Assembly: GCA_020184695.1 (NCBI GenBank) | Contig: JAANOX010000253.1 | Location: 395,114-459,113 of the forward strand | Length of the DNA stretch: 64,000 nt | Source of the DNA: Histomonas meleagridis 2922-C6/04-290x | Lineage: Eukaryota > Protista > Parabasalia | Direction: 5' to 3' | The notes under the pieces: generated by a model | Told to the model about the DNA's origin: nothing | Databases searched by the model: none | The model's input: the letters and a program-made list of their open reading frames with translations, nothing else | Shown: positions 1 to 64,000 of the stretch, piece by piece | Layout of the letters: every line of letters starts with the position of its first letter | How positions within the stretch are numbered: position 1 is the stretch's first letter | Translations under genes and position numbers: made by a program

Positions 1-1206
1 AATAAAGTTGTGTTGTGATGCGATTAAATCAATCACAGTGTAAATAGCTTTTTCTTAGATGGAACACAAATATAAGTGTCGATTTACTTTCGGAATATTG
101 TAAGATAGATCAGTAGGTGGTTTATTCATCGCTGCCATATGTGAATAATATTGAAGACCTGGAAATCCTTGAATAAATACCATTAATGAAATAGTTCTCG
201 TATAGTTATCAAAATTATATATATTTCGTTTATATATTCTCAATTATTGTCCAATATCAATCGGATTACTTGATGGTATAGATAATCCAATGATTCATAT
301 TTTATTATTTATCATCTTTTGAATTCGATAGATAATATTTTCAGAAATATGTTCATTTTCACTTCCAATTATTTCAAGTTCATCAATGATTATTAATGAT
401 ATATTAATTTTAATATTTTTACTCGTTGAATGATAGGAAAATGAATCCCATTTATTAACACTAAATATAATACGAAATTGTTCATAATTTCTTTCAAGTT
501 CATTAGCTAAATTAGAATAACGTTTCTCAAAATTCAATATATCTGTATTCTTTATACATATCTTGAAATGATAAAATATATATAATTTTTTTGTTATATC
601 ACTTTCTAATTCTTTACAAATAGCTATTTCTCTAACAATAATATGCCCCGTTTTATTTGAAGAACATAATAATATCTTTATTATGATATGTTTAAAAAAA
701 TTATTGTGCTTGAATTAAATTAAATTCTTTGATCGAAAATCGTTTTCATGTTTCTTCATTTTCAATAACTATAATCGGAAGTTTCTTAATTTTTGGATAA
801 TATAAATTTCTTCCGTTTTACGTTTTCTTCATTATCTTCAATTTTAAGTAAAAAAATGAATCGTTAACTCCTAAATATTTAATAGATGCAATAGTAATTA
901 AATATTCTTCTTTACTATGATTAGTAACATATGTTTTAATCTTTAACTCAACTTTAGGGAATCGTTTATGAATATTAATTTCTTATGAAGAATATATTTT
1001 ACTTCCATCTGATAATATGTGAAATTTCAGTGTTTTTGGGTAAATTTGAATAAAATTTTTTTTTTTAAATAAAATTGTTTTAATTTTTTGGAAACATAAA
1101 TGTCACATTTCTGTGCTTGTTTTAATTTATGTTTCAATAATTATTCTAACATTCACTCAAAATTATATATCGCTTTTCACTATTCTTTGCATCCAAGAGA
1201 TTAATA

Positions 1207-1563
1207 AAGTCCAACCCAAAAGGGTTGGGACAAACGATAGAAGATTTTTATCGTATCGTAAAGTATTTAATAAATTTTAATTAAAATTTTTTATTTCCTC
1301 ATCTCAAAATCACTCAAACTCAAAAATTAAAAACCGTATTTAATGCAGAAAAAGGTTTAACAGTGCGTCAAATTAGTAAAGAAGAAGATGTTTCAAAATC
1401 TTCAGTCTCTCGAATTTTATTAAATATGAAAATTGGGGAACCTCACTCATTTTTCACTTAACATGTTACGAAGTATTCAATCTGCGTTCACGCTGTTGGG
1501 ACAAAATTGAATACTTTTCTGTCAAAATCGAAAAAGGCTGTCCCAACCCTTTCGGGTTAGCTT
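1207..1563 (+). mobile_element. Tc1/mariner-derived non-autonomous element (MITE-like)
   Basis: Imperfect ~26-bp terminal inverted repeats (AAGTCCAACCCAAAAGGGTTGGGACA vs revcomp AAGCTAACCCGAAAGGGTTGGGACA), each flanked by TA (1205-1206, 1564-1565). Internal frame GLTVRQISKEEDVSKSSVSRIL resembles the N-terminal HTH of Tc1/mariner transposases. Confidence 0.7.
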
Positions 1564-2079
1564 TAATATTTAATTTAAAAAACTTCAATAAAAAAATCTT
1601 CATTTTTTTAATTACCACTTTTTGAATGAAATGAGGTTCGGAATTAAAAGCTATTAACGCGAAATTCTCTGTATGAATTTTGGATTATTATTCAATAATT
1701 GAATTTACATCATTTTTCGGAGAATTTTATATATTTTTTTCAAGATTCTAATATATTTGATTTAAAGATTTTCCTAATATATATTTACTATCATCTATAA
1801 ACCTGAGAAATGTGGCTAATATTAGAAAAAAAAAATATTTATTCTATATGCATTACCTTGAAAAAATTTCATTTTTAATCTCTTTAATAATATTTTATTA
1901 AATATTCCAACCCATATCAAGTTCATTAATCATATATATTTATAAATTTCTTTGATTTTTAATAATTGATATTTTTTTTCTTTACATCAAATTTATGTAT
2001 ATAATTAATGAAACTAAAGTGCATATATAATACTAAGGTTTACCATGTTATAGGATTCATTCATAACAATTTTTTTGTA

Positions 2080-2244
2080 AAATTAAATTTTCAAAATTTC
2101 GAAATTTACAACAAAAAATTTAAATAAAACAAAATTCAAATAATACAGCAAGATGTGTTATCAAATAAAGATAAAATGTAGAGATAATTGAAAAATTAAA
2201 TTTCCAAAATTTCGAAATTTACAACAAAAAATTTGAATAAAACA
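2080..2244. repeat. Two ~52-bp direct repeats downstream of the Merlin transposase
   Basis: AAATTAAATTT(T/C)CAAAATTTCGAAATTTACAACAAAAAATTT(A/G)AATAAAACA at 2080-2131 and 2193-2244. Confidence 0.85.
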
Positions 2245-2282
2245 CTATTTTCATTTCTTACCTATTTTCGAAAAATAAAAAA

Positions 2283-3282
2283 TTAATCATGGCAATCAAA
2301 GAAATTGATTTTTATATATTCCAATTCTTCATCTTCTATTTCATCGCAATCCATCACTTTTGTAAACTTTGTGTCTGCAATTAATTGAACTGCTGCTCTA
2401 AACATTTGATTTTGATTGTGAATTACATTCCATCTCCACATGAATTCTGATATATGTTCATTGACTTTGTTTTCTGGGATTTCTTCATATTTTTTATTAA
2501 TTTTTTTTAGTTCCCTCCAAAGTCTTTCTATCATTTGAGTGTGCGCTTTAGTTTCAGGATCAACAAAATTACATGAATGATTCACAGTTTCATGCTCGTA
2601 ATCATTGTCATCATCAAGAAAAACATATGCTTTCCAGCAATCAGAAATTATTTTTTGTTTCAGGTAATATATGATTACGAATCTCTTCTTCTAATGTTTC
2701 TCTTGTTCGATCTGGCACAACAAGACAAAAGAATTGTCTATCTTCAACACAAATTCCAAAAATCCATACTTGATTTAACCCCCGTTCAACATTATACTTT
2801 CTTCGACACATTAAAGTTTCATCTATTTGAACAGTTTTACCTGGACCACCGACAATAAGACCTTCTAAAGATAAAACATATGCATCACATGCATTTCGAA
2901 ATAATGCAAAATAATATGTTACAGTGCTTCTGCTAACTCCTACTTCTCTTGCAGTATCTTTGCATGAATATTTATATGCCCAACAATATAATAAATGAGA
3001 AATTTTTGATAGAGGAATTTTTGCTGAATAAAAAATACTTCCATATATAATGCTTTTGGTTTTATGACATTGTGGGCATATCCATTTATACCCAAATCCT
3101 TTTGAGAAATCTATGTAAATCTGCATATTGAAATTGCATTCTTCACACGTCATTTGATTGTAAATAACACCATTTTGTATTGCAAATTGAATTGCTGCGT
3201 CTTCGTTAGTAAAAAGCCAATAATAAGCAAGAGTACTGTCAATAAATGGAAATGAAGATTGCTGAGGCTGATTGTAATTCAT
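2283..3282 (-). mobile_element. Merlin / IS1595 (ISXO2-like) DDE transposase, one homopolymer frameshift
   Basis: CxxC...CxxC zinc ribbon, HTH (TAREVGVSRSTV), VQIDET, RRKYN, VWIFG. Removing one A from the A-run near 2655 joins both ORFs into ILPETKIISDCWKAY...VNHSCNFVDPETKAHTQMIERLWRELK, with D, D and E retained. TIRs not identified. Confidence 0.9.
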
Positions 3283-3432
3283 AATAGAAAATATATATTA
3301 AACGCATAATATGTAAAATATTGAATTATATTAATGCATTTGAGTAACATTTATTTATTAGTTCGAGTTAGTAGTAAGTAATGATTATAATTAACAAAAA
3401 TCAATTAATTTATATGTAATTTTGTATAAACA

Positions 3433-4327
3433 ATATACTAATATACTAATATACTAATATACTAATATACTAATATACTAATATACTAATATACTAATAT
3501 ACTAATATACTAATATACTAATATACTAATATACTAATATACTAATATACTAATATACTAATATACTAATATACTAATATACTAATATACTAATATACTA
3601 ATATACTAATATACTAATATACTAATATACTAATATACTAATATACTAATATACTAATATACTAATATACTAATATACTAATATACTAATATACTAATAT
3701 ACTAATATACTAATATACTAATATACTAATATACTAATATACTAATATACTAATATACTAATATACTAATATACTAATATACTAATATACTAATATACTA
3801 ATATACTAATATACTAATATACTAATATACTAATATACTAATATACTAATATACTAATATACTAATATACTAATATACTAATATACTAATATACTAATAT
3901 ACTAATATACTAATATACTAATATACTAATATACTAATATACTAATATACTAATATACTAATATACTAATATACTAATATACTAATATACTAATATACTA
4001 ATATACTAATATACTAATATACTAATATACTAATATACTAATATACTAATATACTAATATACTAATATACTAATATACTAATATACTAATATACTAATAT
4101 ACTAATATACTAATATACTAATATACTAATATACTAATATACTAATATACTAATATACTAATATACTAATATACTAATATACTAATATACTAATATACTA
4201 ATATACTAATATACTAATATACTAATATACTAATATACTAATATACTAATATACTAATATACTAATATTCTAATATACTAATATACTAATATACTAATAT
4301 ACTAATATACTAATATACTAATATACT
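3433..4327. repeat. Tandem array of 8-bp unit ATATACTA, ~112 copies
   Basis: Perfect repeat over 895 bp except one variant unit (ATATTCTA, ~4265-4272). Confidence 0.99.
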
Positions 4328-4829
4328 TGTAAAAATATTAAAATAAATTGTTACCTATATTATTCATTAGGTTAAAGTTAGTATAATATTTTATCTATTG
4401 GAATAATTAAATAAAATTGAAAGAGTATGGAGAAAAATTCAGAATATGATTTAAATAATGAAATTATATTTATGTGCCACTTTTGGAGAACTTTAACTAG
4501 ATTAGTACTAAAGATAAAAATACTTTAATAAGTGACTAGGAATCACGAAGACCATTTCTTTACATAAAAGTATATAGTTAATAAATATTTTTTTTATTCA
4601 TCAACAAAAGGGATTGGGATCAGGTCTTTTTGCACACCCTATTTATACTATAGTAACAAAATATAAATTTATTTTTTTTCTATACCAAATGAGTATTAGT
4701 TTACTTTAATCGTGTTGAATTAGTACATACTGCTTATATAAAAAAATAATATTTTTTATTCACTTAAAGTTATGATATGAGGGGTTTATCTTTATTTATT
4801 CTTATATAATTCATTTATTTATTGTTTAT

Positions 4830-5040
4830 TGCTATTCATAATGTAATTCATATTGTTATTCATATTGTTATTCATATTGTTATTCATATTGTTATTCATT
4901 AATTTATTGTTTATTGCTATTCATAATGTTATTCATATTGTTATTCATATTGTTATTCATATTGTTATTCATTAATTTATTGTTTATTGTTGTTCATAAT
5001 GTTATTCATGTTGTTATTCATATTGTTATTTATAATGTAA
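4830..5040. repeat. 12-bp minisatellite (TATTCATATTGT)n, reading NNMN on the minus strand
   Basis: Repeated TTATTCATATTG units arranged in two or three higher-order blocks. Confidence 0.85.
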
Positions 5041-5049
5041 TTTATTAAT

Positions 5050-5372
5050 GATATATTTATAATTCCTTTTTTAAGACAATCAATCTCCTTTTCGTTCCAA
5101 AGAATGGCAACTCTTTTGCCTGACACAATTTCACGCTTTATTGAATTTTGTCATTTTTCTGCAGATTTTCCAGGAAGTTTTACATTCTGTTCCTTAATTT
5201 GATCTTCAGGTTTCTTTTGAATTATTTCATTAGATTCTGTTGTTGAAAAATCATCATCTTCTCTGTTAGCCCATCTATAACCAACTATATAAGCATATGC
5301 CTCGCATACATCTTTATACTGAACTTTTTTAACCTCTAAGCTTTCGATAAAAGAATAGATGTCTTGCTCCAT
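5050..5372 (-). pseudogene. Truncated single-repeat Myb/SANT (telobox-like) gene
   Basis: ORF 5151-5372 continues in frame past TGA into KRVAILWNEKEIDCLKKGI, matching the first Myb helix (W..EE...L..G). The domain is then cut off by the minisatellite. Confidence 0.5.
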
Positions 5373-6479
5373 TTTTGGAGAGATTCGGATATCTTAACCT
5401 CCTTCTTACAACATGATTCTATAGTTTATAAAAAGCGTTATTTTAAACGTGCAATTTGGATGAATGAATTTTGAGCTAAAATTCAAGCAATTATTCATCC
5501 AAACTCACAACAAGAATATGAAGAAGCCACCAAACTTTAGTTTTTTGTAGAGAACAAAATTTACAATTTTTTCTTGAATTGATTTTTTTCATCATGAATC
5601 AATTCAAATAGACATGTTACTTTCAATTCTGGCCTGCCAATCAATTAGTTAGAATAAGGTAAAAATATCAAAACCGCTTTCTGCTGCTGTACCTTTTAAA
5701 AAAGAAAGAGTGCTAAAAAATTTAATTTTTCAAAAAACAAAAGAAAATATCAAAAACATGATACGAGCAGGCTATGAAATGCCTAAAAATATGAACACTA
5801 TTTAATAGAAACTATGATAAAGAGAACGTTAATAACGGTTGCCGAAACGATGGATGGTACCTTGGGCTCAAAGCAATTTTAATCAAGTAAAACACTTTGC
5901 AGAAACATTTGTTATTGTTCGTTCTAGGAAACGAAGCAATGGTAAAAGCATTCTCGCCTCAAAGCTGTTGAATTTTTAATTACTCAAAGCAATCAGGAAA
6001 AGGAGTTTCAATCAAAGCATCTGTGACCCGAGCCAAACCTGAAATCTATGCATAATTTCGTAGTCATCAAACATTTCCACATTTAGGAATTAGATGAGAG
6101 TTCCCCAACATTTTTTTTGTGGATAACATTTCACTGATTATTGATTTTGGACATTAACTACGTCTAAATATATATATATATATAGGGATTTATGGGAAAT
6201 ATTTATATACACCGAAATGAAAAACATAATATATATATTATTTTACTTTCTAAATAATCTCATGATTTATTCTTTGAGAAGCAATAATTTTCATATATCA
6301 TGTGAACAAGATGAAAAAGGAATAAATTTTGTGTTCACTTCCATCGATAATTCTTGTAGAAGTCTTGGGCAAGCCCACCCATCCCTGATTTGCTTGAGCT
6401 TATGAGTCTAGATCCATGTGCACTGTTCTTTCGCGAATCTTGATTGATTTCAGAAGGATCAATAAATTTCTTTGTTTTG

Positions 6480-6932
6480 GTTGTCATGATATTTTTGTTA
6501 CTGAACACCTACTTTGTGTTTGGCCAAACATTTGAAAACTAATACATTACTCTTGAATATTTGAGTTTGCATGGATTTAGGTTCCCATATCTAGAAAAAT
6601 TTAAAGACAGAAAAAGGCTTGTTGAACATCTTGTCGAGAAATTTATTGTTGATAATTGTTGTGTATGTTGTTCTTGTCAATACAAGCAACTTTCTGCCAT
6701 TTGTGATCACGCAATTTCTTTTGAGGATGAAACAGCATATTATTACTCACTTGGAACTTATGTTTGTGAGTACAACCACTGCATTGATGAAAATGATGAA
6801 ATGCACTTATGTTCGATGAAGGGCATAAAATCTCTGTCTTTATCAACGCTACCGATAATTTACACATTCAAGCAGCCAAAAATAACAGTTTCTTGCCTAC
6901 AATACTCACAGTTGAATTTTAATATATCATAA
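6480..6932 (+). pseudogene. C2H2 zinc-finger gene fragment (copy 1 of 6)
   Basis: FVFGQTFENxYITLEYLSLHG and CVCCSCQYKQLSAICDH fit C-x2-C-x3-F/Y-x5-hydrophobic-x2-H. Differences from the 13.3-kb copy are often synonymous in this frame (GTT/GTG, TGT/TGC, GAA/GAG). Confidence 0.6.
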
Positions 6933-7628
6933 AAATCAATGTTACAATTAAGAAAATTGATATGAGTAACATTAAGACATGCAAAAAACCTAAATCTAAA
7001 TGATACTAAATCTCGATTGCATAATGCGCAAATTCTTATGAGTGACAAACAATTTACGAATAAGATGAATGTTATGTTTGAAATATTATGTGTCTATTAC
7101 TACAGAATATACTCATAAATTTATTTTATTTTCATATTATTACAAAACAAAATCATAAAGTAAGTGATAATTAAATTATATGAGTCATTCAATCACATCC
7201 TTAAAATTATTAACATGTGATGAGAAATGATAATATAAATTTATAAGTTAATGTTCACTAATTTATTTAAATACCGCTAATCAATTCAACATATTCATAA
7301 GACATGAAATTTTTATCATAAAATTTATAATTTCCAACGTTAAATTAATTTTATATTCTTAAAAAGTTCATAAATTGACTGTTTAACCAGACGTATTTGC
7401 CCTCATAAAATTTAAATAACGTTCAAATTCTATGCAGAAGACCAAACCAACATTTATTATAAAAATATTAATATCTTAATATAAAATTAATATAAGATTT
7501 ATAATTTTTCAAATAATATTTCTCATATTAATTATATCATAAATATTTGTTTTTTTTCAAATATTATTCAAAGGAAATAATAATTTTAACATTTTTAATG
7601 ATATATTTTTCAAGTATATTTAAAATAT

Positions 7629-8372
7629 TTGAGTTCACTTGAACAAATGATTCAACAAAATATGAATGTTAATGATGCTACAATATTAAAAGTACTTGAA
7701 GAACATTTAGAAAACAATAATAATAAATTATTTTTCATCTCAGAACTTAGTATAAAATTTAATGTTAGTAAAAGAACAGTGAAAGATTTCATCACAGTTT
7801 GTGATGGTATTGAAGTATGTCGAAGATGTTCGAATGATATGTTTCAATGGATTGGTATGAATAATATTCAAAATACGATAAAAAAATTTAAAGAAGAAAT
7901 CGAAAAAAATTCACAAAATAATGAAATATTAATGCTTTTTGATTGTAGTTCTAATGGAGGACTTGATAATATTTCAATGCTAGTTATTAAATTATTCTTT
8001 TATTTAAACAAGAAATGTTTAAATTTACATGAAATTGCGAAATTATTTTCACAAGGGAAAAGTAAATATAAAACGATGCTTCGCAAATTATATACAGTTG
8101 GCATTGGATTACGAATTTGTGGGATTGTTTCAAAAACCAATCGAACATCGGAAATTCATTTCAATTATTTTAATTATTTTGATTCTAAAAGAAATAATGG
8201 TTTTGATGTATTTCGATTAAACTTTATCTTAAATTCAGAAGAAGATATTCAAAGAGCAAAAGAATTTCGAAGAAGAATTGATATATTTGAGAATTATGTT
8301 ACGAATTATAATGAGATTATTAATAGTGGAATAAATTCTCAAATTTATAAGGTTCCTCAATATTCATATTGA
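7629..8372 (+). CDS. E2F/DP-like tandem winged-helix transcription factor (trichomonad type)
   Basis: Intact 247-aa ORF with two winged-helix-like repeats (KFNVSKRTVKDFITVCDGIEVC...FQWIG; MLRKLYTVGIGLRICGIVSKT). Likely start is the ATG at 7647. Confidence 0.65.
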   Translation: MSSLEQMIQQNMNVNDATILKVLEEHLENNNNKLFFISELSIKFNVSKRTVKDFITVCDGIEVCRRCSNDMFQWIGMNNIQNTIKKFKEEIEKNSQNNEILMLFDCSSNGGLDNISMLVIKLFFYLNKKCLNLHEIAKLFSQGKSKYKTMLRKLYTVGIGLRICGIVSKTNRTSEIHFNYFNYFDSKRNNGFDVFRLNFILNSEEDIQRAKEFRRRIDIFENYVTNYNEIINSGINSQIYKVPQYSY

Positions 8373-8530
8373 ATAAAAAATTCTTCTCTAATTTTTCATT
8401 TTTAATGTTTTAGTGTTTGAAATGCATTTTATTTTTATATGTTAAATATATCTTAAACAAAGAAAGTGATAATTACAAGAAAATATATTGATATATTGCT
8501 ACATACAAATGTTTGTTTCACATAACAAAC

Positions 8531-9431
8531 TCAAACTTCAAAGCTTGATTTCTTGAAGTGCCAACTTTCCATCCAATTTTTTGCTTTTTGATAAAATAAA
8601 TTTGTTGCTCTAGTACAGGAGTTAACACAAACTGTTTTGTTGTCATTATGATTTATTCCTCTAAATGGATTATGCAAATTGAAAACGCCTGATAAACTTC
8701 GTTTTTTATCCAAAATTTTCATGATAAAACAATTCTGAAATGTTTTTTATGGAAGCATTGTCTCTATTTGATTTTTTATTTCTTTCGATCTTTTTCGATA
8801 CTTAAAGGTTCATTCATCAAATTTTCTAACAATTCCTTAGCAACAAGTCTTATTTCGTCTGTTGTTGATGAGTCTGTGTTAAAGCAAAAAGTTACGACTT
8901 TTAAAGGATCGAAATCTTTGAATGATGAATTTTCTTTCTTTCCATGTAATTGCAAGAATCTTTCATAACCAAATGTGGAAGTTCTTGTACATATTGAAGG
9001 ATCTATATCACACGTAAAGACCATCAGCAGTTGGAAAAGCATATCATTATATGAACGAATATGATGTCGTACTTCATCAATTTCTTTTCCAAAGATTTCA
9101 TATGCTTTATAACAAAGCTTTATTGAACATGGGAATATATTATGTGGCTCTTTAACAATCTTGTTTGAAAAATTAACGGTTTCCATCGCTATCGTCACAG
9201 GGCACCCCAAATATAACTTTCCGAAAGCTGATAGAGTCGTCCTTCAGAAATTTTATAATCACTTTTTCTAGCATGTGCACTTAAAATATCCAAAAACATT
9301 TTTATTAAAACTATTTTGTTTATAGCTGGATTATTTGAATATATTGTTGTTGTTGTTGTTTTAAAGTTGAATATTCTTGGTAATTTACAATGTGATTTTT
9401 CAATAATTTTCATGAACAAACATACAAACAT
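8531..9431 (-). pseudogene. Fragmented hypothetical protein gene
   Basis: Three consecutive minus-strand ORFs (9195-9431, 8776-9210, 8531-8722) with protein-like composition. No family recognised. Confidence 0.4.
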
Positions 9432-10127
9432 ATGTAATCATATATAAAATATGAATCAAAATAATATTTATATTATCAGTTTCGTGGAAAAGTTAAATTT
9501 TTTATGGTGGTTATTTAACCGTGATACAGCATTCAAATACTTGACGGTTAATTTCGTTTTGTATATGAAATAATCGTTTGGTCTGAAGAAAGCATTTTAT
9601 TAGAATATTTAAACAACTTTTTCTCAAAACTCAGCAGAAAAAACTTAATAAAAATTAAAACACATATGTAAGAATCAAAGGAAAAAATAATGGCAATTTT
9701 TTTTTATTCATGTTTTAAATTGATGGAATTTTTTTGGTAAAAACATAATTTTGGGTTTGAATGGTTTACAATGTATAATTGTTATGTTTATCTCCAAAAT
9801 TGCCAGGCAGTTTTTTAGCTGAAGCAGACCATAGGCGAAAATTCAATAATATAAGCAAAGGAAAAAACAAAATATCTGTGTTATTATTATCCAATTGTAT
9901 ATTAATTATGAAATATTTTTATATTTAATTCACTCTGCATTAAATCATCAAAAGTATGAAGAGTACGTTTATTATATTTAATAACTTTACTTAATTTAAT
10001 TTTCAATTAATATTTAGTCGGAACCACTCTGTTGGTGGTCTAAAGATATTTCTTTGTTTTATTTCATATTTATTTTAATAATTTAGGACATCATGATAAT
10101 ATATGAAATATATTTATCATATTTCAA

Positions 10128-10220
10128 ACAACACTTATTTATGCATCTGAAAATGGTCAAATAGAAATAGTTAAATTACTTATCGAACAAAAAGGAATTG
10201 ATATTAATGCAAAAAATATC
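10128..10220 (+). pseudogene. Isolated ankyrin repeat
   Basis: TTLIYASENGQIEIVKLLIEQKGIDINAKNI is a canonical ankyrin repeat. Similar AT-rich tracts (TTTGTTTTATTTCATATTTATTTTAAT) lie on both sides. Confidence 0.8.
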
Positions 10221-10319
10221 AATTTGTTTTATTTCATATTTATTTTAATGATTTAAAAATTAACATTTTAAAATGGCTTGAAAGTCACAAGTTAGCCTAA
10301 ATTTTACATAAAATTTAAA

Positions 10320-10720
10320 TTAGAATGTCAACAAAGATATCAATCTAATCGTTTCATTCTGTTTTACGATTGTTTGCCTATTGCATTCACCAACTCCACC
10401 AGCAACAATGAATTCATCAAGCATTACATACACTTTATGGGAGCCAATTAGTAAATCTATTTCATCAACTTTCCCGAAGTATGTGCCCATGATTTCGACA
10501 AAGAGATGGATTATTTCTAGAATAGCAAATTCATTATTGGTTGCATCAACGCACATGCACATGAACAAAACAGCGTATGGACGGTAAATGATTTTGTAAT
10601 TCTTATATAAGAACATTGGTAAGATTGATTTGCTGTTCTTCTTGAAATTAAACGATGGGGTTATGTACTTTTCACCAGTTTATGTCTAAATGAAATATTT
10701 TTTTGACTGATATTTTTTGT
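10320..10720 (-). pseudogene. Clathrin adaptor (AP) complex small/sigma subunit, degenerate
   Basis: YKNYKIIYRPYAVLFMCMCVDATNNEFAILEIIHLFVEIMGTYFGKVDEIDLL...KVYVMLDEFIVAG matches the AP sigma consensus (Y+RYA+L+F...NEL..LE+IH.+VE.+D.YFG.V.ELD+). The N-terminus is out of frame. Confidence 0.8.
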
Positions 10721-10991
10721 ATGTTCATGCTATTGTAAAATTATTAACTGTTTTTAACACATCATTATTGTATTTATTTTCAAGAAGTTGGGATTTTTAA
10801 TGTTATTACAATATCTTTATAAATAATGTTTTATAAGTATAACACTTTAATATTAAAAAGTATAATTTCTCTATTTGTAGGATATATCATTTGAACACTA
10901 AAGAATATCAAAGATTTAGAATTCTATAACCAAAGTTCATAAAAGCATTGCTCAATATCATTTCGAAGATAAATTACAAATTTAGAAACAT

Positions 10992-12603
10992 TTATTTATT
11001 TATCCTTCTTCCAGGAGGCGCTAGGTATATCAAGTTATAAGATTTCAAAATTTTAATAGACTTTTCCACTTTTGCTCTTAAATCACTTTCTTTTCTTTTT
11101 AATGCCACAAGTTTCAGTTTATATTCTTTATTTTGTTCATTCATTTCTTTCATTTCATTTGTATTCGTTATTGGCACTTTAATTTTTAGCAACTGATTAA
11201 AAACACAATTTGTGTTTTCTTAATATTTGTTGCAAATTCTTTATTTCAAATGAAATTTGACTTAAATTTTCATCGGAATACATATCATTTAATTCATATA
11301 ATTTTTGTTCGATAATTTCATCTTCAATTTCGAACATTTTAATTTTTTCTTTATTATTTTTCCCGATAATTCTTAAGATATCCAAAGTTGAACATAATTG
11401 TTTAACATTTGGTTTCCCTTCTCTTTGTGCATCTTGAATAATTTTATTCATCATTTTTATGATAACATTTTTATGTCATCAATTTGATTTTTGTATTTAT
11501 TTGATTTCTTCTTTAATTTCATTAATATTTCTCATCAATTCATTAATTTGTTCTTGTTTCTCATTTATTATTTATGCATGACATGTGTTTCTCTTGAAGC
11601 TTTTGTTGTATCTTCTGTTGGTACAACTAATCCAAGTCTTTCATCCATTTCTTTCATTATCAAAATAAGTTTTTCTCCTTTTTCTTGATTCGTTTTAAGT
11701 AATTCTTGTGCTTTTGGATAATGTGAATCAAGCATTTGCTTTTCTTGTTTAAACATAAAAACAGATTTATTTATATTTCTGAATTTCAATTTTGAGCATT
11801 TGCTCAATTTCTTTCATCTTTTGTTTATTTTTTTCTTATTTTACTTTTTATTTCAACAATTCTTTATTTTTTATTTGTTCGAGATTTTGCACTCTTTGGT
11901 TTATAATTTTATGTGCTTATTTCTGTTTAATTCTTTATTTCTCTATGAAATGTTTCTGCTGCTTTATAGAATGTTCGATTGATGCGCACAAAGATTTTAA
12001 TTTTTCTTCAATTTCATTCATTTCGTCATCTTCTTCTTTTTGAGGAATTTCTTTATTTTCTTCTTCAATTTTTTATTTATTTCCAAAAGTATTTGCTCTA
12101 AAATTAAATTCGTTTCTTGAAGTTTATTAATTATTTCTTTGTTTTCATTTTTCGTTTGGTTCATATCTATCCATAATGTTTTATATAAATTAATTTCATT
12201 TTTTTAATTCTTTAATTTCTTGTTTTATGTTTTCAATATTGTTTTTACAGTCAGAAATTTCTTTAGTGTTTTTTTATTAAAGTTCTGTTCGATTTTTATT
12301 TTTGCATCAATTTATAATTTGATTTTTCATTTCTTCTTCATTTTGTGCTATTTCCATTACTTTTTTTGTTGTAATAATTCATTATAGTTATTATCTAGTA
12401 TAGCATTTGTTGATAAAATTCATTATATTAATAAAAACATATTGTAGAATATAATGAATAAAGTTTGTATTAGGGTTTATTGGCTTAAAGTTAAATTTAG
12501 CCAAGACATTTGTTAATTTTTTTAGATTGATCTGTCTAGTTTTGTATTCAATTATTTTACATAATACGCTTGTTGATAATTTCAAAATTGATCTAACATT
12601 CAT
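10992..12603 (-). pseudogene. Fragmented K/E-rich coiled-coil protein gene
   Basis: Chain of short minus-strand ORFs rich in K/E/Q; the plus strand is correspondingly TTC/TTT-rich. Confidence 0.45.
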
Positions 12604-12949
12604 GAAAATTAAAATCGAATTTTTTTTTAAAAGTTAACAAATAAATCGAACCTATATTTCACTAAATTAATATCCATCAATATGTTAATAAAAATTTCGA
12701 TTTTCTACCAATTTTGATACATTCTTCTTGTACGACTTTTTGTTTTCCAAAAATACAAGCTTTTATGAACCACCAGATATATATGATCGAACGATATTGT
12801 GTCAAATGGAAATTTTTTTAGTTGAACGAAAATGTCCAACAAAAAAATGGAAAATTCAACAGAAAAAACATAAGTTTGAGTCAATATAAGTGGACGTCGA
12901 AAAAGTAGAATCAATTTCGTTTACATGCAAATTTAACTATATGATTTTG

Positions 12950-13549
12950 AAAATCTGTTTAATGTTTCTTGTATGATTTTAATGAGCGGAATCCCTTGTA
13001 AAACTTGTCGTATGCGTTTTAATACTATCACTGAAATTTCAAATCATCAACCAAAATTAACTCTTGAAAAATTTTAAGCCAAAAACGCAGAATAAGCAAA
13101 AGAAGGCGCTGAGAAATAAGTTGCTGAATACAAGCATCAAGAAATCATTAAAGTGGAAGAATTGATGGCGAATTAGATGAGTCTCAATGTTGTTATTTTG
13201 GTTACTAAATGTTTACTTTGTGGCTAAATATTTGAAAAAGAATAGATTACTCTTGAACATTTGAGTTTGCATGGACTTAGTTTCCAATATCCAGAAAAAC
13301 TTAAACATAAAAAGGCTTGTGGAATATCTTGGCGAGAAAGTTGTTGTTAGTAAATGCTGTGTGTGCTGTTCTTGTCAATTCAAGACATTTTCTGCCATTC
13401 ATGATCACGCAATTTCTTTTGATGAAGAATCAGCATATTATTACTCACCAGGAACTGGTGCTTGTGAGTGCAACCACTGCATTGATGAGAATGATGAAAT
13501 GCGCTTCGGTTCTATGAAGGACACAAAATCTCTGTCTTTATCATCTTAA
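12950..13549 (+). pseudogene. C2H2 zinc-finger gene, most complete copy (2 of 6)
   Basis: Three finger-like motifs: CKTCRMRFNTITEISNH, CLLCGxIFEKExITLEHLSLHG and CVCCSCQFKTFSAIHDH. Several in-frame TAA stops. Confidence 0.65.
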
Positions 13550-13764
13550 CCGATAATTTACACATTCAAAAAGCAAATAATTGGTCACCAGGTTTGAATA
13601 AGTGGCAATTATAAACTGTCCAAATGACATCTTCACAGCGCTGAAAACGACTGTAGCGCTGATGTTGCTGAGTTTCCTTTGCGCGGTGCAGCTCACTGTG
13701 CGCATAAGCATCAGTAAAAACTCTTAAAATTTTGTGTTTGGATTTTTTATTCAATCAAAGCATT

Positions 13765-14408
13765 TCATTCCTCCTTATCAGGTGGAGGAACGCGGCCAAG
13801 ATCATTCAAGATCATGAAGCGGAAGCGGCACTGCGTGTTCAGCTTGTTGCCAATTTTCTTTGAAATTGTCACCCAATCGTTGCCATAGATATTATGCAAC
13901 TTGATCAGCTCCTTGTCTTCTTTTAGTGTCCAATTTCTTTGCATCATTAAATTACAAAAACCATTTCCCATCTCTGCCTGCATTGCAGACCACTTCTTCC
14001 GTTTCCTACGAATTGGGCGATCCGGCTCCAATGCCTGCTGAACAAGTGGATGGCGCACAGCAAGCGTGCGTCTTCGATATAGAGCCAACTGTTTATATTA
14101 TTTAGGTTTCTTTGGTGAAATGGTGTGTCTATGAATGGAAGTGGAGGATAGTTTTTGCATATTAAGATATCGTGGAGGCATATGAGAGCTATGTTGCCCA
14201 TTAGGAACATGTTGATGTGGTTTACTGCTGCGTTTATGTCTCCCTGTTGCTCTATAATCGCTGTCAAGCTTTGCCTTATTTGCCCTATGACATTTGGTGG
14301 GTAGATGCCATCGCTAACAATGATCCAGAGACAGAATTCGACGAGGTCGTTGTGGTTCGCATTGATCATGCTTGTTTGACAATGAAGTGATGATGACCAA
14401 GCGGTCAA
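13765..14408 (-). pseudogene. Myb-like DNA-binding protein, frameshifted paralog of 19762-20355
   Basis: SWLYIEDARLLCAIHLFSRHWSRIAQFVGNGRSGLQCRQRW and NWTLKEDKELIKLHNIYGNDWVTISKKIGNKLNTQCRFRF are Myb repeats. Confidence 0.85.
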
Positions 14409-16163
14409 TTTTGTTACAATTTTCTTTAAAGTTAAAAAGTTTATGTTAACCTGTCAAACTGACGGTTGTCCGGATTTTGTATACATTTTTAACTGTAACA
14501 TTCATAAACTAATTGTAAAAAATTATCACTTTCCGATCAGTTTTAATAGAATCCGTTCAAAAAATGAAACCGATACTGCCGATAATATCGATTTTTTCAA
14601 TAGTTTATGAAAGTTCTTAAAAAAATTTTGTTCCGTTCAACCCTACAATCATCGATTCCCGTTATTTTTATCCCCAAAATTCATAATTTCTCTGAAAAAG
14701 TGGCCGTTACTTCACTTCCATAAATGTTCGCCCTTAGAACATGGCCGTGCACAAGCCTATGATCATCACTTAGATGGTGGCTTAGTGCGTGCTAGGAAAC
14801 AAAGGGTGCATGGATGGTACCATCGGTAAGGGAAGATGGAACTCGTGCTGATTTCATAATATTTTAATATCCATAAGTATGATCAGAACACTTTGGTGGT
14901 CTTTTGGGGTGGTGAGACCGTACAGTTTGATGAATGCCCAACATCAGAACAAAAATTTGAATTTTGAAATATTTCAAACCAAGATGACAATGGAAGAAGA
15001 ATGTTCAAAGACAAAACACTACATTAACCCACAACGATGAAGGAAATATGGAGATTGGAGATGTGCGCGATTAGATATAAGATAGTGGAAACTTATTTTG
15101 TCACAACATGAAAAAATGGGTTTGTAGCATGTAATAACTTGGTTACTTGGTGTAATTGTAAGGTATCATATCAGTTAGAATATCTCTAATATCATATGAA
15201 ATTACGATTGTTATTACAAAATCTGGTTGATTACATGAGTGGAAAAGAGGTGATTGATAACATCATAAAATAGAATATGATTCATATTTTTGTTCCTCTT
15301 CTTCGGTGATCATAATTTTTAATTCTGGCATGCTTTATACTATTGTGCAAAGAGATTGAAATCACAAGAAGCAGAATTCAGGATATGAAACTTTAAATTT
15401 AAAGTTCTCGAATTTGATCGGCAGAAATCAATTCAATACCTTCTGAATATTCACCTGAAATGAATCAAGAATTGTGTTTCTTATCAAAAAGCAGACGTTG
15501 TTGGATGGAAAGTCTCGAAGCTTTTTGAATTAAAATTGAGGTGTCGTTCGAAAATTAACGCTGAAGAATTCCGCCTTTCTAACTTATAAAACAAAAGAAC
15601 TTCAAGCACCCTGAATCCTAAATGAGTTACACCAAAATGAGAAAATATTCAACCAAACAGTCTGATTTTATGAAATTGAACTCCTTCTGAAGAATTTATG
15701 AAAAGGTTTTTAAACATTAAATCGTATCATTGTTATGAAGGATGTCTTTGAGTAACAAAGTTGAACAAAAATCATCCGAATTGTTTGAAAAAAGCTTGTG
15801 ATTAATTTCACAACTCTTTTCCCCAAATGTTTACGCAAATAACATTAAAGAATGCTTTAAGGTGGTGAAGGCTTTCATAAAGATGTTGTAATTTGAGATA
15901 TAATTACAAATTGATTCTTTAATTGAAGTTGAGACGAGTTTATCATACTATTGAAGTTTGTTCCACTCCACGCAATAAAGAGAGTGACAAAACCTTTGAT
16001 CGGGAAGAAATCGAGAAACAGCGGATAATGTTTGCAGTACTTTATTTCCATTGATCACTTCATTGATTCCTCTGAAAAACCCTGTAGCAGGAAATTCTTG
16101 TGTATTTTTCGAAGTTGATGAATTAAATGATAATGTGACTATAAATTTTTAAAACTAATTTTT

Positions 16164-16248
16164 GGTTCAATGGTAGTGGTTAACCGTCCAAAATGATCGG
16201 CTTGTGTTCGAGGCCACAAGGCGGAGGTTCGATTCACTGCATAGAATA
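16164..16248 (+). tRNA. tRNA-like element or tRNA pseudogene, isotype not assignable
   Basis: A-box-like TGGTAGTGGTTAA, stem CTTGTG/CACAAG, B-box GGTTCGATTC and a T6 run at 16251-16256. Acceptor and T stems pair poorly. Confidence 0.35.
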
Positions 16249-17989
16249 AATTTTTTCATTTTTTGCAGAAAGAAAAATTTAAAATGTTCAAAATGATCAT
16301 AATGAAATTTGTTTATGAGAAGAAACGTTATGTTAAATTTATATTATTTTATACTACTATAGTTCGAATAATTTTTAAATCATCAAATTAGATATCTGTG
16401 CTTTTTGATTTATTGGTGTTAATTTCTTTCTTAAAAATTTTTTTTATTTATATAAGTAACAAGTTGTGAAGGTAAAAATGAGGATATTTATGTTAATTCT
16501 TCAAGGGAGATTTCCATGCAGATATAATTAATGTAATTTATTACGCGATTGAGAATATGTTTTTTTAACGAAATTTTTTTTAATGCAAAATTTGAAAAGA
16601 TCTATTCATTTTATATTTATCGAAATTTTCATTTTTGTAAAATTATAATAATAGAAATAGATATATATTTATTTAAATTTTTTTTTATTGATAATAATTG
16701 ATATTATAGTCAAAAAATATATATAACATAATGTATAATATATATATATATATATATATATAATGTATAATATTATATATTACATATTCATTGAATATTG
16801 CATATTAATTATTATAATAACTATAACATGCAAGTAATAATTCGAATAAATATATACTTAAGTTACACACATTTCGAAGATAAATTTATCTATAATGTCT
16901 GTATATATTCATATCAACACATTTAATTAATATTAAAAAAAAGATTCTTTTTTTCATGTTTTTCTACCATGATCAATAACTTTTATTCGCATTAATATAT
17001 ATTTTTAATTTCATCATCAAACACTTCCAAGCACATTTTGTTATGCAGATAGTTCCACACGAATTGTATTTAATAATCAGCGCATCAACGTGTTTGCGTG
17101 CACATCAATTCCATCTCTTTTTTCTGATCTTGTATTCAACCCAGAAGTAGAAGAACAAAATAATTTCAGAAGCTTATACTATCAATCACACATACGAATT
17201 CTTCAACATACTTAAGGTTTTCAAATAGTGTGTTAAACACTGGCAAATGGTTTAAAATACATTTTAGACGCCTTTGAATTCACAACTGCTAACTTGATGA
17301 TGCATTTGCTCAACATCACAGAACTTTTGCTGTTGAATGCTCTCATTCAGTACTTATGATTGACAATTTAAATACGATTCTCAACAACAAAAAGCATATA
17401 CCATTCATTTCATAGTTTAACCGAAATATTTCGTAATCAAAAATTATAGGTGTTACAACAACAAATAATTAATCACAAGTTGATAAATTTTTTATTTGTG
17501 ATGGATGTTTTGCTTTTAAAGCTCATCTCTTGTTACCTAAAAGCTTTGTGGAATTCGATATTCAGATCAAAATTGTTTCAGATACCAACACCGAATGTAA
17601 TACATGTGCAGAAGTCATCGAATGAGATATATCAATAAAATTAAATTTAGCGAATTTAGTGTGTCTCCTTTAGAGGCTAAAAATGTATTTAAAATTTAAT
17701 GGTGTGATGATAACCAAACTCAGTTTAGTAAACTGGTTCTTTACATAAATTCATTAAAATGTTTACAAAACATAAGCAAATCCCAAACATTTAATTTACA
17801 CTGATCAGATTTTATTTTATTTTGTTAATATTTCAGCTTCTACTGAAATATTTATCTAAATTTACTAGCAAAGGAGTTATTCACTATTTTTGGAAGGACA
17901 GAAATATGTATCATGATATTGTTCTTGATATAAACGTCTGATGTATAGCATCCATGAAAATGCCCAAAAAGCCTCACCCACTTTTGGAG

Positions 17990-18590
17990 GCTCATTTCCA
18001 TGATATCTAAATCTGAATGTATTCATTTTCTGGAATTCACACAGAGAATTTTGAGTAATTCAAATGGCATTGTCATTGGATCTGAAATCAAAACAGGAAT
18101 ACACCCGAAATAAGTTGTATCGAAAACTCTTTTGTTTTGAAGAATAAGGTCACCTCTTGGGCAAACACAAAGTCTGAACTCATATAATATTGTGGAAGTA
18201 ATTTAACAGTATCTATGATGGATGATTTACTTCTACGAAAAAGTAATACTTTACCGCGCGTCATGTTTTGTATAAGAGAAGTTGCCTTTGACGAACGACT
18301 TTACTTGTTTTACTGGCAACACCATAAGTCTGTGCAATAAAAGCAATGTAATTTCGTTTGCGAGTCCAATTGATTTTGTCTGGATGATAATCTCGAAAAT
18401 ATGAAACGAATGGAATGACAATATAGTGACCATTCCATGTTGTACCAGAATTATGAGATTGAGGATTTGGACGAACGATGAAAAAGTTGTGATGATAAAC
18501 AGACTGATGACGAGCATTATTACCGTAACAAGTTTCGAAAGATGTGTCAACAACGTGATCAGAGCCATTCTTGCGATCATACCATATGAG
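17990..18590 (-). pseudogene. Exostosin-like (GT47) glycosyltransferase fragment
   Basis: WYDRKNGSDHV (W.R..G.DH motif) and, downstream, the pattern P-R-G-D...KRVFDTTYFGCIPVLISDPMTMPFE...NYSKFSV, which matches GT47 C-terminal motifs. Stops and frameshifts present. Confidence 0.75.
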
Positions 18591-19011
18591 TTATATATGT
18601 AAATTATTAAAAAAAAAAAATAAACGAAAAACTGTTTAGACGAATCAATGACGTAAAATCAGATTATTTGGTTTAGTATTTTCTCATATTGGCAAAACTC
18701 AATTAATGATCCATGGTGCTTGAAGATTTTTTGTTTTGTTAATACAGAAAGGCGAAACTCTTGAGCGTTATTTTCCGTACGAAAAGTTTCAAACACCGCA
18801 AAACCACATTTTGATAAGAAGCGCAATCTCAATTTACTTTTGTTCGAGCTAACCAAATATTCGTCCATTAATATCCAACGTAAAATTGAGTGGTTTTTTA
18901 TCGTCCAAATGCGAGTAATGATCAGAATTAAAAATTATGCTCTCCAAAGAAGAGGAACAAAAATATGAATCATATTCTATTTCATGATGCTATTAATCAT
19001 CTCTTTTTCAC

Positions 19012-19485
19012 TTGTGTAACCAACCAGATTTTGTAATAACAATCAAAATTTTAACTGTTATTAGAGATATTCTAACTGATAATAATATCCAACAATTACA
19101 CCAAGTAACCAAGTCGTTACATGTTACAAATCCATTTTTCAATATTATGACAATATCAATTGATCCAATATATCAAGTATTATCTTGCATACCTCCAATC
19201 TCCATATTTCCTTCATTGTTGTGGGTTTTGTGGTGTTTTGTCTTTCAACATTCTTTATCCATTTTTATCTTGGTTGAAATATTTCAAAATTCAAATTTTT
19301 GCTGTGATGTTGGCCATTCATCAAACACTAACCCTTTGTCGAACCCAAAAGACCATTCAAATGTTCTTTTGATCATATTTATTGATATCCAAATATTTTG
19401 TAATCAACACGATGTCCATCTTCCTTTACCAATTGTATCATCACTGCACCCTTTGTTTCCTAACACACGCGAAGCCACCATCTAA
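19012..19485 (+). CDS. Hypothetical ORF, with a decayed inverted paralog at ~14760-15260
   Basis: 157-aa ORF. The paralog retains NQH(D/E)xHLPLP...HPLFP...ATI* with several synonymous changes. No family recognised. Confidence 0.3.
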   Translation: MCNQPDFVITIKILTVIRDILTDNNIQQLHQVTKSLHVTNPFFNIMTISIDPIYQVLSCIPPISIFPSLLWVLWCFVFQHSLSIFILVEIFQNSNFCCDVGHSSNTNPLSNPKDHSNVLLIIFIDIQIFCNQHDVHLPLPIVSSLHPLFPNTREATI

Positions 19486-19761
19486 GTGGATCATAGTTTT
19501 GTCGTGTGAACATTTATGGAAGCGATGTTCCACCGACCACTTTCCAGAAAAAAGCACAGAATTTTTAAATGAATGTTCTGGAATTTATGGTCACAAAAAA
19601 ATTGTAACGAAATACGTCAACCGCAAATTTCAAACAAAAGTTGGAATTTTAACAGGTATTATTTTTACATTATCAAAAAGTTATCGGAAGCTTTTTTACC
19701 CTTTAAGAAAATTGTATCAAACTTGGCTGCATGGCCATCATCACCTCATTATCTAATAAGC

Positions 19762-20355
19762 ATGACTGCTGCGAACCACGCGCATCTCGTCAACTTCTGT
19801 CTTGAAATCATTCTTGGTGGTAACAAATATCCAGATCAAATCATAAATTACATAAGCAGCTGCTTGACATCGATCATACAGCAACAGGAAAACACAGAAG
19901 CAGCAATAAACTACATCAATTTGTTACCAATGGGCAGCTTAGCTCTCAGTCGCCTCAACGAGATCTTAAGTTGCAGAAACCAGCCACCACTTCCAGTTGA
20001 AGGCGACATCTTCAAGTGTAACTCTCAAGGTCGACAAGTTACACGTCACTGGAAGTATGCCGAAGACAATCGCTTGCTATGCGGCATTTACTTGTACGGT
20101 ACACAATGGAGCCTGATCGCCACATTTGTCGGGAACGGAAGAGATTGTTCGCAATGCCAACAAAGATGGCAAAGGGTTCTTTACCCAGGCATACGAAACA
20201 GGGTGTGGACACTGAACGATGACATAAAGCTTGCCAAGTTGCATAGTACCTATGGTAACAAATGGGCGCAAATTGCTCGGGAAATAGGCAACGCGTCGGA
20301 CACACAGTGCCGTTATCGCTACAATTCATTGTTGACGTCGCTGTTTCGCTTCTAA
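19762..20355 (+). CDS. Myb-like DNA-binding domain protein (trichomonad two-repeat type)
   Basis: WKYAEDNRLLCGIYLYGTQWSLIATFVGNGRDCSQCQQRW and WTLNDDIKLAKLHSTYGNKWAQIAREIGNASDTQCRYRY. ATG at 19762 aligns with the start of the 14-kb paralog. Confidence 0.9.
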   Translation: MTAANHAHLVNFCLEIILGGNKYPDQIINYISSCLTSIIQQQENTEAAINYINLLPMGSLALSRLNEILSCRNQPPLPVEGDIFKCNSQGRQVTRHWKYAEDNRLLCGIYLYGTQWSLIATFVGNGRDCSQCQQRWQRVLYPGIRNRVWTLNDDIKLAKLHSTYGNKWAQIAREIGNASDTQCRYRYNSLLTSLFRF

Positions 20356-20549
20356 AGAAGAATAAGGTAATTCATTACCTTTGGATTTAATAAACAAATC
20401 CAAACACAAAATTTTAAGAGTTTTTACTGATATTTATGCGCACAGTGCGCTGCACCTCGTCAAGGAAACTCATCAACTTCCACTCGATGCGATGTTATTT
20501 GTCCCTTTTATATTTGCCAATTGTTCAAATCTGGTGGCAAATTATTCGA

Positions 20550-20965
20550 AAATTGACGGTTACGATGATAAAGACAGCGATTTTATTTCATTCATCGGAC
20601 ATAAGTGCATTTCATCATTTTCATCAATGCATTGGTTGTACTCACAAACACAAGTTCCCATTGCGTAATAATCTGGTAATTCTTCCTTAAAAGAAATTGC
20701 GTGATCACGCAATGGAAGAAAGTTTCTTGAATTGACAAGAACAACATACACAACAATTATCAACAATAACTTTCTCGACAAGGTGTTCAATAAACCTTTT
20801 TTTTTTTTTTTTTTTTTCTAGATATGAAAACCTAAATCCATGCAAACTCAAATATTCAAGAGCAATGTATTTGTTTTCAAATGTTTTTGCAACAACGAAA
20901 TATTTAGTAACCAAAATCTCATGCCATTGAGAATCTTCAACTTCACCATCATCATCTTCCTCTTC
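20550..20965 (-). pseudogene. C2H2 zinc-finger fragment (copy 3 of 6)
   Basis: Near-identical to the copies at 25520-26150, 57240-57850 and 62350-62770. Confidence 0.65.
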
Positions 20966-21098
20966 GATTGCAATATCAATATCATCATTTTATTTACCCA
21001 AAATTTTTGTTACGAATCCATCTTCCAACTATTCTTGCGACTGTTGGTATCGGAAATAAATCATACACTTGACGTATTTGGTCAATAAGAGTTTTTTT
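20966..21098 (-). pseudogene. CCA-adding tRNA nucleotidyltransferase N-terminal fragment
   Basis: PTVARIVGRWIRNKILGK*NDDIDIAI matches the class II nucleotidyltransferase motif RxxGGWVRDKLLGxxSxDxDIA. It is fused directly to the zinc-finger fragment. Confidence 0.75.
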
Positions 21099-21160
21099 AG
21101 TTGTGAATGATTCTCCACTTTTTAACCCTTTTGTATTAACATTCATCCCCAAATACTGTA

Positions 21161-21630
21161 TTGCTTAATGCGTTAAATACTACAACAGAAGCTCAATCAC
21201 CTCCAACATTAAGTTATCAATTATTATTAATGTTAACTTTATTACAAACATTAAACACAGAAAATTATGATGAAATGTTAAATAGTTTCTTACCAGAAGT
21301 TGTTGGAGCATTAAAAGAACATGAATATAAAGCACATGAACCAGTTAGTGAATGTGTTTTAATACTATTGTAAGTGATTTCATAAAATAAGGAAAATCAT
21401 TAACACTATTGTTATTACATATATCTGTTAGTATAACACCAAATCCATGTAAATTTGGAAGGGATACAATTGATGCTATTGAATGTATAATTATCTTTAA
21501 CAAATTTGCACAAAATGTTAACCTTGAAGATCTTGGGCAATCTTGTTTAATATGTTTTAATGGTGCTGATTCCAACCCTAGATCAGATGTATTTCATTGT
21601 GTATTGCAATTTTCGAAAACATTAATTTGA
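21161..21630 (+). pseudogene. Helical-repeat (HEAT/ARM-like) protein fragment
   Basis: Two consecutive ORFs with an amphipathic leucine-rich helix pattern. Family not identified. Confidence 0.3.
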
Positions 21631-21678
21631 CGTGTTGTTTATAATGTATCAATAGCAAAGAGTAATAGACATTTAGCT

Positions 21679-21728
21679 ATGTCAAAATTCTTTGTTAATG
21701 ATTTAAATCAATTGTCTGGTTATAAAGC

Positions 21729-21771
<43 letters not shown>

Positions 21772-22444
21772 TGGAAAAATATCTATAAAACAACACAAGA
21801 AAACCAACAAGATATATTAAATCTTAAAGTTCCCCAATATTATGGTGACATAACATCTAAAATTAAAAATTTTGGAGAATATGATTTTAAAAGCATTGAT
21901 ATTATTCCTAAGACGTATTTTTGGTCTTTCATATTTTTTATACGAAACAGATTATAAATGGCTTCATAGAGGTGCTGATGATAATGTTATTAATGTAAAA
22001 CATACAGAATCATACTTTAAATCACTAGAGATGAAATATGATCCACTTACAGAACCAGTGATTTTAGGCTCTTGTGTTAAGATTCCTTCAACCAAAGAGT
22101 TTCTTCAAGGTGGTTCTGGATATCTTTATTCTAGGAAAGCGGTCGAATTAATGCTTCCGATTTATAAAAATGTTATATTTCATTGTAAATTAGCCGAAGA
22201 TGTTTGTCATAATGAATTCTTACATAGATTAAACATTAGTATTGTTGATGCAACATCATTTAACTTTTTGGAATATTCATTTGACAATGAAGATTTGCAG
22301 AAAATATATAATAGTGATTTTACTAATTTGACTTTATGTCCTGAAGAAAAGTATCCACAAGATTTAGAGCTTTGTGGATCTTTTCGTGGTCCACTTGATA
22401 GAGTTTATTTCTTTCAACACTATGTATGGTATGGATGTAGATAA
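21679..22444 (+). pseudogene. GT31/Fringe-like glycosyltransferase, frameshifted copy
   Basis: KWLHRGADDNVIN (DxD-like), KYDPLTEPVILGSC, FLQGGSGYLYSRKA and EDV. The intact inverted copy is at 61257-62015. Confidence 0.7.
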
Positions 22445-22798
22445 ATTAATAGAAAGGTCCAAAAGACTTTTGTATTATTTCCCTGATTTAAGATTTTCTA
22501 AACTATGTCGAGGTAAAGAGAAAGAATTTAATGTAAGCAAATTGTTATAAAAAAAAAAAAAAAACAAAATTCCTTCAAATATGAAGAATTGAGTAGAGAT
22601 TAATAAATCAGGGCGTGAATCAATTTATAAATAAAGAAGCTTAATATAATATTATTATTAATTTAGATAAGATGATCAATAAAAATATTCTTATTTTAAA
22701 ATTCCAATAGCATTAATCTAATCTATAGCTATACATTAAAAAACACACATAAAAAAAGCATCAAAAAGTAACACCAAGTTGACTACCTCTCTCTTTAT

Positions 22799-23788
22799 TT
22801 ATAACCATCTTCCCAAATTCTCTTTCTTTAATACAAATTTATTGTTTTCAACTCTGGAGAAAATTATTTGATTATTTAATTCGCATCTATTTATATTCGA
22901 AACGAATGAAATTCCGCCGTCACACTTATAGCATTTAGACTTTATGTACAATCCCATAAAGTAATCTGGATAATACATAAACAATGCATTAAAAACATTT
23001 TCTTCTCTGACAACATTTTTACATTGTGAAAGGTATAAGTCGTGAACTTTAAAGAACAATTCTTTTGTTTTTTTAATGGATTCTCTTCGACCACCAAAAA
23101 ATCCCCCAATTACAAAATTAGCAAAATTCGGATCAAGTTCTTTTAGTGGCTCATATTCTTTGCCAGAAAGATATTGTATCTCATTAAGTTCGATTAAAAA
23201 TTGTGGATGTGTTTCAAATATTTTCTCAACGCGTTTTTGAGATGGTATTTGAAGTCCTGTGAAATTCGTCTTTTTATTTATCCCGACATCAATCCAAAAT
23301 ATGTATTTATAATCATACGGAAAATTACTTACATATTCAAGTAAACATATTTTGGAATTCCATATGGAGTCAAGGTTTTCACTTATAATAATTTTTTTGT
23401 GCAATTTCAACATATTGCTTTTTGTATTTTTGTATATTACAAATGTCATATGGTGATTTATACGTAAAGTTAATGTAAAGAGATCGTATACTTGTGTTTA
23501 GTTGAAGTATTTCTAATCCTAATTCATTATTATAAAGATAAAAATCAGCTTCTTCTGATATCATTTTTTAGAAGTTTGATGAAGCATTCAATATATTATT
23601 TTTGTTGGATGTCTTTGAAGTTTTGATTCAAGAAAATAATAAAAAGATGAAACATAAGCAATGTTTTTCTTTTTTCCTTTATTCTCTCCAATTTTGCTTA
23701 TATTAAAAAAAGCTGTTTTTATTGGTGCACAGAAATGATAAAATATTATCCCTGCTAAAATCGGTTGAAAAATTGATACATAAAACAA
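22799..23788 (-). pseudogene. HtrL/YibB-like putative glycan-modifying protein, fragmented
   Basis: YIFWIDVG, FVIGGFFGG and EENVFNALFMYYPDYF resemble the HtrL/YibB pattern. The N-terminal hydrophobic segment lies in ORF 23588-23788. Confidence 0.45.
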
Positions 23789-24505
23789 AACATAATTAAA
23801 AAAAGTGGTGGGTTAGAAAAATTGGTTAATTTCTGGTGAATCCCTTTAGGATGTTTCAATTCCGTCTGTAGAAATGTTGCCTTCTGCTTTATTTCTGTTA
23901 GATTAAGTAAATTATTCAAAAATTTTGTGCACAAGAAAATGGAAAGTTGAAGGAAGAGGAAATCGTTTTTTAACTGTTTATTTAGTTCCACATATGCATT
24001 TTTTTAATTTTTTTCTGATATTTCATCATTTAACTTTTTATTTTTTTTGTAATTAATTTGAAATAATTATTCAATTTCTTGATTATTCATTTTTTAATTC
24101 CAAAATATTTTGAATTAATTCGTTTTGTTCTTCATTGAGAGTTGAGATTCTTTTGTTTTCTGTTTTTTTAACTAGTTTGCGAAGTTGCTGATTTTCTCGT
24201 TTTTGTTTTTTGTATATTTTTATTAAATTCGTTCTTATGCTCCTTTGGCTTCTAAAATTGTTTCAACTGAAGCTTGTTTCGAAACTAAATTATGAAGTTT
24301 TTTGATTAAATATGGAAGAACAGAGTGAAGTGATTGAAGTTTTTAGATTTTTGTTTCGTTTATTTTTGAATTTTGGTAATTAATCTTGATTTTCATAAAC
24401 AAAAATAATTACTGATTTTTTGTCCTTGGAGAATAAAATTAACTGTTTTGTCTTGTCTGGAAATCTTTTTATAAATAAGTTAACATAAAATTTTTTATTA
24501 TTTTA

Positions 24506-25220
24506 TTGTTGTCCATGGCAGCATTAATTCATGTGAAAGTATCCAAAGCACAATATTTAAATTATGATGGAGAAAATGAGACACTACCTAATACATTTGT
24601 TGCTTTATGTCTAAGAAGTCAATTCCCAACCAATTGTTTTGTTTCTTCTATTCAAGAAAAAACGCAAAATCCTATATGGAATGATGAATTCTTTTTTAAA
24701 TGTAAAGAGCCTAAATTAGATTCATTATTTATTGATATATATCAATTCATTGATGAATATCATAAGATTAAGATTGTAGACACAATAATATTTTTCAATA
24801 TCAAAATTAAACAAAATAAACAAAAAAATTATTAAAAACTTTTATTTGAAGCAATCAACAATAAATAAAAGCAAGAACGTGGTAGGATTGTTAACACTTG
24901 AATTTAAAACATTTAGAAGATCTATCAAAACAAGAACAAAAAAGATAACAAAAGTTAAAACAAAAAAAATATCAAAACCAATTTCACCCATTGAAAAAAG
25001 AAAGAATCCAAAAAAACTTCTAAAAGTCAGAAGGAATGTATTGAGAACGAAGAATCATGTGATAGTGAACAATATGAGCAAAAGAAAGGAATAAACCAAA
25101 TGAAAAAAGAAAAGAAAGGTTCAAAAAAAGAAAATACTAGAAGATCGAACTTAAATACATATGAACCACTTTATTTTTATGAAGATGCATTTTATAATGA
25201 AGATATTCAAAAATATGAAT
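24506..25220 (+). pseudogene. C2-domain protein, frameshifted copy
   Basis: IHVKVSKAQYL...PNTFVALCL...SSIQEKTQNPIWNDEFFF...DSLFIDIY is a C2 consensus, followed by a K-rich tail. Confidence 0.8.
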
Positions 25221-25519
25221 GAAATCTCTTTCACAAACGATGGATCCATCCATACTTTTAAAAGTAAATCTCATTAGTGAGCTATTTTTGTTATTCGAAT
25301 TGCCTATTAGAATTTGAAGAAATATATAATCCGAAATTTAAAAAAAATATTATCATAATATGAACATATCACAGCTTTAGGTACCTGTTATTGTTTTAAT
25401 TATATTTCTTTGGTTATTTTTTTCTCATTTGAGCTATACATATTAATTAAGCTTTTTAATTTATTCAGATCATTAAAATGAATAAAAATTTACTACCAAC
25501 CGTTTGAATAAAATTCGTT

Positions 25520-26395
25520 TTGAAAATTGACGGTTACGATGATAAAGACAGCGATTTTATTTCATTCATCGGACATAAGCGCATTTCATCATTTTCATCA
25601 ATGCATTGGTTGTACTCACAAACACAAGTTCCCATTGCGTAATAATCTGGTAATTCTTCCTTAAAAGAAATTGCGTGATCACGCAATGGAAGAAAGTTTC
25701 TTGAATTGACAAGAACAACATACACAACAATTATCAACAATAACTTTCTCGACAAGGTGTTCAATAAACCTTTTTTTCTGTCTTTAAATTTTTCTAGATA
25801 TGAAAACCTAAATCCATGCAAACTCAAATATTCAAGAGCAATATATTTGTTTTCAAATGTTTTGCCACAACGAAATATTTAGTAACCAAAATATCATGAC
25901 ATTGAGAATCATCAAATTCACCATCATCATCTTCCTCTTCAATGATTACTTGATGCTTGTATTCAGCAACTCATTTCTTAGCGTCTTCTTCTGCTTGTTC
26001 TGCTTTTTTGGCTAACAATTTTACAACATTTAATTTTTGGGTGCTGGTTTTAAATTGCAGTGTTGTCGTTCGAACGCACAGGACAATTTGTACAATGGAG
26101 TCCGCTCATTAAAATCAAGCAAGAAATATAAAATATATTTTCAAAACCATATGTATATCGCATCGGATAATGGTTTTCCAAGTGAATTTGTATCTGAATA
26201 AGTAAAATCATCAGTCTTAAAGAACAAATATCAATCCAAAATTCATTATTAATAAAATGTGTTCAATTGTGATAAGTTTTTACATATCAGTATTTTTGTA
26301 TTGGAAATATTTCATTTTATTTTTCATTAAAAGCACGACAATCACATCCTTCTATTGCAATATCAATATCATCATTTTATTTACCCAAAATTTTT
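25520..26395 (-). pseudogene. CCA-enzyme fragment fused to C2H2 zinc-finger fragment (copy 4 of 6)
   Basis: Inverted mirror of 56990-57850. Confidence 0.65.
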
Positions 26396-26921
26396 CTCAA
26401 TAAATCAATAATATTTTAAGTATACTAATCTTTAATTTTAGAAATAATTATGTTTCTATTAATAACATATAAAACTCAACTTGCGATTTTGTACCATCGC
26501 ATATAGCGATCATCCTACGATCTTGATATTATGAATATATAATATATATACAATGTTGCATCTATGATTAATGAATAACTAAGAATAATATCATGATTAG
26601 CACAAAATAAATTTATTCTTTCACTCAAAAAAGTGCCAAATTCGACTTTTGCATAGTTTACATCAAACATTAGCTACAACGATAAGTGCCGATAGAAGCT
26701 TTAATGATTGATGGTAAATATAATTCAATTTTTACTATTTAAAAAAAAAAAAAAAAAAACAGACAGACACACTTCACAATTCCATTGTGATGCTTTGCAT
26801 ATGGTTTCAAATCCCCTTTATGTATATTGTCGTAAAAAGTAAATTATATATCATTGTAAAATTCATTATTTTTATAAATAAAAAAATATACAAATAATAT
26901 ATTAATATTTTTATAAAAATA

Positions 26922-27522
26922 TTACTGTTTATAAATTAACCCTGTAGATTTTACAAATTTTTAAACTGATATGTCGTTTATCAAGAAATTCTATGACATC
27001 TGGATAAGTATATTTTAAATTAAATGTTTCATTATTCTTCTTAACATATATTTTACTAACATAATCATAAGGATTGCTTTTACAACAATAACTATCAGTA
27101 TCTGCTTTTAATAATTTTATTTCATCAGTATCACATAATAACTGTATTAATTTGATTAGTTCATTTTCTTCAGCAATAACATACTTATTTACTATTAATG
27201 GGTTATTTTCAATAATATCTATTATTAAAATTAATGCTTGAATAAGATTATTTTTATTATTATGAATAATTTGTTGAATATTATTGTTTAATTCATTTGC
27301 TGTTTCTATGCTTCTTTCTACAGTAAGTTCATTATTATTGTTATTATATGGATATTTAACATCAACTTTAAGGTTATTACATAACCCGGCATCATGTGAT
27401 GCTTCAAAAGGATTTACAACAACATTAACATTTTGGTTTTGCTGTGGTGAATTAATATTTGTATTTACTTTTGCGAGGAATCATTTTGAACAACTTAATA
27501 CATGAGAATGTGGAACTGACAT
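26922..27522 (-). pseudogene. Conserved PLV hypothetical gene (MSVP...NPLIVNKYVIAEE...CCKS)
   Basis: Homologous to 34020-34586 and mirrored at 55869-56465. One premature TGA. Confidence 0.65.
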
Positions 27523-27909
27523 ATTTTTATTATATATAAAAAAGTATATATGACTGATATATTTAATATTATTAAAAAAATGAAATTAAATAAAATATTT
27601 ATTATTAAACAAATATCATATATTGAATTAATCAATTTTTATATTAATGATTTAGTAATATATAAATATGTTGTAATAGTTGCAAAATAGTAATAATATT
27701 AAAAAATGTAAAAAATTAGGTATTAATAATATATATAATATATATGATAATGATAACTATAATAAATTTATTAATATAAAAATTAAACCACCATTACATA
27801 ATGTTAAAAAAGGTAGATATATATTAATGTATAATCATAACATTAATGATATTACTGTATGCTCTGGTGAAGAAAAATATTAAAAAAACATATAAAATTA
27901 AAAATATTT

Positions 27910-29230
27910 TTATCTAGTAAATCCAGCTAAAACTTGTTCAATAGATGCGTTGGTAATTTCTATTTGAGATCCACCATCTGGTTTCATTAAACAAATTTTT
28001 AATATAGCATCTTCGAAATATATGCCAACTGGTGATATGAAATCCATATTTAAAATACTATTACTACCACCTTTACTACTGGGTATTCTATTACCATGTA
28101 ATTCTATTTGAACAGTGCCAGTTGTAGAGATACCACCTTGAAAAATCTTCACCCTCAGCAAATGGTAAACCAATGAAAAAATTACTATTATCTTTACCAT
28201 GCCAAACTTGTTTTTTTGTTATTCTAGAACTATCATCATCATATACATATTTATAATAATATGGTTGTAATGAAGTTTTAATATCATTATTTATACTACT
28301 TAATAAACTAACATTTAAATTCAATGCATCCAATGTCATATTTAAATGTTTAGAATCATTGATAGTTTCATATGATTCTCTTGAAGATATTTTACAATCA
28401 ATATTAAATCTATATTCTAATTGTGGGTTAATAAAGCACGTTCTACTATATTGATTTATTCTAAATACTGTAAACAATGTATCACAATGTCTTACACCTA
28501 TCGTAGCAGCAGTATCTAAATCATTATTTTTCAATAATGGTTGTGTAAAATCTCTCACTTCACATATATGTATTGGAAATAATAATGGGGTCTGGACATA
28601 TTTAGCAAATAATGCATTAAATACATCAATTTTTAACATATATTCTACTAATTTAATTTTAACATCTTTTGTAATTTGTGTATTATATTTAAATGTTTGT
28701 GATATGACGGTTGTATTAGTTGTTTTATTAATATTATTATTAACAGTTTCATTAATATTTCTGAAACTAAAATCTATTTTTATAATCATTTTGTAAGACT
28801 GTATCTTGAACTTTAGACATATCAACAATTGGAACTATTACCAAATTTTGATACGATGGCATTAATTCTATTGATAATTTTCCATCCCAGTTTGGATAAT
28901 ATCTCATATTAAATAATAATAAGAAATATGATAATGGTATTCGTAAAGGTATTTCTATAGTAATAAATTATTATGACTCATTATTTGAATACTAACTATA
29001 GTTTCTTTTTGTTCTTTATCTCCATTTTTTACAATACATTTTAATGCAATTACATGTCTTTATTTTGACTAGGGGATTCTAACCAACGTTGTGGATGACG
29101 AAATGTATAACCATTATTTTTATTTACATTAGTTAAATCTCTTTCATATTCTTCAATATCTAAATTAGTATAATTTTTGTTCTATAGGTAATTCTGATGC
29201 ATGAGTAGTAAGTTGCTTTTCAGTTCTCAT
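27910..29230 (-). pseudogene. Chimeric capsid gene: structural-gene N-terminus joined to putative major capsid protein C-terminal part
   Basis: The N-terminus (MRTEKQLTTHASELP...PQRWLESPSQNK) aligns with 42529+. The C-terminal part (PIHICEVRDFTQP, RTCFINP, SNFFIGLPFAEGEDFQGGISTTGTVQIEL) has no counterpart in family B. The MCP call is inferred from context and beta-rich character. Confidence 0.5.
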
Positions 29231-29247
29231 TTTAATTAGTATAAAAT

Positions 29248-30463
29248 ATGATTGAATCTAATAGAATTGAAACTATACTTAAATCTTTAATGAATAAAAA
29301 TAGTGTAGTATATTATAAACATAGTAAAACTTCTGATACCTTATCTAATGGTATTTGTTCATTAACAATTAATAGTGTAGATAAATTATTTATAATATTT
29401 ACTTATGGAAGATGTCATTTAATAATTAATCCTCTAGATTCCAGTATCAAAGGTCTTGTTTTAATAAACGATTATTTAGTAAGTGATATTATTACAGGAT
29501 CTAATATAATGAATAATGCTTATCTAAATCAAATGTTTAGTAATATTGATAAAGTATTGGACTTATATAAGGAATTTATTAAAATCGATCAGGAAAGTAA
29601 TAGTGTTAAAACATCTGATATGTTAGTAAATAATATTAATGGTTATTCTACAGAGAATTTTGCTTCGAAGAATCATAATCATGATGAAAGATATTCTTTA
29701 ATATCACATACACATAACATTATTGATAACGATTTAAATGTTAACGGTAATCTAACTGCTATAAAAATAAATGGATATTATATTTATGATAGTTCTGGCG
29801 GAGGATCTAATACAGCAATAAATATCCTATGTATAGCTACTATTAAAACAGATGGTGTTATGGAAGTAGGAGAATATATTGATTTTCATTATATATATGA
29901 TTATAATAAAGATAATAATTGGAGAATGAGAGCTTTAACTGATACTATAAGTTTTCAAGCAAAAGGAGGTAAAACAATTAGTTTTAGCAATGCTGGTAAT
30001 ATAAATTGTAATTCTATTAATAACATATCTACTGATAATATTTTTTTAAACGATCATAACCATGATGATAGATATTCATTATTAAATTATACATACTGAT
30101 TATTTAACAAGTGCAAATTTAGAAAATATCGATAATAAGTTGACAGGAATTATTTCTAATAAAGATTATATCGGAACTAACGAGGAGGAGGATATTTTTG
30201 AAATATATACTGTTATAAATCAAGATTTAAAAGTAAATGGTAATATAGAAGTTGATACTATCAAGAATTTATCTATTAATAATTTTTCATTAATAAATCA
30301 TACACATGATCAATATTTAACAAATGATATTTTAATCAATATAAATTAGGCTTTAACAGAAATATCATATAATGAATTTAATAAATGGACTAAGATTGAG
30401 AAAGATTTAATAGTAGGTAATGACATCAAATGTAGAATTATGTCAGCAAGTCGTAATATCAAT
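29248..30463 (+). pseudogene. Fibre-like protein with HxH (HNHDDRY/HTH) repeats, truncated
   Basis: Homologous to 39510-42512. The reading frame runs directly into the (AC)n putative terminus at 30464. Confidence 0.65.
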
Positions 30464-30570
30464 ACACACACAGGGGAGATTTCACTTCGTTTCACTCCCC
30501 CACTTCGCTTCGCTCGGTGTGTGTTATATCGCCTTCGGCTCAAGCTTCACTCACTACGTGCGCTCAGTAA
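30464..30570 (+). other. Putative PLV terminus: 5'-(AC)4-AG plus GC-rich hairpin cluster
   Basis: ACACACACAGGGGAG...CTCCCC stem, with GCTTCGC (30507-30513), GTTTCAC and GCCTTCGGC (complements of GAA-triloop mini-hairpins). Mirrored at 52886-52992. Confidence 0.6.
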
Positions 30571-30685
30571 AATATAAAAAAGTCAACTTTTTTAAATATA
30601 TATCCTAACATAATGATAATAATAATATATAATGAATGAATATTGTAGAAATACTATAAAATTGATGAAAATTATAATATGTCCT

Positions 30686-31290
30686 GCATGTCCATGATGT
30701 CCACGGTTGTCCTAGGACATTTAACTACTTATAAAACTTACCCGCAACACGCAATTTCGCAACAATTATAAAATTACATAAAAACATCGTGTCTGTAATT
30801 TTTTTCATATTTTTAAGTTCGCAACAATGATATATTCCTAACGTTATAATATTGTATATACTATATTATTGCGTAGTAAATTATTTTAATAATACCTATT
30901 TAGAAAGGACATATTCGGAAAAAAAAAAAAAAAAAAATATATTTCAACATAATGATTGTATATATGCTCTTTTGCGTAATAATTATATTATAGTTTTTAT
31001 ATCTCATCTAGGACATATAATTAACAATAATATATATTGTTGAAATATAAATTGTTGAGAAATATAATCGTTGAAATAAATTGTTTGTGAAATAAATATT
31101 TTTAACAGAATAATAATAATAATATTGTCCGTCTTTGTCCTTTATAAATAGGTATTATTAAAAAAATATTTTTTTATAAGCAAATAAGCATTTATTGTAT
31201 AATAATTGTTGCATAATTGCGTGTTGTGGGTGAGTTTTTAGGAGAAGTTAAATGTCATAGGACGACCGTGGACATCCAGGACGTTGTGGA
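30686..31290. repeat. ~85-bp imperfect inverted repeat pair in the family A non-coding region
   Basis: ATGTCCACGGTTGTCCTAGGACATTTAAC...CAACACGCAATT..GCAACAATTAT at ~30686-30772 versus its complement at ~31200-31290. Multiple GGACA/TGTCC motifs. Mirrored at ~52170-52770. Confidence 0.85.
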
Positions 31291-32039
31291 CAAACAAGAG
31301 TTTTAATCAAATTTATCGTAATTATACATTATTCATTTTTATAGATAAATTATACAAAGATTATCGTAATTTAAACATCATTAAAAATAACTATATTTTC
31401 AACAAATTTATCGTTCAAAAATAATTCTGAACAGTTGCACTTTTGAACGCCAATTTATTGGCTTGAATTCTTCATATGAACTAAAATAATAGTTTTAATA
31501 AATTATAACTATATAATGCTTTTACATATCAAACTTTACATGCTTATCTTTATCAATTACTTTTTGATTTGAATTTTTATTGGGACTTTCAATATTTGAT
31601 ATATCATCTGAAATACAAAAACATTCATTTAGATCATTAATTTTAGATTTGATCTTATCACATTTTTCTGTTAGTTTATTTTTGATTCATTTGATTATTT
31701 CATTCTTAGCATTCATATAACTTATTATTAACTTCAGAAGATGATATATTAGTAAGCTTTTTTTGATTTTTTAGCAAGCATATTATTAATAAATTTAAGA
31801 TTTAAAGCATTTAATATATTAAGTTTATCATCGTAAAACTTAACATTAACAAAGATAACACATTGTTTGATAGCTGTTCTAGTCTTTTTACCTATTTTCG
31901 TTAATATATTATGAGAATATTTAATATTAACAACTTTATATTTATCGTTATATTCAGATTTAATATACTCTTCAAATGATTCCATATTCATATATAAAAA
32001 AACATATTATTATATATAATAAAAAAGCATTTTATTTTT

Positions 32040-32500
32040 TCTCAATACTTTTTGGTAAAGTTAAGGTAATTCTTCTAGCTTTCATATATATATTATTGAA
32101 TCTGGTGTGTTGATCTTTGATTTTATGATATTCATTCCACATCTTATCAACATTAAAATAACTAGGAGGACTATTTTTCATTAACTCATAAAAACATTCT
32201 TTTGATATGCCTGGAAATAATATTATATCACTTAATGTTCTTTTTAGATCTTTAGGTATAGATTTTACAGTTTGAACACATATAACAATTAATTCAAAAA
32301 ATGGTTCATTAAATATAACTTCCTGATATGCAGATAATTTTTAATAGGAGCTATAAAAGCACATATACCATATCGAGATAAAAGGTATTCCTCATGAATA
32401 GGTCTAATTAAAGCATTATTTAATACATCCTTATATAATTTTACTTATATTATTAGAGTTATCATCAATCTCTTTAAATTTACTATCTTTATTTATCATA
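32040..32500 (-). pseudogene. A32-like packaging ATPase remnant with internal deletions
   Basis: Keeps IRPIHEEYL..YGICAFIAP, EPFFELI and VICVQTVKSIPKDLKRTLSDIILF. The Walker A lysine and Walker B are deleted. Mirrored at ~50960-51420. Confidence 0.7.
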
Positions 32501-33605
32501 AATACTTTTAAATAAAAATAAAATATATAACATTATTGAATATTTTTCATTCATTTCTGACATACCACTTATTCTTATTGTGGTATACATTTGATATAAT
32601 AAATATATTTCATGTAAGTTAGCGTTTACCAATATTAATTTAAAATGAGATAAATCATTAGTATTCATTTCTACTGCAAAATCTGCATTATTAACTATTA
32701 TAGAATAATTAGCACTGAAACTATTATTTACTCTTAATATTATTTTCGATATATTAAGATTATTATTTAAATTTCTATAACTACTTTTTCCTAAGTTTGA
32801 TACTATATATAATATTGGTGTTGAAAGATAGTTTCCTACTGATTTTGCTGAAATTTCGTATTTATTATTTTCATTATTATAACTAGCAGGTAATGGTAGT
32901 ATTTGATCATATAAACCTGATAATTGAAATATATTATAACTATAACTATTAATAATAAATTGATTATTAATTTTCTAGTAGGTGGACTAGGGAGATTTAT
33001 ATCAATTCTATTATAATGTTCATAATCATATGCTAATATCGTATAATCAATGCCCTCGTGTAGTATCTTATATAAAGTTGAAATATACTATCTTTGATTT
33101 ACATAAAATTCATAAATTTTATTTTTATTTTTAATAAATATAATGCCAAAGAGATTAAATACTAAAACAGTTAAAAATCTATATAATAAATATGGATATA
33201 CTCTACCAGATAATTTTGAACATATAAATACTACTATCAAATATAAAGTATTTGATGAAAGAAATAATAAGTATACTAAATTATCGTATAATCAGCTACA
33301 ATATAAAATTAAGAAAGGTTTATCAGAATATGATTCATTTGATGATTATTATAATATGGCTTTTATCAGATAAAGAATTTGCAGAGAAACCTGTTGGAAA
33401 AAATAAATCTATTAATGATATAACTAAAGATTTAATAAATAAATTATTATTACAAAAAGATTTTACTTATAATAATATTAATAAATAACATAACATTATA
33501 TTATATGCTTTAATGTATGCTATTAAATCAGTTGGTGCTAAGATCAATAAAGATATTAGAATGACAATAATTGGTGATGATAATAATATATCTTACTATC
33601 ATGCC

Positions 33606-33863
33606 TCATGAAATTTTGTTCATGCATTTTAAGATTCTTGAATTTTTGTCAAATTCTTTTGGCAAATCCTCTCCTTCAGCAACAGTAATCTCGCAATTGC
33701 AGGCATTTACTACAAGTATAATTCTTCCTTTTGCAGTATTTGGTATTGGCTCGTAAATCTTAACATTTATTCCATAATAGACATCAAATAATAATTCTAA
33801 ATTAAACCTTTTGGCTTTTTTAAACATTTCAGGACGTACAGCAATGACATATTTATTACACAA
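33606..33863 (-). CDS. Conserved small PLV protein
   Basis: NKYVIAV...KKAK...PIPNTAKGRIILVVN...ITVAEGE aligns with family A KYVVIV...KKCK...PPLHNVKKGRYILMYN...ITVCSGE (27680-27883, 55524-55844). Confidence 0.6.
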   Translation of the reverse strand: MCNKYVIAVRPEMFKKAKRFNLELLFDVYYGINVKIYEPIPNTAKGRIILVVNACNCEITVAEGEDLPKEFDKNSRILKCMNKIS

Positions 33864-34019
33864 TCATTAATGTAAAAATAAATATTTTCTATAAACGGTG
33901 ATTGTTTTGTGGTTATCTTCTTATTTGATTACAGATGTTTGATAATATCGAAAATATTTAAAGGAATCATAGATACTTCCATTAAATAACAGTAAAAAAG
34001 ATTTTTTATCTCTTGAAAA

Positions 34020-34586
34020 ATGTCAGTTCCTAAAAGTAGTGTTTTATTTTGCAATCGAGGATTCCTTGCAAGAGTCGGAACAAATTTAAATTCTCCGAAA
34101 CTAGATCAAAGCCAAAACGTTAATGTTGTGGTCGATTGGTATTAAAGGATTGCGGTTTATCCTGATGTTAATTCGACAGAATCGGATGTTAAAGAACGCT
34201 CGATTTAAACAGCAAATGAAACTTTAACTAATTATGAACAAATAATACACCACCAAGACTTATCAATTCAAGCGTTGGTGTTATGTTTAGATATGGTAGA
34301 AAATAATCCTTTGATTGTAAATAAATATGTCATAGCAGAGGAAGACGAATTAATCGAACTTATTCAATTATTGTGTGATACTCAAAAAGTGGAGTTAATG
34401 ATAGCAGACACAGACGCTGGATGTTGTAAAAGCTCAACGTTAGATTATGTATCAAAAATTTATGTTAAAAAAGACGGCAATACTTATAATTTGAAATATA
34501 ATTACTCTAATGTTTGTGAGTATTTGAGTGATAGAAAAATATACACAAAATTTGTTAAGAGTTCAGGAAAAATAAGTTATAAATAA
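34020..34586 (+). pseudogene. Conserved PLV hypothetical gene (homolog of 55869-56465)
   Basis: MSVPKSSVLFCNRGFLARVGTNLNSP...NNPLIVNKYVIAEEDELIELIQLLCD...GCCKS. Confidence 0.65.
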
Positions 34587-34725
34587 AATAATCGAATCCA
34601 TAAATTCTTTTGAATTTTGCATTACATATCGCGAGTTGTTCATTATTATTTATGTCTCTGCACCAAACTAAAGCATAGCCGCGCTGATTGTGACATACGT
34701 TCAATTTTCTCAATTCAATTTCATT

Positions 34726-35154
34726 TCAAAAGTATAACGAATTTGTTTTATCGTCATAGTAATAATCCTCTAACTGATGACCGGCATATTCTTTTATTTC
34801 AATTGAATTTTCATTAATTTCATCATAAAATTCATAATCTTTTCCAAGGTGTGATGATTTATTCTTTGAATTTTCTGACGAGGAAACCCACCGAAGATTA
34901 TTAATGCGAAAATCTGTTCTGTCATGATTAATGTGATCAATTTCTGTTTTATTATCAGGATTTGGTATAAATTGTAATGCTATTATTCTATGTTTGAGAT
35001 ATTTTCTGTCGTTCAAGCGATATTGAACGTATCCGCCTCGTGTTTCATCGACATGTTCGCTAATGATTCTTTTATCTGATTTTCTACTTATTTGAAAAGG
35101 AAATTTTGTAAAAATTATGTAATCGCAATCGCAAACACAAATAATCCAACTCAT
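34726..35154 (-). CDS. HNH homing-endonuclease-like protein
   Basis: GGYVQYRLN...LKHRIIALQFIPNPDNKTEIDHINHDRTDFRINNLRWVSSSENSKN is an HNH_3 consensus. The 5' end is probably frameshifted. Confidence 0.9.
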   Translation of the reverse strand: MSWIICVCDCDYIIFTKFPFQISRKSDKRIISEHVDETRGGYVQYRLNDRKYLKHRIIALQFIPNPDNKTEIDHINHDRTDFRINNLRWVSSSENSKNKSSHLGKDYEFYDEINENSIEIKEYAGHQLEDYYYDDKTNSLYF

Positions 35155-35239
35155 ACTGTTTTATTAAAATTGAAATAAATTCCCTTAAAATTAAGCTTAA
35201 TTTTTATTATGTCATATCAACCGAATATAAATTTCATTT

Positions 35240-37539
35240 TTAACTCATACTCATTAATTTTTTTATCGGATTACTTGAATTTTCACAGTATTCTTTAATT
35301 TTTGGCGTGCAATAATAATAATAACTTTCTTCTCCATGCTAACCGATCCAATTTTCAGGAGATTTAAAGTATACCTCGGTGAAAACATGTTCAATCTTGA
35401 ATTTGCCGAGTTCATGAACACTTGGTCATGACCAATAAATCCTTTATCTTTCGATACCATAAAATCTTACTCTGATATTAACGCAGAATCAATGTTTGAA
35501 TAATAAACTAACGAGATTCCTTATTAAATTCATTTTTTCATTAAATTTATCTAAAACACTTTTCGCAAATTGAGGATAAGTGAAATTTTCGACGTAAGGA
35601 TTCAGGGTATCGACAAATCCTGAAATTCCGTCTGAATTGTACGTGTATTTTAATACATAAGGCGCGAATTCATCAATATACTTATTAACGTTATTTACAA
35701 ATTTATGTTTTATAACTTTTGGCTATTGTATTGAAAAACCAAAACATGAATTCATCATGAATTTCAGTGTTATTAACAATTTATCTTTTCCCGATAATTT
35801 GGCTTTCATTCTTGCTTTATATAATTTTTCTATTGACTTATTAATCTTGGTGTTTTTTTCTTTGAAGTTTCCGTCGGCGTCATGTAATCCAGCAGGAATT
35901 GATTGAACACTTGATATATACGCTCCGCATTTGTCGATATAATAAAGTTTTTGTTTCGAATAAATATTTCTCCAAATAATTTTCGGTGTTTGAATTTCAG
36001 ATATTATTTCATCTGTGCAATCTCTCCGGAAAATGAATATACATTATCAATACATCCGAATTCAAACATTATCTTTTGCATCAGCTCAGAGAATTTATAA
36101 TATCTTGATACATTAATTCTTTTACTTAATTTCAACGAATCAATAACTTCGTGAAGTTCTTTTAATGTCTCCGGGATAATTTATTTATCCGGACAGTATC
36201 CGAAGAAACTTTTTGTTTAATTAACTTATTTATAATATAATGATGTAGGTTTTTTATCAGCAACAAATATTTTTCTATAAAGATAATATGTTTTGACGTT
36301 TGATTTCATATAACTCCATGAAAGCTTATTTATCGTTTGTTGATTAATTGGAATTAATAAATTATTTTCGATCATTATATATATTGAACTATTTATACCC
36401 CAACATTTTTTAAAGAAAGAATATATTTTGTTGTCGAATTTAAATAACATCATTTATCTGTTATGATTTCTAAATCTCAAATCAGCATTTATATTTTCAT
36501 TATCCTTTATATTACATTCCGATACATTATTTTTAAAATTCGGCATATGATGGTCGTCTATAATTATTAGTTTTATTTCTCTGTTGTAATTCTCACCAAA
36601 TATCTTGACACGCGTATGTTTTGTTTCGAAATTAAATATTTTGACTTCACTTTTGATTTTTAATATATCAGAAATTCTTTTTAACTCACTTCTTGGAACC
36701 GTTCGAGTTCGAATAAAACTCTTCAACATTTTTAATTTATCTTATTTCGATGCTTCCGATACAATAAATGCTCGAATTAAACATGATTCATTTATATTAG
36801 AATCATTAACGTCTGTAAATATTCCAAATTTTCTTAAATTAATATCTGACGTGTTGATGTAAGGAAAGAATCCTGAATTTATTCTCTTACCTATATTGAA
36901 ATCTTTAAAATCAGAACAAATGGTTTCAATGAATAACATATATTCCAACACAACATCGTTTGTATCACCAATCACTCTATCATTATTCAAGCCAGCACGT
37001 ATAAATTCAACTGTATTTTTATTTGCATGTGAATATTGTTCTCTTCCATCTTCATCAATTAAAGTTAATTTTATATTTTTATATATTTTATATGCTGCTG
37101 TTTCAATCGCGTACATCAAAGCAGAAAGAAATGTATCAATACTTCCTTTATTTTCAAATGTAAAATCTTTTTGTTTCATTAAATTTTTAATTATTTTATT
37201 TGTTACATTATATACTTCACGTTTAAAATCTTCCGATTCATTTTTGAAAAATTCATGTTTTTTTTTACTGAAACGTACAAATGAATGTTTATTTTTGAAC
37301 TCATTATCACTTAATGGAAGATTCATTAAATTATTAATTTCCTCGGTGATGTATTCTGCTCTTCCTTTTGATATTATATATTTTAACTGATTACCACTTA
37401 ATCTTACATAATTTCGATATTGTTCGTCATAAACTTCAAGTGGTGTTGAAGTATTTATATAAACGAAATTTTTCGGTAAAGTGTATCCGTATTTTTCAAA
37501 TAAACTTCTAACTGTTCTTTTGCTCGATCTTTTTGGCAT
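35240..37539 (-). pseudogene. Divergent family-B DNA polymerase (Polinton/protein-primed type), fragmented
   Basis: Motif A LYYIDKCGAY (~35916-35950), motif B R.KAK...LKFMMNSCFG (~35730-35820) and motif C VYYSNIDS (~35487-35510). The N-terminus is homologous to family A MPKRLNTKTV. Confidence 0.75.
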
Positions 37540-37593
37540 TTTATCGAAAATATAAAAATATATTTTTTTGATACTACTAAGTTTAATTTTTTT

Positions 37594-38132
37594 TTAAATT
37601 AATTTTTTATACTGCTCTTTAGTAAGAAATATATGATTATTTTGTAAAGCACAAACTATTCCTTGATTTATTGCATCAGCTATATCATCTTGCTTTTCAT
37701 ATTTTTCTAAATTATCTGGCATTTGAGATGAACTCCAAGAACTAAAATATTTTTCCTCAACATTATTTAAAAAGTTTCTTGCAATATTAACGCTCAATTT
37801 CTTATGAGCTTTATTTTTGGTGTTATATTCTAAACCTAAATATAAATTTTTTTTTTTTTGGTTCAAATAAATGAACATTAGCTCTGAAGGCTAGTGAAAT
37901 AGTAATGATACTATACATTAATTCCATGGCAATGATATTTCTGGGAATTGTTTTTCAATTACTACTGTATCAATATTATTATTTCTTATAATATTGCCAA
38001 TATATTGATTAATCTGCATTTCTCGATAGCATTTTTGGCTTTTGATATATCGATAACGTCAAAAGTAATAGCCGGAAAAGTAATGGCGTAAGCAAGATTT
38101 TTAATTCCAATATCGATTGACAATATCGGCAT
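37594..38132 (-). pseudogene. Poxvirus A22 / RuvC-like Holliday junction resolvase, frameshifted
   Basis: N-terminal MPILSIDIGIKNLAYA (ATG 38130-38132) and C-terminal KQDDIADAINQG match the A22/Ydc2 acidic catalytic motifs (SIDxGxKNLA; KxDDxAD). Confidence 0.8.
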
Positions 38133-38164
38133 TGTTATAAGTATAAGACGAATAAATTTTTCAT

Positions 38165-39141
38165 TTCATTTTTGTGACCTTCCAATTTTTTGTTTCCTCA
38201 AGCATTCCTTTTATCTCATCTTTCCGAATCATGCACTTCTAGACAGATTTCCACATTTTAACGATTGACATAACAGGAATTCTTTCTTTGTTTGGGAAAT
38301 ATTCCTCAACGAATAAATTGTTATTATCTGATTCTTCAATTTCTTTTTAAATTCTTTTAATTTCATCTCGCAATCTTTCTTCCTCTTCTTTTCTTATATC
38401 TTCTATATCTCCAATGGAATATTCATATTCTTTCATCATTTTTTCGCACTTTGCACACTTCAGTGAGTGATATTTAGCATTAAATTTATGAACCTCAGCC
38501 GAAAAATTCATTGAAGCTTCAATGACTTTATCAACATTATACATTTCACTATTATACTCATTTAATTCTTTTCCGCGTAAATCTTTGTTTTTAATCCTCC
38601 AGCAATACTCAGCTAATAATCTATAAAAATCATCAATTATCTTTAATTCAGACCTTTTACGTAATTTTAAGGCGTCAGAATTATATGTTAATGCTTTACT
38701 TTCAAGTATTATTGAGTGATTGCAAGAAAAGGTTTGTGTTTTTCTGTTAATTTTTCTAATTAATGCTTTTATTTCTGTCGAATCGCTTTTTTCAATTTCA
38801 ATTTTTGGGAAACTTTTAACAGAAACATCAATCGTTAATTCTGGTATATTTACTGCTGTAATATATTTTGCGAATTCTAAAATTTGCTCTAAATATTGTT
38901 GATTTCTTTCTAATTTAACTTCAACGGGAAGCTGATGATTCAAAATTTTATTTTTATATTCTTTAATAGTATTTGTATAATTATTAACTGAATCATCAAT
39001 TTTATTTTCAACTTTAATATTATTTAATTTAATCAAACATAAAGCAGACGTCTGATTTTCTGAGACGAAAGCCGAACAAGAATTTTTCATTAACATTTTT
39101 ATTATGAATATTAAATAAATTAATTTTTTAAAAATTGACAT
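38165..39141 (-). CDS. PLV coiled-coil hypothetical protein with frameshifted C-terminal domain
   Basis: 264-aa ORF (38347-39141) continuing as FVEEYFPNKERIPVMSIVKMWK in another frame. Confidence 0.55.
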
Positions 39142-39509
39142 TATTTTTTTAAAGTTAATTTTTATTTTTTTTATTTTTTTATTTTATATAAAATGGAAAG
39201 ATTTTTTGATATAAAGAAAATTGACGAAAACATTGATAAATAAATAGAAACAGCAAAAATTCATTTAAATGAATTATTCATTCAGTTACTGATTACTTTC
39301 ATTGTAGTAAATGATTCAATAGAAACATCACCGTTAGATATTTGTAAACAATATTTAAAATTTATCGAACCGAAGAATAAAAGAAGTAAAAAGAATAAAA
39401 ATATTATCGCAGAACAACATATAAAAATAAATGAGGTGTTAGTTTATGTGAATGAATCATTAAAAAGTATTCGTGATATTATTGCCGAAACGGCATAAAA
39501 TGCCTTGAG

Positions 39510-42500
39510 GCTCTAAGAGCTGAATACAGCTAACAGAGAATCAGATATAATTGCAGTGACTTTTCCAATAATCATATTATTTATTTTTGTCTATAATGGC
39601 GTATCGTCATATAATACAGTCCCATCATATAAAATAGTATCACCAATATTATATTTTGATGAATCATTAACTTTAAAATAATAATCTCCGTGAGTTGCAA
39701 AATCAATTGTATCTTGATTAATGGATATATCTTGTTTAATTATATCTCCTATTTGAAAAATTTCTCCAGCTGTATGTATTTCTGTACAAATTCCAATAAA
39801 TTCTTTATAAGAACCATTGCCTTTTACAGACGGAATACAATTAGTAGAATCAGTAACTGAAGTATAATTATATGAATCATTTAATTTATATACGTTACCT
39901 GTAATAAATACAGGACAACCGATATTGAAATCATTTAATGTTAATGTATCGTCTATTGGCGCGTTATGCACAATAGTTTTATTTATCTGTCCTCCACCAT
40001 TTGCTGATATAATTGCTTTTCTGTATATATCATCTGACACATGCCAAAATCTTAATTCATTTTGATAAGAAGCTATACGCCAATTATATGTTCCTGGTGC
40101 TTCTGTTGATTGGTCGTGATATACAAAATATAAAAATCTTCCTGTTCTTAATACTGCATTTTGATATAAAACTATATCATTAGGTTCATGAGTATGAGAA
40201 GAGAATGTAAATGTTGATGGTTTATCTGTAATATCATTATAACTATAAGTATGTCCATTTAATGAAAAGATACTTACATTAATATAATTAATAGAATTAC
40301 AATATATGTTACCATCATTTCCATTGAAACTGATAACATCATCATTATTATCAAGTTTACCGAAATACATAACATTGTCGGCAGTTCTTATTCTTCAGCT
40401 ATAATCACTATTATCATTATTATCATGAAGATCTATGTATTGTCCTTTTTCCATAACACTATCACTCTTAATAGTAGCTATACAAGGTAAAGAATTTAAA
40501 TGATTTCCTTCTGAAAAACCATTATTTATATAATAATTGTTAATCTTACCATTAATAGTGATGTCGTTGTTAATTTCGGTATGAGTATGAGAACTTGGCA
40601 TAAAAGTAGTTGGTTTGTTAATAATATCATTATAATCAGGTTTGTTAATACATAAATTATCAACAGTTTTATCTATATAAAATTCTTTTATTTCTGGGAC
40701 TGATAAATCTGTTCTTTGAGAAATACTTATGAAAAATTTATTTTCTGCATGTGATAAAGCTGTTTGTTGCCACTCATTATTAGATATATTTATTGTTTGG
40801 AAATTCAAATAATTGTAAGTATGAACATGACTTGTTAAAGAATATCTGCCATCATGATTATGTGTTGTTAATGAGTATTCATCATGAGTATGATTTAACG
40901 GAGAGTATTTGTCGTCATGATTATGTGTTGTTAATAAGAAACTACTAACAGAAATATTATTAATTGATGAACAAGCAAAATTACCAGATTTGTTGAATGA
41001 AAATGAAGGATTTACATATTCATTATCAATAAAAAATCTGACTAAATTAGGTCCACTCGAATGTAAACTAATTCTGAAATGAAAATCTGTTCCTTCTGCA
41101 TTATTTGTATGATGAAAATTCAAACAATTTGGTATTTCAAATACACCTCCGCTAATTAATGGGATTGATGGTGTTACTAATTAAGTTCATTTGCGATTAC
41201 CAATAGGATATCCGTTTAAAGTATTTACTTGAATATTACGATTAACTACCAAATCATTATGAATTGTTGTATGAGTATGATTTAACAAGAAGTATTTATC
41301 ATCATGACTATGTGTTGTTAGTGAGTATTCATCATGATTATGATTTAATGGATAGTATTTATCGTCATGATTATGTGTCGTTAGTGAAATATCATTTGTA
41401 TTAATACAGTTAATTGTTGTACATTCAACATTACCATTAATTATTAAGTCTTGATTAATTGATGTGTAAATTTCATGAATATCTGTTTCCTCTTCCTTGA
41501 CAGTTACTGTTTCTACATAACTTTATTAAAGCTTATACCAGTACTGGTATTTAATTATTTATATCACCGTCTTCACCTGGCGGTCCCATTAAAATTTCTT
41601 GAATATCTTCATCATCAATAATCATTTGTTTTGTGAAGTAGTATTCTATCGTTATTTCACCGTTGACGTTAATTATACCATAACTATATACTGTATTATC
41701 AAGCATAATTAAATTTCCGTTTGGAAAACTAATTAATAAAGAATTTTGGTTTTCTTCACCGTCAACTGTTGATATACTAACTCCGTTCACAAAAGATATA
41801 GCGTCTCCGATGAATAAAATTCTGTCTTTAACCAAAGCTATTTCTTCTGTATACCGTTAATAGTTGAACATTTAACATTACCATTAACTTTTAAGTCTTG
41901 ATTATTTGATGTGTAAATTTATTAAATATCTTCTTCTTCTTTATCAACAGTTACTGTTCCAACAAAATCTTCATTATAATTTATACCTGTGATCTTTTTA
42001 TTAATATTTATTAAATTATCATCCGTTAAATATTCAGAATGTGCATGATTTAATGGAGAGTATTTATCATCATGATTGTGATTTTTTAATGCAAAATCTT
42101 CTGTTGAATAACCGTTAATGGTATCAATAATTAAATTTGTAATTGTAACATTATTACTATCTTTATTGATATTTACGAATTGTTTATATAAATCTAAATC
42201 ATTATTTATACTATCAAACATTTCAATTATGTATGCATTTTTTATTATATTTTCTCCAGTAAGTATATCATCAACTCTAATATTATTATTGATATACTTT
42301 AAATTTTTTATACTATTATCTAACGGTGATATTACAACATGATTTCTTCCGTAAGTGAAAACAAATGATTTGTCATAACTATTTATCTGTAATGTACATA
42401 TACCATTTGATAATGTATCAGATGTTTTTGAATGATTACTGTATACAACACTGTTTTTATTCATTAATGCTCTAACTATATTTTCAATTTTTTCAAACTG

Positions 42501-42512
42501 TGAATTTGACAT
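39510..42512 (-). pseudogene. Long modular fibre/tail-like protein with HxH repeats and a short collagen-like segment
   Basis: Repeated HNHDD(K/R)YS, HTH, HSH and HAH motifs. Duplicated module at ~41400-41520 and ~41860-41960. MGPPGEDGD segment. C-terminal IGCPVFITG...DFATHGDYYFKV domain. Confidence 0.7.
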
Positions 42513-42813
42513 TTTTAATAAGATAAAAATGTATAAAACTGAAAATCAATTTACAACAACTGCGTCTCAGTTACCGATTGAAGAAAATTATACAAATCTT
42601 GATTTAGATAAGTATGAAGTATTAAATCCTCAAAATGGTTATACTTTCCGTTATCCTCAACGTTGGTTAGAGTCTCCATCACAGAATAAAGCTATTGGCA
42701 TAAGAAGATTAAATATAACTCCGACCGCTCACGTTTTTTTTTTTTTACAGTTTGAAGTAACTAAACCAGAAAGTGTCAGTGGTTCTTCATTTAATCCACG
42801 TATCATTAAAATT

Positions 42814-43963
42814 TGATTCTATGATAATATTTAATAATTTTTGGACAACCGTAAAACCCCATTCAAAATGTTGGACTAAAATAAAACATTTTTTTTAATG
42901 ATTTTTAATTAAATTAAGCTGGATATTATTGTTCCAGGATCTTTTCGTTCCATTTTGGTGTATTCCATAAATATCGTGGATCGCCATATTCCATGGCGTT
43001 GAATTACATTATCTTGGATACCTAGTTTTGCGGTAGCATTCGCTCCGCCTTTCCTTAGGGAATGGGAAGAATATTTATTGTGTTCTTTAATTCCAATATT
43101 CATCATTATATTTTTGATTTTTCTCGAGAATGTTTCATTAGAAAATTTAAAAACCTTTTCATTTTGGTCGAATTGTTTAAGCGAAAAAAAAAGTTGAACT
43201 CAATTAAACGGATTATGCTGTTGCTTGATAGGGTCACCCTTTATTATGAAACACATAGTACCACATGACAATGGATCATTTTTTGATCGTTTAATATTTA
43301 AAGAAATTCCATCTTCTTCAATTTATATGTCATTAAACTCAAGATTTGATAATTCAGAAAATCTTAATAAACCAAAATATGAAAGAGAAATTGCAGTGAA
43401 GAATTCTACATCTGAATATAAATTCTGATTCATAATTTTAGAAATTTTAATCATATCTTATTTTGTAATTGGTTTTTTTTTTGCTTTTTTATGGGAAACT
43501 CCAAGTTTTCTTTGAATTGATTTGATGTAATTTTGAAATTCATATGATTTTGTCTCATCATTTTGTTTTTGTGAATTGTAGTAATAAGAAAAACTAGAAA
43601 TAAATAATTTAAATGTGCTATATTGTATCGGTGGTTGACAAACATCTAATTTAAAGTGTAAAAATCATCTAATGTTTGCTTCTGTTAGAAATGGTGGAGG
43701 AGCTCCTTGTATTTCTTTCATTGTTCTTTCATAACTATTAAAATATGATTTATATGTGCTAACCGATGAAGGATTAATGGCGAATGCTTCCGACTCTTTT
43801 GTTGCCTCAACGAAGTCTTCAAAGTTCATTTTGTGACCGACCTCGGTCACATCATTTTGAATGGGGTTTTACGGTTGTCCAAAAATTATTAAATATTGTC
43901 ATAGAATAAAAGTTTTTGGCAACAACAGTCGCTTCAAGACGGTTGACCAAAAACTTCTAAGTT
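42814..43963 (-). mobile_element. Tyrosine-recombinase (Crypton/TEC-like) DNA element with ~55-bp inverted repeats
   Basis: IR at 42816-42870 versus 43853-43907 (one mismatch). No target-site duplication beyond TT. Boundaries defined by the restored host frame. Confidence 0.8.
42909..43850 (-). pseudogene. Tyrosine recombinase (phage-integrase fold, DIRS/Crypton-like)
   Basis: YFGLLRFSE (R), IKRSKND (K), SSHSLRKGGA (H-x-x-R), HGIWRS (H/W) and FMEYT (Y). Several in-frame stops. Confidence 0.9.
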
Positions 43964-44559
43964 ATGGCACAAAATACTTAATTTGAAATTTCAACGTCAG
44001 TTTGCAATAGTTTTAATAATGCATTCACCAGTTATAGATTATCTTACGAATACGAAAACTCAGGCAATTTATATTTTGCTTGTACTTATGTTGGTTCGGA
44101 TGAAACTCAGAATCTTGTCGCAAAATTTGCGATTGTTGATTCAGGAACTACTACATCTAATTTAGAAAGTTTTTTTATATTCTTAAATCAAGATGTAACG
44201 TCAGAAAATATAAGTTATTTGATGACTCAAACCGATGTAATGACTTTTAATAATATATGGAACCGTGAGTATTTAGAATTTCATGCTCAATTTAGTGATT
44301 CAAAACAAAGATTCATTGGCATCAAAAATGATTTTTATGATAAACCGACAGTATTATATAACGAGCCTAATAACGGCTCAACATTTAACATCAGATTTAC
44401 AACAAACGGCAAAAATAATATTTATTCAAAATACTCTAGGTTTATTATTCAATTAGTATTTTTTTATGATTACAGAAAAACTGTCGTACTTTAAGAGTAA
44501 AGCGACCTTTTGATATCATTAGGGGTTGTCTTTTTATCTTTTTCTTCATTAAATACAAC

Positions 44560-45280
44560 ATATATTTTAATACAACATTACAATAGAATTGACGTAAACT
44601 TACCGTCACTCACACGTCAAGCAAAAATGATTGTAACATCGCTAGCGACTAAATGTTCTATTGTTGTTATTGAGATAGATGATTTTATACAGATTAACGG
44701 CAAAAAATATCATTTCAATAATGATTATACAGACTCAAATTCGCAAACGTTTATATTACTATTGAATTCGCTTATTCAAGAATCAGGCGTTACGTCTGAA
44801 GTCGACGAAGCAGGAAGAATCGTATTTACTTTATCAAATGCTTTTACGATAAATAACGTTTCATATAATATAATTCAAATTTCTGGGTTGTACTCACAAA
44901 TTCTTACTCTTTCGTCAACATTCGACGGTACAGATACATTTGAAATATTCGCTGAATCAGTCGGAAACACTTTATCAACTCCTGTTCTTTATCTTTTGTC
45001 AAACGTTGGATAAAGTTCGTATAGAAACTTAAACAAAACCATTAACATTTCAAAAATTGTTTTTAGAATTAACAATAGCTTTTCGGCGAATTTTCCGATT
45101 ATTGTATCAAACGCTGATTTCGAAATTGACATTAATTCTAATGATTTATCACATATTCAATTAACACTCGTCGACGCAAACCTTCATGAAGAACATTTAC
45201 TGAATCCAATGTATATAACAATTTCTGTTCAAGGCATACAGGACGAAGATTTATTTGTCGGTGAGATTCAAAATCAAAAA
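44560..45280 (+). pseudogene. Putative minor capsid (penton-like) protein, one premature stop
   Basis: YNRIDVNLP...STPVLYLLSNVG*...RINNSFSANFPII...NDLSHIQLTLVDANLH. Clear ortholog at 50285-50926. The penton call is inferred from context and beta-rich pattern. Confidence 0.55.
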
Positions 45281-45301
45281 TAAATTTTTTAATTTATTTT
45301 T

Positions 45302-46198
45302 TCATTTTATTTTTTGATTTATAATAACTCTTCGTGCTTTAATGTTGTGAATGGAAAAAATTCCGTGTGGATCTTTGCTGTATTCTTTCCATAGCGCTTT
45401 AGCATCAAATACACTCGCTGCTGCTAGTGATCCCTTCAACAAATCAATAAAGTCTTCATGTTTGATACCGTTAAACAGTACAATATCCGACGAAGTTCTT
45501 TTTATATCTTTTGGTATACTCTTTGTTGTTTGCACACATATGATAACGTTAATATTAAAGTGTCTGAGTTTTTTCGATAATCTTGACATCTCCGTTCTCT
45601 TACTCCGTAGTAATGGATGATTAGCAAAATCATCTAATATCAACATACATTTATGCGAATAAGTTTTCCATTGATACTTTGCTAACTTCTCTGAAATGTA
45701 TTTTAATTTCTTCTTTGAATTACTCAAATTATATTTCATAAATAATCTTTCTACTACTTCATCCGTTTTCTTAAAATCAGAATTGATATATTTAATGATA
45801 GAATTATATTTTAATATTCGCCTGATATATTTATTGATCCAATTTAACTAATCAGTATCTTTTATGGCAACAAGTTTCGTTTTCTTTATTGCTTCCTTAT
45901 ATGTATTTACTGTTTCATCAAATTTTGATGATGTACTACAAATAGTTATTAGTTCAAAAAATGGTTCGTTAAATAGTACTTCTTGTTTCGCGCCGAGTTC
46001 AACGTAAAGATATGATTTACCTGAACCCATCGGCGCTATAAATGTTGTTATTCCGTTTTGAGCAAATAAAAACTTTTCATGTATTGGTTTTATTTTCGCA
46101 TTCTCTAAAATTTCTTTGCTTTGCTTTTCTAATTTATCAAACAATTCTTCTATCTCATTAAATTTTTTATCTACACTTTCTGATTTATTTTTTCGCAT
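45302..46198 (-). pseudogene. A32/FtsK-like genome packaging ATPase, single in-frame TAG
   Basis: Walker A APMGSGKS, Walker B LILDDF and the A32 signature LRHFNINVIICVQ. The two ORFs are in frame, separated by TAG at 45848-45850. Confidence 0.9.
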
Positions 46199-46238
46199 TA
46201 TTTTTTATTTATAATAAAAAATTTTTTACCGCTAATAA

Positions 46239-46700
46239 ATGGATTCATTTCAAGATTATTTAATATCAGAATATAAAATTGATTACGCCGCCGTTGAGTT
46301 TAAATATAATCACAATACAACAGTTAAGATAGATAAACCAACAAACAAACCTATACTTCATAATAATATTTTTGTTTGCGTTAAATTTTATGATAAGAAT
46401 TTAAAACTTCTTGAATCTGCAAATTTAAAGTTTACCGATAACATTCTCACAAAAACAAATGAAAAGAAACTTGTAAATATAGCTCCTGCATAATTAAATA
46501 ATAGATTTATGAAAGCCAAGAATGATATCGTAAAACGCATCACTGACGAATTAATAGAGAAACGTGAAGAAATTGATAATAGGATTATATCATTAAATGC
46601 TTACGTTGGAAATGAAAATTTAGCGATTTCAAAAGAGTTTGAAGGTTTAAAAATTAGTTTTCCAGGATATACTAATGATAAAAAAACGTTTGATATGTAA
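46239..46700 (+). CDS. Two small conserved PLV ORFs
   Basis: MDSFQDYLISEY...VKFYDKNL aligns with family A MESFEEYIKSEY...VKFYDDKL (51468-51755, 31749-31991). MKAKNDIVK aligns with MNAKNEIIK. Confidence 0.65.
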
Positions 46701-46859
46701 ACTAACTTTTTTATCATTATCTCGCTACCTCAGCAGCTCCAGTAAACTTGCAATTTTCGACTCATATCCTTCAAAAAATGCTTATTTACTCCGATTCGTT
46801 GGAAATTAAAAAACGAGGTCAAAAAATCACCTTTGAATTTTAAAAGATACTTTTTCGAT

Positions 46860-48305
46860 AAAAATAAACATTTTTCATAAAGCATCTTCATCAACTTCGT
46901 CATCAACTATTTGTTCTCATTATTTTTTGTGATATTTTTCAAACCTATCATAAACTTCTGGCAATAAATTATATACTTCTGCTGTTTTTCCATTAATCCA
47001 TTTTTGCATAGCATTTCCCGTGAATTTTTTTATATTTGCGATAAAAGTTCTTGGACTGCAACTATTGATTTTGTTTTTCTTAACAAAATCACAATAGAAA
47101 TTAAATAAATCAGGACTGGTAATATTTTTGATTTTATCATAATTGTCTCTAGCAAAAATTTCATAACTTGACATTGAAGCTTCTTTTATATTTTCTTTTG
47201 CTTCAGTATTCGGTAATACCTATAAATTTGTTTTTGACACATCCATTAACATAAAAATTGTATATAAATTTTCATTAAATTTGAGCGTGAATGTTTCCGC
47301 TAACTTTGCAAAATATTTGAATTCTTGTAAGTGTTTATCACTAGTTTTAGTCACAACATATCTTCTGTCATTACTTTATATTCTTATTATAACATCGTAA
47401 TTTGAAACAATAATAAAATTAGCAACATTTTCTGTTTCTCTCATTGGTTCATTCTTTTGATTTATATTTATTGTTTTATTTGTTATAATAGATTTTAACG
47501 CATCGGAATTTAAAAATTTGTTAGTATCAATACTTTGTGATTCATTTAAAACCAATAATTTTATGTTTTTTAATGTTGCACTGAATTTGCCGACTACTGA
47601 TTCTATATTCGTAACATTTTCATTTGCATATCTTGCCATTAATTTGCATATTACATCTGTAAAGAACGTATTTTTACCTGTTCCTTGGTTTCCTAATATA
47701 ACTAAAGCAACTCCTGTTTTGAAATTTGGTTTTTGAAGAATTGATGCAATCCAAATTAAAATATATCTGTATACTTTTTCATTACCGTTTGCTATAACTT
47801 CACGGACATGATCTAAAAATGGTTGTATAATTTCTGTTTTTACTTCATCCGATTTTTTATAATCATAACCTCTAAAGTAACTGAAAATTTGAGGATCATT
47901 TGAATAAAATTTTTATGCCTTCACTGTAAATATTTTTGTATTTTTCAAGTATAAATCCCAGGCGGAAATATTTTTTGTTTTATTTCCTTCTATTCTTCTT
48001 CCAATAGTTATTTTCTTTTATTTCTGTTTAGCAATATTTTCCGAAGTGTAAGAAACTTTAACGCAATCATTCAATGCATCATAATCCTTAAACATGAAGA
48101 CTTCCGGTGTTGAATGACTTACTAAAAAACATTTCTTTAAATCATTTATTGCTTCATCTCCGTTTGAATCATACGGAGCTTTATCTCTAATATCCATTAA
48201 ACAGAATTTGTCGTTTATATCAATACTCACCTCTGACATTCTTTTAGTGAGAATAAAAAAACAAAAAACTACTTTAAAACTAAGCTTAATTTCCTTACTT
48301 GCCAT
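46860..48305 (-). pseudogene. SF3 (D5-like) helicase, fragmented
   Basis: Walker A ILGNQGTGKNTF, Walker B LLVLNE and motif C ENVANFIIVSN. Confidence 0.85.
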
Positions 48306-48540
48306 TACCTAACTTACCAAGGTTTTATTCCTCTTTATACTTTATGTATTTTTTTCTTGTTTCTCATTATATACTGTTATTTTTTCTTATTCTTTTCATT
48401 TCTTGAAATCTCTGAGTTTTACAGGTAAGTTAGGTTAGGAGTAAGTCTTAAATTTATTTTATTTTCCGCACATGTTACCGTAAACTTGACCGTTAATTAT
48501 TAATTTCAGTCATCCTCTCGTCGTTAATGCTTTCTTTTAT

Positions 48541-48600
48541 GTAGCGCGTATTGCTGCGAGCGTATCACGCGAAGCAGCAATAGTCGCTGTGTGTGTGTGT
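48541..48600 (-). other. Putative family B terminus: 5'-(AC)6-AG plus hairpin
   Basis: The minus strand reads ACACACACACACAGCGAC. Stem TATTGCTGC/GCAGCAATA with inner GCGT/ACGC. GCGAAGC at 48569-48575. Confidence 0.65.
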
Positions 48601-50097
48601 ACATATAAGCTCCATAAAGATCTATATAATAATACTTACCTATTAAATGTATTTGTTGCCATATATTTTTAGGAAATATCCATTTATTACGTATTTTATT
48701 AGCTATATCACCTGATAATTCGTATACACCATTAAAACAACCATACTCATACATAATCTTTAACACTAAATCACTATATCTATAATATTTTACAACATTA
48801 ATATTTAATTTTAATTTATTATTAATAATATTTTGTAATTCATTTAATCTATATCCTAATTCTTTATCAGTTATATCATATCCAAATAACTTCTTGCTAT
48901 GTTTCATTATTTTTAACAAATTTGAGTATAAACTCCTTATCAGGTATTTTTATTAATTTATAATTATTATAAGGTTTAATTACTGCTTTGTAGCTCCAAC
49001 ATAATTTATTATAAATGTTGATATCGATAGGTTTTAATAAATTATATTGTTTCATAACATCAATTAAAGAATATATATATATATTCATCCGTATATTCGA
49101 TGGGTTTAGATTTATTATAATTTGTAATACTATCAATTGATATATTAACATTTCCATTCAACATATGATGATTATATATAATTATTAATTTTATACTTTT
49201 ATCATATTGTTTTCCATAATCTCTGTGAGTAAAACCTTTGTTAGCCATATATCTAATATTAATATGAATTTTTAATAAATCAGATATATCTTTTAATTGT
49301 TATAATGGAACTGTTCTAGTATTGATAAATGATCTTAGCATATTAATCTCATTTACTGTAAATAAATTACTAGCAATAAATGATTGAACTAAACAAGATT
49401 CATTAATAATATCAATGTTGATGTTATTGAAAATACCATACTTAGTGAGATCTATATTAGTTATAATAATATAAGGGAAAAATCCTGGATTAACTCTTTA
49501 ACTATTTTTTAAATTTTCGAATTCAAATTTTATAGATATAATATTTTTGAAAGTGTCTAATGCCAATGTATTAGAATCACTAATATTATATTTTTCATTA
49601 ATAATATCATATAAGAAATTAACAGTATTCATATTTCCATGATAGTAAGATATATTATTATCATCACCAATTATTGTCATTCTAATATCTTTATTGATCT
49701 TAGCACCAACTGATTTAATAGCATACATTAAAGCATATAATATAATGTTATGTTATTTATTAATATTATTATAAGTAAAATCTTTTTGTAATAATAATTT
49801 ATTTATTAAATCTTTAGTTATATCATTAATAGATTTATTTTTTCCAACAGGTTTCTCTGCAAATTCTTTATCTGATAAAGCCATATTATAATAATCATCA
49901 AATGAATCATATTCTGATAAACCTTTCTTAATTTTATATTGTAGCTGATTATACGATAATTTAGTATACTTATTATTTCTTTCATCAAATACTTTATATT
50001 TGATAGTAGTATTTATATGTTCAAAATTATCTGGTAGAGTATATCCATATTTATTATATAGATTTTTAACTGTTTTAGTATTTAATCTCTTTGGCAT
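48601..50097 (-). pseudogene. Family A PolB, truncated just after motif A
   Basis: MPKRLNTKTV...FFPY...GCFNGVYELSG...YYYIDLYGAYM, then abuts the family B (AC)n terminus. Confidence 0.75.
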
Positions 50098-50284
50098 TAT
50101 ATTTATTAAAAATAAAAAAAAATAAAATTTATGAATTTTATTTAAAAAAAATCAAAGATAGTATATTTCAACATTATATAAAATACTAAACGATGTAATT
50201 GATTATACTATATTATCATATGATTATGAACATTATAATAGAATTGATATAAATCTCCCTAGTCCACCTACTAGAAAATCTAAA

Positions 50285-50926
50285 ATGATAATAACATCAT
50301 TAACTTCTAAATGTCCTATAGTTGTTATTGAAAAAGATGATTATATACAAATTAATAATAAGAAATATACTTTTAATAAGCAATATACTAATATTAATAG
50401 TGAATCATTTATAATATTACTAAATGAACTAATAATTGAAACAGGAATAACTGCTGAAATAGATGAATGTGAGAGAATAATATTTACCAGTAATAATCAA
50501 TTTATTATTAATAGTTATAGTTATAATATATTTCAATTATCAGGTTTATATGATCAAATACTACCATTACCTGCTAGTTATAATAATGAAAATAATAAAT
50601 ACGAAATTTCAGCAAAATCAGTAGGAAACTATCTTTCAACACCAATATTATATATAGTATCAAACTTAGGAAAAAGTAGTTATAGAAATTTAAATAATAA
50701 TCTTAATATATCGAAAATAATATTAAGAGTAAATAATAGTTTCAGTGCTAATTATTCTATAATAGTTAATAATGCAGATTTTGCAGTAGAAATGAATACT
50801 AATGATTTATCTCATTTTAAATTAATATTGGTAAACGCTAACTTACATGAAATATATTTATTATATCCAATGTATATCACTATAAGTATAAGTGGTATGT
50901 CAGAAATGAATGAAAATATTCAATAA
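50285..50926 (+). CDS. Putative minor capsid (penton-like) protein, family A
   Basis: 213-aa ORF homologous to 44560-45280. The left copy has a ~220-bp deletion. Confidence 0.55.
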   Translation: MIITSLTSKCPIVVIEKDDYIQINNKKYTFNKQYTNINSESFIILLNELIIETGITAEIDECERIIFTSNNQFIINSYSYNIFQLSGLYDQILPLPASYNNENNKYEISAKSVGNYLSTPILYIVSNLGKSSYRNLNNNLNISKIILRVNNSFSANYSIIVNNADFAVEMNTNDLSHFKLILVNANLHEIYLLYPMYITISISGMSEMNENIQ

Positions 50927-53900
50927 TGTTATATATTTTATTTTTATTTAAAAGTATTTATGATAAATAAAGATAGTAAATTTAAAGAGATTGATGATAA
51001 CTCTAATAATATAAGTAAAATTATATAAGGATGTATTAAATAATGCTTTAATTAGACCTATTCATGAGGAATACCTTTTATCTCGATATGGTATATGTGC
51101 TTTTATAGCTCCTATTAAAAATTATCTGCATATCAGGAAGTTATATTTAATGAACCATTTTTTGAATTAATTGTTATATGTGTTCAAACTGTAAAATCTA
51201 TACCTAAAGATCTAAAAAGAACATTAAGTGATATAATATTATTTCCAGGCATATCAAAAGAATGTTTTTATGAGTTAATGAAAAATAGTCCTCCTAGTTA
51301 TTTTAATGTTGATAAGATGTGGAATGAATATCATAAAATCAAAGATCAACACACCAGATTCAATAATATATATATGAAAGCTAGAAGAATTACCTTAACT
51401 TTACCAAAAAGTATTGAGAAAAAATAAAATGCTTTTTTATTATATATAATAATATGTTTTTTTATATATGAATATGGAATCATTTGAAGAGTATATTAAA
51501 TCTGAATATAACGATAAATATAAAGTTGTTAATATTAAATATTCTCATAATATATTAACGAAAATAGGTAAAAAGACTAGAACAGCTATCAAACAATGTG
51601 TTATCTTTGTTAATGTTAAGTTTTACGATGATAAACTTAATATATTAAATGCTTTAAATCTTAAATTTATTAATAATATGCTTGCTAAAATATCAGAAAA
51701 AAAGCTTACTAATATATCATCTTCTGAAGTTAATAATAAGTTATATGAATGCTAAGAATGAAATAATCAAATGAATCAAAAATAAACTAACAGAAAAATG
51801 TGATAAGATCAAATCTAAAATTAATGATCTAAATGAATGTTTTTTTGTATTTCAGATGATATATCAAATATTGAAAGTCCCAATAAAAATTCAAATCAAA
51901 AAGTAATTGATAAAGATAAGCATGTAAAGTTTGATATGTAAAAGCATTATATAGTTATAATTTATTAAAACTATTATTTTAGTTCATATGAAGAATTCAA
52001 GCCAATAAATTGGCGTTCAAAAGTGCAACTGTTCAGAATTATTTTTGAACGATAAATTTGTTGAAAATATAGTTATTTTTAATGATGTTTAAATTACGAT
52101 AATCTTTGTATAATTTATCTATAAAAATGAATAATGTATAATTACGATAAATTTGATTAAAACTCTTGTTTGTCCACAACGTCCTGGATGTCCACGGTCG
52201 TCCTATGACATTTAACTTCTCCTAAAACTCACCCACAACACGCAATTATGCAACAATTATTATACAATAAATGCTTATTTGCTTATAAAAAATATTTTTA
52301 ATAATACCTATTTATAAAGGACAAAGACGGACAATATTATTATTATTATTCTGTTAAAATATTTATTTCACAAACAATTTATTTCAACGATTATATTTCT
52401 CAACAATTTATATTTCAACAATATATATTATTGTTAATTATATGTCCTAGATGAGATATAAAAACTATAATATAATTATTACGCAAAAGAGCATATATAC
52501 AATCATTATGTTGAAATATATTTTTCAACAATATTATGTCCGACTATGTCCTTTATAAATAGGTATTATTAAAATAATTTACTACGCAACAATATAATAT
52601 ATACAACATTATAACGTTAGGAATATATCATTGTTGCGAACTTAAAAATATGAAAAATTACAGACACGATGTTTTTATGTAATTTTATAATTGTTGCGAA
52701 ATTGCGTGTTGCGGGTAAGTTTTATAAGTAGTTAAATGTCCTAGGACAACCGTGGACATCATGGACATGCAGGACATATTATAATTTTCATCAATTTTTA
52801 TAGTATTTCTACAATATTCATTCATTATATATTATTATTATCATTATGTTAGGATATATATTTAAAAAGTTGACTTTTTATATTTTTACTGAGCGCACGT
52901 AGTGAGTGAAGCTTGAGCCGAAGGCGATATAACACACACCGAGCGAAGCGAAGTGGGGGAGTGAAACGAAGTGAAATCTCCCCTGTGTGTGTATTGATAT
53001 TACGACTTGCTGACATAATTCTACATTTGATGTCATTACCTACTATTAAATCTTTCTCAATCTTAGTCCATTTATTAAATTCATTATATGATATTTCTGT
53101 TAAAGCCTAATTTATATTGATTAAAATATCATTTGTTAAATATTGATCATGTGTATGATTTATTAATGAAAAATTATTAATAGATAAATTCTTGATAGTA
53201 TCAACTTCTATATTACCATTTACTTTTAAATCTTGATTTATAACAGTATATATTTCAAAAAAATATCCTCCTCCTCGTTAGTTCCGATATAATCTTTATT
53301 AGAAATAATTCCTGTCAACTTATTATCGATATTTTCTAAATTTGCACTTGTTAAATAATCAGTATGTATAATTTAATAATGAATATCTATCATCATGGTT
53401 ATGATCGTTTAAAAAAATATTATCAGTAGATATGTTATTAATAGAATTACAATTTATATTACCAGCATTGCTAAAACTAATTGTTTTACCTCCTTTTGCT
53501 TGAAAACTTATAGTATCAGTTAAAGCTCTCATTCTCCAAGTATTATCTTTATTATAATCATCTTTATAATGAAAATCAATATATTCTCCTACTTCCATAA
53601 CACCATTTGTTTTAACAGTAGCTATACAAGGTATGTTTATTGCTGTATTAGATCCTCCGCCAGAACTATCATAAATATAATATCCATTTATTTTTATAGC
53701 AGTTAGATTACCGTTAACATTTAAATCGTTATCAATAATGTTATGTGTATGTGATATTAAAGAATATATTTCATCATGATTATGATTCTTTCGAAGCAAA
53801 AATTCTCTGTAGAATAACCATTAATATTATTTACTAACATATCAGATGTTTTAACACTATTACTTTCCTGATCGATTTTAATAAATTCCTTATATAAGTC

Positions 53901-56900
53901 CAATACTTTATCAATATTACTAAACATTTGATTTAGATAAGCATTATTCATTATATTAGATCCTGTAATAATATCACTTACTAAATAATCGTTTATTAAA
54001 ACAAGACCTTTGATACTGGAATCTAGAGGATTAATTATTAAATGACATCTTCCATAAGTAAATATTATAAATAATTTATCTACACTATTAATTGTTAATG
54101 AACAAATACCATTAGATAAGGTATCAGAAGTTTTACTATGTTTATAATATACTACACTATTTTTATTCATTAAAGATTTAAGTATAGTTTCAATTCTATT
54201 AGATTCAATCATATTTTATACTAATTAAAATGAGAACTGAAAAGCAACTTACTACTCATGCATCAGAATTACCTATAGAACAAAAATTATACTAATTTAG
54301 ATATTGAAGAATATGAAAGAGATTTAACTAATGTAAATAAAAATAATGGTTATACATTTCGTCATCCACAACGTTGGTTAGAATCCCCTAGTCAAAATAA
54401 AGTAGTTGGAATAAGACGTTTAGAAATCATACCTACATCACATGTAATTGCATTAAAATGTATTGTAAAAAATGGAGATAAAGAACAAAAAGAAACTATA
54501 GTTAGTATTCAAATAATGAGTCATAATAATTTATTACTATAGAAATACCTTTACGAATACCATTATCATATTTCTTATTATTATTTAATATGAGATATTA
54601 TCCAAACTGGGATGGAAAATTATCAATAGAATTAATGCCATCGTATCAAAATTTGGTAATAGTTCCAATTGTTGATATGTCTAAAGTTCAAGATACAGTC
54701 TTACAAAATGATTATAAAATAGATTTTAGTTTCAGAAATATTAATGAAACTGTTAATAATAATATTAATAAAACAACTAATACAACCGTCATATCACAAA
54801 CATTTAAATATAATACACAAATTACAAAAGATGTTAAAATTAAATTAGTAGAATATATGTTAAAAAATTAATGATTTAGATACTGCTGCTACGATAGGTG
54901 TAAGACATTGTGATACATTGTTTACAGTATTTAGAATAAATCAATATAGTAGAACGTGCTTTATTAACCCACAATTAGAATATAGATTTAATATTGATTG
55001 TAAAATATCTTCAAGAGAATCATATGAAACTATCAATGATTCTAAACATTTAAATATGACATTGGATGCATTGAATTTAAATGTTAGTTTATTAAGTAGT
55101 ATAAATAATGATATTAAAACTTCATTACAACCATATTATTATAAATATGTATATGATGATGATAGTTCTAGAATAACAAAAAAACAAGTTTGGCATGGTA
55201 AAGATAATAGTAATTTTTTCATTGGTTTACCATTTGCTGAGGGTGAAGATTTTCAAGGTGGTATCTCTACAACTGGCACTGTTCAAATAGAATTACATGG
55301 TAATAGAATACCCAGTAGTAAAGGTGGTAGTAATAGTATTTTAAATATGGATTTCATATCACCAGTTGGCATATATTTCGAAGATGCTATATTAAAAATT
55401 TGTTTAATGAAACCAGATGGTGGATCTCAAATAGAAATTACCAACGCATCTATTGAACAAGTTTTAGCTGGATTTACTAGATAAAAATATTTTTAATTTT
55501 ATATGTTTTTAATATTTTTTTCTTCACTCAGAGCATACAGTAATATCATTAATGTTATGATTATACATTAATATATATCTACCTTTTTTAACATTATGTA
55601 ATGGTGGTTTAATTTTTATATTAATAAATTTATTATAGTTATCATTATCATATATATTATATATATTATTAATACCTAATTTTTTACATTTTTTAATATT
55701 ATTACTATTTGCAACTATTACAACATATTTATATATTACTAAATCATTAATATAAAAATTGATTAATTCAATATATGATATTTGTTTAATAATAAATATT
55801 TTATTTAATTTCATTTTTTTAATAATATTAAATATATCAGTCATATATACTTTTTATATAATAAAAATATGTCAGTTCCACATTCTCATGTATTAAGTTG
55901 TTCAAAATGATTCCTCGCAAAAGTAAATACAAATATTAATTCACCACAGCAAAACCAAAATGTTAATGTTGTTGTAAATCCTTTTGAAGCATCACATGAT
56001 GCCGGGTTATGTAATAACCTTAAAGTTGATGTTAAATATCCATATAATAACAATAATAATGAACTTACTGTAGAAAGAAGCATAGAAACAGCAAATGAAT
56101 TAAACAATAATATTCAACAAATTATTCATAATAAAAATAATCTTATTCAAGCATTAATTTTAATAATAGATATTATTGAAAATAACCCATTAATAGTAAA
56201 TAAGTATGTTATTGCTGAAGAAAATGAACTAATCAAATTAATACAGTTATTATGTGATACTGATGAAATAAAATTATTAAAAGCAGATACTGATAGTTAT
56301 TGTTGTAAAAGCAATCCTTATGATTATGTTAGTAAAATATATGTTAAGAAGAATAATGAAACATTTAATTTAAAATATACTTATCCAGATGTCATAGAAT
56401 TTCTTGATAAACGACATATCAGTTTAAAATTTGTAAAATCTACAGGGTTAATTTATAAACAGTAATATTTTATAAAATATTAATATATTATTTGTATATT
56501 TTTATTTATAAAAAAATAATGAATTTTACAATGATATATATTTTACTTTTATCGACAATATACATAAAGGGGATTTGAAACCATATGCAAAGCATCACAA
56601 TGGAATTGTGAAGTGTGTCTGTCTGTTTTTTTTTTTTTTTTTTTAAATAGTAAAAATTGAATTATATTTACCATCAATCATTAAAGCTTCTATCGGCACT
56701 TATCGTTGTAGCTAATGTTTGATGTAAACTATGCAAAAGTCGAATTTGGCACTTTTTTGAGTGAAAGAATAAATTTATTTTGTGCTAATCATGATATTAT
56801 TCTTAGTTATTCATTAATCATAGATGCAACATTGTATATATATTATATATTCATAATATCAAGATCGTAGGATGATCGCTATATGCGATGGTACAAAATC

Positions 56901-56989
56901 GCAAGTTGAGTTTTATATGTTATTAATAGAAACATAATTATTTCTAAAATTAAAGATTAGTATACTTAAAATATTATTGATTTATTGAG

Positions 56990-57850
56990 AAAAATTTTGG
57001 GTAAATAAAATGATGATATTGATATTGCAATAGAAGGATGTGATTGTCGTGCTTTTTAATGAAAAATAAAATGAAATATTTCCAATACAAAAATACTGAT
57101 ATGTAAAAACTTATCACAATTGAACACATTTTATTAATAATGAATTTTGGATTGATATTTGTTCTTTAAGACTGATGATTTTACTTATTCAGATACAAAT
57201 TCACTTGGAAAACCATTATCCGATGCGATATACATATGGTTTTGAAAATATATTTTATATTTCTTGCTTGATTTTAATGAGCGGACTCCATTGTAAAAAT
57301 TGTCATGTGCGTTCTAACAACAACACTGAAATTTAAAACCAGCAACTAAAATTAAATGTTGTAAAATTGTTAGCCAAAAAAGCAGAACAAGCAGAAGAAG
57401 ACGCTAAGAAATGAGTTGCTGAATACAAGCATCAAGTAATCATTGAAGAGGAAGATGATGATGGTGAATTTGATGATTCTCAATGTCATGATATTTTGGT
57501 TACTAAATATTTCGTTGTGGCAAAACATTTGAAAACAAATATATTGCTCTTGAATATTTGAGTTTGCATGGATTTAGGTTTTCATATCTAGAAAAATTTA
57601 AAGACAGAAAAAGGTTTATTGAACACCTTGTCGAGAAAGTTATTGTTGATAATTGTTGTGTATGTTGTTCTTGTCAATTCAAGAAACTTTCTTCCATTGC
57701 GTGATCACGCAATTTCTTTTAAGGAAGAATTACCAGATTATTACGCAATGGGAACTTGTGTTTGTGAGTACAACCAATGCATTGATGAAAATGATGAAAT
57801 GCGCTTATGTCCGATGAATGAAATAAAACCGCTGTCTTTATCATCGTAAC
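56990..57850 (+). pseudogene. CCA-enzyme fragment fused to C2H2 zinc-finger fragment (copy 5 of 6)
   Basis: KILGK*NDDIDIAIEGCDC...DICSLR...GKPLSDA (compare the CCA enzyme GTP.EDA motif), then switches at ~57235 to the zinc-finger gene 5' region. Confidence 0.7.
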
Positions 57851-58141
57851 CGTCAATTTTTCAAATAACCAAAGAAATATAATTAAAACAATAACAGGTA
57901 CCTAAAGCTGTGATATGTTCATATTATGATAATATTTTTTTTAAATTTCGGATTATATATTTCTTCAAATTCTAATAGGCAATTCGAATAACAAAAATAG
58001 CTCACTAATGAGATTTACTTTTAAAAGTATGGATGGATCCATCGTTTGTGAAAGAGATTTCATTCATATTTTTGAATATCTTCATTATAAAATGCATCTT
58101 CATAAAAATAAAGTGGTTCATATGTATTTAAGTTCGATCTT

Positions 58142-58771
58142 CTAGTATTTTTCTGAACCTTTCTTTTCTTTTTTCATTTGGTTTATTCCTTTCTTTTGCT
58201 CATATTGTTCACTATCACATGATTCTTCGTTCTCAATACATTCCTTCTGACTTTTAGAAGTTTTTTTTGGATTCTTTCTTTTTTCAATGGGTGAAATTGG
58301 TTTTGATATTTTTTTTGTTTTAACTTTTGTTATCTTTTTTGTTCTTGTTTTGATAGATCTTCTAAATGTTTTAAATTCAAGTGTTAACAATCCTACCACG
58401 TTCTTGCTTTTATTTATTGTTGATTGCTTCAAATAAAAGTTTTTAATAATTTTTTTGTTTATTTTGTTTAATTTTGATATTGAAAATATTATTGTGTCTA
58501 CAATCTTAATCTTATGATATTCATCAATGAATTGATATATATCAATAAATAATGAATCTAATTTAGGCTCTTTACATTTAAAAAAGAATTCATCATTCCA
58601 TATAGGATTTTGCGTTTTTTCTTGAATAGAAGAAACAAAACAATTGGTTGGGAATTGACTTCTTAGACATAAAGCAACAAATGTATTAGGTAGTGTCTCA
58701 TTTTCTCCATCATAATTTAAATATTGTGCTTTGGATACTTTCACATGAATTAATGCTGCCATGGACAACAA
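58142..58771 (-). CDS. C2-domain protein (more intact copy)
   Basis: 209-aa ORF with C2 consensus. Confidence 0.8.
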   Translation of the reverse strand: MLSMAALIHVKVSKAQYLNYDGENETLPNTFVALCLRSQFPTNCFVSSIQEKTQNPIWNDEFFFKCKEPKLDSLFIDIYQFIDEYHKIKIVDTIIFSISKLNKINKKIIKNFYLKQSTINKSKNVVGLLTLEFKTFRRSIKTRTKKITKVKTKKISKPISPIEKRKNPKKTSKSQKECIENEESCDSEQYEQKKGINQMKKEKKGSEKY

Positions 58772-59889
58772 TAAAATAATAAAAAATTTTATGTTAACTT
58801 ATTTATAAAAAGTAAAATTATACATAATAATGATAAAATAGTTTTTTGTTTTTGTCTTCTAAATTTTTTACAATAATGAAATAAAATACGTCTTCTTGTT
58901 GTATTCATAACTATCGTAAAAAAGTACATATGTACAGCCAGACATATTACAACAAAATTACAAAATTGACTCTTGCAAGAAGAAGTTACAATCCGAAGAT
59001 AGTGCCGCCCTATAACTCCTCCTTTTAGATCATATTACATATAAATTTCTTCTTTCCAAAATGAACCAAAGATGGAAAGAATCTGTAAATAAAAAAATCA
59101 AAAATAGGGAGACACCCTATTTTTCCTTAGCACAACCAAATTTTGACATTGATATACGAACAGAATCAATCTATTTTCCACCATTTTAGATTAATCAAAT
59201 ATTGCAATTTCCAGACAAGACAAAACAGTTAATTTTATTCTCCAAGGAAAAAAAATCAGTAATTATTTTTTTGTTTATGAAAAATCAAGATTAATTACCA
59301 AAAATTCAAAAAAATAAACGAAACAAAAATCTAAAAACTTCAATCACTTCACTCTGTTCTTCCATATTTAATCAAAAAACTTCATAATTTAGTTTCGAAA
59401 CAAGCTTCAGTTGAAACAATTTTAGAAGCCAAAGGAGCATAAGAACGAATTTAATAAAAATATACAAAACACAAAAACGAGAAAATCAGCAACTTCGCAA
59501 ACTAGTTAAAAAAACAGAAAACAAAAGAATCTCAACTCTCAATGAAGAACAAAACGAATTAATTCAAAATATTTTGGAATTAAAAAATGAATAATCAAGA
59601 AATTGAATAATTATTTCAAATTAATTACAAAAAAAATAAAAAGTTAAATGATGAAATATCAGAAAAAAATTAAAAAAATGCATATGTGGAACTAAATAAA
59701 CAGTTAAAAAACGATTTCCTCTTCCTTCAACTTTCCATTTTCTTGTGCACAAAATTTTTGAATAATTTACTTAATCTAACAGAAATAAAGCAGAAGGCAA
59801 CATTTCTACAGACGGAATTGAAACATCCTAAAGGGATTCACCAGAAATTAACCAATTTTTCTAACCCACCACTTTTTTTAATTATGTTT

Positions 59890-60880
59890 TGTTTTATGTA
59901 TCAATTTTTTTCAACCGATTTTAGCAGGGATAATATTTTATCATTTCTGTGCACCAATAAAAACAGCTTTTTTTAATATAAGCAAAATTGGAGAGAATAA
60001 AGGAAAAAAGAAAAACATTGCTTATGTTTCATCTTTTTATTATTTTCTTGAATCAAAACTTCAAAGACATCCAACAAAATAATATATTGAATGCTTCATC
60101 AAACTTCTAAAAATGATATCAGAAGAAGCTGATTTTTATCTTTATAATAATGAATTAGGATTAGAAATACTTCAACTAAACACAAGTATACGATCTCTTT
60201 ACATTAACTTTACGTATAAATCACCATATGACATTTGTAATATACAAAAATACAAAAAGCAATATGTTGAAATTGCACAAAAAAATTATTATAAGTGAAA
60301 ACCTTGACTCCATATGGAATTCCAAAATATGTTTACTTGAATATGTAAGTAATTTTTCCGTATGATTATAAATACATATTTTTGGATTGATGTCGGGATA
60401 AATAAAAAAAGACGAATTTCACAGGACTTCAAATACCATCTCAAAAACGCGTTGAGAAAATATTTGAAACACATCCACAATTTTTAATCGAACTTAATGA
60501 TATACAATATCTTTCTGGCAAAGAATATGAGCCACTAAAAGAACTTGATCCGAATTTTGCTAATTTTGTAATTGGGGGATTTTTTGGTGGTCGAAGAGAA
60601 TCCATTAAAAAACAAAAGAATTGTTCTTTAAAGTTCACGACTTATACCTTTCACAATGTAAAAATGTTGTCAGAGAAGAAAATGTTTTTAATGCATTGTT
60701 TATGTATTATCCAGATTACTTTATGGGATTGTACATAAAGTCTAAATGCTATAAGTGTGACGGCGGAATTTCATTCGTTTCGAATATAAATAGATGCGAA
60801 TTAAATAATCAAATAATTTTTCTCCAGAGTTGAAAACAATAAATTTGTATTAAAGAAGAGAATTTGGGAAGATGGTTATA
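59890..60880 (+). pseudogene. HtrL/YibB-like gene, mirrored copy
   Basis: Reverse complement of 22799-23788 with different homopolymer frameshifts. Confidence 0.45.
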
Positions 60881-61256
60881 AATAAAGAGAGGTAGTCAAC
60901 TTGGTGTTACTTTTTGATGCTTTTTTTATGTGTGTTTTTTAATGTATAGCTATAGATTAGATTAATGCTATTGGAATTTTAAAATAAGAATATTTTTATT
61001 GATCATCTTATCTAAATTAATAATAATATTATATTAAGCTTCTTTATTTATAAATTGATTCACGCCCTGATTTATTAATCTCTACTCAATTCTTCATATT
61101 TGAAGGAATTTTGTTTTTATTTTTATATTATAACAATTTGATTACATTAAATTCTTTCTCTTTAACTCGACATAGTTTAGAAAATCTTAAATCAGGGAAA
61201 TAATAATGAACTGTATTATCATTAACGGCAAAAGTCTTTTGGACCTTTCTATTAAT

Positions 61257-61928
61257 TTATCTACATCCATACCATACATAGTGTTGAAAGAAATAAACTC
61301 TATCAAGTGGACCACGAAAAGATCCACAAAGCTCTAAATCTTGTGGATACTTTTCTTCAGGACATAAAGTCAAATTAGTAAAATCACTATTATATATTTT
61401 CTGCAAATCTTCATTGTCAAATGAATATTCCAAAAAGTTAAATGATGTTGCATCAACAATACTAATGTTTAATCTATGTAAGAATTCATTATGACAAACA
61501 TCTTCGGCTAATTTACAATGAAATATAACATTTTTATAAATCGGAAGCATTAATTCGACCGCTTTCCTAGAATAAAGATATCCAGAACCACCTTGAAGAA
61601 ACTCTTTGGTTGAAGGAATCTTAACACAAGAGCCTAAAATCACTGGTTCTGTAAGTGGATCATATTTCATCTCTAGTGATTTAAAGTATGATTCTGTATG
61701 TTTTACATTAATAACATTATCATCAGCACCTCTATGAAGCCATTTATAATCTGTTTCGTATAAAAAATATGAAAGACCAAAATACGTCTTAGGAAAAATA
61801 TCAATGCTTTTAAAATCATATTCTCCAAAATTTTTAATTTTAGATGTTATGTCACCATAATATTGGGGAACTTTAAGATTTAATATATCTTGTTGGTTTT
61901 CTTGTGTTGTTTTATAGATATTTTTCCA

Positions 61929-61965
<37 letters not shown>

Positions 61966-62015
61966 GCTTTATAACCAGACAATTGATTTAAATCATTAAC
62001 AAAGAATTTTGACAT
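61257..62015 (-). CDS. GT31/Fringe-like glycosyltransferase (open copy)
   Basis: 252-aa ORF with HRGADDNVIN, FLQGGSGY and EDV. The N-terminal YIYIYI stretch comes from an (AT)n microsatellite, so the true start is uncertain. Confidence 0.7.
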
Positions 62016-62229
62016 AGCTAAATGTCTATTACTCTTTGCTATTGATACATTATAAACAACACGTCAAATTAATGTTTTCGAAAATTGCAATACACAATGA
62101 AATACATCTGATCTAGGGTTGGAATCAGCACCATTAAAACATATTAAACAAGATTGCCCAAGATCTTCAAGGTTAACATTTTGTGCAAAATTTGTTAAAG
62201 ATAATTATACATTCAATAGAAAAAAAAAA

Positions 62230-62770
62230 CTCTTATTGACCAAATACGTCAAGTGTATGATTCATTTCCGATACCAACAGTCGCAAGAATAGTTGGAGGA
62301 TGGGTTCGTAACAAAATTTTGGGTAAATAAAATGATGATATTGATATTGCAATTGAAGAGGAAGATGATGATGGTGAATTTGATGATTCTCAATGTCATG
62401 ATATTTTGGTTACTAAATATTTCGTTGTGGCAAAACATTTGAAAACAAATATATTGCTCTTGAATATTTGAGTTTGCATGGATTTAGGTTTTCATATCTA
62501 GAAAAATTTAAAGACAGAAAAAGGTTTATTGAACACCTTGTCGAGAAAGTTATTGTTGATAATTGTTGTGTATGTTGTTCTTGTCAATTCAAGAAACTTT
62601 CTTCCGATTGCGTGATCACGCATTTCTTTTTAAGGAAGAATTACCAGATTATTACGCAATGGGAACTTGTGTTTGTGAGTACAACCAATGCATTGATGAA
62701 AATGATGAAATGCACTGTATGTCCGATGAATGAAATAAAATCGCTGTCTTTATCATCGTAACCGTCAATT
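62230..62770 (+). pseudogene. CCA fragment plus zinc-finger fragment (copy 6 of 6)
   Basis: PTVARIVGGWVRNKILGK*NDDIDIAI fused to EEEDDDGEF. Mirror of 20550-21098. Confidence 0.7.
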
Positions 62771-62949
62771 TTCGAATAATTTTGCCACCAGATTTGAACA
62801 ATTGGCAAATATAAAAGGGACAAATAACATCGCATCGAGTGGAAGTTGATGAGTTTCCTTGACGAGGTGCAGCGCACTGTGCGCATAAATATCAGTAAAA
62901 ACTCTTAAAATTTTGTGTTTGGATTTGTTTATTAAATCCAAAGGTAATG

Positions 62950-63560
62950 AATTACCTTATTCTTCTTTAGAAGCGAAACAGCGACGTCAACAATGAGTTG
63001 TAGCGATAACGGCACTGTGTGTCCGACGCGTTGCCTATTTCCCGAGCAATTTGCGCCCATTTGTTACCATAGGTGCTATGCAACTGGCGTTTTTATGTCA
63101 TCGTGCAGTGTCTACACCCTGTTTCGTATGCCTGGGTAAATAACCTTTTGCCATCTTAGTTTGCCTTGCGAACAATCTCTTCCGTTCCCGACAGTGGCGA
63201 TCAGGCTCCATTGTGTACCGTACAAGTAAATGCCGCATAGCAAGCGATTGTCTTCGGCATACTTCCAGTGACGTGTAACTTGTCGACCTTGAGAGTTACA
63301 CTTGAAGATGTCGCCTTCAACTGGAAGTGGTGGCTGGTTTCTGCAACTTAAGATCTCGTTGAGGCGCGACTGGAGCTAAACTGCCCATTGGTAACAAATT
63401 GATGTAGTTTATTGCTGCTTCTGTGTTTTCCCTGTTCTGTATGATCGATGTCAAGCAGCTGCTTTTGTCATTTATGCTTTGCTCTGGATATTTGTTGCCA
63501 CCAAGAATGATTTCAAGACAGAAGTTGACGAGCTGCGCGTGGTTCGCAGCAGTCATGCTT
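62950..63560 (-). pseudogene. Myb gene, mirrored and error-rich copy of 19762-20355
   Basis: MTAANHAQLVNFCLEIILGGNKYPE, followed by frameshifts. Confidence 0.85.
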
Positions 63561-64000
63561 ATTCGATAATGAGGTGATGATGGCCTGCAGCCAAGTTTGG
63601 GTGACAATTTTCTTAAAGGGTAGCTTCCGATACTTTTGACAATGTAAAAATGATACCTGTTGAAAATTCCAACTTTTGTTGAAATTTGCGGTTGACGTAT
63701 TTCGTTACAATTTTGTGACCATAAATTCGACATTCATTTATTCTGTGCTTTCTGGAAAGTGGTCGGTGGAACATCGCTTCCATAAATGCTCACGCGACAA
63801 AACTATGATCCGCTTAGATGGTGGCTTCGCGTGTGTTAGGGAAACAAGTGCGTGCAGATTTGTAACATGTAACAACTTGGTTACTTGGTGTAATTGTTGT
63901 ATATTATTATCATTTAGAATATCTCTAATAACAGTTAAAATTTTGATTGTTATTACAAATCTGGTTGGTTACACAAGTGAAAAGATGATTAATAGCATCA

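Follow-up and report, generated by a model that had tools for sequence, protein, structure and literature searches.

A nested Maverick/Polinton-type element end in Histomonas meleagridis with an (AC)n cap and candidate GNA-loop hairpins

Position 30464 of the window (the whole 64-kb stretch of Histomonas meleagridis DNA analysed here, with a GC content of 25%) is almost certainly where a Maverick/Polinton-type element ends, one that was probably inserted by an integrase and now lies nested within the fibre-like gene of another element. The junction itself is an ordinary nested Maverick end, and nested trichomonad Mavericks, parabasalid Maverick capsids and AC-type ends are all already known. 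A hairpin with a GNA loop at the termini of parabasalid Mavericks is probably an undescribed structural feature: a conserved GNA hairpin in Maverick terminal inverted repeats (TIRs) finds no mention in the running text of the articles searched.

An element end within a fibre-like gene

Homology and contig divergence delimit the N-terminal part of the interrupted gene to 29248–30463 on the plus strand. The gene is putative, and the name "fibre" is inherited from an earlier reading made from the sequence alone; its longer homologues have 1000–1230 amino acids (58 matches). It is broken already upstream of the junction, where the frame changes near 30090 and a stop follows at 30347–30349, and is then cut at the junction. 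The sequence-only reading had the fibre frame stopping abruptly at this point, which is incorrect, as the frame 30350–30577 is open through the adjoining island and only the homology ends, at 30460 against the fibre homologue P0002 and at 30464 in contigs.

Contigs were compared over 30400–30720 in four DNA runs, which come from two samples of a single study that may be the source of the assembly. In all four runs, other copies of the fibre-like gene diverge from the window at 30463–30464 and continue with different letters. Summed contig depth, which does not equal copy number, falls across 30465 (bins 30455–30465 versus 30466–30476) from 87,079 to 2,419 in run X1 and from 106,593 to 1,902 in run X2. 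Over a longer span of run X1, it amounts to 11,265–193,302 in the element left of the junction (A-left) and to 1,322–6,254 in most bins of the genes to the right (A-right), and this low depth right of the island indicates that the two sides of the junction differ in repetition. A second copy of the end matches 30463–30555 and has 213 unrelated letters upstream (the same in record 4 of X1 and record 13 of X2), and in a third copy, in record 21 of X3, (AC)6AG is preceded by a different flank again. At least two end copies with unrelated flanks besides that in the window therefore occur among the contigs listed.

These observations bear out the proposal, made from the sequence alone, that an element terminus is hidden in what was called family A, which is hence two pieces. 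The depth step, the divergent fibre copies and the unrelated flanks all point to a terminus. Copies end sharply at the (AC)n with variable flanks, three unrelated ones being seen in the same organism, and the two outcomes that would have spoken for an internal feature, namely a fibre sequence upstream of every copy or homology continuing past the (AC)n, are both contradicted by the contigs. For the continuation of the fibre gene beyond the insertion, no nearby match was found in the window; a single match with two mismatches lies at 39298.

The window contains Myb-like, E2F and clathrin-adaptor genes, with decayed mobile genes alongside. Searches with tblastn, using the intact proteins of the related metagenome locus L027, identified decayed genes PY, W, a major capsid protein and YZ in A-left, the host element (26956–29172; 41–68% identity). 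In A-right, tblastn identified a decayed small gene, an A32-type ATPase, gene X and the start of a polB-like gene (31773–33603), which are probably the body of the element inserted at 30464. The original copy of this polB-like gene (48601–50097, minus strand) is truncated by the end of a further element, B, at 48600, beyond which are genes for a D5-like helicase, an ATPase, a recombinase-like protein, a fibre, DUF3839 and HNH. Three elements are thus nested at the locus, A-left being cut by A-right and A-right by B, and a partial duplication came later. A-left, A-right and element B are each truncated within the window.

The duplication spans about 14 kb, with approximately 19444–33603 being an inverted duplicate of 63857–49638 at 94–99% identity. 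At its breakpoint, 33603/33604, the polB-like gene of A-right is joined to gene W of element B, and no repeat end is found at this join. Junction contigs at the breakpoint have roughly double the depth of single-locus contigs, which is consistent with two real copies.

Organization of the terminal island

The inserted element begins with an island of 52% GC (30464–30570), compared to 22% in 26900–33600. The island had been described as the only GC-rich one of the element, and indeed it is the only 100-bp interval with at least 48% GC between 20376 and 48514. Its terminal repeat, 5'-(AC)4AG (30464–30473, plus strand), is recognized by the depth step, the variable flanks and a cap in common with the end at 48600 and with the metagenome loci L020, L021 and L035. 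On the minus strand, a subterminal stem (30473–30500) pairs GGGGAG (30473–30478), an arm that begins at the terminal AG, with CTCCCC (30495–30500). The hairpins AC-GAA-GT (30484–30490) and GT-GAA-AC (30489–30495) lie within this stem on the same strand, and the mini-hairpins GC-GAA-GC (30507–30513), which is the canonical GCGAAGC, and GCC-GAA-GGC (30531–30539) lie outside it; a further mini-hairpin, CAC-GTA-GTG, occupies 30552–30560, also on the minus strand. The sequence-only reading had placed three GAA hairpins on the complementary strand inside the stem. All three are present, but only GT-GAA-AC is inside, and AC-GAA-GT and CAC-GTA-GTG had gone unnoticed.

A (GT)4 run (30517–30524, plus strand) is predicted to pair with the terminal (AC)4 and would allow the 3'-terminal (GT)n to fold back; the predicted fold of 30462–30530 that includes this pairing has a z of −3.2 to −3.8. 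A similar fold-back is present at L020/L035, and there is none at 48600 or L021. ViennaRNA folds prefer longer stems, and GCC-GAA-GGC is the only mini-hairpin to appear in them. No known structured RNA was recognized in 30300–31500, where Rfam gave no match at E-values up to 1.

The TIR has an inferred minimum extent of 30464–30783 (plus strand), based on record 15 of X2 (30516–30703) and record 20 of X3 (30537–30783), in which other loci connect the island with the block downstream. Its inner part includes a 145-bp block (30625–30769, plus strand) that is 79% identical to an inverted paralogue at 31202–31346 (minus strand). The island itself recurs at 52886–52992 (minus strand), with 98.1% identity over 2.1 kb; this copy sits in the 14-kb inverted duplication and is not independent. 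A comparison of the TIR at 30464 with those of L020, L021, L035 and element B revealed no similarity beyond A-rich noise.

It is extremely improbable that the junction arose by chimeric assembly or belongs to the interior of the fibre gene. A large inverted duplication such as that in the window is a pattern that amplification artefacts can yield, but the window's own junction is covered without mismatch by one contig of 267 nt in X1 and one of 258 nt in X2, and the island is absent from other fibre copies. We also consider it highly improbable that the island terminates a short non-autonomous derivative (approximately 30464–31350, with the 145-bp inverted pair as its inner bound), in which case the ATPase and polB genes would be a further fragment. 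The 79% inverted block at 31202–31346 would be unexpected within one TIR, and among the contigs listed none from another locus links the island to the genes. However, a list of all (AC)4/(GT)4 runs in the window includes no (GT)n where the right end of such a derivative would fall, depth is low alike over the island and the genes, and insertions of one TIR into another do occur, as seen in L020.

Related ends and target sites

Ends like that at 30464, which we interpret as the outer end of the nested A-right element, occur elsewhere. Within the window, only three runs of four or more AC units are followed by AG, and they lie in the island, in its duplicate and at the end at 48600. The last is a second, different end, that of element B (48491–48600, minus strand), with 5'-(AC)6AG, a long imperfect hairpin and GC-GAA-GC; it cuts the polB-like gene of A-right, and the cut falls exactly where homology to the polB of element B ends ("GAYM").

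A metagenome scan identified 26 related loci with the same gene set, and three of them (L020, L021 and L035) carry an (AC)6–8AG cap. The cap follows the helicase in L020; in L035 it follows the integrase and cuts gene Z of another copy. L020 and L035 represent opposite ends, with a common 345-bp block (89% identity), a common terminal 81 bp (96%), (AC)6AG and unrelated flanks. TIRs ending in a short tandem repeat, as in Mavericks and Polintons, are therefore represented by one end in the window and by both ends in L020/L035. The partner of the end at 30464 is absent from the window, and no target-site duplication, which in parabasalid Mavericks has 5–6 bp, was seen. The L020/L035 TIR is bipartite (L020 9399–9936, L035 5968–6701), in that a non-matching middle of differing length separates the shared inner 345 bp from the terminal 81 bp. 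In L020, an inverted TIR block (78%) spans the terminus, akin to the 145-bp inverted pair of the window.

All seven (AC)n ends have a T directly outside, for which composition alone gives a probability of about 0.001. The end may be 5'-T(AC)nAG with T30463 as the first base of the element, or the integrase may favour targets of this kind. In L035, the A that adjoins the repeat and pairs with the outer T is missing from all eight intact gene-Z copies found, which leans towards a T encoded by the element. As for a target-site palindrome behind the outer T, A-N4-T was rejected, an A six bases out being present in three of seven flanks and not above background; an A four bases out, in five of seven flanks, is unconvincing after several lengths had been tried. 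DNA-pattern matches in IMG/VR (9 and 3) and in prokaryote genomes (at least 121) were dropped as chance because no element gene is encoded at any of these 133 loci. Scans of IMG/VR with the fibre and capsid found no relative.

Gene content and Maverick/Polinton membership

The gene kit resembles that of Mavericks. An rve integrase gene adjoins the TIR in the relative L035, 34 of 48 members of the integrase family match rve, and the family profile matches retroviral integrases at 3e-8. We infer that an rve integrase carried out the insertion; no integrase match was found within the window, where all three elements are truncated. An A32-type packaging ATPase is recognized in element B (Pox_A32, E 1.1e-7) and in L027 (E 1.7e-6), with homologous fragments at 32050–32423.

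The major capsid protein of 544 amino acids has a predicted double jelly roll (model pLDDT 80; Foldseek E 5e-14 to the Sputnik capsid), and the best matches of the modelled fold are to Sputnik, iridovirus and mavirus capsids. Its homologue in A-left is at 27922–28964, and Histomonas homologues are 60–65% identical; no capsid gene was seen in the A-right fragment. For an adenovirus-like cysteine protease, Pfam gave no match among 39 frames of the window.

The polB-like family (L027 3400–5892) has motifs resembling A, B and C in seven of seven aligned homologues, and would on these motifs be a putative family B polymerase. Motif C of family B reads DTD. In the present family, all seven aligned sequences have YSK(T/V)DS at motif C and DQAGAYMS at motif A, the protein has no polymerase match in Pfam, PHROGs or PDB, and its structure model reaches a pLDDT of 41. 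Possibly, to judge from the motifs, this is an unusual or reduced polymerase.

Parabasalid Maverick capsids were already described (PMC10120064), and DUF3839 is listed among the genes of Trichomonas vaginalis Mavericks in a second paper (PMC12289875). Together with the Histomonas homologues of the capsid, DUF3839 suggests a parabasalid host. According to the text of the latter (Sullivan et al. 2025), these Mavericks, TvMav1–3, share with the present elements an integrase, polB (here a polB-like gene), A32 ATPase, DUF3839, primase/D5, HNH and a tail-repeat protein, TvMav3 being closest, and nested insertions among them are likewise described. Element B also has a tyrosine-recombinase-like fragment (42912–43199, minus strand; Phage_integrase E 0.003, a match below the cut-off) and an A22-like resolvase fragment (37597–37890); neither was seen among the ORFs of L027.

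GNA triloops on the 3'-terminal strand

We searched the first 110 nt of each end for d(GNA) triloops closed by C·G with at least two base pairs and compared the counts with 5000 dinucleotide shuffles. The background is 0.037–0.038 triloops per 110 nt per strand. At 30464, the minus strand has four, that is, four candidate mini-hairpins of the d(GCGNAGC) type, and the plus strand has none; the shuffle mean is 0.16 and none of the 5000 shuffles reaches four, a probability that is optimistic because this very sequence served to choose the pattern. The 3'-terminal strand carries one triloop each at 48600, L020/L035 and L021, and the other strand has none in all four families. For these three ends, which were not used to define the pattern, the shuffle means are 0.14, 0.02 and 0.04 and the P values 0.13, 0.016 and 0.039; the end at 48600 is on its own not above chance.

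Paralogous contigs show how the hairpins vary. In one, G30507A and C30513T together give AC-GAA-GT and keep the stem, with some doubt about the alignment due to a deletion three bases away. Two others have GCA in place of GTA as the loop of 30552–30560 and have lost the outer pair of CAC-GTA-GTG. Contigs covering GCC-GAA-GGC (30531–30539) list no substitution. Covariation of the hairpins, which the sequence-only reading had proposed as a check, is borne out by the stem-keeping double change in one paralogue and by changed stems across families and T. vaginalis Mavericks.

In the latter, 13 of 13 canonical elements have a C-GNA-G on that same strand, no further than about 55 nt from the start, as read by eye in supplement 5 of PMC12289875; the copies are related, fall into two or three classes and do not represent 13 independent events. 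Eleven of the triloops have at least two base pairs, and in two the second pair is mismatched. The loop is GCA in ten, GAA in two and GTA in one, and one entry starts truncated. The words CAC-TGC-G, CAC-TAC-GT and CAC-TTC-GT are common to these Mavericks and the Histomonas elements. Unlike the present ends, the T. vaginalis ends are AGTTAGT or poly(A) and not (AC)n, and most have one terminal triloop as opposed to four at 30464. The text examined of that paper makes no mention of the hairpin.

GNA triloops also occur away from termini. In seven of the 26 metagenome loci, near-identical intergenic inserts carry four to six GNA triloops on both strands, and clusters of such triloops are thus not confined to element ends. 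The insert is polymorphic, palindromic and 150–260 bp long, lies between genes X and YZ (L012 190–440, and also L011, L013, L014, L016, L019 and L021), and is missing from L024–L027 and L032. It may be a small mobile repeat.

A candidate origin of protein-primed copying

We consider it probable, by analogy with known protein-primed systems, that the (AC)n cap and the GNA hairpins on the 3'-terminal strand together form an origin of protein-primed copying. In the proposed sequence of events, the junction at 30463–30465 is an element end with variable flanks in a nest of three elements, whose relatives have an rve integrase, a double-jelly-roll capsid, an A32 ATPase and TIRs with the same cap, and which would have been inserted by the integrase. 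The polymerase would then start on a protein primer opposite an inner position of (GT)n and jump back, for which adenoviruses and tectiviruses provide the precedent. Short terminal repeats allow such jumping-back in protein-primed replication, and the same is expected in Mavericks (PMC8097293, text consulted). Jumping back would restore the end and, as we propose, explain the four to eight repeat units among copies; the variable repeat number could be a footprint of jump-back or of slippage. If the outer T is the first base of the element, a simple two-base jump-back fails to explain the repeat. Once the 3'-terminal strand became single-stranded, in an opened origin or as a displaced strand, the triloops could fold, withstand nucleases as well as single-strand-binding protein, and offer the end to the primer–polymerase complex.

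Several known systems offer parallels. AC-type Mavericks of Monopterus albus (Barreat and Katzourakis 2021, PMC8097293) have a 5'-(AC)3A end that was read as a jumping-back signal. They differ in their vertebrate host and fixed motif of 6–7 bp, whereas the ends reported here have four to eight units followed by G, and an outer T in seven of seven; the available text reports no hairpin and does not contain the word. Streptomyces telomeres, which depend on Tpg and Tap, also have terminal-protein-primed ends, palindromes on the 3' strand capped by sheared GNA loops, and an optional fold-back of the very end, and two GNA-capped palindromes of the telomere overhang hold Tap-binding sites, according to the texts consulted (PMC5449611, PMC7205883). 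In contrast to the present elements, they are bacterial, lack a family B polymerase such as is proposed here and a short terminal tandem repeat of the (AC)n kind, and patch their ends after internal initiation; the likeness is one of analogy, and no Tpg or Tap gene is present among the annotated frames of the window. Mini-hairpins form with GNA loops exclusively and are resistant to 3'-exonuclease and poor binders of SSB, and hairpins of the GCGNAGC type occur at single-stranded initiation sites such as the phage G4 origin, RSF1010-type ssiA and the N4 vRNAP promoter (text of PMC13037366). Those sites differ in being internal and read by a primase or RNA polymerase, and no RNA polymerase was seen in the present elements.

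More tentatively, and with slightly less than even confidence, we suggest that a structural origin signal, overlooked when sequences are compared, is common to parabasalid Mavericks: a sheared-GNA mini-hairpin 20–55 nt from the end, whatever the terminal repeat, which a divergent polymerase–primer complex would read as folded single-stranded DNA, convergent with Streptomyces telomeres.

The hairpins could instead serve another step, such as recognition by the integrase or the packaging ATPase, or protection of a single-stranded end, and have no part in initiation. A location beside the end suits whichever step processes the end, mini-hairpins are best documented for their resistance to nucleases, and the putative polymerase is assigned from motifs, with no library match. 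We nevertheless regard this as unlikely: the terminal triloops keep strictly to the strand on which initiation would be templated, and rve integrases are known to read duplex ends. Very unlikely, too, is a view of the hairpins as palindromic modules, selfish or neutral, that accumulate in noncoding stretches of the elements, TIRs included. Polymorphic intergenic GNA clusters do exist in the related loci, and the excess of triloops at 30464 over other ends suggests local amplification; yet the intergenic clusters occupy both strands and come and go, whereas the terminal triloop is constant in strand and in distance (about 20–55 nt) and is kept, with changed stems, across families whose TIRs have no other similarity.

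The start of Maverick replication has so far been argued by analogy with adenoviruses and tectiviruses, as in the text of PMC8097293. A hairpin at the ends that is short, strand-specific and covarying provides a defined substrate, in which reading of the duplex sequence and reading of a folded single strand can be distinguished by single-base changes in the loop. It could also be a family-independent marker for element ends where Mavericks make up about 40% of the DNA and are mutually nested (PMC12289875, text examined). A shared structural origin signal, if true, would be a first handle on Polinton end recognition.

Other repeats in the window

A Merlin/IS1595-type transposase in two frames (2286–3297, minus strand) is followed by a long array of 8-bp tandem repeats (3248–4500). 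A dispersed host repeat of 400–600 bp (6445–6883, 12939–13581, 20545–20968 and 25519–26152), with a zinc-finger-like frame, adjoins Myb-like genes.

Follow-up and report, generated by a model that had tools for sequence, protein, structure and literature searches.

Eukaryotic elements with a tyrosine recombinase as their only gene have been described as Cryptons, and the groups CryptonF, CryptonS, CryptonA and CryptonI were set out by Kojima and Jurka (2011; PMC3212892, in part; sources that were available to us in part are marked in this way). The site format given in the available text of that paper has arms of 11-13 bp and a spacer of 6-8 bp, and parabasalids are absent from its Crypton host table. 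According to PMC13565253 (in part), the mechanism by which eukaryotic recombinase-only elements transpose has had no experimental demonstration. The retroelement DIRS-1 depends on its internal complementary region (ICR), which acts at the level of single-stranded DNA (PMC7192593, in part). In bacteria, tyrosine recombinases use the integron attC and CTX phage sites in the form of folded single strands (PMC4792948, in part), and SE elements circularise one strand in a strand-biased manner (PMC9345347, in part).

Here we compare these systems with a small element found in the window, by which we mean the whole 64-kb stretch of DNA that was analysed. The element lies on the minus strand at 42814-43958 and is 1143-1145 bp long, with its left border at 42814-42816 and its right border at 43956-43958. 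These borders are given by an empty-site joint. In read contigs, other copies of the virus gene run from 42813 to 43959 with a single C in between, as seen in a joint in run X2 (depth 2338) and in loose ends in six contigs each of X1 and X2. The filled site was also recovered, with no other letters in read contigs over 43868-44059 (X1) and 42734-42955 (X4, one gap). Because read contigs span both junctions, an assembly artefact was ruled out as the origin of the insertion. The contigs were aligned to 41900-44900 and come from four runs. These runs cover two samples, which provide all of the DNA-level support and belong to a single study that may also be the source of the window itself. The insertion, other copies of the element, its end layout and its lack of a second gene are direct observations, and we consider it very likely that this is a real, mobile, recombinase-only element with the end layout described below. 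The empty site and the other copies bear out the original prediction that the recombinase belongs to a stand-alone mobile element, as opposed to being a viral gene fixed in place; stand-alone status is established for this copy only.

The empty site also corrects the borders. An earlier right end at 43963 is 5-7 bases too far to the right: with one base separating 42813 from 43959 in the empty site, the end falls at 43956-43958, and 43959-43963 are part of the virus gene. An empty allele had been predicted and was found, but the predicted version is six bases short, and by the same border the right inverted repeat lies about 50 bases inside the element and not about 56. As predicted, no target-site duplication of at least 4 bases was seen when the filled and empty sites were compared. 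The direct match between the borders is at most a 2-3-base nTT, namely the ATT of the target at 42811-42813 and the CTT of the element at 43954-43956; a single TATGG is present, at 43963-43967 within the flanking target sequence. Reading the borders as nTT leaves base 43958 over, so that the filled allele has one base more than this model predicts. Alternatively, the borders are 42815-43958 and the C of the target has changed. In one other copy, the sequence before 42816 lacks a TT where this model would place it.

The interrupted gene is on the plus strand. Its 5' part (42529-42813) is 89% identical to residues 1-93 of the intact homologue P0163, and its 3' part (43959-44494), which has one stop at 43979-43981, is 81% identical to P0163 over the last 170 codons. 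Twelve homologues were found, 11 of them full length and intact (265-283 aa), and across the break homologues read K-[FI]-Q-V-M-A-Q-N, the closest of them K-F-Q-V-M-A-Q-N, in agreement with the read contigs. A structural model of P0163 (mean pLDDT 66.6) was compared with known structures in a wide search. Residues 66-198 matched a capsid chain of EhV-201 (Z 9.4, rmsd 2.4, 104 aligned), a PBCV-1 capsid chain (Z 6.5) and the mavirus penton (Z 5.3). Foldseek alone gave no match at E<=0.001 and weak minor-capsid rows, and the penton assignment comes from the wide structure search and not from Foldseek. The modelled fold indicates that the gene likely encodes a penton or minor capsid protein, and the penton-like fold makes it likely that the element was inserted into a viral structural gene, as had been proposed.

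Neighbouring frames match the A32 ATPase, a D5-type helicase domain and DUF3839, a domain with a link to Trichomonas, and are consistent with a Maverick/Polinton-type virus of a parabasalid. Broken paralogues of the penton-like gene occur in a second virus type at 54282-54527 and 29053-29178, and an HNH endonuclease frame lies at the edge of the viral block (34726-35154). The element is in a central viral block of 16 kb, which is flanked by a large inverted duplication (19444-33603 and 49638-63857) with blocks of 94-99% identity that include host genes and the second virus type; this is either a rearrangement or an assembly artefact. Inside the second virus type there is an AT-rich unit of 720 bp at 30625-31346, with a duplicate at 52117-52832. 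It has inverted repeats of about 145 bp (79%) and an inner inverted pair. In one arm, 10 bases are identical to the core of the element motif described below, and the unit may be either a viral origin or a non-autonomous element. Elsewhere in the window, GC-richer segments are repeated at 13151-14438, 19693-20964 and 62352-63617, and two of the frames examined there match Myb DNA-binding domains.

Read contigs contained additional copies of the element. Over 43081-43230, four distinct contigs were present in both X1 and X2, with 0/150, 7/151, 20/251 and 43/336 letters differing from the window. Among the 14 of 30 loose-end rows and 17 of 125 pieces listed, junction contigs enter different flanks behind 43960, 43972 and 43915 and before 42816, and some of the other copies have single-base insertions within the recombinase frame. 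Contigs on 41900-44900 with viral flanks numbered 2217 and 2436, and those on the element alone 63 and 60; summed contig depth was excluded as a measure of copy number. These data show that the element is mobile and low in copy number.

Some information about targets can be taken from these flanks. None of four flank motifs of other copies matched the viral DNA of the window, which represents part of the viral diversity. Two other-copy contigs continue for at least 255 loose letters, which suggests that the flanks of those two copies are outside young high-copy repeats. The flanks before 42816 (X2) and behind 43960 (X1) are reverse complements over 9-10 bases and, if both come from the same copy, that copy may therefore sit at the centre of a palindromic target. 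Behind 43972 (X1 and X2), another copy aligns for 14 bases beyond the end of the element and then diverges, a hint that the target preference includes TATG a few bases from the crossover. Endogenous Maverick-type viruses make up 27-54% of the Trichomonas vaginalis genome and 34% of that of Tritrichomonas foetus (PMC10120064, in part), and because such viruses are so abundant, a single viral insertion is no sign of preference.

The gene of the element is a Cre-like tyrosine recombinase pseudogene of 306 codons at 42909-43829 on the minus strand. The catalytic residues R156, K183, H256, R259, H279, W282 and Y290 are kept and align with those of four intact relatives, P0002-P0005, which were found by a word search and are 40-56% identical. 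All of the catalytic residues that had been recognised earlier are thus in place, but it had been overlooked that this copy is dead, with in-frame stops at codons 55, 124, 169 and 210. The stop at codon 169 was confirmed in a read contig that is identical over 43201-43360. An alternative genetic code was ruled out, since both TAA and TGA occur among the stops, which stand where relatives have G, E, K and W, and since other copies, in the rows shown, read sense at three of the four stop positions. Pfam matched Phage_integrase (E 1e-6) and, weakly, a SAM-like domain at the N-terminus, and clusters with Phage_integrase alone were returned from the ESM Atlas. The closest solved structure is Cre (positions 16-299, E 1e-19), and XerD also matched (E 1e-7). 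No second frame was found within the 1.15-kb element and no second recombinase or reverse transcriptase (RT) in the 64-kb window. One low-depth contig of a run guessed to be RNA touches 43859-43917 and run X5 was empty; neither was counted as evidence about expression.

A profile search gave 71 clusters at E <=1e-30 among the best 150 listed, mostly of about 300 residues, and about 70 clusters are at less than 50% identity. Among 23 recombinase representatives that were looked up, the named member is TRFO_04238 of Tritrichomonas foetus. Pfam found Phage_integrase in 37 of 43 relatives, SAM_4 in four and SAM_1 in two, and no match to DUF3504, GCR1_C or DUF3435 in P0001 or the 43 relatives. The nearest relatives outside the family are recombinases of the DIRS order. 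An RT-like frame was present at 25 of 83 distant loci, RVT_1 was found in 16 of 24 frames scanned, and RT or RNase H domains were found in three of five longer outside matches. In a tree of 186 rows, the 72 close rows and two lower-ranked matches formed a group of 74 rows (support 87) that included none of the 20 RT-linked rows. A tree of 55 rows (26 close, 14 RT-linked and 15 other, with six RT-linked near-duplicates or long branches omitted) placed the close rows on one side of a branch with SH-aLRT 96, again with no RT-linked row (0/14) inside, and the virus-linked rows L001, L002 and L012 were also outside. The group in these trees was first defined by profile score, the backbone has no resolution and the trees included no Crypton reference sequences. 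As judged from these trees, the recombinase appears to belong to a separate clade of about 70 clusters of Cre-like enzymes of about 300 aa.

No DNA around close relatives was found in viral, JGI metagenome or prokaryote collections, and the 96 loci that were fetched are from distant relatives (22-53% identity in the best-matching segment). Scanning 83 of these, those fetched first, and six of the 13 later ones, all outside the close family, for inverted repeats revealed no such end layout. Fused forms of the close family were absent among 7317 longer candidates, which weighs little. The 1-2 kb contigs that carry relatives were rejected as a sign of element size, since homologues of the viral gene are on equally short contigs.

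The ends of the element have an unusual design. The left, terminal inverted repeat (42816-42870, plus strand) has 55 bp and starts with ATT, and the contig of another copy turns loose just before it. Its partner, the right, internal repeat, is at 43853-43907 on the minus strand, and 54 of the 55 bases are complementary, which confirms the 55-bp inverted repeats originally predicted. A 15-bp motif occurs exactly, at the three predicted places, as L1 at 42838-42852 (plus strand, 22 bases inside the left repeat), as its partner R1 at 43871-43885 (minus strand) and as R3 at 43939-43953 (minus strand), which abuts the CTT at the right crossover. From its position, L1 is likely a recombinase half-site. 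The window contains seven matches to the motif, these three and four others with three mismatches each, compared with a chance expectation of 3.95 at up to three mismatches. A degenerate copy that had been noticed near 43913 is indeed there, but it is the second arm of a terminal hairpin at 43910-43956. The arm at 43910-43931, which contains the degenerate motif and a 2-base bulge, pairs with the arm at 43936-43956. Just upstream of the start codon, a small perfect palindrome (43832-43851) with arms of 8-9 bp folds better than all of 300 shuffles on either strand; it is possible that it is a promoter or operator.

Folding of the hairpin region (43825-43965) gave a z of -4.0, with none of 200 shuffles as stable, and for the 47 bases that follow the right repeat 0 and 2 of 300 shuffles were as stable. 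In each run, two contigs of other copies keep the hairpin, differing at four places among the rows shown. Three of the differences are in the inner stem and result in perfect pairing around a three-base loop; the outer 2-base bulge is apparently retained. On the minus strand, the loop in these copies is of the GC-GAA-GC type, a sequence that forms an unusually stable DNA mini-hairpin.

Because the right extension of about 50 bp is a hairpin, 43853-43931 complements the joined ends of the element. This segment, of which the right repeat is the first half and the hairpin arm the second, matches the predicted circle junction in reverse complement over about 78 aligned bases. Any element with inverted repeats folds back as a single strand, and therefore only the hairpin half is specific evidence for such a design. 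The hairpin-arm part of the junction match scored above all of 1444 background windows. When the element was folded as a circular single strand, both strands paired 42816-42870 with 43853-43907 and 43910-43930 with 43938-43956. The predicted fold is one rod or dumbbell whose stem consists of the paired 55-bp repeats and the hairpin, and in which the joined ends form a mismatch of 2-3 bases in the middle of the rod. The motifs had been likened to recombinase arm or core sites. Since the asymmetric end holds an internal segment complementary to the circle junction, the layout points to DIRS-like end pairing as well, not to such sites alone.

Because the joined ends of the element recur inside it as an inverted copy, we favor movement as a folded single-stranded DNA circle as the likely route. 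Our main reading, to which we give a probability of roughly 0.5, is that this low-copy, recombinase-only DNA transposon, inserted without target duplication in a likely penton gene, moves by the folding of one strand with both of its ends against the internal complementary copy. In a sequence of steps drawn entirely from the layout, a strand exposed during replication or transcription would fold, and the Cre-like enzyme would join both ends by a single strand exchange. The single-strand circle released in this way would already have a double-stranded attachment site through its pairing to the internal copy. The enzyme could then cross the circle into an AT-rich target by way of an nTT match of 2-3 bases, and host replication or repair would complete the insertion. 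The donor would stay in place, making this a copy-out, paste-in process. The DIRS-1 ICR, the folded attC and CTX sites and the SE elements introduced above serve as precedents for this reading. Several observations stand against this folded-strand reading. An identical layout serves an RNA route in DIRS, the borders fit no model to the base (there is an extra base, and one flank has no TT), and the two crossover half-sites are unlike each other, not symmetric as in loxP.

One alternative, which we regard as unlikely, is Crypton-type cut-and-paste on double-stranded DNA. The motifs would then be binding sites, the excised form a double-stranded circle, and the internal inverted copy of the junction either a by-product or a second recombination site for inversion or amplification, a role like that of the FRT pair in the 2-micron plasmid of yeast. 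Cre, the closest structure, works on double-stranded sites, and CTT, two bases and ATT together make an 8-base spacer that R3 abuts. A recombinase-only element that makes no duplication also fits the Crypton model (PMC3212892 and PMC13565253, both in part). However, this leaves unexplained why the internal copy adjoins the right end and is inverted against it, and why in other copies the inner stem of the hairpin continues to pair beyond the motif. Also, no inversion joint was among those listed for the four runs in both read-contig alignments, in which contigs drop rare forms.

It is less probable still that the element is a non-autonomous DIRS-like retroelement. In this case it would have lost gag and RT, would be transcribed from the hairpin end and would borrow RT in trans, and the internal complement would rebuild the ends from a shortened transcript. 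The end layout fits the DIRS rules, as does the nTT (ATT at 42816, CTT at 43954) apart from the extra base and the one flank noted above (PMC3266345, in part), RT of DIRS-1 can act in trans (PMC7192593, in part), and the DIRS-order recombinases nearest to the family, some of them with RT-like frames or RT domains, also speak for it. By contrast, the family branch is without RT-linked rows in both trees, and the approximately 70 clusters at less than 50% identity argue for an old, independent lineage and not a recent deletion product. In addition, the internal complement is upstream of the gene in this element but at the 3' end in DIRS. Finally, a specialist parasite of endogenous Maverick/Polinton viruses, targeting viral genes and spreading through the single-stranded replication stage or the particles of the virus, would suit a copy in a penton-like gene near the A32 ATPase and D5-type helicase and the recurrence of the 10-base motif core in inverted repeats of the 720-bp unit of the other virus type, but it is very improbable, and parasitism of viruses as a trait was not upheld, given that this is a single insertion of a kind expected by chance where viruses are a third or more of related genomes (PMC10120064, in part), that no other-copy flank motif matched the window and that the two contigs with long loose ends suggest flanks outside young high-copy repeats.

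On a tentative view, which we hold at clearly less than even odds, parabasalids would be host to a group of single-gene transposons that is old, diverse and so far undescribed and whose Cre-like recombinase works on one folded strand, giving copy-out, paste-in movement with DIRS end pairing and no RT. If true, this would provide a living model of the DNA element that gave DIRS retrotransposons their recombinase and ends, the origin of DIRS ends being an open question. The system is minimal, with one 300-aa enzyme and about 160 bp of end sequence, has a precise empty site and includes the intact relatives P0002-P0005, so that single-strand, double-strand and RNA routes are directly testable. 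The locus adds recombinase elements to parabasalids, for which none was described in the literature searched, and identifies a penton-like gene in parabasalid endogenous viruses. It further contributes an empty site whose position is mapped, a target gene of the penton-like kind and a clade to which a parabasalid sequence belongs.

Our literature search, to whose scope Repbase, subscription papers and supplements (including the Crypton list of PMC3212892) did not belong, found neither the family nor the layout described, and no matching element appears in the available text of PMC5753468, PMC8869645, PMC12220804, PMC12130899 and PMC4157794. Several known systems share features with the element. 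Polinton-like-virus integrases are similar in being Cre/DIRS-like enzymes inside an endogenous virus and in making no target duplication (PMC12220804 and PMC10120064, both in part), but here the recombinase interrupts a viral gene and other virus copies have the empty site. Ciliate TEC elements have a DDE transposase besides the recombinase (PMC3212892, in part), unlike this element, which has no second frame. At attC, CTX attP and SE sites, as in the folding proposed here, a single strand can give rise to a duplex that has bulges or mismatches close to the crossover, and exchange of one strand followed by replicative resolution is our model for the element; these systems are bacterial, however, use IntI- or Xer-type enzymes and, in the case of SE elements, need four genes (PMC4792948 and PMC9345347, both in part).

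The closest comparisons are with Cryptons and DIRS1-like elements. Cryptons are also small and low in copy number, have a tyrosine recombinase alone, make no true target duplication and have been proposed to use a circular intermediate (PMC3212892, in part). By contrast, they have terminal direct repeats of 4-6 bp or none and, in the available text of PMC3212892 and PMC13465315, no terminal inverted repeats, whereas the element has 55-bp inverted repeats and a hairpin, and the Pfam marker domains of Crypton A/I/F and Starship named above are absent from it. CryptonV, of which the sources available in part gave us the name and a targeting of microsatellites, is outside this comparison. With DIRS1-like elements, the element shares inverted terminal repeats, a right extension and an internal region complementary to both ends (PMC7192593, PMC3266345 and PMC6681497, all in part), and its recombinase, with an HGRW motif, is of the same broad type as theirs. 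It also shows nTT where its ends pair, although the extra base and the flank of one other copy depart from the DIRS rule. The end layout is a compact DIRS arrangement in which a single hairpin takes the place of both the extension and the right half of the internal complement. It differs in lacking gag, RT/RNase H and methyltransferase and in being 1.15 kb long, compared with 3.8-6.3 kb for DIRS among the table rows listed (PMC3266345, in part). Its internal complement is upstream of the gene, with the hairpin looping to the end and no long conserved repeat between, and its enzyme is in a clade of its own and not nested among RT-linked recombinases. In the literature searched, no described family fits fully, in agreement with the original prediction of an undescribed element. 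The element departs from both Cryptons and DIRS in a defining respect, combining the gene content of the former with the end design of the latter.

What the first reader, a model, noticed from the sequence alone, without database searches (positions are those of the whole stretch)
48541..48610. Family B terminus has the same architecture and truncates family A PolB
The minus strand begins ACACACACACACAG, then a 9-bp stem with an inner stem, and GCGAAGC again lies on the 3'-terminal strand. Sequence differs from the family A end but the design is the same. The end is joined directly to family A PolB just after motif A. With the 30464 junction, both visible termini land inside genes of other PLVs, which suggests preferential nesting or virus-versus-virus disruption.
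Basis: partly seen in the sequence, partly recalled or inferred. Interest (0 to 1): 0.7.

Follow-up and report, generated by a model that had tools for sequence, protein, structure and literature searches.

The report
Virus end splits neighbour virus's polymerase
A short AC repeat with a hairpin, likely the end of a virus-like element in a gut protist's genome, is joined straight into the catalytic motif of a neighbouring element's DNA polymerase gene; this is likely ordinary nesting in a genome crowded with such elements, and two cases cannot show targeted attack.

Summary
The minus strand reads (AC)6AG from 48600 into a 4+9+4-bp hairpin (z -3.6/-4.1). It is joined flush to the neighbouring element's PolB gene at motif A. 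Short-read contigs bridge the join with no differences at about single-copy depth; other PolB copies continue past that base with the expected motif; the hairpin occurs in other copies. The PolB family is a protein-primed type, about 250 aa shorter than canonical ones and likely lacking the exonuclease, so the AC repeat likely serves slide-back priming.

The two ends share (AC)nA and GC richness but fold differently, and GCGAAGC is buried in B's stem. Two junctions are expected at P 0.07-0.29 from PLV density alone. The 30464 end may join its own family, and a possible third end faces non-viral DNA. No second end, TIR or target duplication could be tested.

AC ends and nested Trichomonas Mavericks are published. 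What remains interesting: B shows an HNH gene beside PolB, an A22-like resolvase and no retroviral-type integrase in its 15 visible kb.

The parts
48589..48600 (-). (AC)6 terminal repeat of element B; first base 48600; likely slide-back template for protein priming
   Evidence: junction base fixed by PolB copies that align from 48601
48543..48588 (.). Sub-terminal hairpin, stems of 4, 9 and 4 bp; other copies differ by small indels in the outer-stem arm
   Evidence: table 4
48569..48575 (+). GCGAAGC heptamer, overlapping the inner and 9-bp stems; not predicted to form a mini-hairpin in the full fold
48601..50097 (-). Element A pPolB pseudogene, cut at motif A by the B end; stops and frameshifts upstream
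33604..48600 (-). Visible part of element B (15 kb, 27% GC); other end not visible, cut at the arm of an inverted duplication
46900..48300 (-). D5-type primase/SF3-helicase gene of B (broken), first gene behind the end
   Evidence: PF19263 E 7.6e-18; PHROG primase E 6e-19
45851..46198 (-). 5' part of the A32-type packaging ATPase gene of B (frameshifted; continues to lower coordinates)
   Evidence: PF04665 E 1.1e-07 for the 3' part
42808..43915 (-). 1.1-kb unit with 66-bp inverted ends and a broken tyrosine-recombinase gene, inside a structural-looking gene of B
   Evidence: PF00589 E 0.0029, below cut-off
37597..38132 (-). RuvC/poxvirus-A22-like resolvase gene of B (broken), three acidic motifs present
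   Evidence: PF04848 E 0.0037, below cut-off; motifs
35246..37539 (-). pPolB of B, short form (about 750 aa family), frameshifted
34640..35160 (-). Free-standing HNH endonuclease gene directly behind B's pPolB
   Evidence: PF13392 E 5.2e-14; PHROG HNH E 2e-20
30464..30567 (+). End of element A: (AC)4AG plus GC-rich mini-hairpins; mirrored at 52889-52992
29245..30463 (+). Fibre-like gene that stops at the A end (1.2 kb, against about 2.9 kb for B's homologue)
   Evidence: no intact close homologue found
26741..26790 (+). Possible third element end: poly(A), an AC/AG-rich run and a 7-bp stem, facing non-viral DNA (weak)

Best explanation
The AC repeat and hairpin at 48543-48600 are joined flush to motif A of element A's PolB gene, and they are likely the left end of a multi-copy Maverick/PLV-type element of a likely parabasalid host that landed there by untargeted integration into PLV-dense DNA. 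Shown: the join, the cut at motif A, other copies of the hairpin, and that the PolB family is related to protein-primed PolBs and about 250 aa shorter. Inferred: a terminal protein primes on the AC repeat and slides back; the separate D5/SF3 helicase would assist strand displacement, as proposed for mavirus; the hairpin would fold on the displaced strand's 3' end and protect it or mark the origin. Inferred: the full end was inserted by an integrase (encoded in the lost part of B or supplied in trans; about 0.5) rather than by end-joining (0.3) or the tyrosine recombinase (0.2). A later rearrangement at 33603/33604 likely removed B's other end and the rest of A's PolB.
For: Join bridged with 0 differences in 2 of 4 runs' listed pieces, while other PolB copies continue at 48601. 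The bin just inside the hairpin (48511-48557) is the deepest of 30 in X1, X2 and X3 (180,517, 221,793 and 417 against unique pieces of about 505-700 and 4-5), but not in X4; hairpin variants reach depth 128 and 104 in X3/X4 against about 5-6 for unique pieces (summed contig depth, not a copy number). PolB: Foldseek top hits are family-B polymerases in PDB (E 2e-06) and mavirus, bidnavirus, tectivirus and adintovirus pPolBs in BFVD (best E 1e-09); 10 of 13 chosen long profile hits carry PF03175; P0002 aligns to one of them at 218-415 and 560-707 against 237-430 and 827-987. An (AC)3A end motif is published for Mavericks (PMC8097293). B's genes (DUF3839, primase, A32, HNH, tail-repeat) match the TvMav repertoire, and TvMavs nest in each other (PMC12289875). 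Two hits in PLV DNA are expected by density.
Against: No second end, TIR partner or target duplication is visible, so 'terminus' rests on one junction, the motif and depth. No retroviral-type integrase fits in B's 15 kb (largest unassigned gap 452 bp; the assignments are mine). None of the 10 related loci shows an AC run (for L001-L009; only 1400 of 2751 bases of L010 were read); all are partial contigs. The runs come from one study and probably the source isolate, so they check the assembly, not other isolates. In X1 and X2 the depth at 48584 is only 1.3-2 times single copy. A major capsid protein was not confirmed. Slide-back priming is recalled from phi29/adenovirus/Polinton work; the original Polinton paper was not held.
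Confidence: 0.72

Rival explanations
1. Targeted disruption: B's HNH endonuclease nicks rival PolB genes at the conserved motif A, as phage HNH homing endonucleases do in polymerase genes (recalled), and B's end is captured in the break.
For: The break lies exactly at the end of motif A. An HNH_3 gene sits directly behind B's own PolB. No rve integrase is seen in B. Interviral competition has been suggested for PLV HNH genes (PMC12220804 passage).
Against: One event. One search lists no second foreign flank at this site (117 loose-end rows were not shown). The other junction is in a fibre gene. A 13-mer shared by the 30464 flank and the PolB continuation has offset cut sites, and similar local matches (scores 42 and 30) occur elsewhere in B. 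HNH genes occur in 5-24% of TvMavs without such a report.
Confidence: 0.1
2. The join is a rearrangement scar (break repair or template switch between two resident copies during the event that made the inverted duplication), not an integration; it happened to break at the B end.
For: The locus is heavily rearranged: arms 19444-33603 and 49638-63857, internal deletions in A's ATPase, a second cut of A's PolB at 33603. Nine bases of the PolB flank are an 8-of-9 complement of bases just inside the hairpin (fold).
Against: The join keeps a full AC run and has no filler; a random break would rarely fall on the first base of the end. The flank bases are PolB-coded.
Confidence: 0.12
3. The hairpin is a small mobile GC-rich palindrome or internal origin, not a genome end.
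For: Related gut loci carry many variable GC-rich mini-hairpin insertions (33 indels of 9 nt or more, 28 in multiples of 3).
Against: In the window's viral DNA, GC islands occur only at the two junctions (and mirror) and in the recombinase gene. The PolB does not resume behind the hairpin. The 9-bp stem is unlike the 3-6-bp double stems.
Confidence: 0.06

Closest known systems
Trichomonas vaginalis Mavericks (TvMav1-3; PMC12289875, passages and supplement file 1 part 1)
   Same: [quoted passage not shown]
   Different: TvMavs carry a c-integrase in 82-86% of copies and a PF03175-type PolB; here no such integrase is visible in 15 kb, the PolB has no Pfam polymerase hit and is shorter, and an A22-like resolvase follows DUF3839.
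Vertebrate Mavericks with (AC)3A ends (swamp eel; PMC8097293 passages)
   Same: End made of an AC dinucleotide repeat followed by A.
   Different: Those have both TIRs, 6-bp target duplications and eight core genes including protease and integrase; not testable or not seen here.
Mavirus-like virophage replication module (PMC11161782 passages)
   Same: Short pPolB lacking most of the exonuclease plus a separate SF3 helicase; mavirus pPolB is the top BFVD match.
   Different: No virophage-type capsid, protease or rve integrase was found; the match is weak (10% identity, TM 0.23), so the loss may be independent.
Oxyrrhis marina PLVs (PMC12721341 passages)
   Same: PLV with a Holliday-junction resolvase, no rve integrase, tyrosine recombinase present.
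   Different: Their pPolB is fused to an SF1 helicase; here the recombinase sits in a small inverted-repeat-flanked unit that may be a separate insert.
GCGAAGC mini-hairpins at phage and plasmid single-strand origins (PMC13037366 passages)
   Same: The heptamer is present at both ends on the 3'-terminal strand; A's end also has a CCGAAGG-type loop.
   Different: In B it competes with a longer stem and is not predicted to form.

Membership tests
Maverick/Polinton | Protein-primed family B polymerase | tested here: met
   Fold matches and profile link to PF03175 proteins; short variant, priming mode inferred
Maverick/Polinton | Short-repeat end motif | tested here: met
   (AC)6A at 48588-48600; compare
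Maverick/Polinton | Terminal inverted repeats at both ends | tested here: inconclusive
   No partner in the window; other end lost; no genome held
Maverick/Polinton | 5-6-bp target-site duplication | not testable with these tools
   Needs the second end
Maverick/Polinton | Retroviral-type (rve) integrase | tested here: inconclusive
   None among the 35 ORFs scanned and no gap over 452 bp in B, but B is incomplete
Maverick/Polinton | Cysteine maturation protease | tested here: inconclusive
   No Pfam hit among the ORFs scanned; B incomplete
Polinton-like virus | A32-type packaging ATPase | tested here: met
   PF04665 above cut-off
Polinton-like virus | [quoted passage not shown] | tested here: inconclusive
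   Candidate 54530-55481 has no Pfam or PHROG hit; the model of the 250-aa structural gene had pLDDT 43 and only middling Z; a homologue's Atlas neighbours are unnamed viral clusters
Homing/marker-exclusion endonuclease system | Repeated cleavage or insertion at one site in a rival polymerase gene | tested here: inconclusive
   One event; shared motif rejected; loose ends only partly shown
Hairpin-ended (pox-type) linear genome | Covalently closed end with the genome on both arms of the palindrome | tested here: inconclusive
   Resolvase gene present, but the palindrome is about 46 bp and lies inside an open AC end

The most novel reading that the evidence does not exclude
B belongs to an undescribed gut-protist PLV lineage that has no retroviral-type integrase, replicates with an exonuclease-less pPolB plus D5 helicase and resolvase, and enters the genome at breaks that its own HNH enzyme makes in rival elements' polymerase motif A: endogenous viruses that integrate by killing each other.
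Probability: 0.07. Interest if true: 0.8.

Novelty: new member of a known kind. Interest (0 to 1): 0.32.

Why it matters
As it stands, it gives an end motif for a parabasalid PLV lineage that Pfam does not recognise by its polymerase and that has hundreds of relatives in metagenomes (473 proteins for the 250-aa gene; 136 PolB clusters at E<=1e-30). Metamonad PLVs are still unclassified (bioRxiv 10.64898/2026.06.19.733378, passages), so the motif allows copies to be delimited and a flank census to be done. If targeted cutting at motif A were shown, it would be a first mechanism for competition between endogenous DNA viruses; present evidence does not show it.

Tried and rejected
No whole genome is held, so no genome-wide flank census. 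IMG/VR scans with B's ATPase, the PolB alignment and a relative's ATPase found 0 relatives among 9, 25 and 11 pattern hits. The metagenome scan gave 9 loci of 72 pattern hits and the GTDB scan 1 of 39; all are partial, none showed an AC-run end in what was read. No Rfam match in the window. No second copy of B's end in the window. A shared 13-mer between the 30464 flank and the PolB continuation was rejected as a target motif: cut sites are offset, the flank scores only 16-23 against 11 motif-A regions (background 95th percentile 22), and better chance matches exist in B. No longer homologue of the cut fibre gene was found (0 of 297 candidates), so its truncation rests on comparison with B's fibre. 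The capsid model was too poor to use. HNH had no PDB sequence match. Four look-ups in earlier findings gave nothing. Literature: (PLV, nested, integration site, preferentially) listed no paper on PLVs preferring other PLVs; searches listed none that, in the passages read, describes this lineage or its ends; bioRxiv supplements and Repbase were not seen and may bear on this. The 30464 and 33603 junctions were not checked with reads, so the inverted duplication (7593 aligned bases, 50 substitutions, 37 indels, 26 in homopolymers) may be partly an assembly product. Assembly artefact was rejected for 48601 only.

Full report
Setting. The window is AT-rich eukaryotic DNA (Myb, E2F-like, clathrin-adaptor and C2 genes). 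A parabasalid host is inferred from the element's gene set, including DUF3839, which matches the Trichomonas Maverick table; the species was not determined and no genome is held. A large inverted duplication has arms at 19444-33603 and 49638-63857. Viral DNA spans about 26760-56440. Reading the minus strand from 56.4 kb: segment A1 (structural genes, fibre), the A end at 52992 (mirror of 30464), segment A2 (small gene, deleted ATPase, 250-aa structural gene, PolB to 48601), then the B end at 48600 and 15 kb of B down to 33604.

Observation. The fold is beyond chance (z -3.56 and -4.09; 0 of 200 shuffles) and is the best of 5924 windows in the viral region. The flank is PolB, 70% identical to P0004 and ending at residue 518 of 733, in motif A. 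Short-read contigs of four runs (two samples, one study) were laid on 47900-49300. Two listed contigs bridge the join with no differences at the depth of unique pieces. Other PolB copies align from 48601 and continue with letters that read as the residues following motif A in homologues, which fixes the break between 48601 and 48600, with no filler. 1134 pieces and 117 loose-end rows were not shown, so other flanks of the B end could not be read.

Is it an end? For: the AC run starts exactly at the break; the bin inside the hairpin is the deepest in 3 of 4 runs; variants of the hairpin occur at about 18-27 times unique depth in X3 and X4 (only 1.3-2 times in X1 and X2). The variants lack one base at 48584 and, in one X2 contig, add two bases after 48587; by hand this keeps and lengthens the outer stem but removes the G after the AC run, so the shared start is (AC)nA rather than (AC)nAG. 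An (AC)3A end is published for Mavericks (PMC8097293, passages). Against: no partner TIR, and depth sums are not copy numbers.

Same design as A? Both ends have an AC run, a 60-105-bp GC island and GCGAAGC on the 3'-terminal strand. Each heptamer arises in about 2% of shuffles (35 and 40 of 2000), the wider mini-hairpin class in 33% and 9%. The folds differ: A's AC run pairs with a GT run, B's does not, and the mini-hairpin is predicted at P 0.22 in A and 0.0 in B (nearest-neighbour models may underrate this motif). GCGAAGC-type hairpins resist exonuclease and occur at single-strand origins (PMC13037366, passages), so a protective role is a reasonable inference for A and weak for B.

Polymerase. 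B's and A's PolBs belong to a family of 709-788 aa with no Pfam polymerase hit in 7 of 7 proteins scanned. A model (pLDDT 73, pTM 0.43) matches family-B polymerases and, among viral models, mavirus and other protein-primed polymerases first. A profile search found 1400 proteins at E<=0.001; of 13 long hits that I picked, 10 carry PF03175. P0002 aligns with one of them in an N-terminal block and in the palm, with about 250 residues fewer in between. I infer a terminal-protein/vOTU/palm protein without exonuclease, paired with a D5-type helicase, the arrangement described for mavirus (PMC11161782, passages). This supports protein priming and a slide-back role for the AC run (mechanism recalled, not from a call).

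Integration. B's visible 15 kb holds D5, ATPase, structural genes, fibre, DUF3839, an A22/RuvC-like resolvase (below Pfam cut-off, three motifs present), PolB and HNH. By my gene assignments 88% is covered and the largest gap is 452 bp, so no rve integrase is visible; B is incomplete. A tyrosine-recombinase gene lies in a 1.1-kb unit with 66-bp inverted ends. Resolvase-bearing, rve-less PLVs are known (PMC12721341, passages).

Preferential nesting. Two independent junctions give P 0.21 at the window's PLV share and 0.07-0.29 at published parabasalid shares (PMC10120064, passages). A1 and A2 share 21-22% GC against B's 27% and complement each other in genes, so 30464 may be a same-family join. 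The fibre gene's truncation there is plausible (1.2 versus about 2.9 kb) but no intact close homologue was found. A candidate third end at 26741-26790, poly(A)-led as described for TvMav3, faces non-viral DNA. A's PolB has upstream stops and frameshifts, one region of which is confirmed by a contig with no differences, so insertion into an already dead copy, which selection tolerates, explains the picture as well. TvMavs are described as concatenated or nested (PMC12289875). The HNH-targeting idea stays open on one coincidence, the cut at motif A; a possible shared target motif was tested and rejected.

Other papers seen as passages: PMC6431247, PMC10748475, PMC12220804, bioRxiv 2024.03.23.586382 and 2026.06.19.733378. 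Double-hairpin elements: search listing only.

Verdict. A real, correctly read junction: a likely PLV/Maverick end inside another element's polymerase gene. The end type and nesting are of known kinds; targeting is not shown. The lineage itself (short pPolB, resolvase, HNH, no visible integrase) deserves a genome-wide look. Interest 0.32.

Noticed in passing
L001-L006, L008 (e.g. L005 505-5349 against L001): Near-identical gut-metagenome relatives (93-96% alike) differ by GC-rich insertions of 9-66 bp, mostly pairs of small hairpins; 28 of 33 are multiples of 3, and such variable stretches show up inside PolB, ATPase and structural proteins. They resemble mobile double-hairpin elements of fungal mitochondria (recalled; listing only) and may be the more novel lead.
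   Followed up: partly
window 35246-37539 and 48601-50097; P0001-P0009: A Pfam-invisible pPolB family about 250 aa shorter than canonical pPolB, likely without exonuclease, with an unusual motif C.
   Followed up: partly
window 37597-38132: Poxvirus-A22/RuvC-like resolvase gene at the position where TvMav1/2 have their integrase (after DUF3839).
   Followed up: partly
window 42808-43915: Small unit with 66-bp inverted ends (94% alike) and a broken tyrosine-recombinase gene, inside a structural-looking gene of B.
   Followed up: partly
window 30625-30769 and 31202-31346: 145-bp inverted repeat (79% alike) just inside the A end; the second arm has no AC/hairpin end.
   Followed up: no
window 19444-33603 and 49638-63857: 14-kb inverted duplication with a 16-kb spacer; most indels between arms lie in homopolymers and break genes in one arm only, so some frameshifts may be sequencing errors. 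Junction at 33603 not checked.
   Followed up: partly
window 3432-4327: Tandem array of 112 copies of an 8-base unit, 99% matches, next to a transposase-like frame at 2286-3297.
   Followed up: no
window 6482-6883, 13191-13581, 20545-20968, 25519-25943 and mirrors: A host repeat of about 400 bp in several copies, 83-98% alike, next to Myb genes.
   Followed up: no
L010: A 2.75-kb contig with this PolB family lies in a bacterial metagenome-assembled genome, likely a binning contaminant.
   Followed up: no
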